A DNA stretch of 64,000 nucleotides from assembly GCA_903910645.1 (NCBI GenBank), contig CAIWAD010000124.1:16445-80444 (forward strand). Reading direction: 5' to 3'. The translations under genes were made by a program, and so were the position numbers. This DNA is from an uncultured bacterium (GTDB taxonomy: Bacteria; CAIWAD01). Below the pieces are notes generated by a model that saw only the letters and a list, made by a program, of their open reading frames with translations, made no database searches and had not been told where the DNA came from. Positions 1 to 64,000 of this stretch are shown piece after piece; within the stretch, counting starts at the first letter, position 1, and each line of letters starts with the position of its first letter.

Positions 1-1098
1 CTTCAGGGACAGAAGGCCCAGGAAGCCCAGGATGAGGGCGATGATCCAGAAGCGGATGACCACCTTGGTCTCCGCCACGCCGCGATGCTCGAAGGCGTGG
101 TGGATGGGTGCGCGATAGAAGATGCGCCGCCCCAGGATGCCGATGCCAATCTTCTCCTGGATCAGCACGCTGGCTCCTTCCAGCACAAAGACGCCGCCCA
201 CGATGAGGAAGAGCACTTCCTGGCGCAGCATGAGCATCACGGCGGAGAGCAGGCCGCCCAGGGCCATGCTGCCCGTGTCTCCCATGAAGACCTGCGCCGG
301 AAAGAAGTTGTACCACAGGAAGCCCAGACCGGCGCCGATGACCGCGCCGCTCAGCACGGCCAGTTCCCCCATGCCGGGCACATAGGTGAATTGCAGGTAG
401 CCGCTCAGCACCTCGTTGCCCAGCACATAGGCGAAAATGGCGTAGACCATGAAGGAGATGGAGGCGGGCACCACGGCCAGGCCGTCCATGCCATCGGCGA
501 AGTTCATGCTGTTGGAGACGCTCAGGAAGACCATTACCACCCATGGCACGGCCAGCCATCCCAGATCCAGCACCGGCCCTTTCACAAAGGGCAGCATGAG
601 CTGGCTGCGCAAATCCTCCGGCAAGGGCGAGGCCGCGGAGATGAGCCAGACACCAAAAGCGGCGCCATAGGCCCCCTGTAGCCCGAGTTTGGACAACTGG
701 GAAAGGCCATGCTTGCCGCTGCCACCCTTCAGCTTGCCCCAGTCGTCCAGCATGCCCACGCCGCCAAACCACAACAGGGCCGAGACCGCCGCCCAGGCGA
801 ATGGGCTGTCCGGGGTCAGCCACAACAGGTAGCCACCCAGGATGGCCAGGATCATCATCAGGCCGCCCATGGTGGGAGTGCCTCGCTTGTTGGAGACATC
901 AATGACCCCGTAATCCTCCACCACATCGCGGATGCGCTTGCGGTGCAGGAAAAGGATCACCCGGCGGCCGATGAGCAGGCTTACAAGGAAAGTGGTCAAC
1001 GCGGCCATCACGGCGCGGAAAGTCAGGTAGTGCACCAGGCGCAGGAAACCGGGGCCGCCCAGCTCCTCACGCAGGAGGTCCGCCAGCCAGATCAGCAT
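1..1098 (-). CDS. mraY: Phospho-N-acetylmuramoyl-pentapeptide transferase MraY; the 3' end runs off the window edge
   Basis: Absent from the ORF track because it is open at position 1. My minus-strand translation from the ATG at 1098-1096 reads MLIWLADLLREELGGPGFLRLVHYLTFRAV...NKRGTPTMGG...NFADGMDGLA...FMGDTGSMALGG...APIHHAFE. The start overlaps the murG stop by 7 nt. Confidence 0.9.
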   Translation of the reverse strand, partial: MLIWLADLLREELGGPGFLRLVHYLTFRAVMAALTTFLVSLLIGRRVILFLHRKRIRDVVEDYGVIDVSNKRGTPTMGGLMMILAILGGYLLWLTPDSPFAWAAVSALLWFGGVGMLDDWGKLKGGSGKHGLSQLSKLGLQGAYGAAFGVWLISAASPLPEDLRSQLMLPFVKGPVLDLGWLAVPWVVMVFLSVSNSMNFADGMDGLAVVPASISFMVYAIFAYVLGNEVLSGYLQFTYVPGMGELAVLSGAVIGAGLGFLWYNFFPAQVFMGDTGSMALGGLLSAVMLMLRQEVLFLIVGGVFVLEGASVLIQEKIGIGILGRRIFYRAPIHHAFEHRGVAETKVVIRFWIIALILGFLGLLSLK

Positions 1099-3074
1099 GT
1101 TTCCTCCGCTTTCTGGCCGGCCAGATCCCGCATGGCCTGTTTCAAGGGAAAGCGTGGGCGGAAATGTGTGCTGGTGAGCAGGAAGCTGTCCAGCTCGCCT
1201 TTCAGATCCGCCAGGGGAAGCTCGCCACCATGCACGCGCAAGTCCAGCGCCCGGATGGCCGCCTCACGCACGCGGCAATTGGCGTGTCGCGCCAGTGGCA
1301 GAATCCACTCCCGCCAGGATGCGGCCGGCATGCAGGCCGCCCACCACCACGCCACGGCCTGCGCCTCCTCGAAATTGCCCTTGAGGCGGAAGCGGGCCAT
1401 GTGCCGCACCACAGCCTCCGTGGCCTCAGCCTTCAGGACCCCCAGGCTGCGGATGGCCTCCACCCGCGCTTCCCAGTAGGGATCCTTCAGCGCCGCTCCC
1501 AGCACGCGCGCCGAATCCGCCGTCAGCGGCAATTCCGCCAGGGCCGTGCACAGGTTGCGGCGGATGAAGCCGTTCTGACGGTGGCGCTCGCCCATCAGGC
1601 GTGGCAGCAAGCCAGGCCTTCCCTTGTCCTCCGCCAGACGCACCAGCAGGGGCAGGGCATCCTGAAGCCCAAGGCGGCCCGCCAGTTTGATGCCGGCGTT
1701 GCGTTCCAGCCAGGAAGGACTGCAGAGGGCCGCCAGACAGCGGTATTCCACATAGCGCACATCGTGGGGATCCGTCAGGCGCGGCAGCCGCTGCAGAAGC
1801 TGTTCCGTGCCCAGACGCTCCAGCGTGGCGCCCGCGGGCACCTGCCCCGCGCCATCCAGGGTCGGCAGCGTGCCAATGGCCAGCACCGAGGCCAGCCGAC
1901 CCAAGCGCTCGCGGGCATCGGCGTGGAAACCGGATCGCGCGCCGCGCGAGAGCCCCTCCCGACGCTCCTTGTCCTCCAGCAAGGCCAGCAAGGCTTCCAG
2001 CAGACGCTCCGGCCGCACACCCGCCTCGATGCCATGGCCCTCCACCAGTGGCTCCTCCAGCAGCAACTCCGCGGCTCCCGCGCGCTCCGCGCTACGGGCA
2101 TTGGCCGTTTGGTGGTCTCCCGGAAGGCCCATTTTGGGAATCAGCAGTGCGGGCCGCCCCATGGCAAGCAGTTCAAAGATGGCGCCTGCGCCAGCCCGGC
2201 AACACACCAGATCCGCCGCTCCATAGGCCAGCTGGATGCGGTCGAAATAGGGCCTGGCGTGATACAGGGGCGCCAGCTCCGCCCAGTCGGGAACTTCACG
2301 AAACAGGCGGCCCAGCTGTTCGGCGTGCTCCGCGGTGGCGTCCCATGCCGTTCCCGCCGACATGCCGGTGCCGTGCAGCACCTGGATGCCCTTGCGCAGG
2401 AGTTGGGGCAGGATGTGGTACAAGGCGCGGTTGATGGCCCGGGCCCCCTGGGATCCGCCGAAGACGAACAGCACGGGGCGGGCGGGATCCAGTCCCAGTT
2501 CGCGGCAGGCTTCCACGCGGTCGGGCAGCTGCTCCAGCCCCGCACGCACGGGATAGCCCACGGTGTGGGTGCGGCAACCCGGCAAATGGCCGGCGGACTC
2601 GGGGAAGGTAAGGGCCACCAGATCCGCCACGCGGCCCGCCATGCGGTTCATCAACCCGGCGCTGGCGTTCTGCTCATGGATGAGAATGCCGCAGCGCAAC
2701 AGGCGCAGTTTGCGCAACAGCGCGGCGGCGAAAACCGTGGGCGCGGCGGCGTAGCCTCCGGTGGCCACCACCACCTGCGGCCGGAAACGCAGCAGGTGCA
2801 GGGAGGCCTGGGCCACGCCCAGGATCAGCTTCGCAATGAAGAGGGGAAGGCGCGGCGAGCGCAGTCCGGGAAAACCCACGGCGGGGGCGGACTGAAAGGG
2901 CAAGTCCAGCTGGCCGCTCTCCTGCAAGCCGCGCAGGATGCGCTCCTCCGCCCTTCCGCGCGTGCCAATGTACAGGCCCTTCCACGAGCCATCCGCCAGC
3001 AAGGCCTGGGCCACCGCAAGCGCCGGGTAGACATGTCCACCCGTCCCGCCGCCAGTGAACACCACCCGCTTCAC
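1092..3074 (-). CDS. murG: MurG (GT28 UDP-GlcNAc:lipid I transferase) fused to a C-terminal HEAT/PBS-lyase-like repeat region of about 270 aa
   Basis: VVFTGGGTGGHVYPALAVAQAL, ILIHEQNA and GGSQGARAINRA are MurG motifs. The tail carries HEAT-like repeats (DPYWEARVEAIRSLG, NCRVREAAIRALD). I chose the GTG start at 3074, which forms a GTGA overlap with the upstream stop; the 713-aa ORF-track version is an Arg/Pro-rich extension. Confidence 0.85.
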   Translation of the reverse strand: MKRVVFTGGGTGGHVYPALAVAQALLADGSWKGLYIGTRGRAEERILRGLQESGQLDLPFQSAPAVGFPGLRSPRLPLFIAKLILGVAQASLHLLRFRPQVVVATGGYAAAPTVFAAALLRKLRLLRCGILIHEQNASAGLMNRMAGRVADLVALTFPESAGHLPGCRTHTVGYPVRAGLEQLPDRVEACRELGLDPARPVLFVFGGSQGARAINRALYHILPQLLRKGIQVLHGTGMSAGTAWDATAEHAEQLGRLFREVPDWAELAPLYHARPYFDRIQLAYGAADLVCCRAGAGAIFELLAMGRPALLIPKMGLPGDHQTANARSAERAGAAELLLEEPLVEGHGIEAGVRPERLLEALLALLEDKERREGLSRGARSGFHADARERLGRLASVLAIGTLPTLDGAGQVPAGATLERLGTEQLLQRLPRLTDPHDVRYVEYRCLAALCSPSWLERNAGIKLAGRLGLQDALPLLVRLAEDKGRPGLLPRLMGERHRQNGFIRRNLCTALAELPLTADSARVLGAALKDPYWEARVEAIRSLGVLKAEATEAVVRHMARFRLKGNFEEAQAVAWWWAACMPAASWREWILPLARHANCRVREAAIRALDLRVHGGELPLADLKGELDSFLLTSTHFRPRFPLKQAMRDLAGQKAEETC

Positions 3075-4147
3075 GCGTGGGCCTCGCGCAGGCGATCCAG
3101 CGCGCCGCCCTGGACTTCGCGCCGGGCCGCGTCGCACACCCGGCGCAACTCCGGACAATTGTGGAAGGCGGGGTTTTCCAGCAGCTCCAGCAGGTGATCC
3201 AGCGCCGTCGGCACATGCTGCAGGAACCACCACTTCCCTTTCACCCGGCTGAGCAGGCCATAAGCGCCAAGGGCCTGCATCATGCGATGGGCGGCCACCA
3301 GCGGGTATAGAGCCAGAAAAGAGGCGGCGCTCTCCAGTCCGCGCTCCTCGCGGCGAAGGGCGTAGCCCTCCAGCAGCTGGGCCCGGGTGGCGGAAGGCAG
3401 CCGCAGGTAGGGATCGTTGATGAAGGAGGCCACATCGTACTGTGGCGGACCCAGGCGGGCGCCCTGGAAGTCAATGATGCGCCAGCGTCCCGCCGTGCGC
3501 AGCACATTGGTGCTCTGGAAATCCCGGAAGAGGATGCCCCAGCGCGTCTGGGTCTCCACTTGGCGCGCCAGCGCGTCGCACTCCGCATGGAAGGCCGCGC
3601 GGTCCAGCGGCAGGCCCATCAGGCCATCCACGAAACGCTCACGGAAATAGCCGGATTCCCACACCGTCATCAGCTCATGGTCATAGGGAAGTGCGTGGAC
3701 GCGGCTTGGGTCGAATTGGCCGTGCAGGCCAGCCTGCAAATCCAGCAGAATCTCCAGCACCTCCGCCATCCACCGGGCGGTGAGTGGCGAGTCCCGACCT
3801 TCGCGCTCCACCATGGCCAGCAGGAGCTCGTCTCCCAGATCCTCCACCAGGTACCAGTGGGCGTCCAGATCGGCGTGCACCAGGCTGGGCCCATGTCCAC
3901 CCGCCTCCTGGAGCAGACCGCCCACATACCAGAAGGAGTGGTTCTCGTTCAACGGCCCACCAAAGGTCTGGGGGGTGGGGTTCTGCACCAGCACCAGGCT
4001 ATGGTCGCTGTCGCCGTGGGGCCAGATGCGGGTCATGACGCGGTCGCTGCCCCCACCCGGCATGTGCCAGGCGCGGGGCTCGCGATGTTCCAGGCCGGCC
4101 GCCGCCAGATAGGCCGCGGGCTGAAGGAGGGGATCGGGCATGCTCAT
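3071..4147 (-). CDS. AmgK-like anomeric MurNAc/GlcNAc kinase (aminoglycoside-phosphotransferase fold)
   Basis: LFRDFQSTNVL...IIDFQGARLGPPQYDVASFINDPY is the Brenner/APH catalytic region. GGGSDRVMTRIW is nucleotide-loop-like. HRMMQALGAYG lies in the C-terminal part, as in AmgK-type kinases. Confidence 0.6.
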   Translation of the reverse strand: MSMPDPLLQPAAYLAAAGLEHREPRAWHMPGGGSDRVMTRIWPHGDSDHSLVLVQNPTPQTFGGPLNENHSFWYVGGLLQEAGGHGPSLVHADLDAHWYLVEDLGDELLLAMVEREGRDSPLTARWMAEVLEILLDLQAGLHGQFDPSRVHALPYDHELMTVWESGYFRERFVDGLMGLPLDRAAFHAECDALARQVETQTRWGILFRDFQSTNVLRTAGRWRIIDFQGARLGPPQYDVASFINDPYLRLPSATRAQLLEGYALRREERGLESAASFLALYPLVAAHRMMQALGAYGLLSRVKGKWWFLQHVPTALDHLLELLENPAFHNCPELRRVCDAARREVQGGALDRLREAHA

Positions 4148-4305
4148 GCCCGAAGGTAGGGCTTTGGCGCAAAGGAGTCTGTTGGGCCTGGCTCACCTGC
4201 GGGATTGGCGCACATGCGGTGGATGTGTTTTGAAGTCCAATGCCCAGGAGATCAGCGAGAATCCTCACACAGCGGAAGTGGCATGGAGCGCCAAGTAGCC
4301 AAGCC

Positions 4306-6306
4306 TTAGCGCAAGAGACTTAATCGTTGCACGCTGCGCCCATTGGGCGTTTCCAGCACCAGCAGATAAAGTCCGCCCGCCAGGCCTTCGCCATCCAGGC
4401 GCGTCACAAATGCCCCGGCGGGACCATTGCCTTCCACCAGACGCCGCACTTCCTGACCGGCCAGGTTGAAAAGGCGCAGGCTGCGCGTGCCGGCCTGGTG
4501 GCTTTCCCAACTGATCAGGGTGGAAGGGTTGAAGGGATTGGGCCAGGCCTCCAGCAGGGGGATTTCCGTGGCGCGGGGAGGCACCACCACCGGCGGCCCG
4601 GGCTTCACATCCGTTTCATCCACTTGCAGGGCCAGCGAGCAGGTCTGACCCCCCGCAATGGCGGTAAAGCCCACATTGGGTTGGGGAACCACGCATTGAC
4701 CGTAAAGAAAATGCCCCCACGCCACCACGCTTCCGTCGCTCTTCAAGCCCATGCTGTGCAGGCTGCCACAAGCCACCGCCACAAAGTCTGTGTTGGGCTC
4801 CGGCACATCGCATTGCTGCCAGCCATTCCAGCCCCAGGCAACCACGCTGCTGTCCGCGCGCAAGGCCAGGTTGTGGTAGGGTCCGGCGGCGATGGCGGTG
4901 AAGCCCTCATTGGGGGAAGGCAGGTCGCACTGGCCGTACTCGTTGTTGCCCCAGGCCGCCAGAACTCCGCTCTGGCGCAAGCCTATGGTGTGCAGACCAC
5001 CGGCGGCCACATCCCGCCAATTGGTATTGGATCCTGACACGGTGCATTGGCCCGCCGAGTTCAGGCCCCAGCAGGAAATCATGCCGTTGCTGCGCAGTCC
5101 CACGCTGTGGGCCGTGCCGGCGTCCACTTTCAGCCACCCCATGTTGGGGCCGGGCACCACGCATTGGTTGAAGAAATTCCATCCCCAACCCACGGCCGTG
5201 CCGTCCTGCCGCAGGCCCATGCTGTGGTTACCGCCCGCCGAGACCGCATTGAAGAGCGTGGCGGCAGGCACGGAGCACTGTCCGTAGCTGTTGTCTCCCC
5301 AGGCCGCCACCGTGCCGTCCTCGTGCAGGAGCAGGCTGTGGTACTCGCCCGTGTCCACGGCGCGGGCCCACTGACCCAGCCCGCCTGGCAGGCACTGTCC
5401 ACGGGCGTTGTCCCCCCAGAGCAGGAGAGTGCCATCCTGCCGCAGGGCCAGGCTGAAGTTTCCGCCCGCGGCGATGAACACGCAATCCTGCGCCTCATCC
5501 GGCACGGCGCATTGGCCCAGGCTGTTGTCGCCCCACGCGGCCACCGTACCATCCTCCCGCAAGCCCAGGCTGTGTCGGGCGCCAGCGGCGATGGCGCTGA
5601 AGCCGCTGTTGGGCTCCGGCACCTGGCACTGGCCCTGCTCATCCCAGCCCCAGGCCACAATGGATGCATCCTGCCGCAGCAACAGGCTGTGGGCCTCGCC
5701 GGCGGCAAGGGCCAAGCCGCCGACGGCGTCTTCCGGCACCTGGCATTGGCCGTGGAGATCATTCCCCCAGGCCTGCACGCCTCCATTCTCCAAGAGCACC
5801 AGGCTGTGGAAGTGGCCCGCCGCCACGGCCCGGCAGGGTGGCAGGGAGTCCGGCACGGCGCATTGGCCTTCTGTGGACCTTCCCCAGGCCGCCACTCCGC
5901 CACTGTCCCGCAATGCCAAACCGTGGCCAATGCCGGCGGCCACGGCCACGAAGTGTTCGTTGGGCTCCGGCGTCAGGCATTGCCCCTGGGTGTTCCACCC
6001 CACTGCAAGCACGGTGCCATTGGCGCGCAGGCCAACCGTGAAGGCGTCCCCCGCCGCCACCTGAACCCAATGGGCATTGGCGCCAGGCAGGAAGCCTTGT
6101 CCCCAGGAGTTGTCTCCCCATACCACCATCACGCTGTCCGGCGTGATGCCCAGGCCGTGTCCCACGCCGCAGGCCGCCTGCGCAAGCCCGTGGGTCAGGC
6201 GCGGGGCCGGCACCAGCAGGGTGCCCCAGGCGCTCAGGGCCGCATGGTTCTGGGCAAGGGCAACAAGCGGCGCAAGTCCAAGCAGGCATCGCAGAAGGAC
6301 GGTCAT
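4306..6306 (-). CDS. Secreted RCC1-repeat beta-propeller protein with a T9SS-type C-terminal sorting domain
   Basis: Signal peptide MTVLLRCLLGLAPLVALA. I counted 13 repeats of the AWG-N-x-GQC-VP type. The C-terminus reads WPNPFNPSTLISW...LRLFNLAGQEVRRL...GLYLLVLETPNGRSVQRLSLLR. Confidence 0.85.
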   Translation of the reverse strand: MTVLLRCLLGLAPLVALAQNHAALSAWGTLLVPAPRLTHGLAQAACGVGHGLGITPDSVMVVWGDNSWGQGFLPGANAHWVQVAAGDAFTVGLRANGTVLAVGWNTQGQCLTPEPNEHFVAVAAGIGHGLALRDSGGVAAWGRSTEGQCAVPDSLPPCRAVAAGHFHSLVLLENGGVQAWGNDLHGQCQVPEDAVGGLALAAGEAHSLLLRQDASIVAWGWDEQGQCQVPEPNSGFSAIAAGARHSLGLREDGTVAAWGDNSLGQCAVPDEAQDCVFIAAGGNFSLALRQDGTLLLWGDNARGQCLPGGLGQWARAVDTGEYHSLLLHEDGTVAAWGDNSYGQCSVPAATLFNAVSAGGNHSMGLRQDGTAVGWGWNFFNQCVVPGPNMGWLKVDAGTAHSVGLRSNGMISCWGLNSAGQCTVSGSNTNWRDVAAGGLHTIGLRQSGVLAAWGNNEYGQCDLPSPNEGFTAIAAGPYHNLALRADSSVVAWGWNGWQQCDVPEPNTDFVAVACGSLHSMGLKSDGSVVAWGHFLYGQCVVPQPNVGFTAIAGGQTCSLALQVDETDVKPGPPVVVPPRATEIPLLEAWPNPFNPSTLISWESHQAGTRSLRLFNLAGQEVRRLVEGNGPAGAFVTRLDGEGLAGGLYLLVLETPNGRSVQRLSLLR

Positions 6307-6403
6307 GACAACAGTTCCTGTAGGAGGGTCGGCTGTGTGTTTGCAGGGAGCTTAGCATGCGAAGGATGGGCTGACAAGGAGAACCCGCCGCCTCCTCATC
6401 ATT

Positions 6404-6435
6404 AAAAGCCGGCCCCCCAGGTGGAGGGCCGGCTT
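6404..6435 (-). terminator. Rho-independent terminator candidate for the 6495-8135 gene
   Basis: Perfect 10-bp stem, AAGCCGGCCC (6406-6415) paired with GGGCCGGCTT (6426-6435). On the minus-strand RNA it is followed by UUUUAAU. It lies about 60 nt after the stop codon. Confidence 0.6.
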
Positions 6436-6494
6436 GTCTTCGTGCCCGCGCAGGGAGTTGCTTGTCCCTGGAGCGCGGCAATGGAGCCCGCCGT

Positions 6495-8135
6495 CTATTG
6501 TACGGCGCGCACCTGGAATACCTTCATGCCCGTGGCGGGCAGCACAAGGGAAGTACCCGTCGTGCTTCCTTCCAGGGTCATGGTGGAGTAACCCGATGTG
6601 GAGCTGTAGACATTGTAGCTGACAGCCAGGGGCACGGCCGTCCAGCTTAGCACCGCCTGTCCGCCCGTGTAGGTGATGTCCAGTCCGGGGGCGCAGAGGA
6701 AGTTGTCCCAGGCCACCGTGGGCAGGGTCACCACGGGGGTGGCATCATCCAGGGTCAGGGCGCGGTTGGCAATGCCATTCTCCCATTCCCAATTGGTGCC
6801 GTCCATGGTGTGGGTGAACTTGTACTCCACATCAAATGCCGTTCCGGCGGGGAAGACCACCGTGCCCGTCCACACGCCGTCGGCATCGCCATCGGCCAGG
6901 GCATTGGAGCCGCCCGTCCAGTCCAGGGGAGCGGCACTGCCTTGCACGGCCACGCCCGTCACGCCGCTCATGCAACCCATGTTCACGGCGAAGTCCACGC
7001 TGACATCCACCGTGGTGCCCACGGGCGGGGTCCAGTTGTTCCACAGGTCGGCGTCAAGCAGCATGAAACCGTTGTCGGCCATGCACAGGAAACGGTTGGG
7101 AGTGTCTTCCCAGCTCCACACCGTGCCGTTGCTGCGGGTGAACTTGTACTCACTGGTGTTCACGGTGCCAATGGGGAAGCTGACCGTGAGGGTGTAGACG
7201 CCGTCGTGGTTGAAATCGTTCATGGGCCGGCCGCCGGCGGTCCAGTTCAGCGGAGCGCGGCTGCCCTGCAGGGAGACGCCACCCGAATAGCTGGCGGGAT
7301 CCTGGTTGCGCATGTCCACGGCGAAGACCACCTGCTGCTGGGCCACCAGGGGATGCTCGATGCAGGGACAGACCTCCTGGTCGTTCCAGTAGCCCATGTA
7401 GCTGCCTTCCGTGGCGCCCAAGTCAATGGTGTACTCGCGGTTGGCGAAGGGACCGCCCGACAGGGATTCCCAGGCGGTGCCATTGCGGAACTTGAACTCG
7501 ATGGTGGTGGCGGAGCCAGCGGGCCAGGCGATGTCGGTGCTGTAAAGTCCACCGCCCACCGGGGTCATGGCCTGATAGTTCCAGCCGTTAAAGGAGCCGG
7601 AAATGCCCGGGCCGGGGCCATCGGGGGCCACGCAATGGAAGTCGCCGGTCACATGCAGCACGAAATTCTCCGTGGTGGCCTGCTGCACCAGATAGTAGGC
7701 CGGAGAGACTGCATTGAAGGTTCCCATGGGACTGCCCGGACGAGCCGTGAACTCCGCCGCGCCGTCGCCATCGGCGAATTCGCAGTAGAAGAACACGCTG
7801 TCACCGGTCAGGGCGCTCACGGGGATGTCGGCGAAGTACTCGTCCATGGGCGTGTAGCAGTCGCCGATGTTCAGGGTCATGGGCAGAGATGTGAAGCTGC
7901 CTTGTCCCTGGGCGCGATAGTAGAAGGTCTCGGTCATGTCGGCGCACTCCGTGCTGTCGCACATGCCGGTGCAACCGGTCTTCAGGGCGCGGGCATAAAC
8001 GCGGACGGCGTTGCCGTTGGGCACCGTGTCGCCGTTCTCCTGCCACTGCAGGTAGCTCTGCTCCACCAGGGCCGCCGCCGGCTGGGCCAGGACGGCCAGC
8101 AGGGCAGCCACTGCGGAAAAGTGAAGGACTTTCAT
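6495..8135 (-). CDS. Secreted protein with three CBM20-like (starch-binding-type) modules and a C-terminal FN3-like module
   Basis: Signal peptide MKVLHFSAVAALLAVLAQPAAA. Repeated modules read GSFNGWN...EFKFRNG, LQGSRAPLNW...DGVYT...EYKFTRSNG and VQGSAAPLDW...DGVWT...EYKFTH. The tail is LSWTAVPLAVSYNVY. Confidence 0.6.
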   Translation of the reverse strand: MKVLHFSAVAALLAVLAQPAAALVEQSYLQWQENGDTVPNGNAVRVYARALKTGCTGMCDSTECADMTETFYYRAQGQGSFTSLPMTLNIGDCYTPMDEYFADIPVSALTGDSVFFYCEFADGDGAAEFTARPGSPMGTFNAVSPAYYLVQQATTENFVLHVTGDFHCVAPDGPGPGISGSFNGWNYQAMTPVGGGLYSTDIAWPAGSATTIEFKFRNGTAWESLSGGPFANREYTIDLGATEGSYMGYWNDQEVCPCIEHPLVAQQQVVFAVDMRNQDPASYSGGVSLQGSRAPLNWTAGGRPMNDFNHDGVYTLTVSFPIGTVNTSEYKFTRSNGTVWSWEDTPNRFLCMADNGFMLLDADLWNNWTPPVGTTVDVSVDFAVNMGCMSGVTGVAVQGSAAPLDWTGGSNALADGDADGVWTGTVVFPAGTAFDVEYKFTHTMDGTNWEWENGIANRALTLDDATPVVTLPTVAWDNFLCAPGLDITYTGGQAVLSWTAVPLAVSYNVYSSTSGYSTMTLEGSTTGTSLVLPATGMKVFQVRAVQ

Positions 8136-8161
8136 GGGACACCTCTAGTTTTGTGGGTGAT

Positions 8162-11100
8162 TCACAAGCCTGTGCCGACGGCGGTGACCACGAAGCATGC
8201 GCCCGGGCCCGCCACCGGCAGAGAATGACTGGTTCCGCCCGTTTCCGCCAGGGGGGCGCCGGAGGGCGCGTCCCAGGGATGGGCCAATTGATGGATGCGA
8301 TAGGAAATGGCTCCCGGCACCACCGCCCAGCTGAGAAGCACGGTTCCATCGGGCTGCACCGATGCGCTCAGCACCGGCGCGGCGGGCGCCACCGCCACGG
8401 GATTGTTGGGCGCCACGCCCATGAGCGGCATGGGTCCGGCCAGGGGTGGCTGGGCGAAGGTCCACCAGCTGTTCAGCGTGACATTGGTGCCCACGGGATT
8501 GGCCTGGGGCCAGGCCACCACCGTTACCTGGTTGTTCTCCTGGGTGAAGTGGGCGCACAACGCCAGGCCCACGGGGTTGCCCAATTCGCTCCAGGGGATG
8601 CGCAGCTCCGTCAGCGTGTTGCCCGTCCAGCCCTCGTAACTGAGGCCCGTGTGGGTGCCGAACTGGCGGTAGGTCCAGGCGCCGGCACTCCATCGGTTGA
8701 TCTGCATGCTGTTGCCGCCGCCCTCCACCGCCACGCAGTATTCGGGGCGATGGGCCGTGGTGTAGCCCACACGGCTCCATGAGTCACGCGTGGCGCCGCT
8801 TCCCGCCACCAGATCCGTGTCGATGCCAAGAAAGAAATCCCCCAGGGAAAGGGCGCGACCGTGCCAGCCCACATAGAGTGCCTGGCTGTCCCAGGTAAGG
8901 AAAAGGCTGTCGCTGCGGGATTCCATCAGCTCCGTGGAAGGGATGAAGTCCCAGGTGCCATCCACCAGCACGCTGTGGGGCGTTGTGCCGTTGGGCACAG
9001 TGAACGCCGCCGTGTCGGCGGCGGGATCCACCAGATTCCCGGCCACATCCCGCACACCCACGGCGCGCAGGGAGCCGGACATGCCGCCGCTCAAGCCCGA
9101 CAGCCTTAGATAGACCCGCCGCGTGTAGGCCTGGCGCTCCGCTGACAGAAGGGTGACACCGCCCGGGAAGCCGCTCAGTTGCCAGCTGCCGGCAAGTTCC
9201 GCGCTGACTTCGTCCACGGCCTCATTGAAATCCACCACGGCAATGTTCGGGGCAATGAAGGCCGCCGTGCCCACCACCTGGGGGCCCTTCACATCCAGGT
9301 CCGTGGCAGCCAGGTCAAGAAGCTCGGGCACTTGTCCCTGTGCGTTGGGAGCCGTGCTGCGTCCGGCATAGAAGAGATAGCGGAAACGCCCGTCGCCGCG
9401 AATTTCGTCACCCTTCACCAGGGTGCCCTGGAAGTCCGAGGAATGCAGGGCGCCACCGTTGCCCAACACCAGCGCGGCCGTCCAGCCGGTGGTGGTGTTG
9501 CGCTGGCCCATCCAGTCGCTCTGGGGCCAGGATGCCCCGGGATCCCACAAGCGCGTGGTGCGGGCATTCCACAAAAGATCCAGGTAGTCCGGCGTGAAGC
9601 CGTGTTTCACCCAGGTCTCCGACGGCGTGTCGTAATCGCAGGTGATCCAGGGCTGGCCGGCTTGCACCGTGAAGCTCTTCACCAGCCCGCCACTGTGGAC
9701 AAGGCGCACCCGGGCGAATCCCGCGCCCAGGCTGTCAACGGTCATGGCGTAGGGATCATTCTCCGTGAGGGGGCTTACATCGCTGAAGGCCGCCACATGA
9801 TTGTTGGAGGAGCCATCGTTGAAATCACCCTCCGTGTCAACCCAGTAGGCGCTGCAGGAGCCCACCAGGCTGACGGCGTCGGTGCTGTCCTTGGCGAAGA
9901 TCCACGGGGCGCGGCCGCCGTTGGACTCGAAGACCGCCAGCACGCGATCACTGAAGAGCACCATCTCCTCCACGCCGTCGGCGTCCACATCCGCCGCCTG
10001 GGCGCCGGTGCCCTGCCAGGCCTGGCCGCCTTGCCAGCGCCCCGCCTCGGCGTAGACGCGGGCGTTCTTGATGTGCGAGGCATAGCGATGGATCCAGCCA
10101 CTCACCTCGCTGCCATCATGCCATCCGGTTTCGTAGAGATTGGTCATGAGCACATACCAGGCCAGGGTGGACAGATCGTTGTCCGGGCTGCCCATCACCC
10201 AGTTCCAGCTTTGATCCCAGCTTTGGCCGTAATTCCACTGGGGGCTGTGCAGGTCGCTGTGGCTGGGGCTTCCGGCGAAATGCCCATACCAGCTGTTGCG
10301 CGTGCCCGGGCTGAGCCAGTCCGAACCATAACCACCCCGCCCGCCCAACAGGCCGTAAGTGCCGTTCTGCAGGTTGATGGCGCCGCCGCCAAATCCGCCC
10401 AGGGCGTTGTCCAGCTTCATGGACTCCACGCTCCCCGCGGCGCCGGCGATTTGCTGCACCAGCCAGATCATGTTGTTCAACGCACTGGGGAACTGGTCCC
10501 CGAAACCCGCCACCTCCGCCACCACTTCCCAGTCCGTGCCGTAGACCAGCAGTTCATCGGCGCTGGAATCCAGGATCATGTTCCAGGCACTGCCCGCGTC
10601 CCAATGGCAGGCACCGGTGAAGGAGCCGTTGATGGGAATGACCTGCAGATCGCCCTGGCCGGGCACATTGATGGTGTAGATGTGGCGGTCGTTGGCCCAG
10701 TTGTTCTGGTAGTCGCAGTGCTCCTCCTGGTCCAGCAGCACGCCCCACACGCCGTGCGGCAGCCAGTCATCGCCAATCCAGTCCACCACATGGGGCGAAG
10801 TGTCCCAGGCGTTGCCGTCGTTGTCCGTGGGGCTTACCCACACACGCTCCGGCACCCAGGCCACATGGGGCGTGTAGCCGTAGCGCCAGGCGGTCATCTG
10901 CGCGTGGGTGTGCACGGACCAATCGTTCATGCTGTCCTGCACGAAGGGCATGATGTGCTGGGCGTAGGCGCTGGTGAGCATGCCGGCCCACCCCTCGGAC
11001 ACGCCGCGTGTGAGCCAGGCGTTCCAACCTTCCACCGCGCCGGTGGGGTAGTACCACTCCGCCGCCGTTTGCAGGGGGCCGGACACATGGAAGTTGGCGG

Positions 11101-11878
11101 GCACATTGAGCACATCGTGCAGGCCCAGGATCTCGTCGAAGCCGTTGTGGGCGCTGCCGGTGTTCAGGTAGTCCATGAAGTGCTGGCCGTGGGCGGAGGC
11201 TTCGTCCCCCCACAGCACATCCGTCCAGGTAAGGCCCTGGTTGCCGTGGTGCACAAAAGCCACATGGTGGTTGACCCGTTCGCCATCGCGGCTGGCCACA
11301 TCGTCCACCGCGGGACTGGTCACGGTGCCCTCATGCGTGCTTAGACGCAAGGGAGCCTCCACACCCAGCAGGGCCGTCCATTCAACCCAATCCGCCGGCA
11401 GCCACAGCTCCATCACGGTGGCGCCAAGGGCCCGGCGCAGATCCGGCCGCGCCTTCTCCACCGTTCGCCACTGGCCCTGTTCCAGGACCTGGCGCTCCAG
11501 ACGCTCGTCGCCATTCAACACCAGACGCGCCGCCTTGGCCCCGTCCTGCGCCTCCACCACCAGCAGGGACTTGTCCTGCCAAGCATCGCGGGTGCCCACG
11601 CGCAGCACGGCCTGACCGTCCAGCACGCCAGCGCAGGCCAGGCTCAAGTCCAGGTCCTGACGCTGCAACCCATCAACTGCGTCCAGACCCACCATGCGCA
11701 GGCCGGGCGTGAAGCCTGGAGCATTGCCCAAGGGGGCTGCATATCCACCACCAGCAAGCATACACGGAAGCAGTATGCCCAAAATCAGCTTTGCGCCTGG
11801 GTGAAAATGAATGGGGGGATGGACTGGCCGCGGCATGGAAGCCCTTTCATCATCATAGGAACCCGCGAGAGCGAGCAA
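8162..11878 (-). CDS. Large secreted GH57-like glycoside hydrolase multidomain protein (the start may be the ATG at 11836)
   Basis: VAFVHHGNQG, FHVSGPLQTAAEWYYP, AWVPERVW and LVYGTDWEVVAE resemble GH57 conserved regions. Signal-like AKLILGILLPCMLAGGG. The FN3-like tail LSWAVVPGAISYRIH is similar to that of the neighbouring gene. Confidence 0.45.
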   Translation of the reverse strand: MLALAGSYDDERASMPRPVHPPIHFHPGAKLILGILLPCMLAGGGYAAPLGNAPGFTPGLRMVGLDAVDGLQRQDLDLSLACAGVLDGQAVLRVGTRDAWQDKSLLVVEAQDGAKAARLVLNGDERLERQVLEQGQWRTVEKARPDLRRALGATVMELWLPADWVEWTALLGVEAPLRLSTHEGTVTSPAVDDVASRDGERVNHHVAFVHHGNQGLTWTDVLWGDEASAHGQHFMDYLNTGSAHNGFDEILGLHDVLNVPANFHVSGPLQTAAEWYYPTGAVEGWNAWLTRGVSEGWAGMLTSAYAQHIMPFVQDSMNDWSVHTHAQMTAWRYGYTPHVAWVPERVWVSPTDNDGNAWDTSPHVVDWIGDDWLPHGVWGVLLDQEEHCDYQNNWANDRHIYTINVPGQGDLQVIPINGSFTGACHWDAGSAWNMILDSSADELLVYGTDWEVVAEVAGFGDQFPSALNNMIWLVQQIAGAAGSVESMKLDNALGGFGGGAINLQNGTYGLLGGRGGYGSDWLSPGTRNSWYGHFAGSPSHSDLHSPQWNYGQSWDQSWNWVMGSPDNDLSTLAWYVLMTNLYETGWHDGSEVSGWIHRYASHIKNARVYAEAGRWQGGQAWQGTGAQAADVDADGVEEMVLFSDRVLAVFESNGGRAPWIFAKDSTDAVSLVGSCSAYWVDTEGDFNDGSSNNHVAAFSDVSPLTENDPYAMTVDSLGAGFARVRLVHSGGLVKSFTVQAGQPWITCDYDTPSETWVKHGFTPDYLDLLWNARTTRLWDPGASWPQSDWMGQRNTTTGWTAALVLGNGGALHSSDFQGTLVKGDEIRGDGRFRYLFYAGRSTAPNAQGQVPELLDLAATDLDVKGPQVVGTAAFIAPNIAVVDFNEAVDEVSAELAGSWQLSGFPGGVTLLSAERQAYTRRVYLRLSGLSGGMSGSLRAVGVRDVAGNLVDPAADTAAFTVPNGTTPHSVLVDGTWDFIPSTELMESRSDSLFLTWDSQALYVGWHGRALSLGDFFLGIDTDLVAGSGATRDSWSRVGYTTAHRPEYCVAVEGGGNSMQINRWSAGAWTYRQFGTHTGLSYEGWTGNTLTELRIPWSELGNPVGLALCAHFTQENNQVTVVAWPQANPVGTNVTLNSWWTFAQPPLAGPMPLMGVAPNNPVAVAPAAPVLSASVQPDGTVLLSWAVVPGAISYRIHQLAHPWDAPSGAPLAETGGTSHSLPVAGPGACFVVTAVGTGL

Positions 11879-12022
11879 AAATGACGCCAGAAGGTCGGAC
11901 AGGCTTTCTTATTGATAATCATTGGCTTGGCTTGAAAAATCCACGAAGGGATGGGAATTGCCTTGCTCATAGCGCCGGAAATTGAACAGCATGGGGGAGC
12001 AATCCAAAAGAGGGTTCAGGAG

Positions 12023-13180
12023 TCAGGATCTTTCCATCCACCACAAGCCCAGGCCGGCCACCGCCAACAAGAGGCCACTTGCCAGGAAAGCGCCGGGCAG
12101 ACCCACACCGTTCACCAGGGGAGCTGCCAGGAAGGGTGTGCAGAACTGTCCCAGGAAAATGGAGCTGCTCATCACCGCCACGGCGCGGGCGCGGGCGGCA
12201 TCGGGCACATGGGCGTTCAACCAGGCGGTGAAGTTGGGGCGGGCCAGCCCGAAACCCACGCTGGCCACTGCCAGACCGGCCAGGATGGGCCAGTAGCCCA
12301 GCGTGGTCCACACCAGCGCATAACCCAGTCCCACCAATCCAAAGCTTAGGGCGAACAAGGGTCCCACGGCCAGGCGTCGACGCAGGCGAGCGTACTGCAG
12401 CGACGCCAACCCGGCGAAGAGCGTGGCCCCACTGATGGCCCCCGCGATGGCGCCGGGGGAGTGGACACCCAGCTCGCCCAACAGGAAGGGCGTCTGCACC
12501 GGGGTGTAGTAGAACACCACCATGTGCACGAAAGCCATGGCTCCCATAAGCATCAGAAAGCCGCGCAGGCGCTTGCGGGTGGGGGCGTCCAGGGCTTTGG
12601 CGCGATCCACATGGCGCACCGGTTCCGGCAGCAGCAGGACCGCCGCAAAGGCAAGGGGCAAGGGCAGGAGGTAGACCCAGAAGGGACCGCGCCAGCCCAT
12701 GGCCTCCGCCAGGAAACCTCCCATCAGCTGGAAGGCCACGCCGCCAAAGGACATGAAGGCATTCTGCCAGCCCAGCACGCGGCGGCGCTCCTCGCCGTCC
12801 CAATACTCCAGAACCAGGGTGGTGGCGCTGGTCATGATGAGGCCCACAGCGAAACCCAGCAAGGCGCGGCCAACCAGGAGGCTGCTCAGGCTGCCCGCCC
12901 ACAGGCCCTGGGAACCGGCCAAGGCATAGAGCACCAAGCCTGGCAACAGCACCTTGCGCCGCCCGTGGCGATCCGCCAGCCAGCCAGCCAGCGGCGCCGC
13001 CAATGCCGTGAAAAGGCCTGGCAGGGTGAGAACCAGCTTGACCAGGGTGGGATCGCCGCCGAAGTGTCCACTCATCAAGCCCAGGCCAGGGGCAATGGTG
13101 GCGCCGGCCATGACGGTTAGACTGCTGGAGCAAAGCAGCGTGAGCAGTGCGCCGCGCCGCGTGATGGCCGGAGCCTTCAC
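12023..13180 (-). CDS. MFS transporter
   Basis: About 12 predicted TM segments. The loop GWLADRHGRRKVLL is the MFS signature between TM2 and TM3. Confidence 0.8.
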   Translation of the reverse strand: MKAPAITRRGALLTLLCSSSLTVMAGATIAPGLGLMSGHFGGDPTLVKLVLTLPGLFTALAAPLAGWLADRHGRRKVLLPGLVLYALAGSQGLWAGSLSSLLVGRALLGFAVGLIMTSATTLVLEYWDGEERRRVLGWQNAFMSFGGVAFQLMGGFLAEAMGWRGPFWVYLLPLPLAFAAVLLLPEPVRHVDRAKALDAPTRKRLRGFLMLMGAMAFVHMVVFYYTPVQTPFLLGELGVHSPGAIAGAISGATLFAGLASLQYARLRRRLAVGPLFALSFGLVGLGYALVWTTLGYWPILAGLAVASVGFGLARPNFTAWLNAHVPDAARARAVAVMSSSIFLGQFCTPFLAAPLVNGVGLPGAFLASGLLLAVAGLGLWWMERS

Positions 13181-13728
13181 TCATCCTCCACAAGGCGTCG
13201 AAGGCGACGCACATGGTGGATTTCCAGGGCCACCAGGGCCCAGAAGAGCAGCATGAGCAGCAGGAAGGCGCGGGTTTCCATTCCAGCGGGCCGCCACCAG
13301 TCCAGCCCCACCGGCAAAGCCAGCACCAGGGGCAACTGGGCCAGGATGTGCCAGAAAGCCTCGCCCGGCAGGCGCACCGGCTTCACGCCTCCCACCTGCA
13401 GGTCGCCGACCTGGCGCAGCTTGCGGGCCCAGGCGCGATTCTCCTGCAGAAGGTGCAGCCAGGCCAGGAGCAGAGCCAGCCAGGGGCTGGTGTGCAGGTT
13501 GAAGAAGCCATCCACCAGGGGATTCACTACCAGCAGGATGATGAGCAGGTACAGGCCCTTCACCCAGAACCGATGCCGCTCGCGCTCCAGTTGCTGGTTC
13601 AGGGCTTCATCCACCACGCACCATTCATGGCGATGAAGGGAGACCAGCCACGCGGCCCTGCCATCGGCGGAGCGGCCCTGCACCCCGGTAACTGCCGTGG
13701 GCAGTCCATCGAAGTGGAAAGGGGCCAC
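13177..13728 (-). CDS. Hypothetical membrane protein
   Basis: Hydrophobic segments (GLYLLIILLVVNPLV, FLLLMLLFWALVAL). ATGA overlap with the MFS gene, and the start abuts the kup stop. Confidence 0.5.
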   Translation of the reverse strand: MAPFHFDGLPTAVTGVQGRSADGRAAWLVSLHRHEWCVVDEALNQQLERERHRFWVKGLYLLIILLVVNPLVDGFFNLHTSPWLALLLAWLHLLQENRAWARKLRQVGDLQVGGVKPVRLPGEAFWHILAQLPLVLALPVGLDWWRPAGMETRAFLLLMLLFWALVALEIHHVRRLRRLVEDE

Positions 13729-15846
13729 CTAGATTTCGTCCTGCATGCCCAACTCCACCACCCGGCCCGTGGGGATGCCGAAGAAGGTGCGTGCGCTGCG
13801 CGCGTTGCGGGACAGGAAGATGTAGAGCATGCGCCGCCACTTGGTCAGGTAGGTGCGCCCGGAATCGATGAGCGTGATGTGCCCCAGGTAATAGCTCACA
13901 TGGTTGAGGTTGATGTGCAGGCCGGGCAGGTTCTTGAGGATGGCGGGCACGCTAACCCCTTCCATGTAGCCGTGGCGCACATCCACCTGGTAGAATCCCA
14001 TGCCCAGTTCCCGCACCGTGGCCTTTTCGTCGAAGGGGATGGTGGGGTGCCGCTCCACCATCACGCTCATCACGATCACCGTCTTGTGCAGGACCTTGGT
14101 GTGCTTCAGGTGGTGAAGCATGATGCGTGGCACGGTGCCGCTGTTCTGGGTCAGGAATACCGCCACCTCGCCCACCCGCGCTATGGGCGTTGAGCTTTCG
14201 GCCATTTCCGCCAGGAACTGCTCCATGGGCATCAGGCTGGCCTGCACGCGGCGGCGCAAGGCAAGGTTGCCGGATTTCCAGGTGGTCATCACGGCAAAGA
14301 GCACGGCGCCCATGGCCAGGGGGAACCAGCCGCCGTGGGCGATTTTGATGATGTTCCCGGCGGTGAAGATGAAGTCAATGGCCAGGAAGGCCCCGCAAAG
14401 GGCCAGCGCGCGCCACAGGGGCCAGTTCCAGCGGGCCAGGGCCACCGCGAAGAAGAGGCAGGTGGTGATGGTCATGGTGCCCATCACGGCGATGCCGTAG
14501 GCCGCCGCCAGATTGGTGCTGCTGCGGAAAATGATCACTGCCGCCAGACAGGCCGCCATGAGCAGGTAATTCACCACGGGCACATAGATCTGGCCACGCA
14601 TGCTGTGGGATGTGTGATGCACCTGAAGGCGGGGCATGTAGCCCAGCTGCATGGCCTGCTGGGCCAGACTGTAGCTGCCGGTGATAAGGGACTGGGAGGC
14701 GATGATGGCCGCGCTGGTGGAGATGAACAGCAGGGGCCAGGTGAACCAGCCGGGACTCAAGGCATAAAAGGGATTGGCCACGCCGGCGGGTTCCGCCAAC
14801 ACCGATGCGCACTGGCCGAAGTAGTTCAACAGCAGGCAGGGCATGACCAGCAAGGTCCACGAGAGTCGGATGGGCAGTCGTCCGAAGTGGCCCATGTCCG
14901 CGTACAGGGCCTCGCCACCTGTGATGCACAGCACCACGCTGCCCAACACCAGCACGCCGTGCCAGCCATAATGCTGGAAGAAGTGAAGGATGTGCAGGGG
15001 ATTCACCGCGCCAAGAATCTCGGGGCTCTGCAGGATTCCCCCCACTCCCAGCACGGCAATGGAGGCGAACCACACCAGCATCATGGGGCCGAAGACCGTG
15101 CCGATGCGGTCCGTGCCGTGGCGCTGCACCAGAAAGAGCGCAACCAGAATGAGGATGGAAACAGGCAACACCAGGGATTTCATGCCGGGCAGGGCCACAT
15201 CCAGGCCCTCCACCGCGCTGAGCACGGTGATGGCCGGGGTGATGACGCCATCCGACAAAAGCAGTGCCGTGCCCGCAATGGCCAAGCCGGAGATGAGAGC
15301 CACCGTGCGCGGCACATCTTTGCGGGACAGGGCGGCGCGGCGCTGGGCCCGACGACTGGCTTCCTGACTCAGTTTCTGGTACTTGGCCCGCAGGTGATCC
15401 GCTTTCTCCTTCTCACCCGCATCCAGCAGGGCTTGCACTTCGGCACTGCGGCGTTCCGCCAGCCGCTTGTCCGCGGCGCGGCGCTCCGCCTCGGCGGGAC
15501 GGCCGGCTTCCACGCGTTCCTTTTCCCGCACCTGATGGGCCGCAATGAGCTTCTGGACGCTGCCCGCGCTTAGGGCCAGGGCCAACAGGCTCATCATGCC
15601 GCCTTCACCCTCGTTGTCCGCCAGCAGGATGAAGCCCAGGTACTTCACCATCACCACAATGACCATGGACCAGAAAACCAGGCTCATGACGCCGAACACG
15701 GTGACGGCGTCCACCTGCAGGTTGTAGTGGGTGCCCAGGGACTCCTTGATGGTGTAAAGGGGCGAAGTGCCAATGTCGCCGAAGACCACGCCCACGGCCG
15801 TGAGGCAAAGTCCCAGCAGACCGCGGTTGGTGATGTGCTTGTCCAT
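13729..15846 (-). CDS. kup: KUP/HAK/KT potassium uptake protein with an Arg/Glu/Ala-rich insertion of about 85 aa
   Basis: GVVFGDIGTSPLYT, ADNEGEGG and VITPAITVLSAVEGL are Kup motifs. The protein is 705 aa, against about 620 aa for typical Kup. Confidence 0.9.
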   Translation of the reverse strand: MDKHITNRGLLGLCLTAVGVVFGDIGTSPLYTIKESLGTHYNLQVDAVTVFGVMSLVFWSMVIVVMVKYLGFILLADNEGEGGMMSLLALALSAGSVQKLIAAHQVREKERVEAGRPAEAERRAADKRLAERRSAEVQALLDAGEKEKADHLRAKYQKLSQEASRRAQRRAALSRKDVPRTVALISGLAIAGTALLLSDGVITPAITVLSAVEGLDVALPGMKSLVLPVSILILVALFLVQRHGTDRIGTVFGPMMLVWFASIAVLGVGGILQSPEILGAVNPLHILHFFQHYGWHGVLVLGSVVLCITGGEALYADMGHFGRLPIRLSWTLLVMPCLLLNYFGQCASVLAEPAGVANPFYALSPGWFTWPLLFISTSAAIIASQSLITGSYSLAQQAMQLGYMPRLQVHHTSHSMRGQIYVPVVNYLLMAACLAAVIIFRSSTNLAAAYGIAVMGTMTITTCLFFAVALARWNWPLWRALALCGAFLAIDFIFTAGNIIKIAHGGWFPLAMGAVLFAVMTTWKSGNLALRRRVQASLMPMEQFLAEMAESSTPIARVGEVAVFLTQNSGTVPRIMLHHLKHTKVLHKTVIVMSVMVERHPTIPFDEKATVRELGMGFYQVDVRHGYMEGVSVPAILKNLPGLHINLNHVSYYLGHITLIDSGRTYLTKWRRMLYIFLSRNARSARTFFGIPTGRVVELGMQDEI

Positions 15847-16005
15847 GGAGTGGGCGCGCCTACGCCTGGGCCGGGCAGCGCCGGCGGGGGGATGGGATCT
15901 TGGTCACGTGCTTTGCCTGTCCTTCAGCAAGACTGCGCCCGACTTTGGTGAGGAGCCGCCAAAGGTAGTCCCCCCACCGGGTCCCCACAAGGGTCAGCCA
16001 CGGCC

Positions 16006-16419
16006 CTATGCAGACTTCTCCGATGACGGGAGGAAGTTCTTGTAATGTTTCTCCGCGCAGCCCGGGCAGATGCCATGGCTGAACTCCGCCTCTGAGTGCT
16101 CCTTCACATAACTCTCCACCGGACGCCAGGTACCTGCGTCGTCCCGGATCTTGTGGCACACACAGCAGATGGAAAGCAGGCCGCGCAGGGTTTTCAAACG
16201 GTGCACCAGCGTGCGCGTGAAGAACAGCACTACCAATGCGCAGCCAATGACCATGGTGGTTTCAATCAGGCCTTCCACCCAATTGACCGGCGTGGCCTGG
16301 AATCCAAAGAGCTTGTGCGGCAGGTCCAGGACCTCGTCCAGCCACATAATGGCCACTACGGCCAGAAAACCCGCGGCTTCCAGCAAGGCCATGCGTCGCA
16401 ACAGACCTGATTCCCGCAT
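16006..16419 (-). CDS. Small membrane protein with a C-terminal Cys4/His-rich module (CxxCHKIRDD...FSHGICPGC)
   Basis: I chose the ATG at 16419, preceded by a GGAGG; the 172-aa ORF-track version overlaps the upstream gene. Two TM helices are followed by SICCVCHKIRDDAGTWRPVESYVKEHSEAEFSHGICPGCAEKHY. Confidence 0.6.
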   Translation of the reverse strand: MRESGLLRRMALLEAAGFLAVVAIMWLDEVLDLPHKLFGFQATPVNWVEGLIETTMVIGCALVVLFFTRTLVHRLKTLRGLLSICCVCHKIRDDAGTWRPVESYVKEHSEAEFSHGICPGCAEKHYKNFLPSSEKSA

Positions 16420-16487
16420 GTGAACCTCCGCTGTGCCGCCCTTGAAGCCCCCTTGCGAAGGCAGGGCCTCCCAAGACGGACGCAGGA

Positions 16488-18143
16488 TCAATAAGGTGCC
16501 GAGTCGTGGGCGTGGCCGTGGCACATCAAGGTGCAGTTGCCCTGGCTCAGGGATTGGCGCTCCACTTTCAGCCGGCCATCCAGCGGCTCAATCCAGGGTC
16601 GGTCCAGGCGCAGCAGGCCAGGCTGGTCCGGCGAGCCGTGGGGATCATGGCAGGAGGCGCAGGACAGGGCTCCGCGCCCCGTGTGCAGGTTGTGCCAGCG
16701 CCATCCTTCACCGCTGCTGAAGGAGCTTTCCTGATGGCAGGTGAAGCACAGGGCGTTCTCGCGGTCTTCACCTGTGGCGAAAGGCGAGGGATTGAAAGGC
16801 GCCTTGAGCAGGTGTTCGATGTTGGATCCGTGGGGGCCCTGGGGACCGGCGGGATCGTCGCTGCCATGGCAGTCGGAGCAGGTGATTTGGTCCAGGGCGC
16901 TCCATTCCTTTTTCAGGCTGGGCACCTCCGGATTCAGGCCGGGACCCATCACCGGATGGTAGCTACGGTTGCCCAAATCAAAATCCCGCGCCACATCGCG
17001 CTGGCCGGGAAGCGTGTTGCCCGTGAAGCCGTGGCACTTGAGGCAGATTTCGTATTCGAAGTCCGCCACATCCTTTTTCATGCCCAATCGGCTGATGCCG
17101 CTGACACCCTCCATGCTCCCCGGCATGGTGCGCACGCTGGACTGGCTGGACACAGCGTGGGGATTGTGGCAATCCGTGCAGCGCACGGCGCGGTTTTCAC
17201 GCGATCCCGCCAGGAAGCCCACAAAGCCCGACCCGTCCGGCTCCACGGTGCGGGAACCCGTGTGCACGCTCACCGGGTGGGTGAAGAGCTTGTCGAACTC
17301 CGCCCGCATGTTGTTGGGCGAAGGAATTTCCCTGGGCCCATCCACGCTGGCGTCGTGGCAACGGAAACACAGACTGTTCTCCTCCGCCAGCAGGAGGCGC
17401 GGCTGGGGTGGTGATGCGTGGATGCTGTGGCACTGGGCGCAGCTCAGTTCGCGCATCTCCGCGTAGAGGGGCTCGTCCGGGTTGGCGTGCACACTGTGGG
17501 ACCAGCCCTCCAGTCGGTGGCACTCCTGGCAAATGGCCCCCTGGGCGGACTCCACCTTCAGGAACTTGCCACGCGTGTTGTCGTGGGGGTCGTGGCAAGT
17601 GCTGCAGCGGATGCGCTCCCCGCGCAGGGTCATGCCCGAGGTGGCGCTGTCCGGTTTGGCCAGCTCGTGGTTGCGCGACCAGGTGAAGAGGTGAGTGTTC
17701 ATGTGGGTGGGCGCAATCTGCGCTCGTTCACCCAGATCCGTCTCCCGGCTGATGTGTTCGGCGGGATCCGTGGGAAAGGCCCGGGCCACGCTGCCATCGT
17801 GGCAGGCCAGACACAGTTGGCTGCCCGGATCGGCGGGGAAACCAGGCTCCAGATCATCGAGATGGGCACCCAGGGGGAAGGGCCCGCGGGGCAGGCGCCG
17901 GTCCCACAGGGGAATGAGCTGGTCGTGCACGCGGGGTCCGTGGCACACGCGGCAGAGCTGGCGCTCCATGGTGGTGTCGGAGGGCATCCCGGTGTGCCAG
18001 TGGGTCAGGTTGTGGGGTGAGGCCTGCACGCGGGAGGCTTTCACCTGGTCGGGATCGCTGGCCCCTGCCAGCAGGGCAAAGGCGCCCAGGGAAAGCGCGG
18101 GAAGGACGATCAGGGCCGCCCGGCGGAGCGAGAACATCACCAC
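16488..18143 (-). CDS. Multihaem cytochrome c (11 CxxCH plus one CX3CH)
   Basis: Signal peptide MVMFSLRRAALIVLPALSLGAFALLAGA. Motifs: CRVCH, CLACH, CSTCH, CQECH, CAQCH, CFRCH, CTDCH, CLKCH, CSDCH, CFTCH, CASCH and CTLMCH. Confidence 0.9.
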   Translation of the reverse strand: MVMFSLRRAALIVLPALSLGAFALLAGASDPDQVKASRVQASPHNLTHWHTGMPSDTTMERQLCRVCHGPRVHDQLIPLWDRRLPRGPFPLGAHLDDLEPGFPADPGSQLCLACHDGSVARAFPTDPAEHISRETDLGERAQIAPTHMNTHLFTWSRNHELAKPDSATSGMTLRGERIRCSTCHDPHDNTRGKFLKVESAQGAICQECHRLEGWSHSVHANPDEPLYAEMRELSCAQCHSIHASPPQPRLLLAEENSLCFRCHDASVDGPREIPSPNNMRAEFDKLFTHPVSVHTGSRTVEPDGSGFVGFLAGSRENRAVRCTDCHNPHAVSSQSSVRTMPGSMEGVSGISRLGMKKDVADFEYEICLKCHGFTGNTLPGQRDVARDFDLGNRSYHPVMGPGLNPEVPSLKKEWSALDQITCSDCHGSDDPAGPQGPHGSNIEHLLKAPFNPSPFATGEDRENALCFTCHQESSFSSGEGWRWHNLHTGRGALSCASCHDPHGSPDQPGLLRLDRPWIEPLDGRLKVERQSLSQGNCTLMCHGHAHDSAPY

Positions 18144-19930
18144 AGTCTCCTCAGCACATGGATCCAGGCCTCCGTGTCCTTCCGTCCAAAGTGGTCGGGA
18201 TCGCCCACGAAGCGCAGGTCGGTGGTCAGGGTCAGCTTGTTCAGTTCAAACTCCACGAAGGAGCGCAGCCACATGCGCTCGGACAACTGGTCCCGGCCAG
18301 GCCGCCAGGTGCCGCGCACATTCAGCGAGGCAAGACGCAGCGGCTGCCAGCGCAGATGCATGGACAGGCGGTGTTCCAGGTCCACCAGATCCGCCGCCAC
18401 CAGGTGCTGCAATGCCATGGCGCTCAACTGGGCCTGCAAGCGATGGCCCCGGGCTTTCACCCACACTTCGTTCTTCAGCGTGTTGCGCAAAGTGTCGTCG
18501 CTGTAGACCAAATGGCTGCCCACATGGCGGCGCCACTCCAGACGATGTCCGCCCTGCAGGGTGCCATGGGGATTCAGTGTGCTGTTGAAGCTGGTCAACT
18601 GATCCAGCTCCTTCTGGGAAGGATCGGCCCAGGGGGCCACTGTTTCCCGGTCTTGCATGCGGAAGAGCTCCGCTCGCTGCAGGGCGCGCATGCTGAAGCC
18701 CAGCCAGGGCAGGGGCTCCACCGGCGCGATCATCTCCACCGTGGCCCGTCCCACCAGCCCGCGGCCATATTCGCGCGTCTCCGCCCAGCCGCCGCCCAGG
18801 TCGCCGCGCAGGGACAGATTGCGCTTCAACCACAGGGAGCGATCCATGAACCGGGACCAGGACTGGTGTTGGCCCGCGGCCTCCACCGCCGCCGCCATAC
18901 GCGCCAGGGGCTTCACCTGGAAGACCGCCAGGGCCAGCACATCCCGCCTGTGGACAAGATCCTCGTCCGTGATGCGCACGCGCTCGGTGGAGGCGCGCAG
19001 TTCGGCGCCCACTTCCTCCAAGGGCATCCAGCGCCAGGAGGCGTCGGCGTGACGGCGCAGCACATCCCGCTCCTCCAGCTCGGTGAAATCCGCGCCGGCA
19101 TTGATGGACAGGCGATGCTTCCCCCACAAGGTGGTGCGCAGGCGGTTCTGCCCCAGCACGCGGCGCACGCCCTTGCGCTGCACCAAAGCCGAGTTGCTGT
19201 GGACATCCACGCCACCAGGCAGCTCACCCGCCATGCTCAAGCCCGCAAGGCTGCGCTGAAGATCGAAGTCAAGGCTGTCCGCCAGGCCATACCAGGAGCT
19301 CTCGCCCCAGGCACGCGCCACGAACTGGTGCCAGGCGGGCACGCGGTGCTCCACCTCGGCCCGCATGAATCGATGGTCCGAGATGGCCTCGCCATTGAGC
19401 ACGCGACGGTTGCCCGCCACCACTCCCAGCTCGGTGGTGGGCATGGGACGCAGGGCCAGGCGCCCGCCCACGATCAGGTCGCGCAGGCGCAGGCTGTCGA
19501 TGAGGAAGGCATTGGGACGCCGCCAGCCGTGACGGGCGAAGAGTCCCAGTTCCACTCCGCCCAGGGGCGTCCAACCCAGGTCCGCCTGGAACTCGGGCGT
19601 GTAGATGCGCTGCTCGTAAAGACTGTTCTGTGCCATGGTGGCGCCGGTGCGCAGCAGCCAGTCCAGGCCGCCGGCCTTTTGCACCTGGCCATGGGCACCC
19701 ACCACCACCCGCGCCGTGTGCAGGCGCAGGTCCTCCCCGTAGGCCCCGGCGTAGCTGGAATCACTGACCCAGGTGCTGGTGTGGTCAATCCAGCCGTCCA
19801 GGGTGAAGGATCGCGACGGCTGATAGGCGGGCGCCTGCACCCATGTCGGAACCTGGAACGCGCCCAGCGCCGAACCGACAAGGGAAAGGGCGAAGAGCAA
19901 GGCGCAACGCATGTGGCGGGATCCTCTCAT
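18137..19930 (-). CDS. Predicted outer-membrane beta-barrel (porin-like) protein
   Basis: I chose the ATG at 19930, which forms an ATGA overlap with the upstream stop. Signal peptide MRGSRHMRCALLFALSLVGSALGA. The body is rich in alternating aromatic/polar segments. The C-terminus ...WIHVLRRLW ends in an aromatic residue. Confidence 0.55.
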   Translation of the reverse strand: MRGSRHMRCALLFALSLVGSALGAFQVPTWVQAPAYQPSRSFTLDGWIDHTSTWVSDSSYAGAYGEDLRLHTARVVVGAHGQVQKAGGLDWLLRTGATMAQNSLYEQRIYTPEFQADLGWTPLGGVELGLFARHGWRRPNAFLIDSLRLRDLIVGGRLALRPMPTTELGVVAGNRRVLNGEAISDHRFMRAEVEHRVPAWHQFVARAWGESSWYGLADSLDFDLQRSLAGLSMAGELPGGVDVHSNSALVQRKGVRRVLGQNRLRTTLWGKHRLSINAGADFTELEERDVLRRHADASWRWMPLEEVGAELRASTERVRITDEDLVHRRDVLALAVFQVKPLARMAAAVEAAGQHQSWSRFMDRSLWLKRNLSLRGDLGGGWAETREYGRGLVGRATVEMIAPVEPLPWLGFSMRALQRAELFRMQDRETVAPWADPSQKELDQLTSFNSTLNPHGTLQGGHRLEWRRHVGSHLVYSDDTLRNTLKNEVWVKARGHRLQAQLSAMALQHLVAADLVDLEHRLSMHLRWQPLRLASLNVRGTWRPGRDQLSERMWLRSFVEFELNKLTLTTDLRFVGDPDHFGRKDTEAWIHVLRRLW

Positions 19931-20955
19931 GGCGCCACCTCCCCGGCCGGAAGTTCCGCCGACAGGTAGGGCAGATAGCGATAGGCCTGCACGCGCCGGT
20001 TGTACTGATCCACGATGTAGAGGTGGTCCCCGTGGAAGCAGAGCGCGCTGGGCAGCAGGAACTGGTCGCCCGCCCTGCCCGTGCCGCCGAACCAGTACAA
20101 AAGGGCGCCGCTGCGGCTGAAGACCTGGATGCGGCTGAAGGCGGCATCGCTCACATAAAGATTGCCGTCGCCATCGAAGGCCAGTCCCTTGGGAAACATG
20201 AAACCGCCCGGCGAGTGGTCGTAGACTCCGAAGGAGAACAGGAAGTCGCCCTGGGCGTTGAAGCACTGCACGCGATGGTTCAGGGCGTCCAGCACCCACA
20301 GTTGACCGTCGGGATCGCTGGCCACCGCCACGGGATGCAGGAACTGGCCCTGCGCGCCGCCTTCTCCACCCAGGGTGCGCTGCCAGCGGCCCTGGCCGTC
20401 GAAGCTCTCCACCACATGGCGGCCCGCATCCACGATGTGCAGCAGCGAGCCATCCCAGTGCATCTGTCCCGGCCTCTTCCATCCCTTGGGCGAAGACAGT
20501 TCGCCCTTCACATTGCCGGATCCGGACTCCAACAGGAAGACCTTGCCCCGGCCCGCGTCGCTCATGGCGATGCCGGCGGGAAAGGCGGCCACGCCCGTGG
20601 GCGTGGCGAACAAGGGCGAGGCCATCACTTCGAACGGTCGGGGCGAGCAGCCCTCGGGGCTAAGTCGCAGAAGGCGGGACAAATCGCCGTCGCACACCAG
20701 CACGCGGCCATCTGCATCCACATCCACATCGGTGGGGCGTCCCACGCTGGCGGTGGCGCAGCTGCCCGTCACCAGGCGCAGGGCCTTCATGCCCAGGCCT
20801 CCGTCCAGTCGCACCTGGGAAAGGACATCCCCCTCCTGCAGGTAGAGCGTGTCCGTGCCGGCGGCCACCAGGGGTCGCGGCCCCTGATGCGTCACCGTGG
20901 CGCATCCCGCCGCCAGGAGCAGGGAAAGGAAAAGGACAGGCAGGCGTCGCCTCAT
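19927..20955 (-). CDS. NHL-repeat beta-propeller lipoprotein
   Basis: I chose the ATG at 20955 (ATGA overlap). Lipobox MRRRLPVLFLSLLLAAGC. NHL repeats: GQFLHPVAVASDPDGQLWVLDALNHRVQCF, FMFPKGLAFDGDGNLYVSDAAFSRIQVF and FLLPSALCFHGDHLYIVDQYNRRVQAY. Confidence 0.85.
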   Translation of the reverse strand: MRRRLPVLFLSLLLAAGCATVTHQGPRPLVAAGTDTLYLQEGDVLSQVRLDGGLGMKALRLVTGSCATASVGRPTDVDVDADGRVLVCDGDLSRLLRLSPEGCSPRPFEVMASPLFATPTGVAAFPAGIAMSDAGRGKVFLLESGSGNVKGELSSPKGWKRPGQMHWDGSLLHIVDAGRHVVESFDGQGRWQRTLGGEGGAQGQFLHPVAVASDPDGQLWVLDALNHRVQCFNAQGDFLFSFGVYDHSPGGFMFPKGLAFDGDGNLYVSDAAFSRIQVFSRSGALLYWFGGTGRAGDQFLLPSALCFHGDHLYIVDQYNRRVQAYRYLPYLSAELPAGEVAP

Positions 20956-23165
20956 GGCAGCACCCGCTTCTCGCTTGAGTGGTAATAGCGGTACTTCCAC
21001 AGGGCCTTGTCTCCATGGCAATCGGCGCAGACGGCCTCGCTTGTCTCCTGGCGCAGGAAGTCCGGCGAATGTTCGCCGCCTCCCTCGGGGTGGGCCACAT
21101 GGGGGTTGTGGCAACTGGTGCAGTCCACGCGTCCAATGGCGCCGTCCGTGCGGCCCTCGGCATCGAAGAGCGGCATGGTGCGTCCGTCGGGTCGCGTCTG
21201 GCCCGCAAGGGTCATGTACTTCTGCGGATGGCCCCACGCCTCGGGTACATGGCTGCTGGCGCCCTGCTCGCGGTGGCAGGAGAGGCAGTGCCGGGCGCCC
21301 GGACTCCAGTTCTCCGCCTTGCGCTCCAGGCTTCCATCCGGCCGCACGGCGGCCACGCTGTCCATCTGGGCATTGTCCAGGCTGCTGGCGATGATGGCCC
21401 AATCCGACACGGCGCGGTGGGTGGTGTGGCAGGCCCGGCAGGCGCTCTCGTTGGGCCTGGTCTCGCTCAAGTCGTGGGCGCTTCCCAATACACGGGTCTC
21501 GCCGGAGTGGCAGGCGGAACAGAGTTGCGCGCCGGAGTTGGCCATGCGCAGGAAGGAGCTGTTGTCGTCGCCCTTGGCGTTGGCCTGCCAGGTGGGCGGT
21601 CCGGCGGGATTCCAGTGATGTGGCTCGTGGCAGGACTCGCAGCCCACCAGCAGATCGGCCGGTTCGGGTGTGCCGTCCGCAGGTCTCCAGGTGCGCAGGT
21701 TCTCTGCGCGGTAACCCGGCAGCTTGCTGCCCTTGGGCATGGCCCTGCCCACCGGATGGCCGTGCTGGCCCAGGGTGGTGGCCCCGTGCTTGCCGGTGCC
21801 CTCGTGGCAGCTCAGGCACAGGCTGGTGAACTCGGATGCTTCCGTCCGGGCATGGCCATCGCCAAATGCCTGCTGCTTGTGCGTGTTGTGGCAGGAAGTG
21901 CATTGGCCCCGGCTGGGCTCGCTCCAGTTGAAGGAGTTGTGGTCGGAGACCAGGGTTTGGGCCTGCTCGTTGTGGCAGTTGATGCACAGTCGGCCGTTTT
22001 CGTCATCGGGCAGGCGCAGGAAGCTGCCCAGGGCATCCCCATCCTCATTGCCCGGGCCCGGCTTGTGCCCTGGCATGGCGCTCCAGCGGTGGGGGTCGTG
22101 GCAGGTGGTGCAGCTCATGCCGCCCTCACGCAGGGGAAGGCGCACATTCTGCTCCTTCACCGGACGGTCCAGGGGATGGCCGTGCCCCACCCAGCTGATG
22201 GCGCCCGCCGCGCCCTTTTCCTGGTGGCAACTAAGGCAACGGGCGTCCACGCCATCCTTCACCACATCCGCGCCACGCCCGCCGGGCAGGGGCCAGGCCC
22301 ACATGGCCGGACCATTGCCGCCATGGGTCACATGGCAGGATGCGCAGGCGTCGCTTTGCCCGGCCGTGCGCCTCGTGTTGCCAATAGGCAGATTCCCGTG
22401 TTCTTCCTTCAGGTGGTGGTCGCTTTGCAGCACGGCGAAACTGGGCTCGTGGCAGCTGCGGCACAATTGGGTGCGGTCGGCGCCATCCACCAGCTTGGCC
22501 CGCTTGTCGCTGTGCATGTTGTGGCAACTAAGGCATTCCACCGTGCCTGTGGACACATGGCGTCCGGCCAGCTCCTGTGGCAGTGCCTGCTCCAGCTTGG
22601 CATGCAGGGGATGGTCTGTGTTGCGACGGGCGTGGTCCGCGTGGCACTTCAGGCACAAGGCGGAATTGTCCGCTTCCGCGCGCAAGAAGGGCACATACTG
22701 GAACTCGCGCTCCATGCGGTTCATGTGGGGCGTGTGGCAGCTGCCGCAGTAGATGTCCCCCTTGCGATCCAGGGGAAGGCCGCTGGCGGACACCGCCGCG
22801 CCATTGCTGGGCTTGTGGAAATGCGGATCGTCCTTCTGGAAGAAGCGCCGGCTGTCCCCCACATAACCGTCGTGGCAGGACCAGCACATGTCGCGGCTGG
22901 CCACGCGGGCTTCGCGGCCGTCGATCATCACAGGATGATCCACCGGCGGCAGCAGGACGGCCATCTTCTCATAGCCTTCACCCCACTCCACATGGCAGAT
23001 CACGCACTCCTTGGAGCGGTCCATGTGCAACTGGGCGTCCGCGCGACCGGCTGGGCCCAATCCAAGGGCAAGCCACAGGCCCGCGACTCCGCAGGCCAAG
23101 GTGGCGCGAAGCAGGCGGGCTTTCAGTCTCCGGGAGTCAAGATCCATGGGCGAAAATCCATTCAT
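20952..23165 (-). CDS. Multihaem cytochrome c (18 CxxCH)
   Basis: I chose the ATG at 23165 (MNGFSPMDLDSRRLKARLLRATLACGVAGLWLALGLGPAGRADA). I counted 18 CxxCH motifs from CVICH to CADCH. Confidence 0.9.
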   Translation of the reverse strand: MNGFSPMDLDSRRLKARLLRATLACGVAGLWLALGLGPAGRADAQLHMDRSKECVICHVEWGEGYEKMAVLLPPVDHPVMIDGREARVASRDMCWSCHDGYVGDSRRFFQKDDPHFHKPSNGAAVSASGLPLDRKGDIYCGSCHTPHMNRMEREFQYVPFLRAEADNSALCLKCHADHARRNTDHPLHAKLEQALPQELAGRHVSTGTVECLSCHNMHSDKRAKLVDGADRTQLCRSCHEPSFAVLQSDHHLKEEHGNLPIGNTRRTAGQSDACASCHVTHGGNGPAMWAWPLPGGRGADVVKDGVDARCLSCHQEKGAAGAISWVGHGHPLDRPVKEQNVRLPLREGGMSCTTCHDPHRWSAMPGHKPGPGNEDGDALGSFLRLPDDENGRLCINCHNEQAQTLVSDHNSFNWSEPSRGQCTSCHNTHKQQAFGDGHARTEASEFTSLCLSCHEGTGKHGATTLGQHGHPVGRAMPKGSKLPGYRAENLRTWRPADGTPEPADLLVGCESCHEPHHWNPAGPPTWQANAKGDDNSSFLRMANSGAQLCSACHSGETRVLGSAHDLSETRPNESACRACHTTHRAVSDWAIIASSLDNAQMDSVAAVRPDGSLERKAENWSPGARHCLSCHREQGASSHVPEAWGHPQKYMTLAGQTRPDGRTMPLFDAEGRTDGAIGRVDCTSCHNPHVAHPEGGGEHSPDFLRQETSEAVCADCHGDKALWKYRYYHSSEKRVLP

Positions 23166-23188
23166 GGGGCCCTCCGGCGCGGGCTGTG

Positions 23189-24133
23189 TCAGGGAATGTC
23201 GAAGCGGATGATGCGGCTGGCGCGGCTGTCCACCACCCACCACGAAGCTCCGCAACACACAATGGCCGTGGGACCCTGGAGTTGCCAGGGCTTGCCCTTC
23301 AGCATCAACTGGCCCTGGCTCTGGGCGTACTCGTCATAGGCGTGCACCATGCCCAGGTAGCTGTCGGTGATGAGCAGGCCCTTGCCGTTCCAGCAGGCGC
23401 AGGCGCCCTTGGGACGATAGAGACGCTCGCCATCGGTGCCAAAAGAGCCCACCATGCGGTCAAAGTTCCCCAAGCGCGTGTAGGCCTGGATGCGGCCGCC
23501 CAGCACATCAATCACCATGAAGCCGTTCATGTGGCGGGACAGGATGCCCGGAAACTTGAACTCCTCCACGCGATCGCCCGGCTTGCCGTCGGGCAGGCTC
23601 ATGCCCGCCATGCGACGCATGGGGCGGATCTCGTCGGCGCCCCGGCCAATCACTTTCAACAGGGCGCCGTCGTAGCTGATCATCAGCAGGCGATGGTTGT
23701 CGTTGTCGGAGACCACCAGCTTGTCCTCCAGCGCCAGCACATCCACCGGATCGCAATTGGCCGGAAGCTTGATGGTCTGCACGGGACGCCCGTCCAGGGT
23801 GGTGACGAAAATGGAGCCGGCATCCGGATCGCTCACATAAAGGCGGTCCTTCCAGATATCGTTGCCCACCGGGTTCACAAAACCATCGTGGCGGATTTCA
23901 CGCATCAGGGCGCCCTGGGGGCTGATGACCACCACGCGCTTGTTCAGGCCGTCCACCACATAGGCGTTGCCGCGCTCGTCGGCCGCCAGGTCCGTGGGAT
24001 AAGTGGTGCCGGCGGCCACATCCTCCAGAATGCGCACATCCACCGCGCCGGCCACGCCGGCCAGCATCAGAAGCAGGATCGGGAGGAGCAGGGCTCTCCG
24101 ATCAGTACGCGGGCGGCAGGAAGAAGACTTCAT
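23189..24133 (-). CDS. NHL-repeat beta-propeller protein, secreted
   Basis: Signal peptide ...RRALLLPILLLMLAGVAGA. Repeats: PTDLAADERGNAYVVDGLNKRVVVI, NPVGNDIWKDRLYVSDPDAGSIFV and VLALEDKLVVSDNDNHRLLMI. Confidence 0.8.
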   Translation of the reverse strand: MKSSSCRPRTDRRALLLPILLLMLAGVAGAVDVRILEDVAAGTTYPTDLAADERGNAYVVDGLNKRVVVISPQGALMREIRHDGFVNPVGNDIWKDRLYVSDPDAGSIFVTTLDGRPVQTIKLPANCDPVDVLALEDKLVVSDNDNHRLLMISYDGALLKVIGRGADEIRPMRRMAGMSLPDGKPGDRVEEFKFPGILSRHMNGFMVIDVLGGRIQAYTRLGNFDRMVGSFGTDGERLYRPKGACACWNGKGLLITDSYLGMVHAYDEYAQSQGQLMLKGKPWQLQGPTAIVCCGASWWVVDSRASRIIRFDIP

Positions 24134-26681
24134 TGTCGGTCACACTCGCGGTTATGGCGCTGCTGCGCAGTTGGCGAATCCGCTCCTCGTCGAAGCCCAC
24201 GCCGTGGAAGTCCACCAGCCCACCCTCGGGCACATGGCATTCTCCACAGGTGGCGCCCGTGCCTTCGCCGGACTGGATGCGATCGTGGAAGCGGTCCTTG
24301 GTGTCCTTCATGCGTGCCTGGGTCATGGGCGCGGAATTCTGCCGGTACTCCTCGGCACGAGGGCTGTCCAGATCGGCATAAAGCGGCTTTCCGCCCACCT
24401 TCAAGCCCAGCAGGCTGGTGTAATTGTCCAGCCCGGTGAAGGGCGGTGTGCCGGTCAACTTATAGGGAGCCTTGGGCTCGCCCTGGGGCTGGCGGCGGAG
24501 ATCCAGCCAGCTCCACTCCGCGCCCTTGCGGTCGGCCTCCTTGGCGTGGCAGGTCTCGCAGGTCATGAAGCGGCTGTGCAGGTTCAAGTAGGCCCGCGTC
24601 TTGCGGTCGTTCTGGTGCGGCAACATGGCGTGGCAGAGCAGGCACTCGCTTTGGCGCAGGGTGGAATCCGCCGTCACCACCGGCTCGGCATCGTGGAAGC
24701 GTCTGTGGCGCCAATCCACATCCTCGTTGGCGACACGCAAGGGATAACTGGGATCCGCCAGCGCCGCCTCCTTGTCCGCCAGCGGGCGCTTGCACCACTG
24801 GGCCACCACATCGGCGGCGGCCGGAGCCTTGTCCACTCCCAGGTAGAGGCGGAAGGACCACACCATGGCGGCGCAGGTGACAATGGTGAGAAACAGAAAG
24901 GACCATCCCAGGGTGCGGGCCAGGGTGTCGCGCGTGCTGCGGCGACGCTCCCGGGCCCCGGTGACCTCGTTCACCAGGATGGGGCCGAACTTCTCCACGG
25001 CATCCGGCTCCATGAGCGCGCCGTGCTCCTCCTCCATGTCCTCTTCGCCCATTTTGCCGTCAATCCACACCTCGCTCATGGGCCAGCGGCTGGGCTTCCA
25101 GTGCACGTTCCAGAAATGCCACACCACGATGGCCGCCACGGCAAGGATGGCCTCCAGCGAATGCACCAGGCGGGCCAGGTCCACGATGAACTTGCTGCCC
25201 AGGTGCTCCATCCACAGGATGATGCCCGTTCCTGTCATCACCACGGAGCCCCAGGCGAAGGCCCAGTACTCCATTTTCTCGCCATAGTTGAAGAAGCCGA
25301 AGGCCGGGCGATCCTTCCGCAGGCCCAACATGAAGCTGATGTTGTGGCTGATGAGCTTCATGTCCGATGGGCCGGGGAGCATGGCCCACATCAGGGCCCT
25401 GCCGCGCTTGCTGAACACCGCATAGCCCAGGTGGTAGAAACTCACCAGCGTGAGCAGGATGGCCGCCACGCGATGGCTCCAGTCACGCACGGGCATGAAG
25501 TATTCCCACCGCACAAGGGTGCCGAAGCGCTCCGGCGGAATCCACAGCATGACGCCTGTCAGAGCCAGCAGGGTGAAGCTGGTGAACATGACCACATGAC
25601 TGATGCGCTCCGCTGGGCTCAGGCGGCGGAAGACACGACGCACGGCGCCTTCGGGCTTTTGGTGGTGGGCCGCTGCGTGCGCCTTTCGATGGCGACGCCA
25701 GGCGATGTAGTCCAGCAGATTGTGGCCCAGCATGCCGCCAATGGTGAGCAGGATGATCCAGATGTAAATGCGCTTCACCCACACCAGGGCCTGCACCTTG
25801 GTGCCCTGGTAAAGGTTGTGCATGCTGCCGGCGGTGGCGAAAGACACCGTGGCGCCATCGTGGCAACCGGTTGTGCTGCAGGTTTTCTGCAGGTTCGCCG
25901 GGTTGATCATGGACTTGGAATCCTGATGGCTCAGGATGTTGTGGTGGCCATGGCAGTCGGCGCACACGGGGCTGCGCTTGTCCCCGAAGTTGAAGCCGCG
26001 GCCATGGAAGGACTCCAGGAAGCTGGAGACCATGGTGCCATCGATGAGCAAGGTTTCAAGGCTGTCGGACACCAGCTCGTTGTCCGTGTGGCAGCGGATG
26101 CAGGCCTCGAAGTTCTGCTGATGCCTCCAGTACTCGTCCTCGCTGATGTGCAGGGCCAGGTGCTTGAAGTCCTCGTCCAGGGCGTTGTAGTTCTCGTGGC
26201 AGGTGAGGCACTTGGCCTTGGCGCGCTCCATGTCCTCCGGAAGCTTCTGCCAGTAGACGCTGTTGAAGTGGCAGTCCTTGCACACCGGCTTGCGGTGGTC
26301 GTAGGGGCCCTTCCCCGTCTTGCCATGCACGCTGGCCGCCAGGTCCCTGGCCATTTTCTGATGGGAGTAATCGGCGCCGGTGTAGGGATCGATTACATGG
26401 CAGGCCACGCTGCAGTCCACCTTTTTCACCGGCGCGCGGTGGGGCACCTGATCGATGTCCGTGTGGCACTGGCGGCAGGCGAAGCGGCCATGGATGCTGC
26501 TTTTATGGACGCCTTCGTCGATGGTGAAATTGCGCACGCCCGCGCTGTCGCTGACGGCCATCCAGGGCTTGCCATGGCAGAAGAGGCAATTCTCGGGATC
26601 GAAGGTGCTGTCCTGGGCCACGGCCAGTGTGGCCAGCAGCAGTCCCGCCAGGGCAAGGATCTTCCGCAGGGGATCCATCAT
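24102..26681 (-). CDS. Fused inner-membrane redox protein: N-terminal multihaem c domain, FdnI/PhsC-like cytochrome b domain, TM segment and C-terminal trihaem c domain
   Basis: I chose the ATG at 26681 (MMDPLRKILALAGLLLATLAVA; ATGA overlap). N-domain: CLFCH, CRQCH, CSVACH, CKDCH, CLTCH, CIRCH, CADCH, CSTTGCH. b-domain: RISHVVMFTSFTLLALTG...WSHRVAAILL...EYWAFAWGSVVMTGTG...HSLEAILAVAAIVVWHFWNVH. C-domain: CLLCH, CETCH, CGECH. Confidence 0.85.
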   Translation of the reverse strand: MMDPLRKILALAGLLLATLAVAQDSTFDPENCLFCHGKPWMAVSDSAGVRNFTIDEGVHKSSIHGRFACRQCHTDIDQVPHRAPVKKVDCSVACHVIDPYTGADYSHQKMARDLAASVHGKTGKGPYDHRKPVCKDCHFNSVYWQKLPEDMERAKAKCLTCHENYNALDEDFKHLALHISEDEYWRHQQNFEACIRCHTDNELVSDSLETLLIDGTMVSSFLESFHGRGFNFGDKRSPVCADCHGHHNILSHQDSKSMINPANLQKTCSTTGCHDGATVSFATAGSMHNLYQGTKVQALVWVKRIYIWIILLTIGGMLGHNLLDYIAWRRHRKAHAAAHHQKPEGAVRRVFRRLSPAERISHVVMFTSFTLLALTGVMLWIPPERFGTLVRWEYFMPVRDWSHRVAAILLTLVSFYHLGYAVFSKRGRALMWAMLPGPSDMKLISHNISFMLGLRKDRPAFGFFNYGEKMEYWAFAWGSVVMTGTGIILWMEHLGSKFIVDLARLVHSLEAILAVAAIVVWHFWNVHWKPSRWPMSEVWIDGKMGEEDMEEEHGALMEPDAVEKFGPILVNEVTGARERRRSTRDTLARTLGWSFLFLTIVTCAAMVWSFRLYLGVDKAPAAADVVAQWCKRPLADKEAALADPSYPLRVANEDVDWRHRRFHDAEPVVTADSTLRQSECLLCHAMLPHQNDRKTRAYLNLHSRFMTCETCHAKEADRKGAEWSWLDLRRQPQGEPKAPYKLTGTPPFTGLDNYTSLLGLKVGGKPLYADLDSPRAEEYRQNSAPMTQARMKDTKDRFHDRIQSGEGTGATCGECHVPEGGLVDFHGVGFDEERIRQLRSSAITASVTDNEVFFLPPAY

Positions 26682-27481
26682 TCCTCCAGCATGGGGAAGT
26701 GGAAGGGTTCGTAATTCTCCACCATGCCCACGGCGGCGGAGTGCGTCAATTCGTGGATGCGCGGTTGGCTGAAGCCCAGCGCGACCCATGGGAAAGCGGC
26801 TTCCGGCGTGTGGCAGGCCAGGCAGGCGCTGGGCGTTTTGCCCACATGCTCCTCGGCGAACTCGCGGAACTGGGCCTCGTCGATCTCCAGCCCGCTCAGC
26901 GCGTCGGCGCGGAACTGCTTGTAGCGCTGGTCATCGTAGGGCGTGAACAGCAGGGTGTTGCCGCCTGCCGCCGTGAGCACAGGGACGATGCGGCTGATGA
27001 AGTTGTGCCGCCCGGACAGGACGCCATCCTTCCCCCGCTCAAGTCCATAGGGGCCCAGGGCCGTGACCGTGTTGTCCGTGTCGAAGGAGGTCCACTCCAG
27101 CGAGGTGCGCGCGCGCATGGTGTCGTCCAGATGGCAGGCCAGACAGCTCATGAAATGGCTGTGCTGGTTGTAGAAGGCACGGCGCTTGGGATCCTTGGTG
27201 TGCGGGAAAAGCGGGTGGCATGTCAGGCAGGCCTCCTGCTGGCCCAGGGGCAGCAGGCTGTGCACCTCGATGTTGTGGAAGTGCTGCTCCTGGTTGCGGT
27301 AGTCCTCGAACCAGGTCTCCAGCTGCTCCACATGGTCCGTGAAGTGGCGCCTTCCCTGCTTTTCCTCCTCGTGGGCCTTGTGGGGACGGTTGGTCATCCA
27401 CACCAGCCAGGCGGACACAGCGCTGCCGATGACCAGGGCCGTAAGGCCGTAGGCCACCCGGCTGAAGGTTCTCATGCTCAT
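26678..27481 (-). CDS. Membrane-anchored trihaem cytochrome c, homologous to the C-terminal domain of the 24102-26681 product
   Basis: N-terminal TM segment VAYGLTALVIGSAVSAWLVW. Motifs CLTCHPLFPHTKD, CLACHLDD and CLACHTPE align with CLLCHAMLPHQND, CETCHAKE and CGECHVPE. Confidence 0.85.
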   Translation of the reverse strand: MSMRTFSRVAYGLTALVIGSAVSAWLVWMTNRPHKAHEEEKQGRRHFTDHVEQLETWFEDYRNQEQHFHNIEVHSLLPLGQQEACLTCHPLFPHTKDPKRRAFYNQHSHFMSCLACHLDDTMRARTSLEWTSFDTDNTVTALGPYGLERGKDGVLSGRHNFISRIVPVLTAAGGNTLLFTPYDDQRYKQFRADALSGLEIDEAQFREFAEEHVGKTPSACLACHTPEAAFPWVALGFSQPRIHELTHSAAVGMVENYEPFHFPMLEE

Positions 27482-28263
27482 GCGTCACCATCCCGGCCGG
27501 CGGCGCCGTCCTGCTTGTCGTCGTCGTCGTGGCGTCGCACACGGCCACGCTTCAACTGCTCAAGGATGTCCTCCAGCTCGCGGGGATGCTCGTGCATCAT
27601 CTCCTCTTCGCTAAGGGTGCCGCGGTACCACACCTTGTTGGCGGGCCACACGCGGGGATTGAAGTGCACGTTGTAGAAGTGCCAGATGACAATGGCCAGG
27701 AAGGCCAGCAGGGCCTCGTCACTGTGGGCCACATAGGCGATCTGGATGACCTCTGAGGGGAACCACTGGCCGCTGGCCTCCGGATACCACAGCAACAGGC
27801 CGCTGCCCGCCATGATGAACATGCCCCAGAACACCGCCCAGTAGTCGAATTTTTCGATGTAGGAGAAGCGGTGGAAGCGGGGACGCTCCTCACTCAGGAA
27901 AAGGAAGTAGCGGATGTTCGTGGCAATGTCCCGGGCATCCTGCAGGTTCGGCAGCAGATGCATGCCGGAAAGGGGCGTGCGGTTGCGCACGATGTTGAAG
28001 AACACATAGAACACATGGACGGCGAAATCGGCGATCATCACCACCGCGGCCACGCGATGAATGGTGCGCACCGTGTCGATGCCCCCGAAAAGGTTGATGG
28101 AGTGCGACCAGAAGGCGGTGTCCGGGAACTTGATGGGGAAGCCCGTCACCACCAGGACAATGAATGGCACAAACATGAAGATGTGCTGCAGGCGCTGGCT
28201 GAGCGAGAAACGCACATACTCCCGCCTTCCCCCCACCACGCGAATGCGATCACTCACTCTCAT
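27478..28263 (-). CDS. Cytochrome b subunit (FdnI / Ni-Fe hydrogenase b-type / PhsC-like)
   Basis: I chose the ATG at 28263 (MRVSDRIRVV...). RLQHIFMFVPFIVLVVTG, TIHRVAAVVMIADFAVHVFYV, DYWAVFWGMFIMAGSG and HSDEALLAFLAIVIWHFYNVHFNP. The ATGA overlap is with the downstream gene. Confidence 0.85.
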   Translation of the reverse strand: MRVSDRIRVVGGRREYVRFSLSQRLQHIFMFVPFIVLVVTGFPIKFPDTAFWSHSINLFGGIDTVRTIHRVAAVVMIADFAVHVFYVFFNIVRNRTPLSGMHLLPNLQDARDIATNIRYFLFLSEERPRFHRFSYIEKFDYWAVFWGMFIMAGSGLLLWYPEASGQWFPSEVIQIAYVAHSDEALLAFLAIVIWHFYNVHFNPRVWPANKVWYRGTLSEEEMMHEHPRELEDILEQLKRGRVRRHDDDDKQDGAAGRDGDA

Positions 28264-29296
28264 GGCGGCCTCCTCCCGAGAAGCGCCCGTGGACCCAGCG
28301 GCCGAAGTCCAGCAGGATGTGGCTGAAGAGCAGGGCCATGGTGATGGCCGTGAGCAGGATGAAGCCCCAGGTGACCACATAGACCACCGGATTGCTCTCC
28401 ATGGTGGGCTTGCTGTGGATGGCCGAGCGCGCGAACTCAATGCTGGGGCTGATGTGGCAGCCCGTGGTGCCGCAGGTCTGGCGGATGTTCGCCGTGGACA
28501 GCGTGGAGGCCGGGTCGTCCTGGGGCAGCACAAGATGACTGGTGTGGCAATCCGCGCAGTTGGCCACGCCATCCAGGCCGCGCCGCATGGCCTTGCCATG
28601 GAAGTGGTGCTGGAAGCCTTCCACCTGCGTGCTGCTCACATTCACGCTCTCCATCAGCGTGGCGTCGCCGTGACAGCTTGAGCACAAGCGCACGATGTCC
28701 AGCGAGTTCTCCGCGCTGCGGTGGGAAGTGTGGCGGTCAATGTGCTGGATGACGCCTTCCAGGGACTTGCCGTCGTGGCAGTTGGCGCAGTGCTTGGCCT
28801 GCTCCTGCACGCGCTGGTCCGGGGCCGCCATGCGATGGCTGCCGTGGCAGTACTTGCAGCCGGGCTTGGCGGCGTTGGTTTCGGGATCGTCCTTGGGATT
28901 CTGCCCGTGCACGCTCATGGCGTGGGCTTCCACTTCGCCGCGGTGGGAGAACACCGTCAGCTCGAAGGGGCGGTTCACATGGCAGGTCTTGCCGCAGTCC
29001 ACCTTCTGCACCACCTGTGGATGCGGAAACGCATCGATGTCCGCGTGGCAGTCCCGGCAGCCGATGCCCTTGTGGGAGCTGTGCATCACGGTCTCGGCGC
29101 TCACCTCGTAGAGGCGGAAACGGCCCTTGTCGTCGTGGCGCGACAACAGGGGCAGCCCATGGCAGAGTTCGCAGTTCTCCGAATCCGCCAGACGCGGATT
29201 GGCCAGCGAAGACGCCAGCGGCAGCAAGGCGAGAAGGGCCGGGAGCAGGCCCCTGGCCAGAGAGGCCAAGGCGCCCCTACAGGTCGTGACAGGCAT
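28250..29296 (-). CDS. Multihaem cytochrome c with a C-terminal membrane anchor (6 CxxCH, one CX3CH, one CX4CH)
   Basis: Signal peptide ...LLPALLALLPLASSLA. Motifs: CELCH, CRDCH, CGKTCH, CKYCH, CANCH, CSSCH, CADCH, CGTTGCH. C-terminal TM segment VVYVVTWGFILLTAITMALLF. Confidence 0.9.
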   Translation of the reverse strand: MPVTTCRGALASLARGLLPALLALLPLASSLANPRLADSENCELCHGLPLLSRHDDKGRFRLYEVSAETVMHSSHKGIGCRDCHADIDAFPHPQVVQKVDCGKTCHVNRPFELTVFSHRGEVEAHAMSVHGQNPKDDPETNAAKPGCKYCHGSHRMAAPDQRVQEQAKHCANCHDGKSLEGVIQHIDRHTSHRSAENSLDIVRLCSSCHGDATLMESVNVSSTQVEGFQHHFHGKAMRRGLDGVANCADCHTSHLVLPQDDPASTLSTANIRQTCGTTGCHISPSIEFARSAIHSKPTMESNPVVYVVTWGFILLTAITMALLFSHILLDFGRWVHGRFSGGGRHESE

Positions 29297-30215
29297 AGCA
29301 GATCCGCTCTTTTGCCGCCCGCAGGAGCTTGGAGGCGGGGGCGCCTCCGCCCGAGCAGGCGGGATTTGGGCTGTGACAGGTGGCGCAGGCCACCGTTCCC
29401 CCGGGTCCCAGGGGCAGGATCACGCCGCTCTGGGCCTGGAACCGTTCCAGCGCGGCGGCGGTGTTCATCTTCAATCTGTTGTGCAGCACGGAGCGTCCCA
29501 CATGCTCCCGCTCATGCTTCACATCCTTGTGGCACTTCAGGCACAGTTCGCCCTGGGGCAGCTGAAGGCCCTTGCCGGGCTGGGCCGCATCGCCGCCCTC
29601 CGCGCTGTGGCAGTACCAGCAGGCCTTGTTGTCCTCGGACTGGCCGTGGGGATAGGTCTGCTTGTAGAGTTCGCGCGTGTGGCACTGGTAGCAGAAGTCC
29701 GTCTCCCGGGGCCATGGTCCGCCACGCAGCATGCTGCGGTTCTCCCGCGCCACGCGATAGCTGGTGGTCTCGTCGCAGTTGATGGCGTGGCAGGTCAGGC
29801 AAGTGCCACGGCCTTCCTTCAGGCGCGCATTGGCCGGACTGGGCGCCTTGGAGCTTGCCCCGGAGAAATCCGTGGGATGGATTTCACGCAAATGGGCCTG
29901 GGGGTCGTGGCATTCCACACAAGCGCCGTCCCGCCAGTTGGCCGCCGCCGGAGTCTGCCCGGGCGTGTGGCATTGGTCGCAACGGTTGGGCCGGCCGTGG
30001 GGGTTGTCCTTGCCAGGCAGAGTCAGGTGCTGCTTCTGGGCGGGCCTGGGTGCCGGGGCCGCCGCACGCGCGGGCACGGGTGGCTTGCACAAGCCACAGG
30101 ACGGTTTGGCGCAGTCATCATGGGTGGCCGGGGCAGGAGCCGCTCCCAGCTGGGCACCAAGCAGCAGCGCCAGCAAACCGACAACCCAGGAACCTGACCA
30201 CGAGCGTTGAACCAT
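29277..30215 (-). CDS. Periplasmic octahaem cytochrome c
   Basis: I chose the ATG at 30215 (MVQRSWSGSWVVGLLALLLGAQLGAA). Motifs: CDQCH, CVECH, CLTCH, CYQCH, CWYCH, CLKCH, CATCH, CYACH. Confidence 0.9.
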   Translation of the reverse strand: MVQRSWSGSWVVGLLALLLGAQLGAAPAPATHDDCAKPSCGLCKPPVPARAAAPAPRPAQKQHLTLPGKDNPHGRPNRCDQCHTPGQTPAAANWRDGACVECHDPQAHLREIHPTDFSGASSKAPSPANARLKEGRGTCLTCHAINCDETTSYRVARENRSMLRGGPWPRETDFCYQCHTRELYKQTYPHGQSEDNKACWYCHSAEGGDAAQPGKGLQLPQGELCLKCHKDVKHEREHVGRSVLHNRLKMNTAAALERFQAQSGVILPLGPGGTVACATCHSPNPACSGGGAPASKLLRAAKERICYACHDL

Positions 30216-30222
30216 CACGCCA

Positions 30223-31410
30223 TCACTCCAGCGGATAGGATAGGCCTTGCTCCTCCCAGCGATTGGGAAGGGGCAGGTCGTCATGGATGAGCGCATTGGC
30301 GCCGAAGCGCAGGCTGAGCAGGTCGTAGCCCAGCACATTGAGGTAGAAACCCACGAAGGCGCTGGTCTGGCCCGTCCAGCAGTAGAGGACATTGGTGTTG
30401 GCCGGATGCAGGGCGCTCAGGTCCTGATTGGTGGTCAGGCTGCCCGGGCTAAGCTGATAGGCGCCCTGGACATGGCCGTACGTGAAGTAGTCGTCCTGCA
30501 GCCAGTAGTTGTGGATGATGAAGGAGCCGGGGTTGTCCATGACCTCGTAGGCGTTCACAGCGTTGGCCGTGAAGCCCTCCGCCAACACCGCCGACACCCG
30601 CGCCTGCAGAATGGCCTGCCCCGAGGCCAGTCCCGTGGACAGCTCGGGCCAGTCGAAGGTGGGAAGGGCGGGACTGTTGCCGTAGCTCATCACCGATTCG
30701 TATGCGTTGCTGATGCCTGCATTCCAGGGCCCTGCCAGCAGGTCGTTCCACCCCGCCATGCCCCATTGCAGACTGAAGGCGTCGTGGCCCAACATGCGCA
30801 ATGCCATGGTGGCGAAGGCCGCCACCTGTCCCGTGTCACAAGCCAGCAGCACCGGCAGGCCGCCACTGTTCTGCCCTTCCACCGTGGACACCAGCGTGGT
30901 AAGGCTGGCATTGCGAGCGCCGGGAATGTGCCCTGCCAGGAAGGCCTGGCTGCTGCGGAGATCCACCACGAAGTACTGGCCCAGATTGGCGTTCACCGTG
31001 GTGGCAGGCAGGATCCAGTTGGTGGCCCAGGTGGCGAACTGGGCGTCCGTGATGGCCGCCAGGCGGTTGAATTCCCCGCGCACGGAGATGGAGGTGGAAC
31101 GGCTGGCGCTGTCCACGCCATCGCTGACCTCCACCAGGATCGTCACCTGCCCGGAAGCCGGTGCCTGCCACTGGATGTTGGCCGTGCTGCCAATGGCCAG
31201 ACCATCAACTGTCCAGGCATAGGTCAAGGCGTCGCCATCGGCGTCGCTGGCCGTGCAGGCAAGAGTGATGGTCTCGCCGGGATCGGGGGTGGGATCGCTG
31301 GCGGTGACACCGCTGATGACAGGCGGGCTGTTGCCCTCCTCAGAAGAGGAACAGCCACCCAAAATGAGGGCGGCCATCAGGCCCGTGACGAAAATGCGTG
31401 CGCGACCCAT
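30223..31410 (-). CDS. Lipoprotein with a PKD/Ig-like domain and tandem rhodanese domains
   Basis: Lipobox LMAALILGGCSSSEEG. PKD-like segment ITLACTASDADGDALTYAWTV. Rhodanese motifs: LAGHIPGARNA, the loop CDTGQV, YGHVQGAYQL and the loop CWTGQTS. Confidence 0.8.
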   Translation of the reverse strand: MGRARIFVTGLMAALILGGCSSSEEGNSPPVISGVTASDPTPDPGETITLACTASDADGDALTYAWTVDGLAIGSTANIQWQAPASGQVTILVEVSDGVDSASRSTSISVRGEFNRLAAITDAQFATWATNWILPATTVNANLGQYFVVDLRSSQAFLAGHIPGARNASLTTLVSTVEGQNSGGLPVLLACDTGQVAAFATMALRMLGHDAFSLQWGMAGWNDLLAGPWNAGISNAYESVMSYGNSPALPTFDWPELSTGLASGQAILQARVSAVLAEGFTANAVNAYEVMDNPGSFIIHNYWLQDDYFTYGHVQGAYQLSPGSLTTNQDLSALHPANTNVLYCWTGQTSAFVGFYLNVLGYDLLSLRFGANALIHDDLPLPNRWEEQGLSYPLE

Positions 31411-31471
31411 GGCCGATCCTTTCCGGAAATGAATCCGGGCCGCCCGAGGGCGGCCCGGACACGAGGTGGAC

Positions 31472-32431
31472 TTAGTTGGTTTCCAGCTCGTAGTTGAAGC
31501 CGGTGGCGGCCCAGGCGTTGGCCGGCATGGTGTCGTGGTACAGCGCGTTGGCGCCGTACTTCAGGCTAAGCACATCATAGCCCAGGGCGTTCAGGTAGAA
31601 ACCCACCAGGGCGCTGGTCTGGCCCGTGTAGCAGTAGAGCACCTGCTGGTCGGCGGGATCCAGGGCGTCCAGGTCCGTGGTGGTGGTCAGGTTGCCCGGA
31701 GTCAGCTGGTAGGCGCCGTCGATGTGGCCAACGGCGTAGTGGGCGGCGCTCCAGTAGTTGAAGATCTGGTAGTCACCCGGAGTGGCCATTACGGTGGCTG
31801 CGGTGACGATGTTGGGCGTCAGGCCTTCAGCCAGGATGGCGTTCACGCGGGCCTCCAGGATGGCCTGGCCATCGGTGAGGCCGGTGTTCAGTGCAGGGAA
31901 CTCGAAGGTGCCCAGGGCGGGGCTGGCGCTGGTGACCATGTTGCCCACATAGGCGTTGCTGATGCCCGTGGCCCAGCTGGTGTTCAAGGCGTCATTCCAA
32001 CCGCCCATGCCCCACTTCACGGAGAAGGCGTCCGTCCAGCCCAGCATGCGCAGAGCCATGGTGGCGAAGGCCGAAGTCTGGCCCGTGTAGCACACCACCG
32101 CCACCGGCAGGTCGCTGGTGTTGTTGGTGGCGATGTTGTCGGCCATGGTGGTCAGCGTGGCGTTGTGGGCGCCGGGGATGTGGCCGGCAGCGTAGTCCGT
32201 GGCGCTGCGCAGGTCCACCACATAAAGGTTGGCCAGGTTGGTGTGGACATAGTCCGCGCCCTGCACCCAGCCCGTGGTCCAGCCGGCGAAGCCCGTGTCC
32301 GTGAGCTCGCTCATGAGGGCGAACTCGTCCACCGGTGTGGTATTGTCGTCGTCGTCATCCTCGGAGCAGCCGGTGAAGACGGAAAGGGTGAGCGCCACGG
32401 ACAAAGCCAAGGCGAGCTTCTGGAACTTCAT
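31472..32431 (-). CDS. Lipoprotein with tandem rhodanese domains, both with a CYTGQTS active-site loop
   Basis: I chose the ATG at 32431, preceded by a GGAG. Lipobox LTLSVFTGCSEDDDDDNTT. Motifs: AAGHIPGAHNA, VVCYTGQTSAFATMALRMLGW and LYCYTGQTSALVGFYLNALGY. Confidence 0.85.
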   Translation of the reverse strand: MKFQKLALALSVALTLSVFTGCSEDDDDDNTTPVDEFALMSELTDTGFAGWTTGWVQGADYVHTNLANLYVVDLRSATDYAAGHIPGAHNATLTTMADNIATNNTSDLPVAVVCYTGQTSAFATMALRMLGWTDAFSVKWGMGGWNDALNTSWATGISNAYVGNMVTSASPALGTFEFPALNTGLTDGQAILEARVNAILAEGLTPNIVTAATVMATPGDYQIFNYWSAAHYAVGHIDGAYQLTPGNLTTTTDLDALDPADQQVLYCYTGQTSALVGFYLNALGYDVLSLKYGANALYHDTMPANAWAATGFNYELETN

Positions 32432-32531
32432 GCGAACTCCTGTGTTTTGGAAAGTTGGGTCCATTGACCCATTGGTGACGCGCCCGTGGCCGCCGACCCT
32501 CCCAAGCCCGCGGCCCGACCCGTTTCAACCA

Positions 32532-33860
32532 TCAATGTCTGTTCCAATACCTCGTGATGCTGTCGTCCACTGCAGTGGCCCGGTTGGCCCGCACATACTC
32601 GTCGGGGTCCTCCAGACCCGTGACGGACGACTTCAAACTGTCCAGATGGCTCAGCCACAGGAAGCGCCTGGCGTTGGCCTCCTCGTGCGGGCCCTGGACA
32701 TGGCAGCTCATCCAGCAGTCTCCCATGCTGTAGGCAGGGTTGGACAGCGCCACGGCCGTCTGGGGCGTGAAGCGCTGGATGTTGTGGGGACTGGAGTACT
32801 CCCAGGTGGGGAAGGAGGACCAGTTCTGCAGACTGGGCCAGCCCCACTCGCGAAAGCCATCCTTGATCACCGGGATGTGGCGCACGGTGACCCACTCCTC
32901 ATGCTCCACCGGATGGGTGGAAATTGCGCCTGTGTTGCGACCAATGCGGAAGTCAGTGTACTCAGAATACCCCTCGGGGTCTCCACTGTTCCACACGCCG
33001 CCGGAGTGGCAATTCAGGCAGTTGGTGTAGGGCTGGCTGTGGCACACGGTGCAGGACAGGCCCTCTTCCATGGAGCCTTCCCCCGGCCAGTGATAGGCGT
33101 GGAAAAGGTTGTCCTCCGCCGCCAGGCTGTGGCAGTTGGTGCAGCGCGGCATGCCTTCCACTTCATAACGGCTGGTGTAGTCCGTGCGGCCGTCCCCGTG
33201 CAGATTCTCCTGGTGGCAGAAGAAACAGTCGAAGCCCAGCTCATTGTGCACATCGGGGCGATTGCCCTCGTGGTGGCCGTTGTAGTCGTTGCCCACGCGG
33301 CTGCCATGGCAGGCGGTGCAGTTGTTTTCAATGTCAGGCGTGCGCTTGAAGCGATGGCTGTCCAGCAGGCCGCCCTTCACACTGGTGGGACGGGACACAT
33401 GGCATTGGCCGCAGGTGGCGTGGCAGCTGGAACATTCCCGCGCATGGCCTTCCTTGAGCAGCTCGGGACAATCCTCCCAGCTTTCGTAGCCGGCGCGCAG
33501 GGCGATCTTCGCCTTTTCGCCCCACAGCTGGCTGTGCATGGACGTGGCATGCAGGTCCACGATCTGGGCATGGCAACCCGTGCCGTTGCAATTCAGCTCC
33601 GGCTGGGTGCTGGGATCCCGCGTGATGCCCTTCACCGTGGGCTTTTCACGAATGACGCGCCCGTTGCTGGTGTAGCGCACCTCGAACTGGTGGGCCGCCG
33701 CCATGGCCACCCACAAATCATCCCGCGAGCCACTGGCCGCCACCACCTGATCCACGCCGCCGTGGCAGGTGACACATCCCACAGCCGCATGGTTGGGGTC
33801 AACTTCGGCGTAGCTGTCGGCGTCGATGAACACTTTTGCATAAGGCTCCAACGGAGCCAC
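32532..33860 (-). CDS. Multihaem cytochrome c body (8 CxxCH plus CX4CH and CX3CH variants) with no signal peptide of its own
   Basis: Motifs: CVTCH, CNGTGCH, CSSCH, CGQCH, CTACH, CFFCH, CTNCH, CTVCH, CLNCH, CWMSCH. The N-terminus (GTG start) V/MAPLEPYAKVFIDADSYAEVD is acidic and not signal-like. The gene is in the same frame as 33870-34094. Confidence 0.8.
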   Translation of the reverse strand: MAPLEPYAKVFIDADSYAEVDPNHAAVGCVTCHGGVDQVVAASGSRDDLWVAMAAAHQFEVRYTSNGRVIREKPTVKGITRDPSTQPELNCNGTGCHAQIVDLHATSMHSQLWGEKAKIALRAGYESWEDCPELLKEGHARECSSCHATCGQCHVSRPTSVKGGLLDSHRFKRTPDIENNCTACHGSRVGNDYNGHHEGNRPDVHNELGFDCFFCHQENLHGDGRTDYTSRYEVEGMPRCTNCHSLAAEDNLFHAYHWPGEGSMEEGLSCTVCHSQPYTNCLNCHSGGVWNSGDPEGYSEYTDFRIGRNTGAISTHPVEHEEWVTVRHIPVIKDGFREWGWPSLQNWSSFPTWEYSSPHNIQRFTPQTAVALSNPAYSMGDCWMSCHVQGPHEEANARRFLWLSHLDSLKSSVTGLEDPDEYVRANRATAVDDSITRYWNRH

Positions 33861-33869
33861 GGCGCCGCC

Positions 33870-34094
33870 TCAGCCACCACCCGCGCTTTCACTGGCCGCC
33901 TCTTCCACCGCCAACAGACGCAGATAGTCCCGGTTGGTGTGGCAGCTCTCGCAGCTAAGGGTCACCGCGTCGCCCGACGAGGCGGGATCCGCGGTGATGG
34001 GGTCGATGCGTTCGCACCCCTGCTGCAAGGCGGCAAAGAGGCTCCCCCACAACAGAAGGCGCCACCATGCCTGTGAAAATGCGCTTGTCGTCAT
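33870..34094 (-). CDS. Short signal-peptide/lipoprotein-like ORF with one CxxCH; probably the N-terminus of the 32532-33860 cytochrome, interrupted by an in-frame TGA
   Basis: MTTSAFSQAWWRLLLWGSLFAALQQGC...LSCESCH...ESAGGG, then TGA at 33872-33870. It is in frame (234 nt, or 78 codons, between the two starts) with the next ORF. Confidence 0.55.
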   Translation of the reverse strand: MTTSAFSQAWWRLLLWGSLFAALQQGCERIDPITADPASSGDAVTLSCESCHTNRDYLRLLAVEEAASESAGGG

Positions 34095-34349
34095 GACATC
34101 GTCCCGATGTTAGGTCCTTGACACAGCCTCAAGTGGCTGAGCGCGTGCGCGAAAGGGGCTTTCGTTTTCACAATCAAGGACTTGCGCTTTCGTTGATCCG
34201 CCAGCACAGCAAATCAGGTCTCACGACTGAACCACTCGCGGCGACTCAAATCAGGTTCAGATCCTAAACTGTTAGCACTTTGACAATATAGGCGGCGAAG
34301 GCGCAGAGTCAAGCCTGCGGGGGAGGCAAAAGTTGGCCCCTCTTCCTCT
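34095..34349 (-). promoter_or_regulatory. Relatively AT-rich leader/promoter region of the cytochrome operon, containing direct and inverted repeats
   Basis: GCTTTCGTT at 34158-34166 and 34186-34194. CAAATCAGGT at 34210-34219 and 34247-34256. Inverted repeat CTGAACC (34226-34232) with GGTTCAG (34254-34260). No coding ORF here is supported. Confidence 0.45.
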
Positions 34350-36557
34350 TTACTGGATGCGAATCCTGGAGCTGGACACGCTTTCGTTGCCCAGGCGATC
34401 CCGCACGCGCAGCTCGAGATCGTGGACTCCCGCCGGCAGCCGTTGGTCAAGGGGAAAACGAGCCAAGTGGGTGTCTGGCTCGTAGGGTGGATAGAATCGG
34501 CGTCCCGCCAGGCGCAGCTCCACATCGGCGATGCCGGAGGGATCCCCGCCCACGTCCCAGACCAGGACAGCGTTGTCTGCATAGAATTCCGCCGGAACGG
34601 TCCGCCACCGGGCGCGACGGCCCTTGCCCTTGCGTTTCACCTTGATGGGCGGCGCTTTGCGCAGGGAGATGCCAGGTCCATGCGTGTCGGCATGCAGGAC
34701 ATAGCTGCCAGCCTTCCCCACCATGACTTTCAGGCGATCGCCGTCCCTGCGCCCACCAATCAGGGCGATGGGGCCGCCACCAGCGCCCGCCTGGAACAGG
34801 GCCACCTTGTCACGCAGGTGCTCTGGAAAAGTGGAAAGGCTGATCTCCAGCTCCAGGTCCATCTCCAATTGGAGGTCCGAAGGGCCCAGGGTGAAGACCC
34901 GGCCATCCTTGCCGCGCTTGAAGGAGAGAAAGCTGAAATCCTCCACGGTGCGGCGCTGGCTGTAGACCACCACGGCGGGATCCTGCCTGGCATCGCGCCA
35001 GACCTGTTCCCGGCCGGGGTCCAGCCACCACCCGTCCAGGCGCAAACCCGGTGAGGCGGGAAGATTGGCCACGCGCAGCTCGCCCTTGGTCTGGGGAGGC
35101 AGGATCCACTCCCAGCCCCTGGCCCTCAGCTGGCCCCAGACGGACAGCGTGTCGCCATCCGCCACCAGCACGGGCCTAAGTTCCGCGGCGTGGGCGGGCA
35201 AAGGGGCCAGACGCACATGGAAGCCGTCGGCCAGGGTGAAGCGACTCCATTCCGGATCCGGCGCAGGGGCCGGTCTGGGCACCCGGCTGTTCTTCCTGCG
35301 CCCCTTGGTTCGCCTGGCCTTGGCGGGTTTTGGACTGGGTGCCGCCGTGGCCTTCAGCTCCGCCACCGCCATGCTGTCCAGGGGAGCGAAAGCGGCCGTG
35401 GGCGGGCTTGCGGGCAACAGGCGCAGCACCAGATCCAGCCGGCTCAAATTCAGGTTCTCGTCGCGCACCAGGATCTGAAGTCTGCGCAGGGGCTTTCCAT
35501 TCACAGGCCGCAGACGGCCGCGCCAGCCCTCCTCATCCACCGGACCGCTCCACAGATCCAGGGGGCCGCCGCGATTCCACAGCCGCAGCCAGGGATCACC
35601 GCTCATGTGCTGCAGCCAGCGCTGGTAAATGCGACCGCTGTGGTCGTTCCAGGCCAGGGGGAACGCATCCAGCCGCTGGCGGAAGAGTGTGTCGCCCTCC
35701 TCCACCACCTCCACCTGCCAGGGAATGGGCGCCGCACCATTGTCGGGAAGACGCTCCAGGGCGTGCAGGGCCAGGGCCACCGGACCGCGGCATGCCAGCG
35801 TATCCATCACGCGCCACTGGCTGCTTCCCCCATCCTGTGGTTTCAGGCGCATGGGAAGCAAACCGCCCTCCACCATGGCGCCAGCCTCAAGTGGAAGCAG
35901 GGCCAATCCCAAAATGCGCGGCGGAAGCCTGTCTTCCAGACGCAATCCATGGCGTCGTGGATTGAAGCACAGGTCCTCTTCGGCGGCCCGCAGCTCGTAG
36001 TGCAGGTGGGGCGGCCCATTGCCCGTGTCGCCACTTAGGCCAATGACCTCGCCGCGCTGCACGGGAAACTCCCCTGTGGCGAAGTGCAGCACATGCACAT
36101 AGCGGCCACTGTCCTGACGGGCCTGCTCCAGCCTGATTGCCAGATCGTCACGGAAAGCACTCAGGTGGGCGAAGAGGTGGCGGCGGCCCAGGGAGTCCGT
36201 CACCATGAGCTGGAGGCCATAGCCGGTGTAATCCGCCGCAAGCCGGGAAATCCAGCCTCCCGCCGGTGACAGCACGGGCATGCCCTTCTCGCGGTTGGTG
36301 CTGAAATCGATGCCCGCGTGGAGACGCAGGGCGCGGGGCTCGCCAAAGCCGGATGTGAAGCGCGTGGATTCGCCCAGCAAGGGTCCAATGGGCGCCACGG
36401 GCAATGTGTTTCGCGATGCGCTGTTGGCGCGGCTGGGTTCTTTCAGGAGCGGCCAGGCCAAGAGAATGGCGACCAGCGCGGACAGCAGGAAGGTCCTCAA
36501 CAGGCGTCGGTGGAAGCCCCCCGCCCGCAATCCGACAGGACGGCTCACGGCCGGCAA
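34350..36557 (-). CDS. Large M23-family (LytM-type) peptidase domain protein
   Basis: LHAGIDFS and LSGDTGNGPPHLHYELR are M23 Zn-ligand motifs. There is an N-terminal TM segment and a long beta-rich C-terminal region. Confidence 0.8.
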   Translation of the reverse strand: MPAVSRPVGLRAGGFHRRLLRTFLLSALVAILLAWPLLKEPSRANSASRNTLPVAPIGPLLGESTRFTSGFGEPRALRLHAGIDFSTNREKGMPVLSPAGGWISRLAADYTGYGLQLMVTDSLGRRHLFAHLSAFRDDLAIRLEQARQDSGRYVHVLHFATGEFPVQRGEVIGLSGDTGNGPPHLHYELRAAEEDLCFNPRRHGLRLEDRLPPRILGLALLPLEAGAMVEGGLLPMRLKPQDGGSSQWRVMDTLACRGPVALALHALERLPDNGAAPIPWQVEVVEEGDTLFRQRLDAFPLAWNDHSGRIYQRWLQHMSGDPWLRLWNRGGPLDLWSGPVDEEGWRGRLRPVNGKPLRRLQILVRDENLNLSRLDLVLRLLPASPPTAAFAPLDSMAVAELKATAAPSPKPAKARRTKGRRKNSRVPRPAPAPDPEWSRFTLADGFHVRLAPLPAHAAELRPVLVADGDTLSVWGQLRARGWEWILPPQTKGELRVANLPASPGLRLDGWWLDPGREQVWRDARQDPAVVVYSQRRTVEDFSFLSFKRGKDGRVFTLGPSDLQLEMDLELEISLSTFPEHLRDKVALFQAGAGGGPIALIGGRRDGDRLKVMVGKAGSYVLHADTHGPGISLRKAPPIKVKRKGKGRRARWRTVPAEFYADNAVLVWDVGGDPSGIADVELRLAGRRFYPPYEPDTHLARFPLDQRLPAGVHDLELRVRDRLGNESVSSSRIRIQ

Positions 36558-37003
36558 CGCTCCAGCATGCGCTTGGCGCGAGGTGCACTGGCGCCTGCGG
36601 GAAAGCGGCCCAACAGGGCGCGGGCCTCGGAACAGGCACGATCCCGCTCACCCAGATTCTGCCAGCACAGGGCCAATTTCAGGCGGGCATCCTCTTCCTT
36701 GTTGGACTCCTCGTGCTCCAGCACTTTCAGGAAGCAACCAAGGGCATCCTGCCAGGCCTCGCGGGCATAGTGGGACTCGCCAAGCCAGTAGTAGCAGTTG
36801 TCCTGCAAGTCGGCGGGCAGGGAGGCGTCCTGCAAGAGACTCTCAAAAGACTTGCGGGCGCGATCGTTCCGGTGGGCATCGAAATCCGCCACCGCCTGCT
36901 CATAGCGGGCCAAGGCCGTGTTTCCCTTCACGGCGGGCGTGGCGGCATGGGATTCCACCATCAACATGGCGGCAATCGATAGGAGGAGCACATGGTGACG
37001 CAT
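36545..37003 (-). CDS. TPR-repeat periplasmic protein (CpoB/YbgF-like)
   Basis: I chose the ATG at 37003 (MRHHVLLLSIAAMLMVESHA). TPR-like segments: YEQAVADFDAHRNDRARKSFESLL and NCYYWLGESHYAREAWQDALGCFLKVL. Confidence 0.6.
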   Translation of the reverse strand: MRHHVLLLSIAAMLMVESHAATPAVKGNTALARYEQAVADFDAHRNDRARKSFESLLQDASLPADLQDNCYYWLGESHYAREAWQDALGCFLKVLEHEESNKEEDARLKLALCWQNLGERDRACSEARALLGRFPAGASAPRAKRMLERCRP

Positions 37004-37570
37004 GGGTTCAACCAAAGGAAGCCGGGGCTCATCCGCAAGCTGAAATGCCTGCTTTTGCTTCCAATGCTGGGCCTGGGCTGCGTGTATTCCATCCAGCCCT
37101 GGCACCGGGCGGGCACCGGCGGCGGGGATCCGGCCCTGCTGGGCGTGTGGGTGGAGGTGGACAAAAGCAACACCTGGGTCTTCACCCAACAGGGGGATTC
37201 GCTCTCCGTGCTCTACCAGGCGGACAAAGAGCTGGCGCGCTTCAACGGGGCCAGTTTCACCAGCGGCGCCTGGTCATTCCTGGATCTGTGCCCGGCGGAC
37301 GGCTCCTGTGGAGAAGGGGTGGCGGCGTGGTACCTGTTGCCCTTGCATGGATTGCATCGCTGGGAGATGCGGGGCGACACCTTGCTGCTGGCATCGTTGA
37401 AGGCCCAGGCGCTGGACAGCCTGATGAGCGGAGTGGACCATCCGCCGCTGGACCGCGGCAGCGACCGCTGGGTGTTCACGGGAAACCGTGAAGAGATGGC
37501 GGCTTTCCTGGATCGCCACCTGCTGGACTTGGGTCTCTACGACAGTCCAACGGTGCTGGTGAGGCCCTGA
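36992..37570 (+). CDS. Hypothetical lipoprotein (start uncertain)
   Basis: LLLLPMLGLGC is a lipobox-like sequence. No motif recognised. The 5' end as listed overlaps the divergent gene start, so the true start is probably internal. Confidence 0.4.
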   Translation: MVTHGFNQRKPGLIRKLKCLLLLPMLGLGCVYSIQPWHRAGTGGGDPALLGVWVEVDKSNTWVFTQQGDSLSVLYQADKELARFNGASFTSGAWSFLDLCPADGSCGEGVAAWYLLPLHGLHRWEMRGDTLLLASLKAQALDSLMSGVDHPPLDRGSDRWVFTGNREEMAAFLDRHLLDLGLYDSPTVLVRP

Positions 37571-37574
37571 GGAG

Positions 37575-38198
37575 TCAGCGACTGCCTTCCAACTCCAGCA
37601 GCGCCTGCTTTCGCGGCAGACCTCCGGCATAGCCCACCAGTGTCCCCGAGGCGCCCACAACCCGATGGCAGGGCACCACCAGGGCCACGCGATTGCGCCC
37701 GTTGGCGCCGGCCACGGCCCGGGAAGCGGTGGGTTGGCCCACCTTGTCCGCCAGTTGGGCGTAACTGATGGTGGTCCCCAGGGGAATACGGCGCAGCTCC
37801 GCCCACACCTTCTCCTCAAAAGGCGTGCCGGGAAGGCAGAGGGGCACGGAAAAGCCCTTTCCCTGGCCGGCGAAGTAGGAAGCCAGCTCCTTCTCCAATT
37901 GGGCGATCAACGGGTGGGTGGAGGCCTGGAAAGCGGCATCCATGCGGCGCACAAGCGTGGCCAGCTGGCCTTCCAGGTTGTGGCGTCCATGGAACTCCAG
38001 GAGACAGACGCCCTGGTCCACGGCGCCCGCCAGAAGCGGTCCCATGGGACTGGACAGGCAGCACAAGTGGATTGTGGTGGCAGGTGAGGCGGGAGCGGAA
38101 ATGGCCTCCACAGTGGCCTGGAAGGGGCCAAGGGCGCGGAAGTCCGCGCGGAATTGGTTTGCCAAGGGGATCCTCCTTTGCCCGTAGGGACACGACAT
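37575..38198 (-). CDS. ogt: Methylated-DNA--protein-cysteine methyltransferase (Ogt/MGMT)
   Basis: IPLGTTISYAQLA...RAVAGANGRNRVALVVPCHRVVGASG contains the PCHR active site. The N-terminus is uncertain because the listed ATG sits at the centre of a 28-bp palindrome. Confidence 0.85.
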   Translation of the reverse strand: MSCPYGQRRIPLANQFRADFRALGPFQATVEAISAPASPATTIHLCCLSSPMGPLLAGAVDQGVCLLEFHGRHNLEGQLATLVRRMDAAFQASTHPLIAQLEKELASYFAGQGKGFSVPLCLPGTPFEEKVWAELRRIPLGTTISYAQLADKVGQPTASRAVAGANGRNRVALVVPCHRVVGASGTLVGYAGGLPRKQALLELEGSR

Positions 38199-38211
38199 GT
38201 CGTGTCCCTAC
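38184..38211. repeat. Perfect 28-bp palindrome GTAGGGACACGACA|TGTCGTGTCCCTAC at the icmF-stop/ogt-start junction
   Basis: Read directly: the reverse complement of 38184-38197 equals 38198-38211. It spans the icmF TAG (38208-38210) and the listed ogt ATG (38196-38198). Confidence 0.9.
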
Positions 38212-41200
38212 ATGTTGCGCCGATACTGCCCGCCCACCTCGAAGAGCGCCCGCGTGATCTGCCCCAGGCTGGCCACCCGCACAGTCTCCATCAGTTCCGC
38301 GAAAAGGTTGCCCCCCTCCGCCGCCACGCATCGCAAGCGCGCCAGCGCCTCCGGTGTCTGCGCGGCATGCCGCGCCTGGAAGTCGCGCAGGCGGGTCACC
38401 TGCAGCTGCTTCTCCTCGTCCGTGGCCCGGGCCAGCTCCAGGTGTTCGGGCACATCCGATCCCCCCGGACGCAGGAAGCTGTTCACGCCCATGATGGGCA
38501 GCTCGCCGGACTGCTTCTTCAGCTCGTAGAGCATGGACTCTTCCTGGATGCGGCCGCGCTGGTACTGCGTCTCCATGGCGCCCAGCACGCCGCCGCGCTC
38601 GCTCAGGCGCACGAACTCCGCCAGCACCGCCTCCTCCACCAGCTCCGTCAACTCGTCCATGATGAACGAGCCCTGCAGGGGGTTCTCATTCTTCGTCACG
38701 CCGAATTCGTGGCTCACGATGAGCTGGATGGCCAGGGCACGGCGCACGCTCTCTTCCGTGGGCGTGGTCACCGCTTCGTCGTAGGCGTTGGTGTGCAGGC
38801 TGTTGCAGTTGTCGTAGATGGCCAGCAGGGCCTGCAGTGTGGTGCGGATGTCGTTGAAGTCCATCTCCTGGGCGTGCAGGCTGCGACCGCTGGTCTGGAT
38901 GTGGTACTTCAGCTTCTGGCTGCGCTCGTCCCCATGGTACAGGTCGCGCATGGCCACCGCCCAGATGCGTCGGGCCACGCGCCCGATGACGCTGTACTCC
39001 GGATCCAGCCCATTGCTGAAGAAGAAGGAGAGGTTGGGCGCGAAGTCGTCAATGCGCATGCCCCGGCTCAGGTAGTACTCCACATAAGTGAAGCCGTTGG
39101 CCAGGGTGAAGGCCAGCTGCGAGATGGGGTTGGCCCCCGCCTCGGCGATGTGGTAGCCGCTGATGGACACGCTGTAGTAGTTGCGCACGCGGTTGGAAAT
39201 GAACCACTCCTGGATGTCGCCCATGAGCTTCAGCGCGAACTCCGTGGAGAAGATGCAGGTGTTCTGCGCCTGGTCCTCCTTCAGGATGTCCGCCTGCACC
39301 GTGCCGCGCACGGCGGAGAGCGTGGTCGCGCGCAGCTCCCCCGCCTCCACGGCACTGGGATCGCGGCCCTCCCGCTGGCGGAACGCATCCAGGGCGAAGT
39401 CCACCGCCGTGTTCAGGTACATGGCCAGAATCATGGGGGCCGGCCCGTTGATGGTCATGCTCACGCTGGTGGTAGGGCTGCTCAGATCAAAGCCGTCATA
39501 GAGCCGCTTCATGTCGTCCAGGGTGCAGATGCTCACGCCGCTCTCGCCCACCTTTCCGAAGATGTCCGGGCGCTCCTCCGGGTCCTCGCCGTAGAGGGTC
39601 ACGCTGTCGAAAGCGGTGGAGAGCCGTTTGGCCGCGCTGTCCCTGGACAGGTAGTGGAAGCGGCGGTTGGTGCGCTCCGGCGGTCCCTCGCCGGCGAACT
39701 GCCGCGTGGGGTCCTCGCCCTGGCGCTTGAAGGGGAAGACCCCGGCCGTGTAGGGGAAGAATCCCGGCAGGTTCTCCAGCGCCACGAAGCGGTAGAGATC
39801 CCCCACATCCCCAAAGCGCGGCAGAGCCACCCGTGGAATGGCCGACCCGGACAGGCTGGTGCGCGTCAGCTCCTGACGATGCACCTGGCCGCGCACCGTG
39901 TATTCGTAGAACTCGCCCGTGTAACAGGCCGCCGTGGCCTGATAGGCCTCCAGCGCGGACAGGGCCCCCGCATGCAGGGCCAGGGCCAACTCCCGCCGCT
40001 TCGCCTCCAGGAGATCCGCCGCCTCGCACGGGCCCAATTCAGACACCGCGGTGGCCAGGTGGGCGCAACGGCTCAGGCGGTCGGCATCCTGGCGCACGCG
40101 GGTCTTGTAGTCTCGCACGGTGCGTGAGATTTCCGCCAGGTAACCCACGCGGTCTTCCGGTATCAACTGCCGGCGCAGCACGCGGTTGTCCGCGGCCAGC
40201 GGCGTGGTGGCGAAACCGCCGCCGAAGCGCGCCTCCAGCGCCTGCATGAAGCGGTCGAAGAACCAGTTGGTACCGTTGCAGTCGAAGCGGCTGGCCACCG
40301 TGCCGAACACGGGCAGCTCCTCGTCGGGCACATCCCAGGAGATGCCGCGGGCCCGGCGCACTTGCCGCCGCACATCGCGCAGGGCGTCCTCGCTGCCGCG
40401 CTTCTCGTACTTGTTGAGCACCACCATGTCGGCATAGTCCAGCATGTCGATCTTCTCGAGTTGGCTGGCCGCGCCATACTCGGCGGTCATGGCGTAGATG
40501 CTGAAGTCCGCCAGGTCCACCACCGCGCTGCTGCCCTGACCGATGCCGCTGGTCTCCAGCAGGATGAGGTCGAAGCCCGCCACCTTCAGCAGGGCCACGC
40601 TGTCCGCCGTGGCGGCGCTGAGCTCGCTGCCGCTCTGCCGGGTGGCCAGACTGCGCAGGAAGACCTTCTCGCCGCTCAGGCTGTTCACGCGGATGCGGTC
40701 ACCCAACAGGGCGCCGCCGCTCTTGCGCTTGGTGGGATCCACACTCACCACCGCCGCGCTCTTGCCCGGATGCACCGCCTGGAAGCGGCGCAGGATCTCA
40801 TCGGTCAGGCTACTCTTGCCGGCGCCCCCCGTCCCCGTGATGCCCACCACCGGGGCTCCGCCGGCGCGGCCCATTTCCAGCAACTCGTGCAGCGCCGCTG
40901 GGGCCTGGGCTCCGGCGGCCTTGCGCTCGCACCAGGTAAGGGCGCGACCCAGCGCCATTTCTTGGCGGGCCAGCACACCGGCCTTCAAATCGTCCAGGGG
41001 AAGCTGGGAAGGATCGAAGTCGCTGGCGTTCAAAGCCAGCTGAATCATGCCCTCCAGGCCCAGCTCCGCACCGTCCTGGGGGCTGAAGATGCGATCGATG
41101 CCCGCGGCGTGCAGCTCCTCGATCTCATCCCGCACAATCACGCCGCCGCCGCCGCCAAAGATCTTCACATGGCCCGCGCCTCGCTCAGCCAACAGCTCCT

Positions 41201-41444
41201 TCATGTACTTGAAGAAGCGCACATGGCCGCCCTGGTAGCTGGAGACGGCCACGGCCTGGGCGTCCTCCTGCACGGCGGCGCGCACAATGTCCAGCACGCT
41301 GCGATTGTGGCCCAGGTGGATCACCTCCGCCCCGGCGGCCTGGAAGACCCGACGCATGATGTTGATGGCGGCGTCGTGGCCGTCGTAGAGGCTGGCGGCG
41401 GTGACCACGCGGACGGGATGTTGCAGGCGGTGTTCCTGGGCCAT
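38208..41444 (-). CDS. icmF: Fused isobutyryl-CoA mutase IcmF (B12-binding domain, MeaB-like GTPase and mutase catalytic domain)
   Basis: I chose the ATG at 41444 (MAQEHRLQHPVRVVTAASLYDGHDAAINIM, containing the DxHxxG-type B12 motif). P-loop GITGTGGAGKSSL. Large C-terminal mutase domain (FPYTAGVFPFKR, SISGYHIAEAGA). Confidence 0.9.
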   Translation of the reverse strand: MAQEHRLQHPVRVVTAASLYDGHDAAINIMRRVFQAAGAEVIHLGHNRSVLDIVRAAVQEDAQAVAVSSYQGGHVRFFKYMKELLAERGAGHVKIFGGGGGVIVRDEIEELHAAGIDRIFSPQDGAELGLEGMIQLALNASDFDPSQLPLDDLKAGVLARQEMALGRALTWCERKAAGAQAPAALHELLEMGRAGGAPVVGITGTGGAGKSSLTDEILRRFQAVHPGKSAAVVSVDPTKRKSGGALLGDRIRVNSLSGEKVFLRSLATRQSGSELSAATADSVALLKVAGFDLILLETSGIGQGSSAVVDLADFSIYAMTAEYGAASQLEKIDMLDYADMVVLNKYEKRGSEDALRDVRRQVRRARGISWDVPDEELPVFGTVASRFDCNGTNWFFDRFMQALEARFGGGFATTPLAADNRVLRRQLIPEDRVGYLAEISRTVRDYKTRVRQDADRLSRCAHLATAVSELGPCEAADLLEAKRRELALALHAGALSALEAYQATAACYTGEFYEYTVRGQVHRQELTRTSLSGSAIPRVALPRFGDVGDLYRFVALENLPGFFPYTAGVFPFKRQGEDPTRQFAGEGPPERTNRRFHYLSRDSAAKRLSTAFDSVTLYGEDPEERPDIFGKVGESGVSICTLDDMKRLYDGFDLSSPTTSVSMTINGPAPMILAMYLNTAVDFALDAFRQREGRDPSAVEAGELRATTLSAVRGTVQADILKEDQAQNTCIFSTEFALKLMGDIQEWFISNRVRNYYSVSISGYHIAEAGANPISQLAFTLANGFTYVEYYLSRGMRIDDFAPNLSFFFSNGLDPEYSVIGRVARRIWAVAMRDLYHGDERSQKLKYHIQTSGRSLHAQEMDFNDIRTTLQALLAIYDNCNSLHTNAYDEAVTTPTEESVRRALAIQLIVSHEFGVTKNENPLQGSFIMDELTELVEEAVLAEFVRLSERGGVLGAMETQYQRGRIQEESMLYELKKQSGELPIMGVNSFLRPGGSDVPEHLELARATDEEKQLQVTRLRDFQARHAAQTPEALARLRCVAAEGGNLFAELMETVRVASLGQITRALFEVGGQYRRNM

Positions 41445-41571
41445 GGATGATCTCACGCTTGGTTGAACGACCGGTGAATCTACCACTGCCACCGGCAAGT
41501 GGACCCACAAGTGGAAGGGGCCACCGCGGCGGCCCCTTCCAAAGATGCAGGCATCGTCAACGCCGCTCGAG

Positions 41572-42615
41572 TCAACGCTCCTCGCGCCAACGCAGCAGCC
41601 AGGCCGCCAGCATGTATCCCGCCACTCCCAGGGCCACTCCCGACAGCAAGTCCATGGGAGAGATCAGCGCGTCCGCACCCCAGGCTTCCCCCTTCCAGTA
41701 GGCCACTTCGTGGAAGGTGCCCAGGAATCCCCCCGGGGCCCATCCAGGAGGGAGCAGGTGGCGTCCCAGCCATTGGAGGAATGCGCCATGGCTCAGGTAC
41801 AGGTCGTCGGCGATACCCGCGGCGAAGAGCAGACCCGCCGCCGCCAGCCTGCGTCCGGGGTTCCAGACGTTCAATGCGGCCAGCAGGCCCATGGTCGGCA
41901 GAAAGGCCAGGAAGTCCACCACCAGATTGGACAGCGTGCCGCCCCACAGGCGCAGGAAAGGGGTGGGCGCCCACAACAGATCCACCGCGTCCATGCCGTT
42001 GGCCCAGGCCGCACCCATGAACATCAGCAGGGGCACGACCTGCACCACCAGCACCGTGAGGGCCATCAGGAGCAGGAGCAAAGGGCCAGCCACCAGCGCC
42101 TTGGACAGCACCTGGAGGCCTTCACGCACCGGCATGGCCTTGTGAAAGGCGATGCTGCGGTCCAGGATCTCCTTACGCCACGCGCCAAGGGCGAGCAGGG
42201 CCGCCAGGAATCCCAGAGGCAACAGGGCCATCCGCCCCGTGACCATCATGACAAAGAGCAGGATCTGGCCGCGCACGACATCCGGCAACTTGCCGAAGAA
42301 GTCCAGCAGGTTGGCCAGGCTGACTTCGCCCAACTCCAGCCGGACGCCGCTGCCCACCATGCCGGGGATGAGCTGGGTCAGCGTGCTGTCCTGTCCGTCC
42401 ACCCGCAGCGCCAGATGCTCCCCTTGGCCCAGATTCGCGTCCAGACGATCGGGCAGGATGAGGGCCAGGGCGCTGATGACGAGCGTCAGGCCCACCAGGG
42501 TCAGGGGCATCCAGCGCAGGGTCCGGTGCTCCCACCACTCCCTGCGCACCAGGGCAATCAGCTGCCGAGTCGCCGACTTGCCGCTCGTCGGCTGGTTCCA
42601 GGAAAGGGGCTTCAT
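41572..42615 (-). CDS. Polytopic membrane protein, putative ABC-2-type permease component (paralog of 42612-43616)
   Basis: I chose the ATG at 42615 (ATGA overlap). LIALVRREWWEHRTLRWMPL parallels FTVLVRREFWEHRSLLWLPV in the neighbouring gene. Multiple TM segments. Confidence 0.5.
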   Translation of the reverse strand: MKPLSWNQPTSGKSATRQLIALVRREWWEHRTLRWMPLTLVGLTLVISALALILPDRLDANLGQGEHLALRVDGQDSTLTQLIPGMVGSGVRLELGEVSLANLLDFFGKLPDVVRGQILLFVMMVTGRMALLPLGFLAALLALGAWRKEILDRSIAFHKAMPVREGLQVLSKALVAGPLLLLLMALTVLVVQVVPLLMFMGAAWANGMDAVDLLWAPTPFLRLWGGTLSNLVVDFLAFLPTMGLLAALNVWNPGRRLAAAGLLFAAGIADDLYLSHGAFLQWLGRHLLPPGWAPGGFLGTFHEVAYWKGEAWGADALISPMDLLSGVALGVAGYMLAAWLLRWREER

Positions 42616-43616
42616 GTCTCCTCCCGCCAATGCAGGGCCCTGGCCGCGGCCACGAGCAGGAGCAAGCCCAACACCATGCCGAGAACGAGATCGGCCCCTT
42701 CACCCAGAGCGGGCGCCTTGCCCTGCGCGGCCCGCAATGCGTCCAGCCCCCGATCCTCCCAATTGATACCGGGAGGCGGCAGGTGACGGGTCATCCACAG
42801 CCACAATCCCCCGCCGGTCAGGTACAAGCGGTCCACCACCGTGGCCACCACAGCGCCCATCAGCAGCACGCCGAAGCGCCCGCCCCTTCCCGACCAGCCC
42901 AGGCTTGCCATCAGGGCGATGCTGCCGAAGAGGGGCAGGGCCCACAGGGTGTCCACCAGCAATTGGGCTCCCAGCAGGGCCCACAGGCGGAACACGTGGG
43001 AAGGCCCCCACACCAGATCCACCGCCGCGTGCCCGTGCGCCCACGCCGTTGCGCTGATCACCAGCAGACCCAGCGTCTGGGAAATCACCACAGTCCCCCA
43101 CAACAGGACCAGCGCAAGGGCTCCGGTGGCCATCTTGCCACCCAGGTAGGTCCAGGGGTTCAGGGGCATGGAGAGGAAGAACAGGCTGCTGCGATTCTCC
43201 CGCTCTCGGTTCAGCATCACGCTGAAGAGACCCATCACGAGAAAGGAGCCCACGGCCGCCAACAGATGCGCGTGCCCCAGCAACAACCTGTCCAGCAGGC
43301 CTCCCCGCTCCTCCGGCGGCGTGGCGGCCGCCAGGTCCAGCAGGCTGGCGGTGGACATGCGATTCCAGTTCAGGCTGGTGCTCTCCACCTGGGTGCCGGG
43401 CGTACCGCCCAGGCTGTCGGCCACGGTCAATTGCTCGCTGCGCACTTCCACCTGGAGGTTCATGCCATTCCGCGGCACCAGCACCAGGGCCAGGGCCAGG
43501 ATGAAGTGCAGGACGCACACGGCCACGGGCAGCCACAGCAAGGAACGGTGCTCCCAGAACTCCCGGCGCACCAGCACTGTGAAGCGCTTCCAGCCGCCTT
43601 GATATGCGCTGTTCAT
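42612..43616 (-). CDS. Polytopic membrane protein, putative ABC-2-type permease component
   Basis: I chose the ATG at 43616 (MNSAYQGGWKRFTVLVRREFWEHRSL), which forms an ATGA overlap with the ATPase stop. Confidence 0.5.
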   Translation of the reverse strand: MNSAYQGGWKRFTVLVRREFWEHRSLLWLPVAVCVLHFILALALVLVPRNGMNLQVEVRSEQLTVADSLGGTPGTQVESTSLNWNRMSTASLLDLAAATPPEERGGLLDRLLLGHAHLLAAVGSFLVMGLFSVMLNRERENRSSLFFLSMPLNPWTYLGGKMATGALALVLLWGTVVISQTLGLLVISATAWAHGHAAVDLVWGPSHVFRLWALLGAQLLVDTLWALPLFGSIALMASLGWSGRGGRFGVLLMGAVVATVVDRLYLTGGGLWLWMTRHLPPPGINWEDRGLDALRAAQGKAPALGEGADLVLGMVLGLLLLVAAARALHWREET

Positions 43617-44473
43617 GCCCTCTCCTCCCGACCCATCATGGCCACGAAGAGATCCGCCACCCCAGGCGTGCGGAGCTCGCCCAGGGACTCCAGCCGCTCC
43701 CTCTCCACACCGTCGAAGAGGAAGACATGGCGACCGAAGAAGCTCTCCTCGCGCAGGGGCGCCAGGGCGCGCGCTGCAGCAGCCTGTTCCGGCGCGCAGG
43801 AGAGCTGGGCGAAGCGGTCTGCCACTTCGTCCATGGGCAGGTTGAGCAGGATGCGTCCCTGGCGGATGAAGATCAGGTCCGTGAGGATGTGCTCCACCTC
43901 CTCCACCTGGTGCGTGCTGATGAGGATGGTGCGGTCCTCGTCGAAGAAGTCCGTCACCAGACTGCTGTGAAAGGCCTTTCGGTACAGGATGTCCAGGCCC
44001 AGCGTGGGTTCGTCCAGCACCAGCAGGCGCGCGTCCACGGCCATGGCCAGGGCCAGGTGCAATTGGGTTTTCATGCCTTTGGAAAGCCGGGACACCTTGA
44101 AGGAGGGTTGCAGATCCGTGCGCGCCAGGAAGGCTTCCGCCATGGGACGACGGAAGCGCGGATGAACGCCTTCGCAGTAAGTCAGCAGCTGGTCCACGCG
44201 CATCCAGTCGGGCAGGGTGGCCACATCGGCGATGTAAGAGAGCTGCTCCAGCATGCGCGCCCTGTCCCGGTGGGGATCCAGGCCCAGCACCTCCAGCCCG
44301 CCATCGAAGCGCAGCAGGCCCATCAGACACTTGAGGAAGGTGGACTTGCCCGCTCCATTGGGCCCAATGAGACCCACAATGCGTCCCGCCGGCAGCACCA
44401 GACTCACATCCGTGAGGGCCTGCACCTTGCCATAGCGCTTGCCCAGGCCTTTGGCCTTCACCAGCTCAACCAC
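43613..44473 (-). CDS. ABC transporter ATP-binding protein
   Basis: Walker A GPNGAGKST, signature LSKGMKTQ and Walker B LLVLDEPTLGLD. Confidence 0.9.
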   Translation of the reverse strand: MVELVKAKGLGKRYGKVQALTDVSLVLPAGRIVGLIGPNGAGKSTFLKCLMGLLRFDGGLEVLGLDPHRDRARMLEQLSYIADVATLPDWMRVDQLLTYCEGVHPRFRRPMAEAFLARTDLQPSFKVSRLSKGMKTQLHLALAMAVDARLLVLDEPTLGLDILYRKAFHSSLVTDFFDEDRTILISTHQVEEVEHILTDLIFIRQGRILLNLPMDEVADRFAQLSCAPEQAAAARALAPLREESFFGRHVFLFDGVERERLESLGELRTPGVADLFVAMMGREERA

Positions 44474-44870
44474 GGGACACCTCCGCTTCCTTGCCCTCCG
44501 CCGGGACGGGCAGATCCTTGGTCAACTCCTGCACCGAGAGGCCCAGCGCCGTGATGCGCTGGCGGATGCGCGGCCACTCGCTTTCCAGAAACTGCCGCCG
44601 CTCCTGATCCATCAACCGCGTCCAGGCGCCTTCCTTGATGAACATGCCCAGCCCCCTGCGTTTCTCCAGCACGCCCTCGTCCACCAAGAGCTGGTAGGCC
44701 TTCATCACCGTGATGGGATTGACGGCCAATTCCGCCGCCACCTGGCGGACGCTGGGCAGCTGCTCTTCCACCTTCAGACTCCCCCCCAGCACCAGGCGCA
44801 CAATGCGATCCCGGATTTGCAGGAAAATGGGGTCTCGATCATTCCAGTTGCTCGCCATGGGTGGATCCAT
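44466..44870 (-). CDS. GntR-family (YtrA-subfamily-sized) transcriptional regulator
   Basis: LPSVRQVAAELAVNPITVMKAYQLLVDEGVLEKRRGLGMFI is a winged-helix GntR motif. At 134 aa, and placed upstream of an ABC ATPase, it fits the YtrA layout. Confidence 0.85.
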   Translation of the reverse strand: MDPPMASNWNDRDPIFLQIRDRIVRLVLGGSLKVEEQLPSVRQVAAELAVNPITVMKAYQLLVDEGVLEKRRGLGMFIKEGAWTRLMDQERRQFLESEWPRIRQRITALGLSVQELTKDLPVPAEGKEAEVSRG

Positions 44871-44874
44871 GTTT

Positions 44875-44897
44875 TGGTGTTGTATCGAACTACACCA
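44875..44897. promoter_or_regulatory. Candidate GntR/YtrA operator, TGGTGT-N11-ACACCA
   Basis: The inverted repeat was read directly. It lies 5 nt upstream of the GntR start codon at 44870. A separate 12-bp palindrome, TTTTCATGAAAA, is at 44945-44956. Confidence 0.4.
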
Positions 44898-45059
44898 CTA
44901 AAACACGCAAACAGCCAAGGAAAGGTCAAGGGCTTGCTGATCATTTTTCATGAAAATCCGACAACGCGTGGCATCAATAGAAGCGAGAGTTTTCCTATTG
45001 ATCTTCAACAGGTTTGCCTGGACCGGGCGCAGAATTTGAGATGTGCCATGTGGGCGCCC

Positions 45060-45554
45060 TCAGGCGGGGCGGCGGAATCGGCCATAGAGCAGGCCCACCC
45101 ACAGGGCGGTGAAGAGCAGGTAAATGCCCAGACTCCAATTGGAATGTCCCAAGGCGCTGGCCGATCCCGTGGCCACTTTCACCGATTGTGCCAGCAGATC
45201 CATCATGAGCAACTGGGTGGCGCAGCCCATCCACCGCATGTGGGAGGCCAGGCTCTCAAGCGTGGACTGACGCCGGGCGGGTGCCAGCCAGTAGTCCTTG
45301 TTGGGCAGGTTGATGAGATCGTCCGGCAGGCGGGCCATCAGCCAGGGCAGGGCCAGGAAAAGAGCAGCATTGAAGGCCAGCAGCACCCAGTTGAGGATGA
45401 TCAGGGCCGCGCGGCTGCCATGGGAGTCCGGCGTGCCGTCAAAGCTGAAATGCAGGGGCACCTGCTCCGGCAACACCCAGGCGGCGTGCAGGAGTTGGGC
45501 CACGGACAGGGCGCACACCAACAGGAAGCCCAGCAGGCTGAGTCGTCGCATCAT
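45060..45554 (-). CDS. DUF1648/SdpI-like membrane protein
   Basis: VPLHFSFDGTPDSHGSRAALIILNWVLL plus four hydrophobic segments. Confidence 0.5.
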   Translation of the reverse strand: MMRRLSLLGFLLVCALSVAQLLHAAWVLPEQVPLHFSFDGTPDSHGSRAALIILNWVLLAFNAALFLALPWLMARLPDDLINLPNKDYWLAPARRQSTLESLASHMRWMGCATQLLMMDLLAQSVKVATGSASALGHSNWSLGIYLLFTALWVGLLYGRFRRPA

Positions 45555-45563
45555 GAAGACTCC

Positions 45564-45947
45564 TCAGGACAGCCATTTCCCCAGCGCCAGCCCTGCCACC
45601 GCGGCGCCCAGGCCCAGCAGGGCGCTGCCTGCCAGATAGCCCAGGGAGTTCAGCCATTCACCGCGTTCCAGGAGGCCCAAACCTTCCCATGCGAAGGTGG
45701 AAAAGGTGGTGTAGCCGCCCAGCAAGCCCACTCCCAGGAACAGGCGCAAGCCGTGGGAAGCCTCGTGGCGCTGCAGGCCCAGGCCCATCAACAGGGCCAG
45801 CACGAAAGCGCCGCTGAGGTTGATGGCCATGGTATGCCAGGGGTAGGCCTCGCCCACCCGCTGCTGGATCCATTGCCCCATCAGGTGGCGCAAGCCGCCG
45901 CCCAAACCGGCGCCCGCCATCACCAGCCAGAGCTGGGTGGATCCCAT
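45564..45947 (-). CDS. crcB: Fluoride ion channel CrcB/FluC
   Basis: I chose the ATG at 45947 (MGSTQLWLVMAGAGLGGGLRH...). AINLSGAFVLALLMG and LGGYTTFSTFAWE are the CrcB signature. The junction with the recD stop is TGATG. Confidence 0.85.
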   Translation of the reverse strand: MGSTQLWLVMAGAGLGGGLRHLMGQWIQQRVGEAYPWHTMAINLSGAFVLALLMGLGLQRHEASHGLRLFLGVGLLGGYTTFSTFAWEGLGLLERGEWLNSLGYLAGSALLGLGAAVAGLALGKWLS

Positions 45948-47668
45948 CAGCACTCTCCTTCCGCAGCGGCAAACGCCACCTGCAGTTTTCCCGCCAAGCC
46001 GCTGCTGCGGCGTGTCACATTCCCAAGGGCCTGGCGCAGGGCCGCTTCCGAGGCCACCAGCACCAGCTTCTTGCGGGCGCGGGTAAGACCGGTGTAGAGC
46101 AGTTCGCGGCACAGGAGGGGCGACGCTTCCTCCGGCAGGACCAGCAGAAGCTCATCCGCCTCCGATCCCTGGCTCTGGTGCACGGTGATGGCCCATGCCT
46201 CATCGTGGGGCGGCACCTGGGCCTCGTCCAGGGACAGGGCCTGCGTATCGCCGGTGTGAAAATGGAACTTTCCTGTTCCCGGCGCATGCTCCCGCACTCC
46301 GCTGTCGCCATTGGCCAAGCCCAGCACATGGTCGTTCACGCGGATGAGCACGGGGCTGAAACTTCCCATCCCACTTTCCTGAAACTGGCGACGGCACCAC
46401 GAATTCACCGCCTCCACGCCCTGGGGACCGCTGCGACGCCCGCAAATGGTGCGGAAAGTGTCCAGGGCGGCCAGCGCCTCAGCAGCGCTCCCCGCCTTGA
46501 TAAAGGGATCCAATCCCTTGCGCAGGGCCTCGCTGAACGCGACCCCGGACCGGGCATCCCCACGCTGGATCCATTCCACTTCGCCGCCACCGCGCAGGGC
46601 GGCCATGGCGGCCTCACCATCTCCAGTTCTTACCGCCAGGGCCAATCGGCCAATGGCGCTGTCCTGCCCAAAGCGCCGGCTTGCCATCAGCGTGGTGACC
46701 ATAGGGGTCGGCGCTCCGCCTTCGTCCACCCGACGGCCCGCCAGACCCTCCACCACATGATGGAGCACGGCACCGGCGTCCACGGACGCCAGCTGATCCG
46801 CATCCCCCACCAACAACAGTCGGGCATGGGGCGGAAGAAAGGCCAGCACACGGTCCATCAAGCCCAGGTCCACCATGGAGGCTTCGTCCACCACCAGCCA
46901 GTCCAGGGGTGGCGCCTCGTGCAGCAGGCGATGCAGCGTGCTGGCCCGTGGCAATGTTGAAAGGGCCTGGCGCAGCTCCTGGGGCAGCCAGCCCAGACTT
47001 TCACCCAGGGCCTCCTGCAGACGGGCGGCAGCTTTTCCGGTGGGCGCGGCCAGCCGAATGCGCAGCCCGGGCTCCAGGGCCAGCGCCACCGCCAGCATGC
47101 GGCCCACTGTGCTGGTCTTGCCCGTTCCCGGGCCACCGGTGAGCACATGGAAGGGGCGCTGGAACACCGCCTCCACCGCCTGCCGTTGCAAAGGATCGCC
47201 GTCCTGGGGCGCCACCCGCTCCAGGAGCTCGGCCAATCCCGCTGGCGGTTCCAACGGGCGCATGCGGAACAGCAGGGCCTGCGCCACCCGGCCTTCCGCG
47301 GCATGCATGCGCTGCAGATAGAGGCGGCCAGCCTCCAGTACAAGGGGTTGCGGCGCCCCGCCATTTCCCTCGTGGGCCACCACGCCGCTTTCCCGCAACT
47401 CCGCCAGCCAGTCTTCCAGGTTCGGACAGGTCCCGGGCATGGACAGTGCACCATGCGCCGACTCCCGGCCCAGCAAGCCATGCTCCCGCCCGGCCCATTC
47501 CTCCAGCAACAAGCAGGGATGCCCCACCCGCCGCTGCCGACTGGCCAGGGCCGCCGCCAGCGCCACTCCACCCTGTGGGTGCGGAGCCCCCTTGGTCAAC
47601 AAATGGGCCAGTTCAAGATCCACAAGGCTGAAGCCCTCGGCCGCGCCGTCTTCCTTGCGCAATGTCAT
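45947..47668 (-). CDS. recD: Exodeoxyribonuclease V alpha subunit RecD
   Basis: VLTGGPGTGKTSTV, LAAPTGKAAARL, LVVDEASMVDL, ITVHQSQGSE and LLYTGLTRARKKLVLV. Confidence 0.9.
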   Translation of the reverse strand: MTLRKEDGAAEGFSLVDLELAHLLTKGAPHPQGGVALAAALASRQRRVGHPCLLLEEWAGREHGLLGRESAHGALSMPGTCPNLEDWLAELRESGVVAHEGNGGAPQPLVLEAGRLYLQRMHAAEGRVAQALLFRMRPLEPPAGLAELLERVAPQDGDPLQRQAVEAVFQRPFHVLTGGPGTGKTSTVGRMLAVALALEPGLRIRLAAPTGKAAARLQEALGESLGWLPQELRQALSTLPRASTLHRLLHEAPPLDWLVVDEASMVDLGLMDRVLAFLPPHARLLLVGDADQLASVDAGAVLHHVVEGLAGRRVDEGGAPTPMVTTLMASRRFGQDSAIGRLALAVRTGDGEAAMAALRGGGEVEWIQRGDARSGVAFSEALRKGLDPFIKAGSAAEALAALDTFRTICGRRSGPQGVEAVNSWCRRQFQESGMGSFSPVLIRVNDHVLGLANGDSGVREHAPGTGKFHFHTGDTQALSLDEAQVPPHDEAWAITVHQSQGSEADELLLVLPEEASPLLCRELLYTGLTRARKKLVLVASEAALRQALGNVTRRSSGLAGKLQVAFAAAEGEC

Positions 47669-50600
47669 GCCAGCCTCCCCAACTCCTGGTCCAACTCCAG
47701 GATCAACTCCACCGGCAGGATGTCCGTGAGCACGCCGCTGTCAGGATCCTCCTGGCGCAAGCCGCGCAGATAGACATAGCGCAGGCCTCCCAGATGGCGC
47801 CAGGGATCGTGGTCCTTGTCCACCCGCTTCAGATGCCGGTGCAGGGCCGTCAGGTAGAGCAGGGCCTGCAGGAAGTAGCCGGACTCCGCCATGGAGCGCA
47901 CCATGCGTTCCCTGGTGTAGGCGGCGGCATTGGGTGCCAGGCGGTTGGATTTCCAGTCCACCACCCACCACCGGCCCTCCCAGCACAGGCACAGATCCAT
48001 GAAGCCTTTCAGGAATCCGGGCGCCATGGGCCTGGCCTCCCGGCGCGTGGCCAATTCCAGCGCCGCCAGCGTGTCCGGCTCCTTCACCCCCAATCGCCCG
48101 GCATTGTGCAGCAAATGACTCTGGCACAGCTCCCGCAGTCGGGCCCCCGAGATTCCTTTCGTGGAAAGATGAAAGGCCAGCTCCGTGGCGCGCAGTCCGG
48201 CTTCCACATCCAGGGGAACGGGACCTCCCCCCCCCAAGGGCCGATGCAGCACGGCGTCCAGACGAGGCGCCAGGAAGGCGGCATGTTCCTTTCCCAGCCC
48301 GGCGGATTGCAACTCCTCCTCGCAGAGGCGCACCGTGACACCACCCTGGTCGAGGCCCGTTTCCAACAGCGCGTGCAGGCAGATTCCCGCTCCCGTGCCG
48401 GCGGGGAACTTGGCCCAGGCATCGCGCCCGGCGGAAGTGGCATCCTCCAGGTCCGCATCCCCGCCTTCACTTGGGCTGTCCTGCGCGGCGAACCACTCAT
48501 CCACGCGCTCGTCGGCATGGGCGTCCCGCAGAAGACTTGTGAAGGAGGAGCTGCTCTCCCGCTCCTCCAGACTGCCCTGGAATGTGCGCACAGGCAGGGC
48601 GGTCTCAACCGAGGCCTGCTCATTGCCGGGCATGGAAGGCGAATCCTCGTCCAGGCACAAGGGCTCCACCGCAACGCCCTCGCCTGCCGCCTCCAGCGCG
48701 CGCCATTGCTGCAGCTGGGCCTCAGCCCCCTGCTCCTTGAAGGCCTTCCACGGATCCTTCTCGCCGGGATGCGCGCAGTCCCCCAGCCCTCCGCCCAGCA
48801 GGAGCCAGTCCAGCGGAGAGGGAAAAAGCTTGTCATGATTGGTGAACGCACTGTAGCAGAAGAGCTGGGAGCGCGCCCGTGTCAGGGCCACATAAGCCAG
48901 CCGCAGAGACTCCGCCAGACTGGCGTCGGCCAGGACGCTCTTCTCCTCACCCTCAAGGGGCATCCCTGGTGAGGCAAACAGGCGCCGCTCCCCCTGGGTG
49001 GAGGGCAGGCGCAGCTGGGCGAAAGTCTCCACCCTGGCGTCTCCGGCCCACAGGAAGGGGCAGAACACCAATGGATACTCCAAACCCTTGCTCTTGTGCA
49101 TGGTGACAATGCGCACCAGGTTGTCCTCGCTCTCCAGCCGCTGCTCCCACTCGGCGGATGGCCGGGACTCCTGCGCCTTGACCTGCGCCAAACGCGCCAT
49201 GGCGCCGGGATCCACGCGCCGCAGGGTCTCCTCCTGGCGAAGCAGTTCCAACAGGTGGTTCCAGTTCACCACGCGCCGCTCACCCATGGGACGGGCGAGC
49301 ATGGCCTCGCGCCAATGGGTGCGGCCAAGGAACTGATCCAGAGCAGCGGCCAAGGAGCCCGTCTGGGCCCGCGCCCGCGCCAGATGCAGTTCCGTTTGCG
49401 CAAGCAGGAGCAAGTCCGGCTGGTGAAGGGTATCCAAGGCCGTGCCGCCCAAGGCCCGGGCGAGGCCCCCGGCCAGCAACGCACGCGCCAGTCCGCTGTC
49501 ATCGGGACGCTCCATGGCCTTCAACAGCACCACCAGCTGGCCCGCCTCCGCGCTTGACCACACGGACTCGCGTCCCCCCTGGATGCAGGCCAGACCGCGC
49601 TCCGCCAGTGCCTGGGCCACCAGTTGGCCCTGCCGACTGGTGCGTACCAGAATGGCCACCTCACGGCCTATGATGCTCTGCAGGTCCTCGCCTGTGCCGC
49701 GACGAACCCAACAGGCCCCGGGACCCAGCAGGCGCTCCACCATTTGCGCCACATGCCGGCAGATGCGCTCCTCCGCCAGCCCTTTGGAAATGCCGGATTG
49801 CTCCTCCTGCACCACATGGAAGGCGCGCAGGATTGCGCCATGCAATTTCACGGCGCGGTTGTCGGGCTTGGGACAGGCTTTCACCGGCGCGAAGGCCACG
49901 CCACTGTGCAGGAAGGGCCCCTGACCGGGAAAGCGCTCCTGCTGGAAGAGCTGATTCACGGCCGCCACCAGGGGCGGATCCGAGCGCCAGTTGGTGTACA
50001 AGGCGCGCTGGGTATCGGCGGACGCGGCAACCTTCAGATAGGCATCCAGGTCCGCGCCGCGGAAACCGTAAATGGCCTGCTTGGGATCGCCCACCAGCAC
50101 CAGGGGATGCCCCACTTCGCGGAAGATCTGGTGGAAGATCTCCGTCTGCAGGGGATCCGTGTCCTGGAACTCGTCCAGCATGGCCATGGACCAGCGTTGC
50201 TGCAGAAGGTCCTTCAAGCGGGCGCCCTGGGGACCCAGCAAAGCCTTCAGCACCATGCTCAGCAGGTCGCTGAAATCGAGGCGGCGCTCCTGCAGCCTTA
50301 GGTCGGCGGCACGGGCCGGCCAGGTGGCCACCGCCTCCTCTTGCAGGGCGCGCAGCAAGCGGGCAAAGGCTTCGGCCAGGTCGCCACAGGCCTGCTCCAA
50401 CGCGTCCATGGCATCGAAGAAGGGATGGGGACCCAGCGGTGGCGCGCCCTTCCGCTGCTTTCCCCGCAGATGGGTTGAGGTGAAATACCAGGCCCCATCG
50501 CCCGTGCGCTTGGGCATCTGGTCGCAGGACGCGCCCGTCTGCAGCCAGGCTCCCAGGTCCTCCAGCAAGGAGGTGAAGTGTTCCTGCTTATAGGATCCGG

Positions 50601-51381
50601 CATTCAGGCTCAGCCCCTGCAACTCCTCCCGCAGGGCCGAGACGCCCAGCATGTCAAAGGCGATGCAACAGGTCTCAAGGCATTGGCGCTGTTTCAGAAT
50701 GAGCTGTGCTGCGTGCCAGACCGCCTGATTCACCGCCTGGGGAAAATCCCCCTCCAGGGCGCCCACCCGGCCTTCTCCGGCCTTGCTGGCCATGGCCGCC
50801 CACAGGGCGGGCTCGAGCAGGCTCCGGGACTGGCGGCCCCCGCCAGCTTTCTGCCCCCCCAGCCAATCCATGAAGGCGTCTGGCAGTTGGGTCCACCAGC
50901 GACGCAGTTGATCCATGGCCACGCGTTCCATGGCCTCGCCAGCCTCATCGCCCAACTCCACCTTGCCGCTCAGTCCGGCGCCCAGTCCGGCTTCTCCCAG
51001 GACGCGACGGCAGAAGCCGTGGATGGTGAAGATGGAGGCCTCGTCGAACTGGGCCAGGGCGCGACGCAAGCGCTTCCGCGCGTTCTCCTCATCCACCATG
51101 CCTGCGGCCACCATGTCCCGCAGCAGTTCGTCCTCCTTCACGCCGGGCACCTTCTCCAAGCTGGCCAGGGCCTCCTCCAGCCTGTGCCGCATGCGCTCGC
51201 GCAGGTCGGCGGTGGCGGCCTCTGTGAACGTGAGGATGAGGATCTGCGGCAGCTCCCGCCCTTCCGCCAGGCATCGCACCAGCAGGGCGCCAATGGTCCA
51301 GGTCTTGCCTGTGCCCGCGCTGGCCTCCACCAGCAGCGTGCCCTTGATGGGCGTGGCGAGCACATCCATGGTGGGGATCAT
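47665..51381 (-). CDS. recB: Exodeoxyribonuclease V beta subunit RecB
   Basis: I chose the ATG at 51381 (MIPTMDVLATPIKGTLLVEASAGTGKTWTI), which forms an ATGA overlap with recC. UvrD-type helicase motifs. C-terminal nuclease segment GFMDLCLCWEGRWWVVDWKSN. Confidence 0.9.
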   Translation of the reverse strand: MIPTMDVLATPIKGTLLVEASAGTGKTWTIGALLVRCLAEGRELPQILILTFTEAATADLRERMRHRLEEALASLEKVPGVKEDELLRDMVAAGMVDEENARKRLRRALAQFDEASIFTIHGFCRRVLGEAGLGAGLSGKVELGDEAGEAMERVAMDQLRRWWTQLPDAFMDWLGGQKAGGGRQSRSLLEPALWAAMASKAGEGRVGALEGDFPQAVNQAVWHAAQLILKQRQCLETCCIAFDMLGVSALREELQGLSLNAGSYKQEHFTSLLEDLGAWLQTGASCDQMPKRTGDGAWYFTSTHLRGKQRKGAPPLGPHPFFDAMDALEQACGDLAEAFARLLRALQEEAVATWPARAADLRLQERRLDFSDLLSMVLKALLGPQGARLKDLLQQRWSMAMLDEFQDTDPLQTEIFHQIFREVGHPLVLVGDPKQAIYGFRGADLDAYLKVAASADTQRALYTNWRSDPPLVAAVNQLFQQERFPGQGPFLHSGVAFAPVKACPKPDNRAVKLHGAILRAFHVVQEEQSGISKGLAEERICRHVAQMVERLLGPGACWVRRGTGEDLQSIIGREVAILVRTSRQGQLVAQALAERGLACIQGGRESVWSSAEAGQLVVLLKAMERPDDSGLARALLAGGLARALGGTALDTLHQPDLLLLAQTELHLARARAQTGSLAAALDQFLGRTHWREAMLARPMGERRVVNWNHLLELLRQEETLRRVDPGAMARLAQVKAQESRPSAEWEQRLESEDNLVRIVTMHKSKGLEYPLVFCPFLWAGDARVETFAQLRLPSTQGERRLFASPGMPLEGEEKSVLADASLAESLRLAYVALTRARSQLFCYSAFTNHDKLFPSPLDWLLLGGGLGDCAHPGEKDPWKAFKEQGAEAQLQQWRALEAAGEGVAVEPLCLDEDSPSMPGNEQASVETALPVRTFQGSLEERESSSSFTSLLRDAHADERVDEWFAAQDSPSEGGDADLEDATSAGRDAWAKFPAGTGAGICLHALLETGLDQGGVTVRLCEEELQSAGLGKEHAAFLAPRLDAVLHRPLGGGGPVPLDVEAGLRATELAFHLSTKGISGARLRELCQSHLLHNAGRLGVKEPDTLAALELATRREARPMAPGFLKGFMDLCLCWEGRWWVVDWKSNRLAPNAAAYTRERMVRSMAESGYFLQALLYLTALHRHLKRVDKDHDPWRHLGGLRYVYLRGLRQEDPDSGVLTDILPVELILELDQELGRLA

Positions 51382-54300
51382 GCCGCACCTCGCTTTCCGG
51401 AAGCCTTCTTCGGAGGCAAAAGGGCACCCAGACCACAGGCCAGATCCAGCACCTGCGTCGCCAGGCCGGGGTGACAAAGGGGATCCGTCCCATCCAGCAC
51501 CAACTGCACCCAGGCGTCCTCCAGCAGATATTCCCTGCCCTGGAACCAGTCCCTGGACTGCAGGAGACCAGGCTCCCTGTCCTTCCCTTCCGCCGCCGCT
51601 TGGGCCATTTCCTCGCTTGCACGCTGAAACCATGGCATCCAGCGGTGTTGCCCCAGCCGCCACACCGCAAGGATTTCGCGCAACTGGGCCAGGGCATCTT
51701 CAGGCCCCGGCAGCTCCTCCACCTTGGCCGCGCCCTTGTCCAGGGTGATCAACACGGCACGGCGCGCCCCAATGGGAGGGCCTGACTGTGCCAGCTGCCA
51801 GGCCAGATGCTGAATCCAGCCGGGCAGGCGCTGGCGGGAGGAGTCGGACCCCAGCGCGGTCAGCACCAGCGTGCCCGCGCCCTGCCAGACTTCGCCCTTC
51901 AAAGTCAAGGCGTCCACCGCCGTGGTGGTGGTGGTCCTTTCCAGCGGAGCGCCACAGGCTTCCCGCGCCGCACCAAGCGCACTCTCCACGTCATGCTGCA
52001 ACTCCTCCAGCTGACGCTGCCCCGGCCGCCCCCAGGGCAACAGGCCTTCAGCACGCAGCACCTTCTCCTCCCGCGCCGCATCCCGCCCTTCCAGCCTGGC
52101 TTGCAACAAGCGGTTGCGCAGCATGCCCCGCGTCAAATGGTCCAGGAAGAAGGGTTCGTGCCGAGGAGGCACCTGTCCGTCCCAGGGAAGGCGCACACCG
52201 GCGCGGCGCAGGAAACTCCTGGCAGGATTGCGATAGAAGGACAACAGCTGGGCCAATTCCAATTCCTGTGGAAGCTCGGTCTCCGGCAGGGTGGCCTGCC
52301 ACAGGCGGAAATCCGCGTCCGCCCTGGGTCGTCCGGCTGCCCGGAATCCCTTCAGGGCATTGGCCATGCGGTGCCGTCCCATGTGGAAGGAAGCCTCGTC
52401 GCTGGTGTCATAGGCCCGTTCGCTGAAGCCCTGCATGGGATGCTGGCGGGGCCTCACGGCTTTCAAATCCGGAGAGGAGTCCTCCGTCCCTTCGCTCTCG
52501 GGCATGATCCTGCGCGTGCACCTTTCCAGCCAGGTGGTGACTTCACCCACCACCACGGAGGGTGGCCGCACCCGTCCTTCACGAGGATCCAGGCCCTGCC
52601 AGAAAATGAGCAAGGCATCCTGTGCCGCGCAGATGGCGTCCAGGAACTGGCCGCGATCCTGCTCCCGGGGCTGGCGGTCTCCCAGGATTGTCTCCAGTTG
52701 GCACAAGTCCAGCTCGTCCCGCCGGGCCGCCCGGGGAAAGGCCTGATCGTCCAGCCCGAACAGCACCACCACCCGCGCGGGCAGGCCTCGCCCCGCCAGC
52801 ATGGGCAGCATGGTCAGGCGACCATCCAGCCCCGCCACGGCCCCATCCTCCGGCTGCAAGAGCTCGCGCAGGGCATCCAGGGCCACAGGCCAGCCGACGC
52901 TGCCACAGGATCCCGCCGCCGCCACTTTTCGCTGGCCCTCGGAGATGCGCCGTCGCAGGGCGTCCAACTCGCGTTTCTCGCCATCCCCGAAAGGCTCCAA
53001 CAACCGGGGAAGCAATAGCAGGAGCCAGTCCATCCACTGGGCGGGCTCCCGCTCCACCTGCACATCCAGGCGCAGCGCCACCAAGGCATGATGCCAGGCC
53101 AGCAGCGCCTCCAGCAAGGCGTGGCGTCCCGCCACCTCATCCACAGGGAGATGAGTGGAATCCCCGCCGCCGGCCTCCATGGCGTGGCCCAGCACCAGGC
53201 GATCCAAACCGGCGCGCCAGCTGTGCTCATCCGTGGGCGGCAATTCCAGCCGCTCCCGGTGTTGCGCGTCCAGCCCCCACACAATGCCCGCCAGGCGGCA
53301 CCAATCTGCCAGCAGGGGCAGGTCGGCGGCTTCCAGCCCCAGCTTGCGCCTGAGCGGCGCGCAGGCCAGCGGGGCCAGCACCTCGTCCACCTGCCAGCGG
53401 CCCAGAAGAAGTTCCAGCACGCCCAGCAGGCTTTCCTGCACATCACTTCTTCCCTGTCGAGCCATGGCCCAGGGTATCCGCCGGCCCTCCTCCTGGCTGC
53501 CGAACACCGACTCCAGCGCCGGGCGGGCAGCATCAATGTCCGCGCACAGCACCAATACATCGCCGGGGGCCAGGTCTGGATGGCGCTGGAAGAGGTCCAG
53601 AAGACGATCGTGCAGGACTTCGGCCTGTCGCAACGGGCTGTGGCAGGCGTGGAGCTGCAGACTGGAGTCCAGCGGCCCCACGGGCATGGGGCCCAACTCA
53701 GCCAGGCTGTGCTGCAGCCGGTGCAGCAGTTGGCCCTTCTTCCTTTCATCCAGTGCATCCAGCGGCGCATCAAAGGTGGCCTCCACCTCCAACAGCTGGT
53801 CAATCCACTGTCCCAACTCCTGACCATTGGCCTGGATCAACGGGGCCTCATCCACATCCAGGGCTTCCCGCCGCCGCCGTTTGCAGGCCAGATCCGTCCA
53901 GTAATAAGTGGGTGAAGGATTGGCCAGATAGAAATCCACCTGCCGCCACTGGGACAGGCGTTCCACCAGCTTCAATTGGGCTGGCGGAAGGCCGCGCAAA
54001 TTGAAGAAGCCGATGCGACGCGGCAGCGCCTTCACATCCTGTTCCGTGGACTCCAGGAGCCAGCGGGCCATCAAATCGGCACGGGTGGGCGCGGGAGTCT
54101 GTTCACGCAGCCGAAGCCAGAGACGCTTCTGCCAGGGCGCTTTCAGGGCGGCCTCCTGCGCTTTGAGCGCCCCCGGGAAGTCCGCGTGGGGCCCGCCTTG
54201 CCAGGCAAGCAGCATGCCGGGACGAAAAACCAGGTACTGGTCGAAGAGATCCGCCAGCCGCTGGCCCAAGTCCCGCGCGGCCCGCTCCCCACCCATTTTT

Positions 54301-54644
54301 CGCAGAAGGGTCTCGCCTGGGCCCGCCAGGGCAGGCTCCTCCGCCAACAGTGCGCAGATGCGCCACGCCAGGGCCTCCTTGCCCCAGGGCGAGGGGTGTT
54401 CCAGCCCTCCTTCGGCAAAGGGCAGGAGGAGGGAATCCCAAATGAAGGCCGCCGGCATGGGCATGTGAAGACGGGCTGTGGCGCCCAGCAGGCGTGTCAG
54501 CTCCAGCGGCAGGCGCCGGGCCAGGCCCCGGGACTCCACCACCACCACCTCCCTTTCCATGGGAGCCAGAGGGTCCGCTTCCATTTGACTGGCAAGCGCT
54601 TCCATGAGAGGATGAATGTGATGGGCCTGGTGGACCTTGAACAT
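51378..54644 (-). CDS. recC: Exodeoxyribonuclease V gamma subunit RecC
   Basis: I chose the ATG at 54644 (MFKVHQAHHIHPLMEALASQ...VVVVESRGLARRL). The size (1088 aa) and its position upstream of recB-recD fit RecC. Confidence 0.85.
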   Translation of the reverse strand: MFKVHQAHHIHPLMEALASQMEADPLAPMEREVVVVESRGLARRLPLELTRLLGATARLHMPMPAAFIWDSLLLPFAEGGLEHPSPWGKEALAWRICALLAEEPALAGPGETLLRKMGGERAARDLGQRLADLFDQYLVFRPGMLLAWQGGPHADFPGALKAQEAALKAPWQKRLWLRLREQTPAPTRADLMARWLLESTEQDVKALPRRIGFFNLRGLPPAQLKLVERLSQWRQVDFYLANPSPTYYWTDLACKRRRREALDVDEAPLIQANGQELGQWIDQLLEVEATFDAPLDALDERKKGQLLHRLQHSLAELGPMPVGPLDSSLQLHACHSPLRQAEVLHDRLLDLFQRHPDLAPGDVLVLCADIDAARPALESVFGSQEEGRRIPWAMARQGRSDVQESLLGVLELLLGRWQVDEVLAPLACAPLRRKLGLEAADLPLLADWCRLAGIVWGLDAQHRERLELPPTDEHSWRAGLDRLVLGHAMEAGGGDSTHLPVDEVAGRHALLEALLAWHHALVALRLDVQVEREPAQWMDWLLLLLPRLLEPFGDGEKRELDALRRRISEGQRKVAAAGSCGSVGWPVALDALRELLQPEDGAVAGLDGRLTMLPMLAGRGLPARVVVLFGLDDQAFPRAARRDELDLCQLETILGDRQPREQDRGQFLDAICAAQDALLIFWQGLDPREGRVRPPSVVVGEVTTWLERCTRRIMPESEGTEDSSPDLKAVRPRQHPMQGFSERAYDTSDEASFHMGRHRMANALKGFRAAGRPRADADFRLWQATLPETELPQELELAQLLSFYRNPARSFLRRAGVRLPWDGQVPPRHEPFFLDHLTRGMLRNRLLQARLEGRDAAREEKVLRAEGLLPWGRPGQRQLEELQHDVESALGAAREACGAPLERTTTTTAVDALTLKGEVWQGAGTLVLTALGSDSSRQRLPGWIQHLAWQLAQSGPPIGARRAVLITLDKGAAKVEELPGPEDALAQLREILAVWRLGQHRWMPWFQRASEEMAQAAAEGKDREPGLLQSRDWFQGREYLLEDAWVQLVLDGTDPLCHPGLATQVLDLACGLGALLPPKKASGKRGAA

Positions 54645-54759
54645 GGGGCCTCCGGATAGTGCGCATGGAAGATACAGGGGCTTGGGACATGCCGCGAGCC
54701 GCATGGGGAAATGGCCGCCCCATTGGCCCTACATTGGCGCAGCCACCAAGAGGTACCCC

Positions 54760-56493
54760 ATGCCCCGTCGCAATCTGCGCCGTCTGTTGAAAGATGAATT
54801 CACCGGCTACAGCTTGCCCGTCTTCCGCCAGGATCTCATGGCGGGGCTGACCGTGGCGGCGGTGGCCCTGCCCTTGGCCCTGGCCTTCGGCGTGGCCAGC
54901 GGCGCCAGCGCGGCGGCGGGATTGGTCACCGCCATTGTGGCGGGCCTGCTCATTGGCGGACTTTCCGGCGCGCCCTATCAGATCAGCGGGCCCACGGGCG
55001 CCATGAGCGCCGTGCTCATTGTGCTGGCACAGCGCTACGGGCTGGAAGGCGTGTGGGTGGCGGGCCTGCTCAGCGGCCTGCTGCTCCTGCTCATCGGCCT
55101 CCTGCGCATGGGACGCTTCATCTCCTTCATCCCCGCGCCGGTGATCACCGGCTTCACCAGCGGCATCGGGCTGATTATTGCCATTGGCCAGCTGGACAAC
55201 TTCCTGGGCGTGCACACGCCCGCCCACGACAAGGCGCTGCACAAGCTGGTGGCCTACTTCCAGGTGCCGTGGACGCCGGACGGGCCCACGCTGGCCCTGG
55301 GCCTGATGGTGGTGGGTCTGATGATCCTTTGGCCGCCCAAGTGGGGCGCCCGCATGCCCGCCAGCCTTGTGGGACTGGTGCTGACCACGGCCCTGGCTCA
55401 GCTGGCCGGCTGGGATGTGGCCACCATTGGCAGCATCCCCACCTCGCCCATCCTGGCGGAGCGCCTGCGACTGGACGCCGTGCCCTGGCAGCATCTGGGG
55501 GACTTCATCTACCCCACCCTCACCATCACGGCGCTGGGCGCGGTGGAATCCCTGCTCTGCGGCATGGCGGCCTCCAACATGACCGGCGTGCGCCTGCAGG
55601 CCAATCAGGAGCTGGTGGCCCAGGGTCTGGGCAACATGCTCATCCCCTTCCTGGGCGGCGTTCCCGCCACCGCGGCCATTGCGCGCACCAGCGTGGGCAT
55701 TCGCAGCGGTGGGCGCACACGCATGACGGGCATCCTCCACGCCGTGGGTCTCTTGCTCAGCATGCTATTGCTGGCGCCGGTGATGGGACGCATTCCCCTG
55801 GCCGCCCTGGCGGGCATTCTCATGGTCACGGCCTGGCGCATGAACGAATGGGCGGCCATCCGCTTCATGTTCTCCCACCGTTTCAAAACCGCCATGCTGG
55901 CTTTCACCGTCACCTTGCTGGCCACCATCACACTGGATCTGACCCAGGCCATCCTCATCAGCACCTTCCTGGCGGGCGCCATATTCCTTAGCCAGATCGC
56001 CAGCCTGGACATCGAGCGCCAACCCGTGGACGCTGCCAAGCTGCGTCAGCGCGGTCTGGAGATCTCCAGCGAATGCCCCCATGTGGAAGTGGCCTTCATC
56101 ACAGGCCCGCTCTTCTTCGCCGCCGTGGGCAATTTCAATGAGGCCTTCGCCGGCGGGCGCCCCACCCAGGCCCTCATTCTCTCCATGCGTGGCGTGCCCC
56201 TCATCGACACGGCGGGCCTGGAGGCCATCATGCAGCTGAAGGAGCACCTGCACCGCGCGGGAGGGCACTTGATGCTGGCGGGCGTGAATCCCCGCGTTCG
56301 GGTGATGATGGAGCGCGGGGGCATTGTGGACGCCATCGGTCGTGAGAATTTTTTCTGGGGCAGTGACGAGGCCATTGTGGAAGCCGACCGCCGGGGCTGC
56401 CCCTTCTGCGCCCGACCCGCACGCATGGCCTGGCCGCGCGGCGCGGCAGATGAGGCATTCACGCCGGTGGACGGCGAAGAGGACAAGGACTGA
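54760..56493 (+). CDS. SulP-family anion transporter with a C-terminal STAS domain
   Basis: I chose the ATG at 54760 (MPRRNLRRLLKDEFTGYSLPVFRQDLMAGLTVAAVALPLALAFG). The C-terminal segment LILSMRGVPLIDTAGLEAIMQL is STAS-like. Confidence 0.85.
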   Translation: MPRRNLRRLLKDEFTGYSLPVFRQDLMAGLTVAAVALPLALAFGVASGASAAAGLVTAIVAGLLIGGLSGAPYQISGPTGAMSAVLIVLAQRYGLEGVWVAGLLSGLLLLLIGLLRMGRFISFIPAPVITGFTSGIGLIIAIGQLDNFLGVHTPAHDKALHKLVAYFQVPWTPDGPTLALGLMVVGLMILWPPKWGARMPASLVGLVLTTALAQLAGWDVATIGSIPTSPILAERLRLDAVPWQHLGDFIYPTLTITALGAVESLLCGMAASNMTGVRLQANQELVAQGLGNMLIPFLGGVPATAAIARTSVGIRSGGRTRMTGILHAVGLLLSMLLLAPVMGRIPLAALAGILMVTAWRMNEWAAIRFMFSHRFKTAMLAFTVTLLATITLDLTQAILISTFLAGAIFLSQIASLDIERQPVDAAKLRQRGLEISSECPHVEVAFITGPLFFAAVGNFNEAFAGGRPTQALILSMRGVPLIDTAGLEAIMQLKEHLHRAGGHLMLAGVNPRVRVMMERGGIVDAIGRENFFWGSDEAIVEADRRGCPFCARPARMAWPRGAADEAFTPVDGEEDKD

Positions 56494-56514
56494 ATTCCCA
56501 GGCTCCCCCTGCCG

Positions 56515-57213
56515 ATGAGGGCCTCGGCCACGCATGCCCGGCTGGCCGAAAGGGGGATCCCCATGGTGTTGACGCGCACTCCGCGACTTTTGCTTGCCGC
56601 CGCCCTGCTGGTGGTCTGGTTTCCCAGGTTCAGCTCAGCCGCCCGTCCCTTCACGACAGAGGATGCCGGCACCGCCGGAAGCCGGGTGACCGAACTGGAG
56701 GCAGCGCTGGACATGACCCACGAGAGCGCCTGCAGTGGCTTTGCACTGAGCCGGGGCTTGAGCGGGAGGCTGGATGTCGGTCTTGCCTTTTGTCTGGAGC
56801 ATCGGGACGGCGGCAGCGCCTACGATGGCGCTGAAGCCTCCTTCAAGCTGGCCTTGTGGCCGGAACATGTGGCCCTGGCGGGGGTGGCGGCCTTGAACGC
56901 GCCGGGACGCGGCCTGACCCTGGCCTGGTCCCAGGGCCTGGGCACCCTGCAATTGGATGCCAGCCTGGGATCCTTCCTGGAACTGGGAGGCAACGCGCAT
57001 GGCGAGTGGGGTCTGGCGCTGAGTGGCGCAAGGGGCTCCATTGGCATGGGTGCGGAACTGCACGGCCTGCAGGACGAGGCGGCCACCTGGCTGGTGGGAC
57101 TGACGGCGCCCATGGGCGCACTGGCCTTGGATGTGGGACTGGGAGGCGGCTTCCATCCCGGCCGGGACCTGACGGTGGTGGCCGGCATGACCCTGCCGCT
57201 CAACCCGCGCTGA
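56515..57213 (+). CDS. Putative small outer-membrane beta-barrel (MetA/transporter-like family); the start may be internal (MVLTRTPRLLLAAALLVVW)
   Basis: The signal-like N-terminus is followed by ARPFTTEDAGTAGSRVTELE and repeated Gly/Leu/Ala beta-strand-like segments. Confidence 0.4.
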   Translation: MRASATHARLAERGIPMVLTRTPRLLLAAALLVVWFPRFSSAARPFTTEDAGTAGSRVTELEAALDMTHESACSGFALSRGLSGRLDVGLAFCLEHRDGGSAYDGAEASFKLALWPEHVALAGVAALNAPGRGLTLAWSQGLGTLQLDASLGSFLELGGNAHGEWGLALSGARGSIGMGAELHGLQDEAATWLVGLTAPMGALALDVGLGGGFHPGRDLTVVAGMTLPLNPR

Positions 57214-57225
57214 AGCGCGGCCGCA

Positions 57226-57894
57226 TCAGCCCTGTTGCTTCAGCCCGGCGCTCTCCCGCCGGGCTTTCAGGTATTCCACCACCGGTGGCACGCAGCTGAG
57301 CACGATGATGGCCAGGATGACGAGCTTGAAATTGCGCTGCACGAAGGGCAACTGGCCGAAGGTGTGCCCGCCGTAGACGAATAGACCCACCCAGGACAGG
57401 CCGCCCACCACATTGTAGGCCAGGAAGTGGCGGTAGCTCATGGCGCCCACGCCAGCCACGAAGGGCGCGAAAGTGCGGATGATGGGCACGAAACGCGCCA
57501 GGATGATGGTCTTGCCGCCGTGGCGCTCAAAGAAGGCGTGGGTGCGCTCCAGGTGCTGGCGGTTGAACAAGCGCGAGGCCTCCCCGCGGAAGACGCGCGG
57601 GCCAATGAGATGGCCAATCCAATAGTTGAGCGTGTCGCCCAGGATGGCGGCCACGCTGAGCAGCAGGAAAAGGGTGTGGACATCCAGGCTGGAGCCAGGC
57701 GCCGCCGCCAGGGAACCAGCGGCGAAGAGCAGGGAGTCGCCAGGTAACAGCGGCAGGAAAACCAGACCTGTTTCGCAAAAAATGATGGCGAAGAGGATGC
57801 CGTAGAGCCAGGTCCCGTACTGTGCCGCCAGACTGACCAGATGCGTGTCGATGTGCAGGATGAAATCCACCAGGCTCTTCAGCAGCTCAATCAC
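57226..57894 (-). CDS. DedA-family (VTT domain) membrane protein
   Basis: [22 protein letters not shown] and [16 protein letters not shown]. Confidence 0.85.
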
Positions 57895-57906
57895 CAGGCT
57901 CCCTTT

Positions 57907-58365
57907 CTATTTGCCGAATGCGATGTCGTCGGACAGCTCGTTCACATCGTCGGCTTGGTGGGGGAAATGCCGCCCCAGATGGTCGCCCACGGCCAACACG
58001 GCCTCCGCCAGGCCATCCGCGAAGCGGTCTTCGCGAAAGTGCCGGGCCATGGCCTGGGCGGTTTGCTGCCAGAAGGCATCGCCCACCCGCTTGTGCAACT
58101 CTTCATCACCCACAATGGCGAAGCGCTGGGAGCGCGTGGCCAAATAGACGAGCACGCCGTTGCGCTGGACCGTGTTGTGCATGCCAAGGCCGGCAAAAAT
58201 CTGCCGGGCGCGCCGATAGGGATCCCGGCGGAAAAGGGGCAGACGCCCTTCCAGATAAACGCGGATCTCCGCGCTGGTGCCCGCTTCGGCTTTCTCCACC
58301 GCGGACTTCACCTGGTCCTGCTCCTCCTGGCTCAGGAAGAGGGCGGGCCGTTTGTGCCGTGTCAT
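57907..58365 (-). CDS. TPM-domain protein
   Basis: I chose the ATG at 58365 (MTRHKRPALFLSQEEQDQVKSAVEKAEAGTSAEIRVYL...NGVLVYLATRSQRFAIVGD). Confidence 0.7.
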   Translation of the reverse strand: MTRHKRPALFLSQEEQDQVKSAVEKAEAGTSAEIRVYLEGRLPLFRRDPYRRARQIFAGLGMHNTVQRNGVLVYLATRSQRFAIVGDEELHKRVGDAFWQQTAQAMARHFREDRFADGLAEAVLAVGDHLGRHFPHQADDVNELSDDIAFGK

Positions 58366-58366
58366 G

Positions 58367-59122
58367 CTACCACCCTCCACTGGCGCCACCGCCACCCGAG
58401 AAGCCTCCGCCGCCGGAGAAGCCGCCTCCACCCCCACCACCGAAGCCACCGCCGCCAAAGCCACCGCCCCGGCTGGCCGAGCCAAGGATGCTGCCAATGA
58501 TGAGCGGCGTCATGCCGCCTCCCCTGCCCCGTCCACCAAAAAGTGCCACCAGCGCCACCAGGGCCAGGAATCCAAACAAGCCTCCGCCACGGGAGCGTCC
58601 ACCGCGCCGGGACTGGGTTTGCGCAACCTCTCCCTTGGCCAGGGGATCATCCGGCGCCACACGACGCGCCACCTCCACCATCAGGAACTTGAAGCGCGCG
58701 CTGGCGGGATCCCGGGGAATCTGCAGCATCTCGCGGATGATGCGGCCCGCCTGGATGTCCGGCAGGCTCTCCTCCAGTCCGTAGCCCACCTCGATGCGCG
58801 AGGCCTTGGCATTGGGCAAGACCAGGGCCAGCACGCCGCGCTGGGTGTCCTTGTTGCCAATCTTCCAATGCTGGTAGAGCCGGTTGGTGTAATCGGTGAT
58901 CTCCGCGTCCGCCTCCGGCAACACGGCAATGAGGAACTGGATGCCCGTGCGCTGTTCGAAGGCGTAGAGCTGATCCGCCAGGACCCGGGCGTCATCCGCC
59001 GACACAATGCCCACAAAGTCCTCAAAATGGCGGGTGGGTGCGGGCGGCAATTCGCCCGCGGCAAAAACCCGGCCCAGCGTGAGGAACAGCAGGGCCAGCA
59101 GAAAGAGGCGGGCGCGTCTCAT
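58367..59122 (-). CDS. TPM-domain protein (YgcG-like) with a TM segment and a Gly-rich C-terminal tail
   Basis: Signal peptide MRRARLFLLALLFLTLG. HFEDFVGIVSADDARVLADQLYAFEQRTGIQFLIAVL...RGVLALVLPNAKASRIEVGYGLE. Tail GGGFGGGGFGGGGGGGFSGGGG. Confidence 0.75.
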   Translation of the reverse strand: MRRARLFLLALLFLTLGRVFAAGELPPAPTRHFEDFVGIVSADDARVLADQLYAFEQRTGIQFLIAVLPEADAEITDYTNRLYQHWKIGNKDTQRGVLALVLPNAKASRIEVGYGLEESLPDIQAGRIIREMLQIPRDPASARFKFLMVEVARRVAPDDPLAKGEVAQTQSRRGGRSRGGGLFGFLALVALVALFGGRGRGGGMTPLIIGSILGSASRGGGFGGGGFGGGGGGGFSGGGGFSGGGGASGGW

Positions 59123-59159
59123 GGACGGCCTCCTGCGCTAAGGGACACGGATAGGGCCG

Positions 59160-59765
59160 CTATTTCTCGAAGCTCACTTTGGGGGCCTTCTCGGCACCCT
59201 CGTCGGCCTGGAAGTACTCGTGCTTCTGCAGTCCGGCAATGCCCGCAATGATGTTGGCGGGGAAGCGGCGGATGCCCGCGTTGAAGTCTTTGGCCATGTC
59301 GTTGAAGCGGCGGCGCTCCACGGCGATGCGGTTCTCCGTGCCTTCCAGCTGGGTCTGCAGATCCAGGAAGTTCTGATTGGCCTTCAGGTCGGGATACTTC
59401 TCCACCACCACCATCAGGCGGCCCAGCGCGCTGCTCAGCTCACCCTGGGCGGCCTGGAACTTCTGCAGGGCCTGCGGATTGTTCAGGGCCTCCGGCGTCA
59501 ACTCGGCGGTCACCTGGGTGGCCTTGGCCCGCGCCTGCACCACACCCTCCAGCGTTTCGCGCTCATGAACGGCGTAGCCCTTCACCGTCTCCACCAGATT
59601 GGGGATAAGGTCCGCCCGCCGCTGGTAGACGTTTTCCACATTCGCCCACTGCCCCGTGACGCCCTCATCCAGGCTCACCAGGGTGTTGTACTTGCCAATG
59701 CTGCCGAAAACCAGCAACACCAGGAGCAGCACCACGCCGCCCACGATCATCAGGGTCTTGCTCAT
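59160..59765 (-). CDS. lemA: LemA family protein
   Basis: I chose the ATG at 59765 (MSKTLMIVGGVVLLLVLLVFGSIGKYNTLVSLDEGVTGQWANVENVYQRRADLIPNLV). Confidence 0.85.
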   Translation of the reverse strand: MSKTLMIVGGVVLLLVLLVFGSIGKYNTLVSLDEGVTGQWANVENVYQRRADLIPNLVETVKGYAVHERETLEGVVQARAKATQVTAELTPEALNNPQALQKFQAAQGELSSALGRLMVVVEKYPDLKANQNFLDLQTQLEGTENRIAVERRRFNDMAKDFNAGIRRFPANIIAGIAGLQKHEYFQADEGAEKAPKVSFEK

Positions 59766-59923
59766 GTTGTCCTCTCTTTTTCCACCGCGTGGGGCCGACA
59801 ATATCCACAAGGTGGGCGAGACCTGCCCCGCATTTCTTCAGGGGGCGGCCTTGGCCTCCAACCGGTGAAAGGGATGTCGGCAGGCCTTCCCTTGTCCAGC
59901 CAGGAAGCCGCCCGGCACCAGGC

Positions 59924-60442
59924 TCAGGCCAGCAGCTTGCGACCAATGGTGGCGAAGTCCCGGGCAAAGAGCGCCAGGCGCTCCTCCAGGGCCGGCACCG
60001 GCGCCCCGTCTTCAGGCAGGTCCCTCTCCAGCGCGTAGACCACTCGGGGCAGCTGGATCATGCGCCACTCGTTCATGCACATCTGCGTCAGGTGCATGGT
60101 GCTCAAATAGCTCTTCTCGCCACCTGCGGCGCACAAGATGCCGAAGAACTTGTCCTCGCAGCCCTTCATGCAGGTGTCCAGCACCATTTTCAAGCCATCG
60201 TTCACCGTGTAGCAGTGCACGCCCATGCCGAAGACATAGTTGTCCGACTCGGCCACCAGGTCGGCCAGGGCGCGCATGCTGTCTGTTTTGCCCAGATGGC
60301 AGGGACGCAGTTCGATATCGCGCAGGTCCACCCAGCGAGTGTCCACTTCATGCTCCGTGCGCAGCAGCTCGTCAACACGCTGGCACAGCCGTCGGGAGCG
60401 GGAGGCGGGGTTAAGGGAACTGGAAAGCACCAGAGTGCGCAT
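59924..60442 (-). CDS. NADPH-dependent FMN reductase-like flavoprotein
   Basis: I chose the ATG at 60442 (MRTLVLSSSLNPASRSR...). The size (172 aa) and the flavodoxin-like N-terminal loop fit this family. Confidence 0.5.
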   Translation of the reverse strand: MRTLVLSSSLNPASRSRRLCQRVDELLRTEHEVDTRWVDLRDIELRPCHLGKTDSMRALADLVAESDNYVFGMGVHCYTVNDGLKMVLDTCMKGCEDKFFGILCAAGGEKSYLSTMHLTQMCMNEWRMIQLPRVVYALERDLPEDGAPVPALEERLALFARDFATIGRKLLA

Positions 60443-60590
60443 GGATGTCTTCTCCAATGATGAGCGCTTTGTTGTGAAGGAATAAACCTGGGGATCTTGA
60501 TGCTTGTCATGGCGCGGGTCACCCGGAAACTCCATCCTTCAGTGTCCAGCGCGGCTCAGGCATCGCCGGATCCCACACCAGCCAAAGAAC

Positions 60591-62609
60591 ATGAAAAGCC
60601 GGGAGTTTGCCATGACCATGCCTTGGCGCGGGCAGCCACTTGCCCTCCTGTGCGTGCTGGCCCTGTGCCACGCCGCTGCCGCGGTGCAGATCTTCAACCA
60701 GCCCCACAACGGCACCGGAACCTTGTACCAATCCTCCTGGCTGGAACCCGATGGCAGCAATAGCGACCAGTTCGCCTATGACTCTTTCCAAATGGCCAGC
60801 TCACAGGCCATCACGGAAATCCACTGGCGCGGCGGCCACGATCCAGCGTTCGTGTGGTGGAGCACGCCGGTGCTCAGCTTCCGCGTGGACATCTACGGCA
60901 ACAACGGCAACCTCATGCAACCCGATGTGGTTCACCCGCCTCTGGTGAGCTACACCAGCACAGATGCCTGCGGTGAGAGCCCGGTTGGGGTCTTCGGCGG
61001 CACCACCTTGCACGACTACCACTTCACCCTGCCCTCGCCTTTTCAGGCCGTGGGTGGAACGCGCTACTGGGTGCAGATCACCGCGGAGCAGCATGGCATT
61101 CCGGACTGGGGATTCGCCGCCGCCAGCGGAGGCAATGGCAGCCATTTCCGGCGCCTCTCCGAGTACCAGTTCCAGAGCATTTCCGGGGATTGCGCCTTCA
61201 GCCTGTACACCAGTGCCGATCCCACCGCCCTCATCAGCGCCACGGTGGAGCCCGTCGGCACCGGCAGCGTGATGGGCGCGGGACTCTATCCCCTGGGCAG
61301 CAGCGCCACCCTGGTGGCCACGGCAGAGGCGGGCTTCGGCTTCCAGCAGTGGACAGAGAACGGCCAGCCCGTCAGCCAGAACAGCCGCTACACCTTCAGC
61401 GTCACGGCCAACCGCAGTTTGGTGGCCCACTTCCTGCCCACCCATTCCCTGGTTCTGGAGCGCTGGCCCGCCACCGGGGGCCATGTGCAGGGCGGAGGCG
61501 TGTTCAATACCGGCAGCGCGGTGGGCATCCTGGCCACTCCCAGCCCGGGCCATCACTTCGTGGCTTGGCTGGACGGTGGCAGCACTTTCATGGGAAGCAA
61601 TCCGGACACCACCCTGATCCTGGACAGCGATCGCTTTGTGGCGGCCCAGTTCGAGGCGGATCCCGCCACCGCCGTCTTTGATTTCGACAACGCTTACCCC
61701 CCCGTCTATCCCCACCAGACCATGCCGTCCGTGCAGAGCCAGGCCGGCCTGTCCTGCAACTTCACGGCGCGCTCCGGCTTCTGGTCGGTGCAGAACACCA
61801 TCTATGGCTGGACGCCATTGGATTTCGGCGGGAACTTCCTGTACCCCTCCACTTCCTGGAGCTCGCTGGCCTTCAACTTCGATGCTCCCCTGACGGAGCT
61901 GGCGCTGGACTTCTGCACCAGCGAGATCGCCGCCGAGTTCGACATGGGATCCCTGTTGCGCCTGCGGGCATATGCCACCTCGGAGACCGGCCCTGTGCTG
62001 GCGGAGTGCAGCGGGCGTGGCCAGTGGGTGGGACTAATGTACCCGGAGGGCCGCCTGCATCTGGTGTCGGCGGAACCCTTCCAGACCGTGGTGGTGGACT
62101 TTGGGCCTGCCCAGGGTGGTCCTTTGGGCGATCTCTTCTGGGTGGACAATCTCATTGCCGTGCGCGCCTCCGCGCCTCCCCAGCTCCTGACCCTGGATGC
62201 CTGGCCGCCGGAAGGTGGCACGCTGGAGGGAGCCGGCTTGTGGGATGCGGGACTGGAAGTCCTGGCCACGGCCTGGGCCGCGCCTGGCTTCCAGTTCTCC
62301 CATTGGGAAGAGTATGGAGTCCTGCGCTCCTCCGCCAATCCCCTTGCCGTGACCATGGACCAGACCCACGCCCTTACCGCCGTGTTCGCCCCCGTGTTGG
62401 AAGCATTGGTGGACACGGGGGCCGATCCAGTCCAGGCCTGGCTGCGCTGGCCGGATTCCACGGGCAGCTGGATGCTGGAGCAGTCTCCGGGCACCTATCC
62501 GCCCGCCTGGGTTCCCGTGGACGCGCCGGTGAGCGGCGTTGAGGGATGGAACGAACTCTATCTGCCTGTCACCCAGGGCGCCGTGCTGTATCGCTTGCGG
62601 AGGCCATGA
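60591..62609 (+). CDS. Secreted protein with divergent InlB B-repeat-type modules
   Basis: I chose the ATG at 60591 (MKSREFAMTMPWRGQPLALLCVLALCHAAAA). Repeats: GSVMGAGLYPLGSSATLVATAEAGFGFQQWTENG, GHVQGGGVFNTGSAVGILATPSPGHHFVAWLDGG and GTLEGAGLWDAGLEVLATAWAAPGFQFSHWEEYG. Confidence 0.6.
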   Translation: MKSREFAMTMPWRGQPLALLCVLALCHAAAAVQIFNQPHNGTGTLYQSSWLEPDGSNSDQFAYDSFQMASSQAITEIHWRGGHDPAFVWWSTPVLSFRVDIYGNNGNLMQPDVVHPPLVSYTSTDACGESPVGVFGGTTLHDYHFTLPSPFQAVGGTRYWVQITAEQHGIPDWGFAAASGGNGSHFRRLSEYQFQSISGDCAFSLYTSADPTALISATVEPVGTGSVMGAGLYPLGSSATLVATAEAGFGFQQWTENGQPVSQNSRYTFSVTANRSLVAHFLPTHSLVLERWPATGGHVQGGGVFNTGSAVGILATPSPGHHFVAWLDGGSTFMGSNPDTTLILDSDRFVAAQFEADPATAVFDFDNAYPPVYPHQTMPSVQSQAGLSCNFTARSGFWSVQNTIYGWTPLDFGGNFLYPSTSWSSLAFNFDAPLTELALDFCTSEIAAEFDMGSLLRLRAYATSETGPVLAECSGRGQWVGLMYPEGRLHLVSAEPFQTVVVDFGPAQGGPLGDLFWVDNLIAVRASAPPQLLTLDAWPPEGGTLEGAGLWDAGLEVLATAWAAPGFQFSHWEEYGVLRSSANPLAVTMDQTHALTAVFAPVLEALVDTGADPVQAWLRWPDSTGSWMLEQSPGTYPPAWVPVDAPVSGVEGWNELYLPVTQGAVLYRLRRP

Positions 62610-62774
62610 TCCACCTGCGTGCGGCAAGGCATGCTCTTCAATGCCACTTCGCATAGTTTTGTTCGTATTTCCGAATTCAAGACAAATCAAGTCCGAGAAA
62701 TCTCCTCTCCCGCGCCTCCTCTCCTTGCATGCCCTTTAGGGGAGAACTAGCTTGTCGGCCAATGACTAAAATCA

Positions 62775-62797
62775 GAACCACTTAGGTTCTACTTAGG
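62775..62797. promoter_or_regulatory. Candidate Rrf2 operator upstream of the rrf2-suf genes
   Basis: Inverted repeat GAACC-N5-GGTTC (62775-62789), plus the direct repeat ACTTAGG at 62780-62786 and 62791-62797. It lies just upstream of the AGGAAGG and the GTG start at 62809. Confidence 0.35.
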
Positions 62798-62808
62798 AAG
62801 GACGCCCC

Positions 62809-63297
62809 GTGCTGCGCATCACCAAGCAAAGTGATTACGGCATCCTCTTGATGACCCTTATCGCCACCCGACCCGAATCCGGCTCGCACAGCGCGCGGGA
62901 TCTGGCGGATGAAACCGGCCTTCCCCTGCCCATGGTGGGCAAAATCCTGAAGCTGCTGGTGCGGGACGGCCTTCTGGTCAGCCAGCGCGGCGCCAAGGGC
63001 GGATACCGGCTAAGCAAGTCGCCGGCGGGCATCACGGTGGAAGACATTGTGCGCTCACTTGAAGGGCCCATCGCCATCACCGAGTGCTCGGAGACGGGTC
63101 CCGGCGGCTGTCGCTTCACTGGCGCCTGCACCCTGCAACCCAATTGGATGCGCATCAATCGAGCCCTGCGCAAGGCCCTGCAAGGCATCACCCTGATGGA
63201 CATGATGCCCGCGGATGGCAAGCTGGACGGCGTGTCCTGCGCAGGCATGACCCGCGCCGCCGAGGCCTTGGAGCGCATGGCCGGAGCAGGCGCATGA
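62809..63297 (+). CDS. Rrf2-family transcriptional regulator (IscR/SufR-like, with Cys ligands)
   Basis: MLRITKQSDYGILLMTLIA...LVSQRGAKGGYRL is the Rrf2 HTH. The cysteine cluster is CSETGPGGCRFTGAC. ATGA overlap with sufB. Confidence 0.85.
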   Translation: MLRITKQSDYGILLMTLIATRPESGSHSARDLADETGLPLPMVGKILKLLVRDGLLVSQRGAKGGYRLSKSPAGITVEDIVRSLEGPIAITECSETGPGGCRFTGACTLQPNWMRINRALRKALQGITLMDMMPADGKLDGVSCAGMTRAAEALERMAGAGA

Positions 63298-64000
63298 CAG
63301 AAGAGAAACGGCAGATCCACGAACTGGCCCAGCAGGACTACAAGTACGGCTTCGTCAGCGCCATTGACGCCGACACCTTCCCCGCCGGGCTAAGTGAAGA
63401 GATTGTGGCGGCCATCTCCCACCGCAAGGATGAGCCGGCCTACATGCTGGATTGGCGCATCAAGGCATTTCGCGCCTGGCGGGACATGCGCCTGCCCAAT
63501 TGGGCCTACCTCACCATTCCGCCCATCGATTTCCAGGCCATCTCCTATTACAGCGCCCCCCGCAAGAAGGAAGGCCCCGCCAGCCTGGACGATGTGGATC
63601 CGGACCTGCTGGAGACCTTTGAAAAGCTGGGCATCCCGTTGGGCGAGCGCGCCCGTCTGGCCGGCGTGGCGGTGGACGCGGTATTCGACAGTGAAAGTGT
63701 GAAGACCACTTACAAGGAAGAGCTGGCCGCCAAGGGCGTCATCTTCTGCTCCATGAGCGAGGCCCTGCGCGAGCATCCGGATCTGGTTCGCCGCCACCTG
63801 GGCAGCGTGGTGCCCGTGCGAGACAACTTCTACGCCGCGCTCAACTCCGCCGTCTTCAGTGACGGCTCCTTTGTCTACATCCCGCGCGGCGTGCGCTGCC
63901 CCATGGAATTGTCCACCTACTTCCGCATCAACGCGGCCGGCACGGGGCAGTTCGAGCGCACGCTCATCGTGGCGGATGAAGGCTCCCATGTGAGCTATCT
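63294..64000 (+). CDS. sufB: Fe-S cluster assembly protein SufB (5' part; continues beyond the window)
   Basis: Absent from the ORF track because it is open-ended. My translation from the ATG at 63294 reads MTEEKRQIHELAQQDYKYGFVSAIDADTFPAGLSEEIV...MLDWRIKAFRAW...FYAALNSAVFSDGSFVYIPRGVRCPMELSTYFRIN. Confidence 0.9.
   Translation, partial: MTEEKRQIHELAQQDYKYGFVSAIDADTFPAGLSEEIVAAISHRKDEPAYMLDWRIKAFRAWRDMRLPNWAYLTIPPIDFQAISYYSAPRKKEGPASLDDVDPDLLETFEKLGIPLGERARLAGVAVDAVFDSESVKTTYKEELAAKGVIFCSMSEALREHPDLVRRHLGSVVPVRDNFYAALNSAVFSDGSFVYIPRGVRCPMELSTYFRINAAGTGQFERTLIVADEGSHVSY

Follow-up and report, generated by a model that had tools for sequence, protein, structure and literature searches.

A MurG-HEAT fusion gene overlapping mraY in an uncultured bacterium, outside a dcw cluster

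The window analyzed here is a stretch of 64,000 nucleotides from an uncultured bacterium. At its left end, three genes follow one another on the minus strand: a gene for an APH-family, sugar-kinase-like and distantly AmgK-like protein of 358 amino acids (positions 3071 to 4147), a murG gene fused to a HEAT-repeat region (murG::HEAT; 1092 to 3074; 660 amino acids), and mraY (1 to 1098). The 3′ end of mraY lies beyond the left window edge, so that 366 of its 368 codons are present; the complete 368-residue ORF was seen in an identical contig (L088). The TGA stop codon of the kinase gene (3073-3071) overlaps with the GTG start codon of murG (3074-3072) in a GTGA sequence at 3071-3074, minus strand. 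On the same strand, ATGCTGA at 1092-1098 contains the TGA stop codon of murG (1094-1092) and begins with the ATG start codon of mraY. Thus, both overlaps that a sequence-only reading of this DNA had claimed were found where it had placed them. The GTG at 3074 was preferred over the start of the longest ORF at 3233 on the basis of homologue N-termini, and the public gene call, likewise exactly 660 residues long, agrees with it. Short overlaps of start and stop codons are commonplace in operons. What exceeds chance is the conservation of the murG::HEAT/mraY junction across distant relatives.

The murG::HEAT product has the Pfam GT28 N-terminal domain (residues 4-153), the GT28 C-terminal domain (201-389), and HEAT_2 (504-558). 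The MurG equivalog model TIGR01133 aligns only to residues 1-391 (the GT-B, GT28 glycosyltransferase domain; 1902 to 3074, minus strand), leaving about 269 further C-terminal residues. Thus, the C-terminal addition of about 270 residues with HEAT-like repeats, which had been proposed from the sequence, was borne out by the domain search. The TIGR01133 score is 218.8 bits, under the equivalog cutoff of 250.25. The best PDB folds for the MurG domain are MurG structures (1f0k, 1nlm, and 3s2u; TM 0.80-0.87 on the target), and GGTGGH, GGY, HEQN, GGSQGA, E301, and H321-Q322 are fully or almost fully conserved in an alignment of 18 proteins. These results establish the identity of the MurG domain at the family level. 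The AlphaFold2 model of the whole protein (pLDDT 87.9, pTM 0.84) has a HEAT-type alpha-solenoid of about 12 helices at residues 423-633 (1176 to 1808, minus strand), which is of the PBS-lyase HEAT type. It is followed by a conserved tail motif, TSTHFRPRFPLK, at residues 634-645 (1140 to 1175, minus strand). In the 18 proteins, which range down to 32% identity, 16 C-terminal residues are invariant; in the tail, F638, P640, and F642 are invariant, and P643 is nearly so. Since the tail is conserved and pLDDT falls below 50 at residues 637-649, it may be a short linear motif. The pI of the HEAT domain spans 5.3 to 10, so the domain is no generic basic membrane anchor.

Is the fusion merely the product of a frameshift or an assembly error? 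This possibility was ruled out: the 660-residue protein was recovered from several assemblies (10 near-identical database entries), window positions 1-12000 match a Logan contig at 100% identity, and of the 120 best database relatives, which reach down to 32% identity, 116 fall in the same length class (606-723 residues). Thus, the non-canonical cluster is real, and the fusion is conserved. Among the matches listed in the genome scan, all 25 HEAT-fused MurG loci lie outside the dcw cluster, and mraY is directly downstream in 24 of them (in the other, L009, the contig ends first). In the same scan, 60/60 unfused MurG loci listed are inside a canonical dcw cluster, and the two kinds of MurG were not found together in any genome among the matches listed. 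Of 26 loci, 21 show an overlap of the mraY ATG with the stop codon that ends the HEAT-bearing ORF, and in four more the two are separated by a gap of 1-7 nucleotides. In neighbor-joining trees, the 27 HEAT-associated MurG sequences form a single clade, and so do the 23 HEAT-associated MraY sequences. The subclades in the module tree track taxon labels, which speaks for a long residence of the module and against a recent transfer. The NCBI labels of the module-bearing metagenome-assembled genomes span several phyla, making horizontal gene transfer possible.

MraY forms lipid I, and MurG turns lipid I into lipid II. The MraY of the window passes its equivalog model (TIGR00445; 271.6 bits, cutoff 192.05), is 40% identical to Escherichia coli MraY, and conserves the DD, NxxNxxDGxDGL, GDxGS, and PIHH motifs. 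The proteins of the module show 37-44% (MraY) and about 30% (MurG) identity to those of E. coli, which is in the range expected between phyla. A profile search with the HEAT domain revealed MurG-HEAT, MurG-MurJ-HEAT, MurJ-MurG-HEAT, and MurJ-HEAT proteins, as well as 23 HEAT-only entries, which may represent either fragments or genuine separate genes. The MurJ portions of the fusions score above the TIGR01695 cutoff. In the two MurJ-containing loci examined (L091 and L092), mraY comes after the HEAT end, which it overlaps by ATGA, and murJ adjoins the pair in L089, L010, L024, L009, and L021. The conserved core thus consists of murG::HEAT and a downstream mraY, at times with murJ in addition. 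It had been suggested that the added domain could tether MurG to divisome, elongasome, or recycling partners. The extra domain itself stands, but the partners that the data indicate are MraY and MurJ rather than divisome or elongasome proteins.

The kinase matches Pfam APH (47.4 bits, cutoff 23.2). Its only significant NCBIfam matches are two AmgK models, NF045759 (50.7 bits, cutoff 550) and NF045698 (38.8 bits, cutoff 500), and no Choline_kinase Pfam match was found in it. The "amgK-like" label is therefore apt as to the nearest family, but the relationship is distant, and at 50.7 bits, where the equivalog cutoff is 550, AmgK membership is not established. The sole PDB match is 3csv (E 9.4e-13), whose alignment shows FRDFQSTN and IIDFQGA. 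Some homologues of the kinase are fused to a MurU-like NTP_transferase domain, one of which is called N-acetylmuramate 1-kinase by JGI, and some adjoin NagZ-like GH3 genes. Thus, no grouping with choline or antibiotic kinases was found. In L088, the order is kinase, murG::HEAT, mraY, NTP_transferase, and an EEP-family gene, with TGATG and TAATG overlaps past mraY, so that all five genes overlap in series. A MurU-type gene, whose presence the sequence-only reading had left to be checked, therefore overlaps mraY directly past the window edge. Its best NCBIfam match is MurU (82.3 bits, cutoff 250). Among its full-length PDB matches, the best is 4y7t (E 9.6e-16), which I take to be Pseudomonas putida MurU, followed by 8hhd, named MurU. 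LicC matched over 44 residues only (E 2e-4). The protein has 303 residues, compared with about 230 in the solved MurU chains. Because the scores of both proteins are far below the AmgK and MurU cutoffs, their substrates are only putative. In eight further clusters, kinase and MurG-HEAT relatives come from contigs of the same length. The kinase link is limited to the clade of the window (MurG relatives about at least 52% identical), while the kinase is absent beside the module in relatives L002-L004 and L008-L026; a sister clade has a NagZ-like GH3 gene directly after mraY. Thus, the unusual wiring of a putative salvage kinase to the lipid-linked steps holds in the clade of the window but is no general trait of the module.

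MurG::HEAT shares the GT-B fold and motifs of canonical MurG (355 residues in E. coli; 1f0k, 1nlm, and 3s2u), has MurG proteins as its best structural and sequence matches, and acts beside MraY in the pathway. It differs in the HEAT solenoid and conserved tail, in its score under the TIGR01133 cutoff, and in its location outside the dcw cluster, ahead of mraY and not behind ftsW. The HEAT domain is only 16-21% identical to the prokaryotic PBS-lyase-type HEAT proteins CpcE/F, MpeQ, and YibA and to the designed alphaRep scaffold; unlike these, it has its own invariant motifs (RNxGxKL, GFIRRN, DPYWEVR, and FxPxFPLK) and is dedicated to lipid II enzymes. The kinase and transferase resemble the AmgK/MurU salvage pair of P. 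putida and Tannerella forsythia in the APH fold, the small NTP_transferase, the best matches, and the association of relatives with NagZ-like GH3. In contrast to that pathway, the scores are far below the equivalog level, the two genes bracket murG::HEAT-mraY instead of adjoining each other, and the transferase is extended at its C-terminus by about 75 residues. MurG2 of actinobacteria is reportedly an alternative lipid II synthase, encoded by an extra paralogue without HEAT or mraY coupling; murG::HEAT is likewise a MurG-family gene outside the dcw cluster, but has both. Chimeras described by Shirakawa et al. 2023 (MurE-MurF, MurC-Ddl, MurC-MurB, MurG-MurC, MurD-FtsW, and MraY-MurG) are read, in the retrieved passages, as evidence for a multi-enzyme complex and stoichiometric control (PMC10214165). 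Both kinds of fusion join peptidoglycan-pathway proteins, while the partner here is a non-catalytic HEAT scaffold, with MurJ in relatives; those passages contain no HEAT or MurJ fusion partner. No paper was found by a full-text literature search that combined MurG, "HEAT repeat", and MraY.

Could the module be a second, specialized copy beside a canonical dcw pair? Its product, lipid II or an intermediate resembling it, would then serve a special purpose, for instance synthesis fed by recycling, a certain developmental stage, or a variant glycan, and the HEAT domain would direct the module to a particular site or partner. The separate clades of the module MurG and MraY would fit an old paralogue, as would the mean identity of the module MraY to canonical MraY (37%, versus 47% among canonical ones). 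Module genomes are also labelled as belonging to phyla whose other members have canonical clusters (Thermoanaerobaculia L021 versus L071; Acidobacteriota L010 versus L053), the MurG score is under its cutoff, recycling-type genes (AmgK-like kinase, MurU-like transferase, and NagZ-like GH3) lie nearby, and a paralogue able to replace MurG is said to be known in actinobacteria. However, MraY and MurJ pass their equivalog cutoffs, all catalytic motifs are intact, the identities to E. coli are ordinary between phyla, the subclades follow taxon labels, and fused and unfused MurG did not co-occur in any genome among the matches listed. I consider a second copy rather unlikely; the murG::HEAT-mraY pair would instead be the housekeeping copy.

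It is unlikely that the HEAT domain, instead of contacting MraY, recruits the MurC-F ligases, MreB, or FtsA/FtsZ to the membrane steps, replacing the co-localization thought to be promoted by the dcw order. This is essentially the earlier tether idea, and it suits a generic protein-binding solenoid with many invariant charged residues, a module without its dcw neighbors, and the report that MurG scaffolds Mur ligases in Bordetella pertussis (PMC6420597; PMC10214165). The one invariant genomic partner of the HEAT end, whether MurG- or MurJ-fused, is mraY, however, and no Mur ligase or cytoskeletal gene was found within 10 kb on either side of the module, except for a murE in L004. As for the kinase and nucleotidyltransferase, they might act on other substrates (LicA/LicC-type choline or another sugar 1-phosphate), their position being a clade-specific accident of operon packing. 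The low scores, the restriction to one clade, the length of the transferase, and the JGI label "aminoglycoside/choline kinase family" for most kinase homologues agree with this. The AmgK and MurU models as top matches, the full-length matches to 4y7t and 8hhd against a short one to LicC, the lack of a Choline_kinase match, the MurU-like fusions and GH3 neighbors of homologous kinases, the GH3 gene of the sister clade, and the serial overlap of five genes make it improbable.

The reading that I prefer, with about even confidence, is a compact lipid II module outside the dcw cluster, in which HEAT would hold MurG, and any MurJ, to MraY, plus putative clade-specific salvage genes. The murG and mraY genes may have left the classical dcw cluster in this lineage and would travel as a translationally coupled pair, the HEAT domain following MurJ instead of MurG in some relatives. 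The HEAT domain would be a cytoplasmic protein-binding adaptor that keeps the peripheral MurG, and in loci with MurJ also this flippase, attached to the integral membrane protein MraY. The tail FxPxFP(L)K, which is invariant and probably disordered, may act as a docking peptide. Lipid I may thus be converted and handed on inside one complex, and the stop/start overlap may favor matched synthesis of MurG and MraY. In the clade of the window, the five-gene overlapping operon, from the AmgK-like kinase to a membrane-anchored EEP-family protein, may connect a salvage route, by which MurNAc and/or GlcNAc become UDP-sugars, to the two lipid-linked steps of peptidoglycan synthesis.

On the minus strand at the left end of the window, three genes overlap in series. 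The kinase ORF, an APH-family gene, runs from 4147 to 3071 (358 aa). It is followed by murG::HEAT, a murG gene fused to the coding sequence of a C-terminal HEAT-repeat solenoid, from a GTG start at 3074 to 1092 (660 aa). The mraY gene starts with an ATG at 1098 and leaves the window at the left edge, after 366 of the 368 codons of the full gene. Read directly from the sequence, the kinase and murG genes share a GTGA at 3071-3074, and murG and mraY share a 7-nt ATGCTGA at 1092-1098, both exactly as the sequence-only reading had claimed. GAGG and GGAGG motifs are located upstream of the murG and mraY starts. Promoter and terminator scans gave nothing above chance, and no internal terminator was found in the stretch of five genes to which these three belong. 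No Rfam family or tRNA was detected in the window when it was scanned for them.

The MurG protein has the GT28 N domain (residues 4-153) and the GT28 C domain (residues 201-389), with PF03033 at 90 bits and PF04101 at 94 bits, each above its Pfam cutoff. The HEAT-like repeats previously noticed in the C-terminal region were recovered as Pfam HEAT_2 at residues 504-558. The top Foldseek matches are the MurG structures 1f0k, 1nlm, and 3s2u, in agreement with a two-domain GT-B fold. A confident AlphaFold2 model, made with an alignment of 18 fused MurG proteins as input (pLDDT 87.9, pTM 0.84), consists of a GT-B domain, which matches MurG crystal structures best, and a following all-helical region (residues 423-634). 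In the same alignment, the MurG motifs GGTGGH, GGY, HEQN, and GGSQGA are all kept, and T7-H14, G106-G107, E134/N136, G206-G210, E301, H321-Q322, and N325 are invariant or nearly so. Thus, the G-loop, the catalytic-site Glu, and the UDP-GlcNAc-binding DHQ/N region are all present; these motif residues presumably correspond to those of Escherichia coli MurG. The best NCBIfam match is the MurG model TIGR01133, at 218.8 bits against an equivalog cutoff of 250.25, and a fusion that also contains MurJ (P0373) scores 207.5 bits on the same model. Such scores below the cutoff explain why most fused MurGs are named "glycosyltransferase" or "hypothetical protein" by NCBI.

Is the fusion genuine? A few relatives have apparently split MurG and HEAT ORFs, and a frameshift or an assembly error might have joined two genes in the window. 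These splits look like frameshift errors themselves: the break lies within the conserved MurG DHQ motif in one locus (L090) and in a GC-rich repeat in another (L005), while the contigs of L089 and L006 come from long reads and contain many broken genes. A public collection contains an identical 660-aa protein, in a group of ten that share at least 90% identity and stem from several assemblies, and the Logan contig L088 matches window positions 1-12000 at 100% identity. Of the 120 best relatives, the most distant of which share 32% identity, 116 have GT28 and a length of 606-723 aa, and HEAT Pfam domains were found in most of the 116. The identical independent assemblies and the architecture kept in relatives rule out an artefact, and the conservation of the fusion, which the sequence-only reading had left for checking, was thereby confirmed.

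The C-terminal domain is composed of tandem helix-turn-helix repeats of the PBS-lyase/HEAT_2 type forming an alpha-solenoid. In the 18-sequence alignment, 16 residues of the C-terminal part are invariant, including N459, K463, R505, R506, N507, D531, Y533, E535, and R603, as well as F638, P640, and F642 of the tail. This invariant tail is modelled at low confidence by AlphaFold2. The HEAT domain, with a pI that varies from 5.3 to 10, is not uniformly basic; nearly all homologues have a basic GT28 part.

The adjacent protein is MraY. It matches Pfam Glycos_transf_4 and the MraY signature, scores 271.6 bits on TIGR00445 (cutoff 192.05; relatives 281-292 bits), and keeps the motifs DD, NxxNxxDGxDGL, GDxGS, and PIHH. 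Most MraYs next to a fused MurG, including that of the window, have the third His of PIHHH replaced (PIHHA). The MraYs of one Gemmatimonadetes-labelled subclade (L003 and L018) have NQA-KTYGG in place of the otherwise near-universal KRGTPTMGG.

I scanned species-representative genomes, which gave at least 80 loci, and analysed the neighbourhoods of these and other fetched loci by tblastn, using protein queries from the window and from the classical division/cell-wall (dcw) cluster of E. coli. Among the matches listed, all 60 loci with an unfused MurG are canonical ...mraY-murD-ftsW-murG-murC... clusters, and the method detects dcw genes in every one of these control loci. In contrast, no other dcw gene was found within 10 kb on either side in the 25 fused loci, except murE in L004. 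The whole 64-kb window likewise has no other dcw gene, and no other cell-wall synthesis gene was found in its remaining 60 kb. The mraY gene lies directly downstream of murG::HEAT in 24 of the 25 fused loci; the contig of the remaining one (L009) ends first. In 21 of 26 loci, the mraY ATG overlaps with the stop codon of the HEAT-bearing ORF, by ATGA (17 loci), ATGCTGA (three loci), or 20 nt (one locus). The other junctions are gaps of 1-7 nt in four loci and a 447-nt spacer in one.

In neighbour-joining trees, which are without support values and indicative only, the 27 HEAT-associated MurG domains form a single clade, and so do the 23 adjacent MraYs. The subclades track the labels of the metagenome-assembled genomes: Acidobacteriota, Syntrophobacterales or "delta proteobacterium", Myxococcota, Gemmatimonadota, and the window clade. 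The mean identity of these MraYs to canonical MraYs is 37%, compared with 47% among the canonical ones. From the sequences, this divergence would fit either a deep lineage-specific orthologue or an old paralogue. Among the matches listed, no genome with a fused locus also gave an unfused locus, an observation that is uninformative on a second canonical pair.

With a profile built from just the HEAT domain, I searched 1.84 billion representatives. Apart from very large, generic multi-HEAT proteins, there were 66 full-length matches. GT28-HEAT proteins account for 36, and another 23 have HEAT only, being fragments, frameshift splits, or true stand-alone genes. The other matches include the lipid II flippase MurJ: four are GT28-MurJ-HEAT (about 1310 aa), two are MurJ-HEAT, and one is MurJ-GT28-HEAT. 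Five proteins (P0355, P0360, P0373, P0374, and P0349) are single-chain fusions of MurG, MurJ, and HEAT, 1219-1333 aa in length and with two domain orders. In the two of these fusions with examined loci, mraY comes next in each. A 1306-aa MurG-MurJ-HEAT gene in L091 (3615-7535) overlaps with mraY by ATGA, and the gene order in L092 is murG, murJ::HEAT, mraY. A separate murJ gene lies directly after mraY in three loci (L089, L010, and L024) and immediately upstream of murG in two (L009 and L021). The MurJ assignments exceed the TIGR01695 cutoff of 235.55 bits (L089 neighbour, 329.4; P0373 fusion, 289.4; P0338 fusion, 258.7). MurJ is not present in the window itself. Since the HEAT domain preceding mraY may be borne by MurG, MurJ, or MurG-MurJ, the constant feature is the HEAT-coding end abutting mraY. 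Both termini of MurJ are cytoplasmic, and thus all fused parts would sit on the cytoplasmic side.

The kinase was called AmgK-like by the sequence-only reading. It matches Pfam APH at 47.4 bits and has the DxxxxN loop and the D(F)Q/G motif of the APH/eukaryotic-like kinase fold. Its sole PDB relative is 3csv, in which HRDFHAQN aligns with the catalytic loop FRDFQSTN and VIDFQDA with the metal-binding IIDFQGA. The two AmgK models are the sole significant NCBIfam families, but the scores are far below the equivalog cutoffs (NF045759, 50.7 against 550 bits; NF045698, 38.8 against 500 bits). Thus, the likeness holds, while membership in the AmgK family is not established. A homologue with 58% identity is named N-acetylmuramate 1-kinase by JGI. 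Other homologues (P0220, P0257, P0258, P0259, and P0262), several with 33-43% identity, carry a fused NTP_transferase domain, and one entry has a GH3 tail, the kinase, and NTP_transferase in one chain. These fused homologues likewise match AmgK and MurU best. Relatives of the kinase and of MurG::HEAT have equal contig sizes in eight further clusters (23232, 17773, 5392, 23138, 194027, 3718, 92343, and 60141), indicating that the linkage holds across the clade with MurG identities of about 52% and above. Relatives further off lack it.

The operon does not end at the window edge. In L088 and a 13.8-kb ENA contig, the order is kinase (358 aa), MurG::HEAT (660 aa), MraY (368 aa), NTP_transferase (303 aa), and Exo_endo_phos (279 aa), with a Peptidase_C25 gene (1311 aa) after a 40-nt gap. 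The junctions in L088 are TGATG between mraY and the NTP_transferase gene and TAATG between the latter and the Exo_endo_phos gene; thus, five genes overlap in series. The fifth (L088:13994-14833) encodes an endonuclease/exonuclease/phosphatase (EEP)-family protein with an N-terminal hydrophobic segment, and a 43% identical protein is encoded in L001. The sequence-only reading had proposed a search for murU, and a MurU-like candidate was found in the NTP_transferase gene, overlapping mraY just outside the window. MurU is its best NCBIfam family (NF045761, 82.3 bits; cutoff 250). Among PDB entries, the best match over the full length is 4y7t (E 9.6e-16), taken here as Pseudomonas putida MurU, followed by 8hhd, named MurNAc-alpha-1-P uridylyltransferase by its depositors. 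The kinase is therefore linked to a MurU-like partner in the same overlapping operon, as expected of an AmgK. In a sister clade (L005 and L090), a GH3 gene follows mraY directly; it scores highest on the NagZ-type beta-N-acetylhexosaminidase family (89 bits; cutoff 207). Considering the matches, fusions, linkage, and GH3 neighbour, the best reading is that the two genes encode an AmgK/MurU-like salvage pair, a family-level likeness with both proteins below the equivalog cutoffs. Their bracketing of the murG::HEAT-mraY pair suggests a salvage supply of UDP-sugars alongside the lipid-linked steps. In the window clade, salvage-derived UDP-MurNAc and/or UDP-GlcNAc would be made together with these steps.

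Three large, probably secreted proteins are encoded upstream of the operon on the minus strand (4306-6306, 6495-8135, and 8162-11878). They comprise an RCC1-repeat protein with a weak T9SS C-terminal sorting domain, a CBM20-containing protein, and a 1238-aa protein without a Pfam match. L001 and L088 have a similar neighbourhood, including the 1311-aa Peptidase_C25 protein. The sorting domains in the neighbours and the Peptidase_C25 neighbourhood suggest an FCB-type organism with type IX secretion. Further away, also on the minus strand, is a large cluster of multihaem c-type cytochromes (16488-33860). Five genes encode multihaem c-type cytochromes (16488-18143, 26678-27481, 28250-29296, 29277-30392, and 32532-33860), one a multihaem cytochrome with MtrC/MtrF-like domains (20952-23258), and one a multihaem cytochrome fused to a cytochrome b561-type membrane domain (24102-26789). 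The cluster also has a cytochrome b gene (27478-28599), an NHL-repeat protein gene (23189-24133), and two genes for rhodanese-domain proteins (30223-31410 and 31472-32464). It looks like a module for extracellular or periplasmic electron transfer, possibly with a link to sulfur. A 735-aa Peptidase_M23-domain protein (34350-36557, minus strand), 30 kb from the operon, is the sole other window product possibly related to the cell wall; the Peptidase_M23 family takes in peptidoglycan endopeptidases and their regulators. A 1100-aa fusion of B12-binding, MeaB-like GTPase, and methylmalonyl-CoA mutase domains with an IcmF-type architecture (38208-41510, minus strand) is followed by a RecBCD-like set at 45947-54704.

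What might the HEAT domain do? It could be a generic basic anchor to the membrane, but the pI range of 5.3 to 10 across homologues rules this out. HEAT domains of such variable charge beside a basic GT28 part speak for contact with a particular protein and against generic lipid binding. The HEAT solenoid would be a cytoplasmic adaptor tying MurG, plus MurJ where present, to MraY, and the invariant disordered tail would be a candidate docking motif. On the best-supported reading, the locus is a module for the membrane steps of lipid II synthesis with a HEAT adaptor, the mechanism being deduced from synteny, fusion patterns, and fold. The observations of the sequence-only reading were confirmed, and its interpretation was supported in part. 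A bolder reading, which I propose tentatively and regard as somewhat improbable, is that the HEAT domain is a dedicated adaptor physically assembling an MraY-MurG(-MurJ) metabolon that makes and flips lipid II, and that the detached module is the sole lipid II pathway, replacing the dcw organisation, across a wide range of lineages, most of them uncultured (those labelled Acidobacteriota, Gemmatimonadota, Desulfobacterota/Myxococcota, and Latescibacteria, and the FCB-like clade of the window). If this is true, each natural MurG-MurJ-HEAT triple fusion would unite lipid II synthase and flippase in a preassembled complex of one chain.

The enzymes are known, while their architecture and gene organisation appear to be uncharacterised, conserved, and informative. 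The accessible part of a survey of natural Mur chimeras covers MurE-MurF, MurC-Ddl, MurC-MurB, MurG-MurC, MurD-FtsW, and MraY-MurG, and has no HEAT or MurJ fusions, MurG-MurJ-HEAT included (PMC10214165). A full-text literature search gave no paper with MurG, "HEAT repeat", and MraY together, and the literature searched on dcw evolution yielded no result particular to the lineages bearing the module.

The membrane organisation of MraY, MurG, and MurJ and the channelling of lipid I and lipid II within a complex are still debated. The fused scaffold coupled to mraY and the natural MurG-MurJ-HEAT chains are genetic evidence for an MraY-MurG-MurJ complex, and they lend themselves to study by cryo-EM or AlphaFold-Multimer. 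In the window clade, the AmgK-like and MurU-like genes on either side of the pair suggest co-expression of cell-wall sugar salvage with the lipid-linked steps, a wiring that, to my knowledge, has not been seen in model organisms. The dcw-cluster organisation is thought to be near-universal. Two core dcw genes can exit the cluster as one unit, as seen in several large environmental lineages, and this joint exit bears on the idea that co-translational assembly constrains the dcw gene order.

Follow-up and report, generated by a model that had tools for sequence, protein, structure and literature searches.

A small membrane protein with an acidic-loop hairpin and a widespread Cys4 module, probably a minimal signal transducer

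Introduction

The modular framework of bacterial signalling is known, and within it a continuous dimeric helix that drives the domain after it, with heptad-stepped linkers as its signature, is established for histidine kinases and diguanylate cyclases. Rubredoxin carries a CxxC...CPxC pair of cysteine knuckles; from the first to the last Cys the Clostridium pasteurianum protein spans 37 residues (counted by hand). C4 zinc-finger proteins of the DksA/TraR type have a long helical hairpin and, after it, a four-Cys finger. The nearest published analogue of the module described below is HalOD2, a short C-terminal output domain that follows REC in response regulators (Galperin et al., 2018; PMC5847659). 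HalOD2 occurs in only a few halobacteria, has two conserved CXXC motifs and a HalX-like N-terminal part, and is predicted to form a Zn finger. Its CXXC motifs lie 20–25 residues apart, compared with 29 in our module.

We have analysed a gene in a 64,000-nucleotide stretch of DNA from an uncultured bacterium (contig CAIWAD010000124.1; the whole stretch is called the window). Its 137-residue product has two transmembrane (TM) helices and ends in a Cys4 module; what is notable, given the size of the module family, is that both the putative output domain and the two-TM sensor are without a model or a description in the resources searched. On balance we favour the reading that the protein is a minimal membrane signal transducer, in which a Cys4 domain, probably a Zn site, serves as a coiled-coil-driven output onto a partner encoded elsewhere.

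Results and discussion

The gene and its product

The features of the gene, which lies on the minus strand, are as follows.

16006..16419, minus strand: whole gene, encoding a two-TM plus Cys4 signalling protein (137 codons and stop); identical protein P0001, orthologues P0002–P0017
ATG at 16417–16419 and stop at 16006–16008, minus strand: start and stop codons of the 137-aa product
16425..16429, minus strand: GGAGG ribosome-binding site, 5 nt before the ATG, as read from the sequence
16339..16392, minus strand: TM1, residues ∼10–27, from hydropathy, AF2 helix 3–31 and conservation; E14 and F18 conserved, W26 at the outer interface
16282..16338, minus strand: acidic outer loop, residues 28–46, DEVLDLPHKLFGFQATPVN, core of the motif WLDExLDLPH...TPxN
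16216..16281, minus strand: TM2, residues 47–68; invariant E49 and E53 in its outer half, helix running on to ∼75
16168..16197, minus strand: junction LKTLRGLLSI, residues 75–84; (I/V)KTLRGxxPI in all module proteins
16057..16167, minus strand: Cys4 core, residues 85–121, with invariant C, C, E, H, C, C
16009..16056, minus strand: C-terminal tail AEKHYKNFLPSSEKSA, 16 residues past C121; Y126 conserved, then variable

The longest mechanical ORF, with a GTG at 16524 as its start, overlaps the cytochrome gene. We favour the ATG start because the identical 137-aa protein P0001 and the orthologues P0002–P0004 all begin there. Translation of the window gives SICCVCHKIRDDAGTWRPVESYVKEHSEAEFSHGICPGCAEKHY exactly within the 137-aa product. 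The co-directional ORF upstream (16488–18143, minus strand; 551 aa, 11 CxxCH motifs, Pfam multihaem matches) is separated from the gene by 68 nt. This gap, the GGAGG and the order of two TM helices and then the module had been reported in an earlier sequence-only reading of the window and are confirmed here. On the other side, the 164-nt spacer between the gene and kup is unremarkable in structure (z = −0.4).

A whole-protein search returned 16 full-length orthologues with identities of 40–80%. C85, C88, C118, C121, H115 and W98 are invariant in their alignment, and comparison at this level confirms a conserved protein rather than a chance ORF. More than 100 further proteins share only the last ∼55 residues. 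Most of these are response-regulator receiver proteins of ∼200 aa, and the others include PAS, GAF and DUF4118 proteins.

The two-helix hairpin

Hydropathy analysis identified two hydrophobic segments (residues ∼10–27 and 50–68), and AlphaFold2 predicts a helical hairpin formed by H3–31 and H47–75 (pLDDT 86–96). Mean net charges over 17 orthologues are +2.8 for the N-terminus, −2.9 for the loop and +2.6 for the segment after TM2. By the positive-inside rule this pattern, which holds in all 17, indicates an N-in/C-in topology with the Cys module in the cytoplasm, as the sequence-only reading had proposed; homologous modules that come after cytoplasmic REC, PAS and GAF domains agree with this placement.

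The loop is 18–19 residues long and, with the ends of the helices, carries D28, E29, D32, H35, E49 and E53 at the outer face of the membrane. E29, D32, P34, G39, T43 and N46 are invariant within the loop and D28 is nearly so (at least 90%). Over the whole hairpin the motif reads WLDExLDLPHxxxGxxxTPxNWxExxxE, in which W26, E49 and E53 are also invariant. A profile of the two-TM acidic-loop family (A2) matches the window protein with E = 4e−37, which places the protein in this family. The spacing between DExxDLP and the first Cys is 57 residues in 89 of the 92 sequences of the Cys4 subfamily, the window protein included, and a spacing so fixed suggests that hairpin and module are rigidly coupled.

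As a single-sequence query the N-terminal region retrieved only three near-identical proteins, a result limited by the word index; an alignment of the same region retrieved 14 proteins, all with Cys4 variants. Scanning one genome per species (185,579 species genomes) for the hairpin family gave 107 matches in many phyla, among them Desulfobulbales (including Candidatus Electronema), Gemmatimonadales, Verrucomicrobiota, Planctomycetota and Acidobacteriota. From these, 79 hairpin ORFs were recovered. A regular expression for Cys4 plus His (CxxC...HxxCxxC) fits 69 of them, four keep all four Cys and lack the SHG His, and four are histidine kinases; the last two are an ORF cut short by its contig end and one with no recognisable module.

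The kinases are instructive. Three are minimal (L048:8209-9138, L052:80-997 and L085:3336-4322; 305–328 aa), with the acidic-loop hairpin as their only sensor, followed by HisKA and HATPase_c, and their HisKA starts at the position that the Cys4 module takes in the window protein. In the fourth (L067:9953-12697) the same hairpin heads a 914-aa PAS/GAF kinase of the HWE type. All four share the WLDExLDLPH...TPxNWxExxxE hairpin with the window protein, with F18, W26, L27, D28, E29, D32, P34, T43, N46, E49 and E53 invariant, but carry HisKA and HATPase_c where the window protein carries Cys4. Judged by these sequence relationships, the hairpin is the predicted membrane sensor of the window protein; the acidic-loop hairpin, for which there is no Pfam model, is itself a membrane sensor module, hitherto undescribed.

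The window protein itself is not a histidine kinase: Pfam gives no kinase match, and hhalign of the module against the DHp region of the sister kinases returns a probability of 0.2%. The MAFFT alignment places the SHG His against the kinase His, and EIKTL resembles ELRTPL, but given the same 0.2% we do not regard the module as a degenerate H-box.

The Cys4 module

The core is laid out as a C85-x2-C88 knuckle, a β-hairpin (KIRDDAGTW), a helix (VESYVKEH), a loop (SEAEFSHG) and the second pair, C118-P-G-C121. An AF2 model of the module alone has a pLDDT of 90 and puts CPxC at the N-terminus of the second helix. From first to last Cys the span is 37 residues in 125 of 132 proteins, including the window protein. 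The columns of the module profile have a mean identity of 69% over 56 positions, across very different architectures. Across these architectures E and H, which are not ligands, are invariant and R, W, Y, F and S nearly so, while in the junction L78 is invariant and G80 nearly invariant. The net charge of the module is acidic.

Any metal is likely to be bound by the four Cys, and the His probably serves another purpose, since the four divergent relatives that lose the SHG His keep every Cys. Most likely the four cysteines hold one Zn ion, to judge from the conserved pattern, and they could also have a redox or metal-responsive role. Haem attachment at CVCH had been considered improbable in the sequence-only reading, and we concur. 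Most orthologues have A or S at position 86 and K or R at position 89, and the site is predicted to be cytoplasmic; both points speak against a c-type cytochrome.

Three known Cys-containing families were compared with the module and rejected. Homology to rubredoxin gains no support from hhalign, which aligns only seven residues around CPxC at a probability of 2%, nor from Pfam Rubredoxin (PF00301), which does not match; unlike rubredoxin, the module model has an α-helix between the knuckles. DksA is the top Foldseek match of the full model, but with E = 4.7 and a TM-score of 0.24; zf-dskA_traR does not match and the hairpin of the window protein is transmembrane and hydrophobic. ZAS-type anti-sigma factors have HxxxCxxC in an N-terminal domain, whereas here H-x2-C-x2-C stands at the C-terminus. 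There is no zf-HC2 match, and the stretch from the cytochrome gene to kup contains no sigma-factor gene.

Size and distribution of the module family

An exhaustive search of 1.84 billion cluster representatives with the 56-position module profile (A3) gave 25,415 matches at E ≤ 1e−3 and 20,178 at E ≤ 1e−10. In the six-frame ORFs of the window, hmmsearch with the same profile has a single match, the gene described here (E = 4e−31). The consensus is KTLRG-x4-CxxC[KR][KR][IV]R...W...E.Y...[ST]HGxCPxC, and the window protein agrees with it in its Cys pattern, its profile match and the C-terminal position of the module. Conservation beyond this genome, a point on which the sequence-only reading had asked for a check, is thus established both by this profile family and by the orthologues. 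That reading had placed the module at the C-termini of many sensor-type proteins, and this is borne out by the cluster matches and by PAS, GAF, REC and HAMP partners; of the distribution given there, the Desulfobacterota part was seen. Matches with a named source are mostly from anaerobic or microaerophilic lineages. Putative proteins of 75–95 aa, with little beyond one helix and the module, also occur, and a plasmid collection gave one weak, unannotated match.

The statement in that reading that no function is established for the module also holds in the resources consulted. Neither Pfam (2025 copy) nor NCBIfam (2026) has a family for it, and even at E ≤ 10 six isolated modules gave single-knuckle noise only. 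A sequence search of the PDB found no relative. Foldseek gave nothing significant, with DksA the best match for the full model and E ≥ 3.2 for the module model. The searchable full-text literature, queried with motif strings as well, holds no description of the module; one may exist beyond that literature.

The homology extends across architectures. In P0021, P0033, P0038, P0107 and P0120 (Zavarzinella formosa) the last 56 residues are homologous to the window protein, with 48–65% identity in the best local alignments and 34–38% in the longer alignments of P0033 and P0120. The KTLRG junction and the Cys span of 37 residues are common to the REC, PAS and GAF module proteins and the window protein; the former are soluble or have other membrane sensors, whereas the window subfamily uses the two-TM hairpin and is much smaller.

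Some proteins (P0141, P0142, P0143, P0144, P0146, P0150, P0155 and P0159) contain a complete Cys4 module internally as well as one at the C-terminus, and look like head-to-tail fusions or adjacent genes merged by gene calling. A second module gene adjoins the two-TM Cys4 gene in L013:10422-11072(-), L014:10422-10892(-) and L027:436-1014(+), and lies ∼1–4 kb away in L034:3165-3713(+) and L074:11376-11972(+). The DNA sampled contains ∼4 extra module copies per Mb, which suggests many paralogues per genome. In a divergent Gemmatimonadales subfamily (e.g. L032, L047, L049, L051, L066 and L076), CAWCRRVRAGDEW...TTHGIC replaces KIRDD...FSHGIC. The genes of this subfamily adjoin a GH57 amylase/4-α-glucanotransferase gene in 5–8 loci, probably as gene order inherited within the clade.

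Domain partners and linkers

The module is C-terminal throughout, with a median of 15 residues beyond the last Cys; the exceptions carry a second copy of the module further on. Among 143 high-scoring representatives the Pfam partner domains are PAS (51), MASE6 (22), GAF (12) and REC (8), together with HAMP, Cache, PocR, MASE1 and Reg_prop. Matches from the whole-protein search, with the window protein as query, are instead dominated by REC. No HisKA, HATPase_c, GGDEF, EAL or DNA-binding (HTH) domain is found within the 25 commonest partner families of the 143 representatives.

The linkers that lead into the module are quantised. From the KP motif of REC to the first Cys there are 42, 49, 56 or 77 residues in 50 of 57 proteins, and from the DITxRK motif of PAS there are 21, 28, 35 or 42 in 64 of 66. 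Linkers that step by sevens point to a continuous dimeric signalling helix that would drive the downstream domain. Together with partners that are confined to input and transmitter domains, they favour an output role over a sensing role, and on these sequence features the module appears to behave as an output domain.

The converse arrangement would have the Cys4 module itself as the sensor, either as a thiol/Zn redox switch or as a rubredoxin-like Fe(Cys)4 centre, with the preceding domain or coiled coil giving the output. The pairing of CxxC with CPxC, the latter modelled at the N-terminus of a helix as in redox-active CPxC sites, the 37-residue span that equals that of rubredoxin, and the anaerobic or microaerophilic origin of most named-source matches are all consistent with such a role. 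We nevertheless consider it unlikely. The hhalign comparison with rubredoxin reaches only 2%, the heptad-quantised linkers are the hallmark of a helix that drives a downstream domain, and the invariant W, E, Y and SHG surface is not explained by redox sensitivity. Moreover, since the partners are all input or transmitter domains, such proteins would have no output.

Genomic neighbourhood

From its position beside an electron conduit, the gene had been proposed in the sequence-only reading to encode a redox or metal sensor or a small regulatory partner; that is, a cytoplasmic Cys/His knuckle would sense redox state or a metal and report to, or regulate, the adjacent multihaem conduit. The gene is indeed co-directional with the 11-haem cytochrome gene that it follows, where an island of seven multihaem ORFs ends. 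The same adjacency is found in the close relative L010, and the P0010 and P0006 contigs have the cytochrome cluster close by. However, an ORF with at least three CxxCH motifs occurs within 5 kb at only five of 79 related loci, one of them L010, a near relative with the same gene order, and tblastn of these 79 genomic loci with the window cytochromes, barrel, NHL proteins and Kup found homologues in L010 only. P0012, P0015 and P0016, orthologues at a greater distance, lie among unrelated genes. The 113 immediate neighbours are heterogeneous, with 123 Pfam families and no redox family in the top 25.

Even among close relatives the gene moves. The order is cytochrome, module gene, kup in the window; cytochrome, module gene, orf183, kup in L010, whose sensor part is 61% identical; cytochrome, DNA-alkylation-repair gene, module gene, 175-aa gene, kup in P0010; and cytochrome, DNA-alkylation-repair gene, kup, module gene in P0006. 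The DNA-alkylation-repair gene thus intervenes between cytochrome and module gene in P0010, and both that gene and kup do so in P0006. Adjacency to multihaem clusters, on which the proposal had been made to depend beforehand, is therefore lost beyond the immediate clade and unstable within it. We regard a sensor or regulator of the conduit as very improbable; the gene seems to have come to lie beside the cytochromes by chance in this lineage, and in our reading it does not belong to the multihaem system next to it.

A role as regulator of the adjacent Kup, with the acidic loop as sensor of K+ or another cation and the cytoplasmic domain gating or regulating the transporter, draws on a loop that is strongly acidic and on the proximity of kup in all four clade genomes, where the gene is beside it or one gene away, in varying order (module gene 160 nt upstream of kup in the window, 58 nt downstream in P0006, one gene between them in P0010 and L010). 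Against this, no Kup homologue lies within 10 kb at the 78 genomic loci other than L010, and the frequent neighbour families do not include K_trans. Gene order inherited within so narrow a clade explains the Kup adjacency, and we judge the regulator reading extremely improbable. In this lineage, where the gene stays at most one or two genes from both, a local functional tie to the cytochrome cluster or to kup is conceivable.

The only recurrent class of neighbours is two-component genes (hybrid kinases, REC, sigma-54 activators and PAS), present at 27 of 79 loci. Their density is 1.0 genes per 10 kb at 0–4 kb versus 0.61 at 6–10 kb, a modest enrichment of ∼1.6-fold against a control that is biased, the query set having been drawn from the near zone. 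For the module family at large, 19 of 73 metagenomic loci have two-component neighbours. Clustering of the neighbours at the 79 genomic and 73 metagenomic loci yielded no specific partner gene, only generic two-component proteins and clade-specific sets.

These neighbours bear on a further possibility, that the module is a structural cap or dimerisation knot and its bearers are kinase-less decoys which heterodimerise with histidine kinases through the sensor or coiled coil. The two-TM hairpin and the PAS/GAF arrays are the same as in kinases, and two-component genes are the commonest neighbours. Yet a mean column identity of 69%, with invariant non-ligand E and H, is far more constraint than a cap needs, and the putative proteins of 75–95 aa have little beyond one helix and the module. 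We therefore think decoys very improbable.

Proposed mechanism and implications

We return to the minimal membrane signal transducer as the favoured reading. Its input would be the N-in/C-in two-helix hairpin with a cluster of acidic residues and His at the outer face. A cue at this face, possibly a cation, pH or a membrane-borne signal (the first two are suggested by the acidic cluster), would shift TM2. TM2 is predicted to continue into the helical junction LKTLRG, of fixed length, and then into a cytoplasmic Cys4 domain of ∼45–55 residues. In a putative dimer the shift would alter the mutual arrangement of the two Cys4 domains and so change their binding to a cytoplasmic partner encoded elsewhere. 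In the other architectures the module would occupy the place of a kinase transmitter or effector, at the end of a heptad-quantised coiled coil. Partner binding is the default reading for a module that has no detectable relative of known function.

A broader proposal is quite possible, if short of probable: the Cys4 module may be an undescribed major class of bacterial signal output that replaces kinase transmitters or response-regulator effectors in over 25,000 protein clusters. It would be coiled-coil-driven and act by a mechanism unlike known outputs: paired zinc knuckles might dock, under control of the signal, onto a conserved cellular machine, or a metal or the redox state might gate a switch. 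Under this proposal the window protein, with sensor hairpin and output in 137 residues, would be the smallest complete membrane-bound form, and hence the simplest in which to study the module together with its sensor. If the Cys4 domain is an output, bacterial signalling has a branch that census tools count as output-less or hypothetical proteins. In Desulfobacterota, Planctomycetota, Gemmatimonadota, Verrucomicrobiota and other phyla this branch would take in tens of thousands of proteins with REC, PAS and GAF domains. The locus also carries a caution for annotation, as adjacency to a conspicuous cluster can mislead: the tie to the cytochromes fails beyond the immediate clade.

Additional features of the locus

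The multihaem island (window 16488–33860, minus strand) comprises seven ORFs with 11, 18, 9, 3, 6, 8 and 8 CxxCH motifs, interleaved with NHL-repeat ORFs. An ORF of ∼596 aa, from 18137 to ∼19930, has no significant Pfam match and may be an outer-membrane barrel. The island resembles porin-cytochrome electron conduits, and the block recurs in L010 at 61–77% identity.

An ORF of 175–183 aa (window 13177–13728, minus strand; L001:10473-11000; L010:10467-10979) travels with the module gene and kup. It lies 3′ of kup in the window and between the module gene and kup in L001 and L010; the L001 copy has no recorded Pfam match.

Kup of the window contains a highly charged insertion of ∼78 residues (window ∼15310–15540, minus strand; Kup residues ∼103–179) in which Arg, Glu, Lys and Ala abound. 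It is missing in the 77%-identical L001 orthologue; Pfam K_trans bridges it with a gap, and DUF5667 matches it weakly.

Follow-up and report, generated by a model that had tools for sequence, protein, structure and literature searches.

Gene clusters that combine an OmcE-type cytochrome, β-propeller lipoproteins, and a large β-barrel have already been published for omcE, osc, uet, and D. ferrophilus. In the omcE cluster of Desulfuromonadia, a β-propeller lipoprotein and a large β-barrel with a putative role in secretion or anchoring were described in 2025 as characteristic companions of omcE (bioRxiv 10.1101/2025.10.22.684050; PDB 9YUQ). The osc cluster of G. sulfurreducens (Shen et al., 2025), as it is described in PMC13194489 and bioRxiv 10.1101/2025.10.22.684050, follows the same concept, with secretion or mounting of an extracellular multihaem cytochrome proposed to depend on companion proteins encoded beside it. 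The Uet system of Ca. Tenderia and Gallionella, for which a role in electron uptake by aerobic autotrophs was proposed, is described as having a predicted 28-strand barrel (UetC) and NHL propellers (UetH and UetI) beside an 11–12-haem “doubled CXXCH” cytochrome (UetJ), and the propellers are proposed to structure the complex (bioRxiv 10.1101/2022.05.06.490989; PMC10734462). The idea that NHL propellers are scaffolds of outer-membrane cytochrome complexes is not new: it was proposed in 2018 for D. ferrophilus (PMC5815863) and in 2022 for Uet (bioRxiv 10.1101/2022.05.06.490989). In D. ferrophilus, the NHL β-propeller genes lie among genes of large outer-membrane-associated multihaem cytochromes (DFE_0448–0451 and DFE_0461–0465), whose complex they were proposed to stabilize, and no porin was recognized there (PMC5815863; PMC9769857). 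In the extHIJKL cluster of G. sulfurreducens, the rhodanese lipoprotein ExtH and the barrel ExtI, which was described as a solute porin, occur together with MccSep, a selenocysteine-containing polysulfide reductase of the periplasm (PMC13510729; PMC5877670; PMC6148476). Finally, MtrCAB and Geobacter Pcc (OmaB/OmbB/OmcB) follow a design of a barrel, a periplasmic cytochrome, and an outer cytochrome. MtrB has 26 strands and ExtI about 21; OmaB and OmcB carry 8 and 12 haems, respectively, which the 8-haem and 12-haem pair described below mirrors; OmcS is unrelated to the OmcE-type modules; and an NHL protein and a very large cytochrome are presumably paired in the osc cluster as well (oscJ/oscI).

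The 64-kb stretch of DNA analyzed here (the window) shares with the omcE cluster an OmcE-type tetrahaem module, β-propellers (at least one of them a lipoprotein), a large β-barrel, and further multihaem cytochromes. In an OmcE-like Geobacteraceae locus, homologues can be detected for its NHL lipoprotein and for both halves of its 12-haem cytochrome (cyt12). However, its OmcE-like module is fused to an 8-haem cytochrome (12 haems, 549 aa) and is not a free subunit of ~220–250 aa, a glycosylation island is absent, and the host, a Delongbacteria-like or FCB-group MAG, lies beyond the five phyla in which the cluster was reported. As for the two β-propeller lipoproteins looked for in a cluster of this type, the window has two six-bladed NHL propellers, and a single one carries a lipobox, here and in all orthologs. 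The osc cluster was compared by description only, and the window has no counterpart of OscH, its folding factor as described. The barrel, the NHL propellers, and the 11–12-haem part are analogous to those of Uet; unlike Uet, the window has no peptidyl-prolyl isomerase (UetB), cupredoxin (UetF), or c7-type trihaem proteins (UetD/E/G), and its conduit is accompanied by CbcL-like quinol modules and rhodaneses; the source names, looked up for 10 barrel-family clusters, include none from Tenderiales or Gallionellaceae. With MtrCAB and Pcc it shares the design logic, but the outer cytochrome is not a lipoprotein and a propeller is, and the barrel is predicted to have 28 strands. With the ext cluster it shares a rhodanese lipoprotein, an outer-membrane barrel, multihaem cytochromes, and an in-frame-UGA cytochrome, although the latter is here a lipoprotein. 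In contrast to D. ferrophilus, a dedicated barrel is the center of a conserved triad. What is new here is the barrel family, the fusion of the OmcE module, the host lineage (Delongbacteria-like MAGs), and a conserved in-frame TGA in the first cytochrome.

Gene Content and Junctions of the Operon

The NHL, barrel, and cytochrome genes are the outer-membrane half of a 13-gene respiratory operon of ~17.8 kb, which extends from ~34094 to 16488 on the minus strand and whose role is most likely to carry electrons from membrane quinol out to the cell surface. Its genes, and a small gene whose membership in the operon is uncertain, are as follows.

32532–34094, minus: candidate selenocysteine (Sec) cytochrome, a lipoprotein, operon gene 1 (~520 aa; 9 CxxCH and 2 Cx4CH; in-frame TGA at 33870–33872)
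31472–32464, minus: two-domain rhodanese lipoprotein (Pfam Rhodanese, E 1e-22; lipobox VFTGC; two active-site loops CYTGQTS)
30223–31410, minus: lipoprotein with Ig-like and rhodanese domains (Pfam Rhodanese, E 4e-18, and Big_9/PKD; lipobox ILGGC)
29277–30215, minus: mhc8, 8-haem cytochrome (8 CxxCH; signal peptide)
28250–29296, minus: 6+2-haem cytochrome, membrane helix at the C-terminus (split CbcL-like quinol:cytochrome module, part 1)
27478–28263, minus: di-haem cytochrome b of the HydC/FdnI type, split module (Pfam Ni_hydr_CYTB, E 2.6e-16)
26678–27481, minus: 3-haem membrane-anchored cytochrome, split module (matches the C-terminal part of the next gene)
24102–26684, minus: cytochrome c/b fusion with a 3-haem tail, CbcL-like (Pfam Ni_hydr_CYTB, E 8.8e-13, and cytochrome c domains; 9 CxxCH and 2 variant motifs)
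23189–24133, minus: NHL1, six-bladed NHL propeller, 314 aa (Pfam NHL, E 5.8e-8; signal peptide, no lipobox)
20952–23165, minus: cyt18, 18-haem cytochrome, 737 aa (18 CxxCH; cleavable signal peptide, no lipobox)
19927–20955, minus: NHL lipoprotein, six-bladed propeller, 342 aa (Pfam NHL, E 3.6e-20; signal peptide ending LLAAG-C)
18137–19930, minus: outer-membrane β-barrel, 597 aa (~28 strands, short loops, and no plug in the AlphaFold2 model; C-terminal ...RRLW)
16488–18137 (alternative GTG start at 18143), minus: cyt12, 12-haem cytochrome, 549 aa (11 CxxCH and 1 CxxxCH; signal peptide, no lipobox)
16006–16419, minus: small two-helix membrane protein with a Cys-rich C-terminus

A sequence-only reading of the last five operon genes had given their order, haem counts of 18 and 11+1, a six-bladed form for the two NHL propellers, and overlapping stop and start codons, and all of these were borne out, with every gene on the minus strand at the positions it had proposed. 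The small two-helix protein has no Pfam match; homologues (53% identical) follow cyt12 in loci L001/L002 and L010 of the comparison set described below, and none follows it in L003, L005, or L013.

The fusion at 24102–26684 comprises 8 haem motifs, the Ni_hydr_CYTB domain, and 3 haems, which is the CbcL-type architecture, and on this architectural likeness we regard it as a CbcL-like inner-membrane quinol oxidoreductase. The 6+2-haem cytochrome is 30–33% identical to its N-terminal part. The separate cytochrome b also matched the NCBIfam formate dehydrogenase gamma model at E 1.2e-10, under the curated cut-off.

ATGA overlaps occur at the cyt18/NHL-lipoprotein and NHL-lipoprotein/barrel junctions. 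The barrel/cyt12 junction reads GTGGTGATG and is not a literal ATGA; the overlap is 7 nt from the GTG, or 1 nt from the better-placed ATG at 18137. The last four genes are joined by overlapping stop and start codons at all three junctions, as had been claimed, but the ATGA form does not extend to the third. Upstream, NHL1 and cyt18 are separated by 23 nt, and there is a 32-nt overlap between the c/b fusion and NHL1. Junctions that are tight or overlap occur all along the operon, so the overlaps are not peculiar to the last four genes. They had been taken as a sign of a physical complex; the overlaps are real, but they are weak evidence for this, because most operon junctions overlap.

A Predicted Wide, Plug-Less Barrel of a New Family

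In the AlphaFold2 model, the barrel has 28 amphipathic strands (mean length, 13.4 aa) with an Arg-rich lumen face, extracellular loops of ≤ 15 aa, a single periplasmic insertion of 33 aa, and neither a plug nor constriction loops. The terminal strands and a highly conserved N-terminal segment (residues 11–68) have pLDDT < 50, and therefore the strand count could be 26–28. A barrel of this kind, modeled as wider than the 26-strand MtrB, should be able to hold a protein, as had been suggested; a narrow lumen or the strand count of a simple porin had been named as an argument to the contrary, and the model has 28 strands.

The barrel matched no Pfam or NCBIfam model, and MtrB came up as a generic fold match. 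Two loci with the same accessory genes, L011 and L012, carry other barrels: no match to the partial L011 barrel was found, and homology to the L012-type barrels was not demonstrable (hhalign E 0.026, probability 1.9%, over the last 90 residues), although the L012-type model likewise has ~28 strands. The argument for common machinery consequently rests on the propeller and the cytochrome, and not on the barrel. The barrel family is rare and new, with no homology demonstrable to the one other syntenic barrel family compared.

The known Mtr families were also considered. The MtrB/PioB family of 26-strand barrels did not account for the barrel (28 strands in the model, and no family model matched at its cut-off). 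Against the MtrA/DmsE decahaem model (TIGR03508, cut-off 192.2 bits), cyt12, cyt18, and mhc8, which have 12, 18, and 8 haems, scored 67.9, 78.4, and 26.6 bits, respectively. The sole match to the MtrC/OmcA decahaem lipoproteins was mhc8 (20.6 bits, cut-off 209.3), and cyt12 and cyt18 have no lipobox.

Conserved Core and Dispensable Genes

The comparison set consisted of 10 independent related loci (single loci are labeled with L numbers). The order of the triad, the haem counts (8, 18, and 11+1), and overlaps of 1–4 nt were kept across loci whose barrels are 22–63% identical, so the arrangement is not due to chance. The NHL lipoprotein, the barrel, and cyt12 are the invariant triad, with genes that are always adjacent and overlapping; they are accompanied by the 8-haem cytochrome in every locus and by a rhodanese lipoprotein in most loci. 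The CbcL-like fusion (43–84% identical and conserved in all full loci), NHL1, and cyt18 are dispensable add-ons: in L005/L006, the barrel-region set is limited to the triad, without NHL1, cyt18, or the fusion, and in L013, cyt18 alone is absent, which makes two lineages without cyt18. Since L013 has NHL1 and the fusion without cyt18, NHL1 is no obligate partner of cyt18; it travels with the fusion. The 18 CxxCH motifs of cyt18, an accessory component, were kept in L001, L003, L007, L008, L010, L014, and L015, and this protein had no PDB sequence match and no lipobox in any ortholog. mhc8 had no PDB sequence match either; its haem count is 8 in all orthologs that were recovered whole, that of the minimal locus L005 among them, and it is a candidate periplasmic or barrel-inserted cytochrome.

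Each propeller has six blade motifs, spaced 41–48 aa apart, with one 66-aa insertion in NHL1. The NHL lipoprotein matches the six-bladed NHL domains of TRIM71, Thin, and Brat in the PDB (E 1e-41). It is the invariant partner of the barrel, and its place is taken by diverged orthologs in L005 (26% identity) and L013 (27% identity). Its lipobox Cys is present in all orthologs and NHL1 has no canonical lipobox in any; among NHL1, cyt18, the NHL lipoprotein, the barrel, and cyt12, the sole conserved lipobox is that of the NHL lipoprotein and never that of a cytochrome. This pattern fits an anchoring or capping role for the NHL lipoprotein, and NHL1 is predicted to be soluble in the periplasm.

These data bear on the model of the sequence-only reading, in which two equivalent units, each an NHL propeller with a giant cytochrome, flank an MtrB-like barrel, and the propellers replace the MtrC-type lipoprotein cytochrome as the plug or substrate-binding head. 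The gene order and overlaps agree with this model, as do the large barrel and the fact that one propeller is a lipoprotein, like MtrC, and NHL genes are kept beside these cytochromes in every relative examined. However, the units are not equivalent: NHL1 is kept without cyt18 in L013, both are missing from L005/L006, and the two propellers are just 24% identical, with only one lipidated. Moreover, no Mtr family model was reached at its cut-off, and a propeller without a cofactor cannot pass electrons. We consider the two-unit model quite unlikely.

An OmcE-Like Module Fused to an 8-Haem Cytochrome

Residues 32–208 of cyt12 match nearly the whole subunit in PDB 7tfs_A (E 1.4e-14), an OmcE nanowire structure, and in 9yuq_N (E 3e-6). 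The protein is an OmcE-like tetrahaem N-terminal module, its first four haems being homologous to those of OmcE, fused to an 8-haem module. The invariant His residues of cyt12 lie in PHNL, NTHLF, and CHDPH, and three conserved distal-His positions are shared with OmcE filament subunits. In all orthologs, the haem count (11 CxxCH and 1 CxxxCH) is the same and a lipobox is absent.

Two loci carry the module in another form. In L011, a Geobacteraceae MAG, the genes are in the order barrel, NHL lipoprotein (30% identical to that of the window over its full length), OmcE-like protein (254 aa, E 1e-22 to 7tfs), and a cytochrome that corresponds to cyt12 residues 232–549 (31% identity, E 6e-41). The protein that is fused as cyt12 in the window is split into two adjacent genes in L011. 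In L012 (Desulfobacterales-like), homologues of NHL1, cyt18, mhc8, the NHL lipoprotein, and cyt12 surround a different barrel. The order barrel, propeller, OmcE-like cytochrome in both loci differs from the order propeller, barrel, cytochrome in the window.

The homology with OmcE filament subunits, including the three distal-His positions, raises the question of whether the locus encodes a nanowire machine, in which the barrel and the propeller lipoprotein act as an usher that secretes cyt12, and cyt12 polymerizes through its OmcE-like module into an extracellular filament. The published omcE and osc clusters contain the same accessory set. Nevertheless, cyt12 is a 549-aa protein with 8 extra haems in cis, and the six-frame translation of the window contains no stand-alone tetrahaem OmcE-like subunit besides the module in cyt12, whereas L011 and L012 do have separate OmcE-like subunits. 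The fused form therefore looks like a different solution, either a monomeric wire or a filament base, and filament formation by cyt12 seems very doubtful to us. OmcE-like tetrahaem modules are very common (> 4,900 matches in many phyla), so the module alone is no proof of an extracellular location.

A Candidate Selenocysteine and Rhodaneses at the Head of the Operon

In the first gene, the TGA falls at residue 75, within a Gly-rich tether (GGG-U-GG). An in-frame TGA stands at the aligned position in L013, L015, and L005, and Asp stands there in L014; four lineages (the window, L005, L013, and L015) carry the Sec-candidate cytochrome. The ORF downstream of the TGA has no signal peptide of its own, and a hairpin ~13 nt past the TGA retains 2 compensatory pairs. 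We propose the conserved in-frame TGA as a candidate selenocysteine, new here. The protein had no PDB or NCBIfam match, and no match at E ≤ 1 to MccSep (9wt8 and 9wt9), both entries of which were found with a control peptide. The MccSep family, with five haems and Sec or Cys at a conserved C-terminal site, was ruled out by the 11 motifs, the TGA at residue 75, and this lack of similarity.

Homologues of the lipoprotein with Ig-like and rhodanese domains were found upstream of the conduit in L003, L005, L007, L009, L010, L013, and L015. Of the 8 distinct related loci with a recovered upstream region, 7 have rhodanese lipoproteins adjoining the conduit, L014 being the one without. Together with the candidate-Sec cytochrome, the rhodanese lipoproteins point to a chalcogen (S0, polysulfide, or selenite) as the terminal substrate, instead of or in addition to a metal oxide. 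The same genes would also suit a solute channel, that is, a barrel that imports polysulfide or selenite, as was proposed for ExtI, with the cytochromes, propellers, rhodaneses, and candidate selenoprotein forming a periplasmic chalcogen reductase chain. The recurrent rhodaneses, the candidate-Sec cytochrome in four lineages with its Asp-type homologue in L014, and the ext cluster that unites ExtH, ExtI, and MccSep (PMC13510729; PMC5877670) all agree with such a channel. On the other hand, a 28-strand plug-less barrel would be an unregulated hole of ~40 Å unless filled by protein; in every locus, translation of the barrel is coupled to that of a 12-haem cytochrome; and the Sec-candidate cytochrome is no MccSep homologue. 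We hold a solute channel to be unlikely.

A Proposed Conduit From the Quinol Pool to the Cell Surface

The best explanation, which we hold to be slightly on the probable side, is that the operon wires the quinol pool to the cell surface via a propeller–barrel–cytochrome conduit. The steps are ones that we infer throughout, and the general idea is already in the literature. Quinol would be oxidized at the inner membrane by the CbcL-like proteins, and the electrons would cross the periplasm via the 18-haem and 8-haem cytochromes. The open lumen of the barrel (~40 Å) would be filled by a cytochrome, the likeliest candidate being the C-terminal 8-haem rod of cyt12 and the alternative mhc8, and the OmcE-like head of cyt12 would be exposed outside. 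The lipid-anchored propeller may sit on the barrel rim and hold or export the unlipidated cytochrome, as has been proposed for the propeller lipoproteins and barrels of omcE and osc. As a counterpoint, D. ferrophilus mutants deprived of cytochromes from comparable NHL clusters retain Fe(III) oxide reduction (PMC9769857).

A more specific version of the conduit would be a quinol-to-surface pathway, complete in itself, by which an insoluble chalcogen (S0, polysulfide, or selenium) is respired. Its catalytic head would be an undescribed selenocysteine-containing 11-haem lipoprotein with the rhodanese lipoproteins, wired via the OmcE-derived 12-haem cytochrome, which the propeller lipoprotein would hold in the new-family 28-strand barrel. 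The host would belong to a candidate phylum (Delongbacteria-like) in which extracellular electron transfer is not known, and the fused OmcE module could be an ancestral or base-plate form of the cytochrome nanowires. This version is tentative and rather unlikely.

The locus extends the design of a propeller lipoprotein, a giant barrel, and an OmcE-type cytochrome to a lineage beyond the five reported phyla. One cytochrome, fused in the window and split in Geobacteraceae, provides a natural “experiment,” and the same accessory set surrounds barrels that are alike in predicted strand count (~28) without detectable sequence similarity. The graded loci (triad only; triad with the fusion and NHL1; full set) separate the core from the add-ons, whereas the work in Geobacter has yet to settle the propellers. 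Finally, the rhodaneses and the candidate new selenoprotein cytochrome suggest sulfur or selenium respiration, which gives a testable handle on the physiology of the organism.

Gene organization at the outer-membrane end of the operon

The genes of this region form one minus-strand run in a window of ∼65% G+C. The gene list, NHL repeats, and haem counts of the sequence-only reading were confirmed by translation, motif counting, and Pfam searches, and the five genes concerned are as follows.

23189–24133, minus strand: NHL1, a propeller of 314 aa with Pfam NHL repeats
20952–23165, minus strand: cyt18, a cytochrome with 18 CxxCH (translation and motif count) and Pfam cytochrome domains
19927–20955, minus strand: NHL lipoprotein, a propeller with a signal peptide ending in LLAAG-C and Pfam NHL repeats
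18137–19930, minus strand: barrel, 597 aa
end at 16488, start at 18143 (GTG) or 18137 (ATG), minus strand: cyt12, a cytochrome with 11 CxxCH and one CxxxCH

Each propeller has six blade motifs, and the NHL lipoprotein aligns to solved six-bladed NHL domains (E 1e-41). No model for the 597-aa barrel was found in Pfam or NCBIfam, and a PDB sequence search returned zero matches for cyt18 and for mhc8, the 8-haem cytochrome of the operon. The last four genes had been described as joined by overlapping stop and start codons. Both ATGA overlaps (20952–20955 and 19927–19930) are real, and the third, at the barrel/cyt12 junction (GTGGTGATG), depends on the start codon: cyt12 may begin at the GTG (18143), or at the ATG (18137), which has a better-spaced GGAG and has one base in common with the barrel stop. 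The gap between NHL1 and cyt18 is 23 nt. The overlaps had also been taken as support for a physical complex, but because nearly all junctions in the operon are tight or overlapping, they indicate an operon more than a complex. A promoter scan gave one 10/12 match at 34312–34285, and the number of matches was not above that in shuffled sequences.

Other genes in the window were also noted. The gene at 16006–16419 (minus strand) encodes a small two-helix membrane protein with a Cys-rich C-terminus (…SICCVCHKIRDD…HGICPGC…), is conserved 3′ of cyt12 only among the closest relatives (L001 and L010 of the related loci, L001–L015), and has a CxxCH that probably belongs to a Cys cluster on the cytoplasmic side and does not bind c-type haem. 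A 1238-aa ORF with no Pfam match (8162–11878, minus strand) is located downstream of the kup potassium transporter gene (13729–15846). A fused B12-binding/MeaB/methylmalonyl-CoA-mutase protein of IcmF-like architecture (38208–41510, minus strand) and adjoining RecD-like and UvrD/PD-(D/E)XK helicase-nuclease genes (45947–51663, minus strand) are ordinary housekeeping context.

Rarity and predicted structure of the barrel

The barrel family had 17 members among 5.8 billion clusters, 21 clusters were recovered in a full HMM search of 1.84 billion representatives, and a scan with a narrower family alignment (A1) found barrel loci in 3 of 185,579 species genomes. Its members come from metagenome-assembled genomes (MAGs) labeled Delongbacteria, Calditrichota, Cloacimonadota, Marinimicrobia, and “Bacteroidaceae/Acetofilamentum,” and these labels point to an uncultured lineage of the FCB group, with unstable taxonomy, as the host.

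An AlphaFold2 model was built from the 17 family members (pLDDT 74, pTM 0.61). The model shows 28 β-strands that average 13 residues, joined by extracellular loops of ≤ 15 residues and, except for one 33-residue helical insertion, by periplasmic turns of ≤ 5 residues; it contains no plug domain. The strand faces alternate between hydrophobic (mean Kyte-Doolittle +0.97) and polar, Arg-rich (−1.20). We give 26–28 as the honest range of the predicted strand count, because the first strand, the last strand, and segment 11–68, which is highly conserved, are modelled with low confidence; by standard barrel geometry the Cα diameter is ∼50 Å, vs. ∼47 Å for 26 strands. Neither a narrow lumen nor a porin-like strand count, which would have spoken against a conduit, was seen in the model, and so wide a barrel with no constricting loops must, if modelled correctly, be filled by another protein.

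Conservation did not differ between the lumen and lipid faces (p 0.24), so a conserved internal binding surface is unsupported. Residues 36–62, the worst-modelled part (pLDDT < 50), include many invariant residues (Y36, G46, D49, H50, and D57–S59), and this segment could fold only on a partner and may be a contact site for the cytochrome or a propeller. An LptE-like role, with a propeller wholly inside the barrel, was considered and rejected: a propeller (∼45–50 Å) is larger than the estimated free lumen (∼40 Å), and a cytochrome must fit as well.

Conservation of the cluster in related loci

Neighbourhoods were recovered for barrels with 63% to 22% identity, and the window proteins were mapped onto them. 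The full order is a cytochrome with a candidate selenocysteine (Sec), rhodanese lipoprotein(s), the 8-haem cytochrome, an optional split c/b/c set, the fused c/b protein, NHL1, cyt18, the NHL lipoprotein, the barrel, and cyt12. The part from mhc8 to cyt12 recurs in L001/2, L003/4/9, L007, L008, L010, L014, and L015, with the genes further upstream recovered in only some of them. Among orthologs the haem counts are constant at 8, 18, and 11+1. Every ortholog of the NHL lipoprotein, the second propeller, has the lipobox Cys, and no canonical lipobox was found in any ortholog of NHL1, cyt18, or cyt12.

Two kinds of reduced loci are informative. L005 and L006 are limited to the Sec-cytochrome, a rhodanese, mhc8, a lipoprotein that resembles a propeller (26% identical), the barrel, and cyt12. 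In L013, cyt18 is lacking but NHL1 and the c/b fusion are retained, and the lipoprotein ortholog has diverged (27% identity, counted from the lipobox). From this gene distribution we conclude that the core is the lipoprotein propeller, the barrel, and cyt12 (plus mhc8), that cyt18 is dispensable, and that it is the c/b fusion of the inner membrane, and not cyt18, with which NHL1 co-occurs. The two symmetric units of NHL protein and cytochrome that had been proposed to flank the barrel are thus unsupported: cyt18 is missing from L013 although NHL1 is kept, and both are missing from L005 and L006.

At 24102–29296 (minus strand), the window contains a CbcL-like module in tandem duplication. One copy comprises three separate genes (6+2-haem c, cytochrome b, and 3-haem c), the other is a single fused 860-aa protein, and the corresponding parts are 26–36% identical. 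Some relatives have the fused copy only (L003, L010, and L013), and others have a two-gene split (L007, L014, and L015).

Relationship of cyt12 to OmcE-like cytochromes

In the PDB sequence search, residues 32–208 of cyt12, which bind its first four haems, matched 7tfs_A (E 1.4e-14), the G. sulfurreducens OmcE filament, and 9yuq_N (E 3e-6). The match spans almost the whole subunit and takes in the histidines of the N-terminal H-D/N-L and of NxH, as well as CHxxHDN. 9yuq_N is an OmcE homologue of D. soudanensis (bioRxiv 10.1101/2025.10.22.684050). A profile of the OmcE-like module recovered > 4900 proteins of 200–300 aa from many phyla, so the module is common. No free OmcE-like subunit was found in the window.

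Of the loci that encode such proteins, two were examined. In L011, from a Geobacteraceae MAG, a large protein with no Pfam match (cut by the contig end) is followed by an NHL lipoprotein (30% identical to that of the window over the full length), an OmcE-like protein of 254 aa (E 1e-22 against 7tfs), and a 394-aa cytochrome that corresponds to cyt12 residues 232–549 (31% identity, E 6e-41). L011 thus encodes the two halves as adjacent genes, and the cyt12 of the window is a fusion in which an OmcE-like gene has been joined to the gene beside it. In L012, whose barrel relatives carry Desulfobacterales labels, NHL1, cyt18 (∼20 haems), and mhc8 all have homologues around the barrel. An NHL lipoprotein (32% identical), an OmcE-like tetrahaem protein encoded on its own, and a cyt12 homologue that is full-length but interrupted by a frameshift also surround it. 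The cyt18-like (15+5 haems; 702–3219) and cyt12-like (5+7 haems; 10001–11711) genes are each split between two frames, which could reflect an assembly error, pseudogenisation, or programmed frameshifting.

The L012 barrel (646 aa) is modelled with ∼28 strands and a 90-aa insert. When the window-type barrel profile was compared by hhalign with the barrels of L011 and L012 and with the family profile of the L012 type, nothing significant emerged; between the two family profiles E was 0.026. The accessory proteins are thus homologous across these systems, and common ancestry is not claimed for the barrels.

Candidate selenocysteine cytochrome and rhodanese lipoproteins

The upstream end of the operon contains the following genes.

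32532–34094, minus strand: Sec-candidate cytochrome, the first gene of the operon, with a TGA at 33870–33872
30223–32464, minus strand: two rhodanese lipoproteins, flanked by the genes of the Sec-candidate cytochrome and of mhc8

The TGA is in frame and falls at residue 75, where the protein is rich in Gly (context GGG-U-GG; peptide ...SAGGG-U-GGAVAPLEPYAK). Several observations speak for its being read through. L005, L013, and L015 share it in the alignment, and L014 has Asp instead. The part downstream of the TGA has no signal peptide, so c-type maturation is possible only with read-through. A small hairpin located 13 nt 3′ of the TGA keeps its pairing via two compensatory changes in four sequences; this covariation is only suggestive of read-through, and the conserved hairpin is the sole basis for suggesting a SECIS. 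The 86-nt single-sequence fold beginning 3 nt upstream of the TGA was not more stable than shuffles (z −0.49), neither a SECIS nor any other RNA family of Rfam matched, and there were no tRNA genes in the window. Homology to MccSep was considered and rejected: the PDB sequence search gave zero matches for this protein, MccSep included, and the MccSep control was found. We regard the product of 34094–32532, a multihaem lipoprotein without homology to MccSep, as a candidate new selenocysteine protein.

Both rhodanese lipoproteins have intact CxxGxxS/A active-site loops, and rhodanese homologues occur with the conduit in L003, L005, L007, L009, L010, L013, and L015. They are paralleled by ExtH of the Geobacter ext cluster. 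The surroundings of the Sec-candidate cytochrome, with these rhodanese lipoproteins and an outer-membrane barrel, resemble the ext region of G. sulfurreducens. MccSep, encoded in the ext region, is a polysulfide reductase that contains selenocysteine, and S0 respiration cannot proceed without it (PMC13510729).

Relationship to known systems and proposed mechanism

According to a preprint on D. soudanensis OmcE, a minimal omcE cluster always includes, besides OmcE itself, two multihaem cytochromes, two lipoproteins of the β-propeller type, and a large β-barrel, for which a role in secretion or as an anchor was proposed (bioRxiv 10.1101/2025.10.22.684050). In Uet, a 28-strand barrel occurs together with an undecahaem cytochrome and two NHL proteins (bioRxiv 10.1101/2022.05.06.490989; PMC10734462), NHL genes occur among the outer-membrane cytochrome genes of D. 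ferrophilus (PMC5815863; PMC9769857), and “porin-scaffold-cytochrome” systems with OmcE-like cytochromes were described in Acidobacteriota (2026 preprint); NHL is not mentioned in an ISME J 2025 paper (PMC12133095). This kind of cluster is therefore already known, and the window locus is a new variant of it: in membership tests it was neither Mtr, nor Uet by composition, nor a canonical omcE cluster. The earlier observation is confirmed, and its interpretation is supported in part.

We propose that CbcL-like proteins would oxidize quinol at the inner membrane and that cyt18 and mhc8 would serve as a periplasmic relay. A cytochrome would lie inside the barrel, with the OmcE-like head of cyt12 outside, and the lipidated propeller would anchor or export cyt12. 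By analogy with the ext/MccSep context, a chalcogen is plausible as the terminal substrate.
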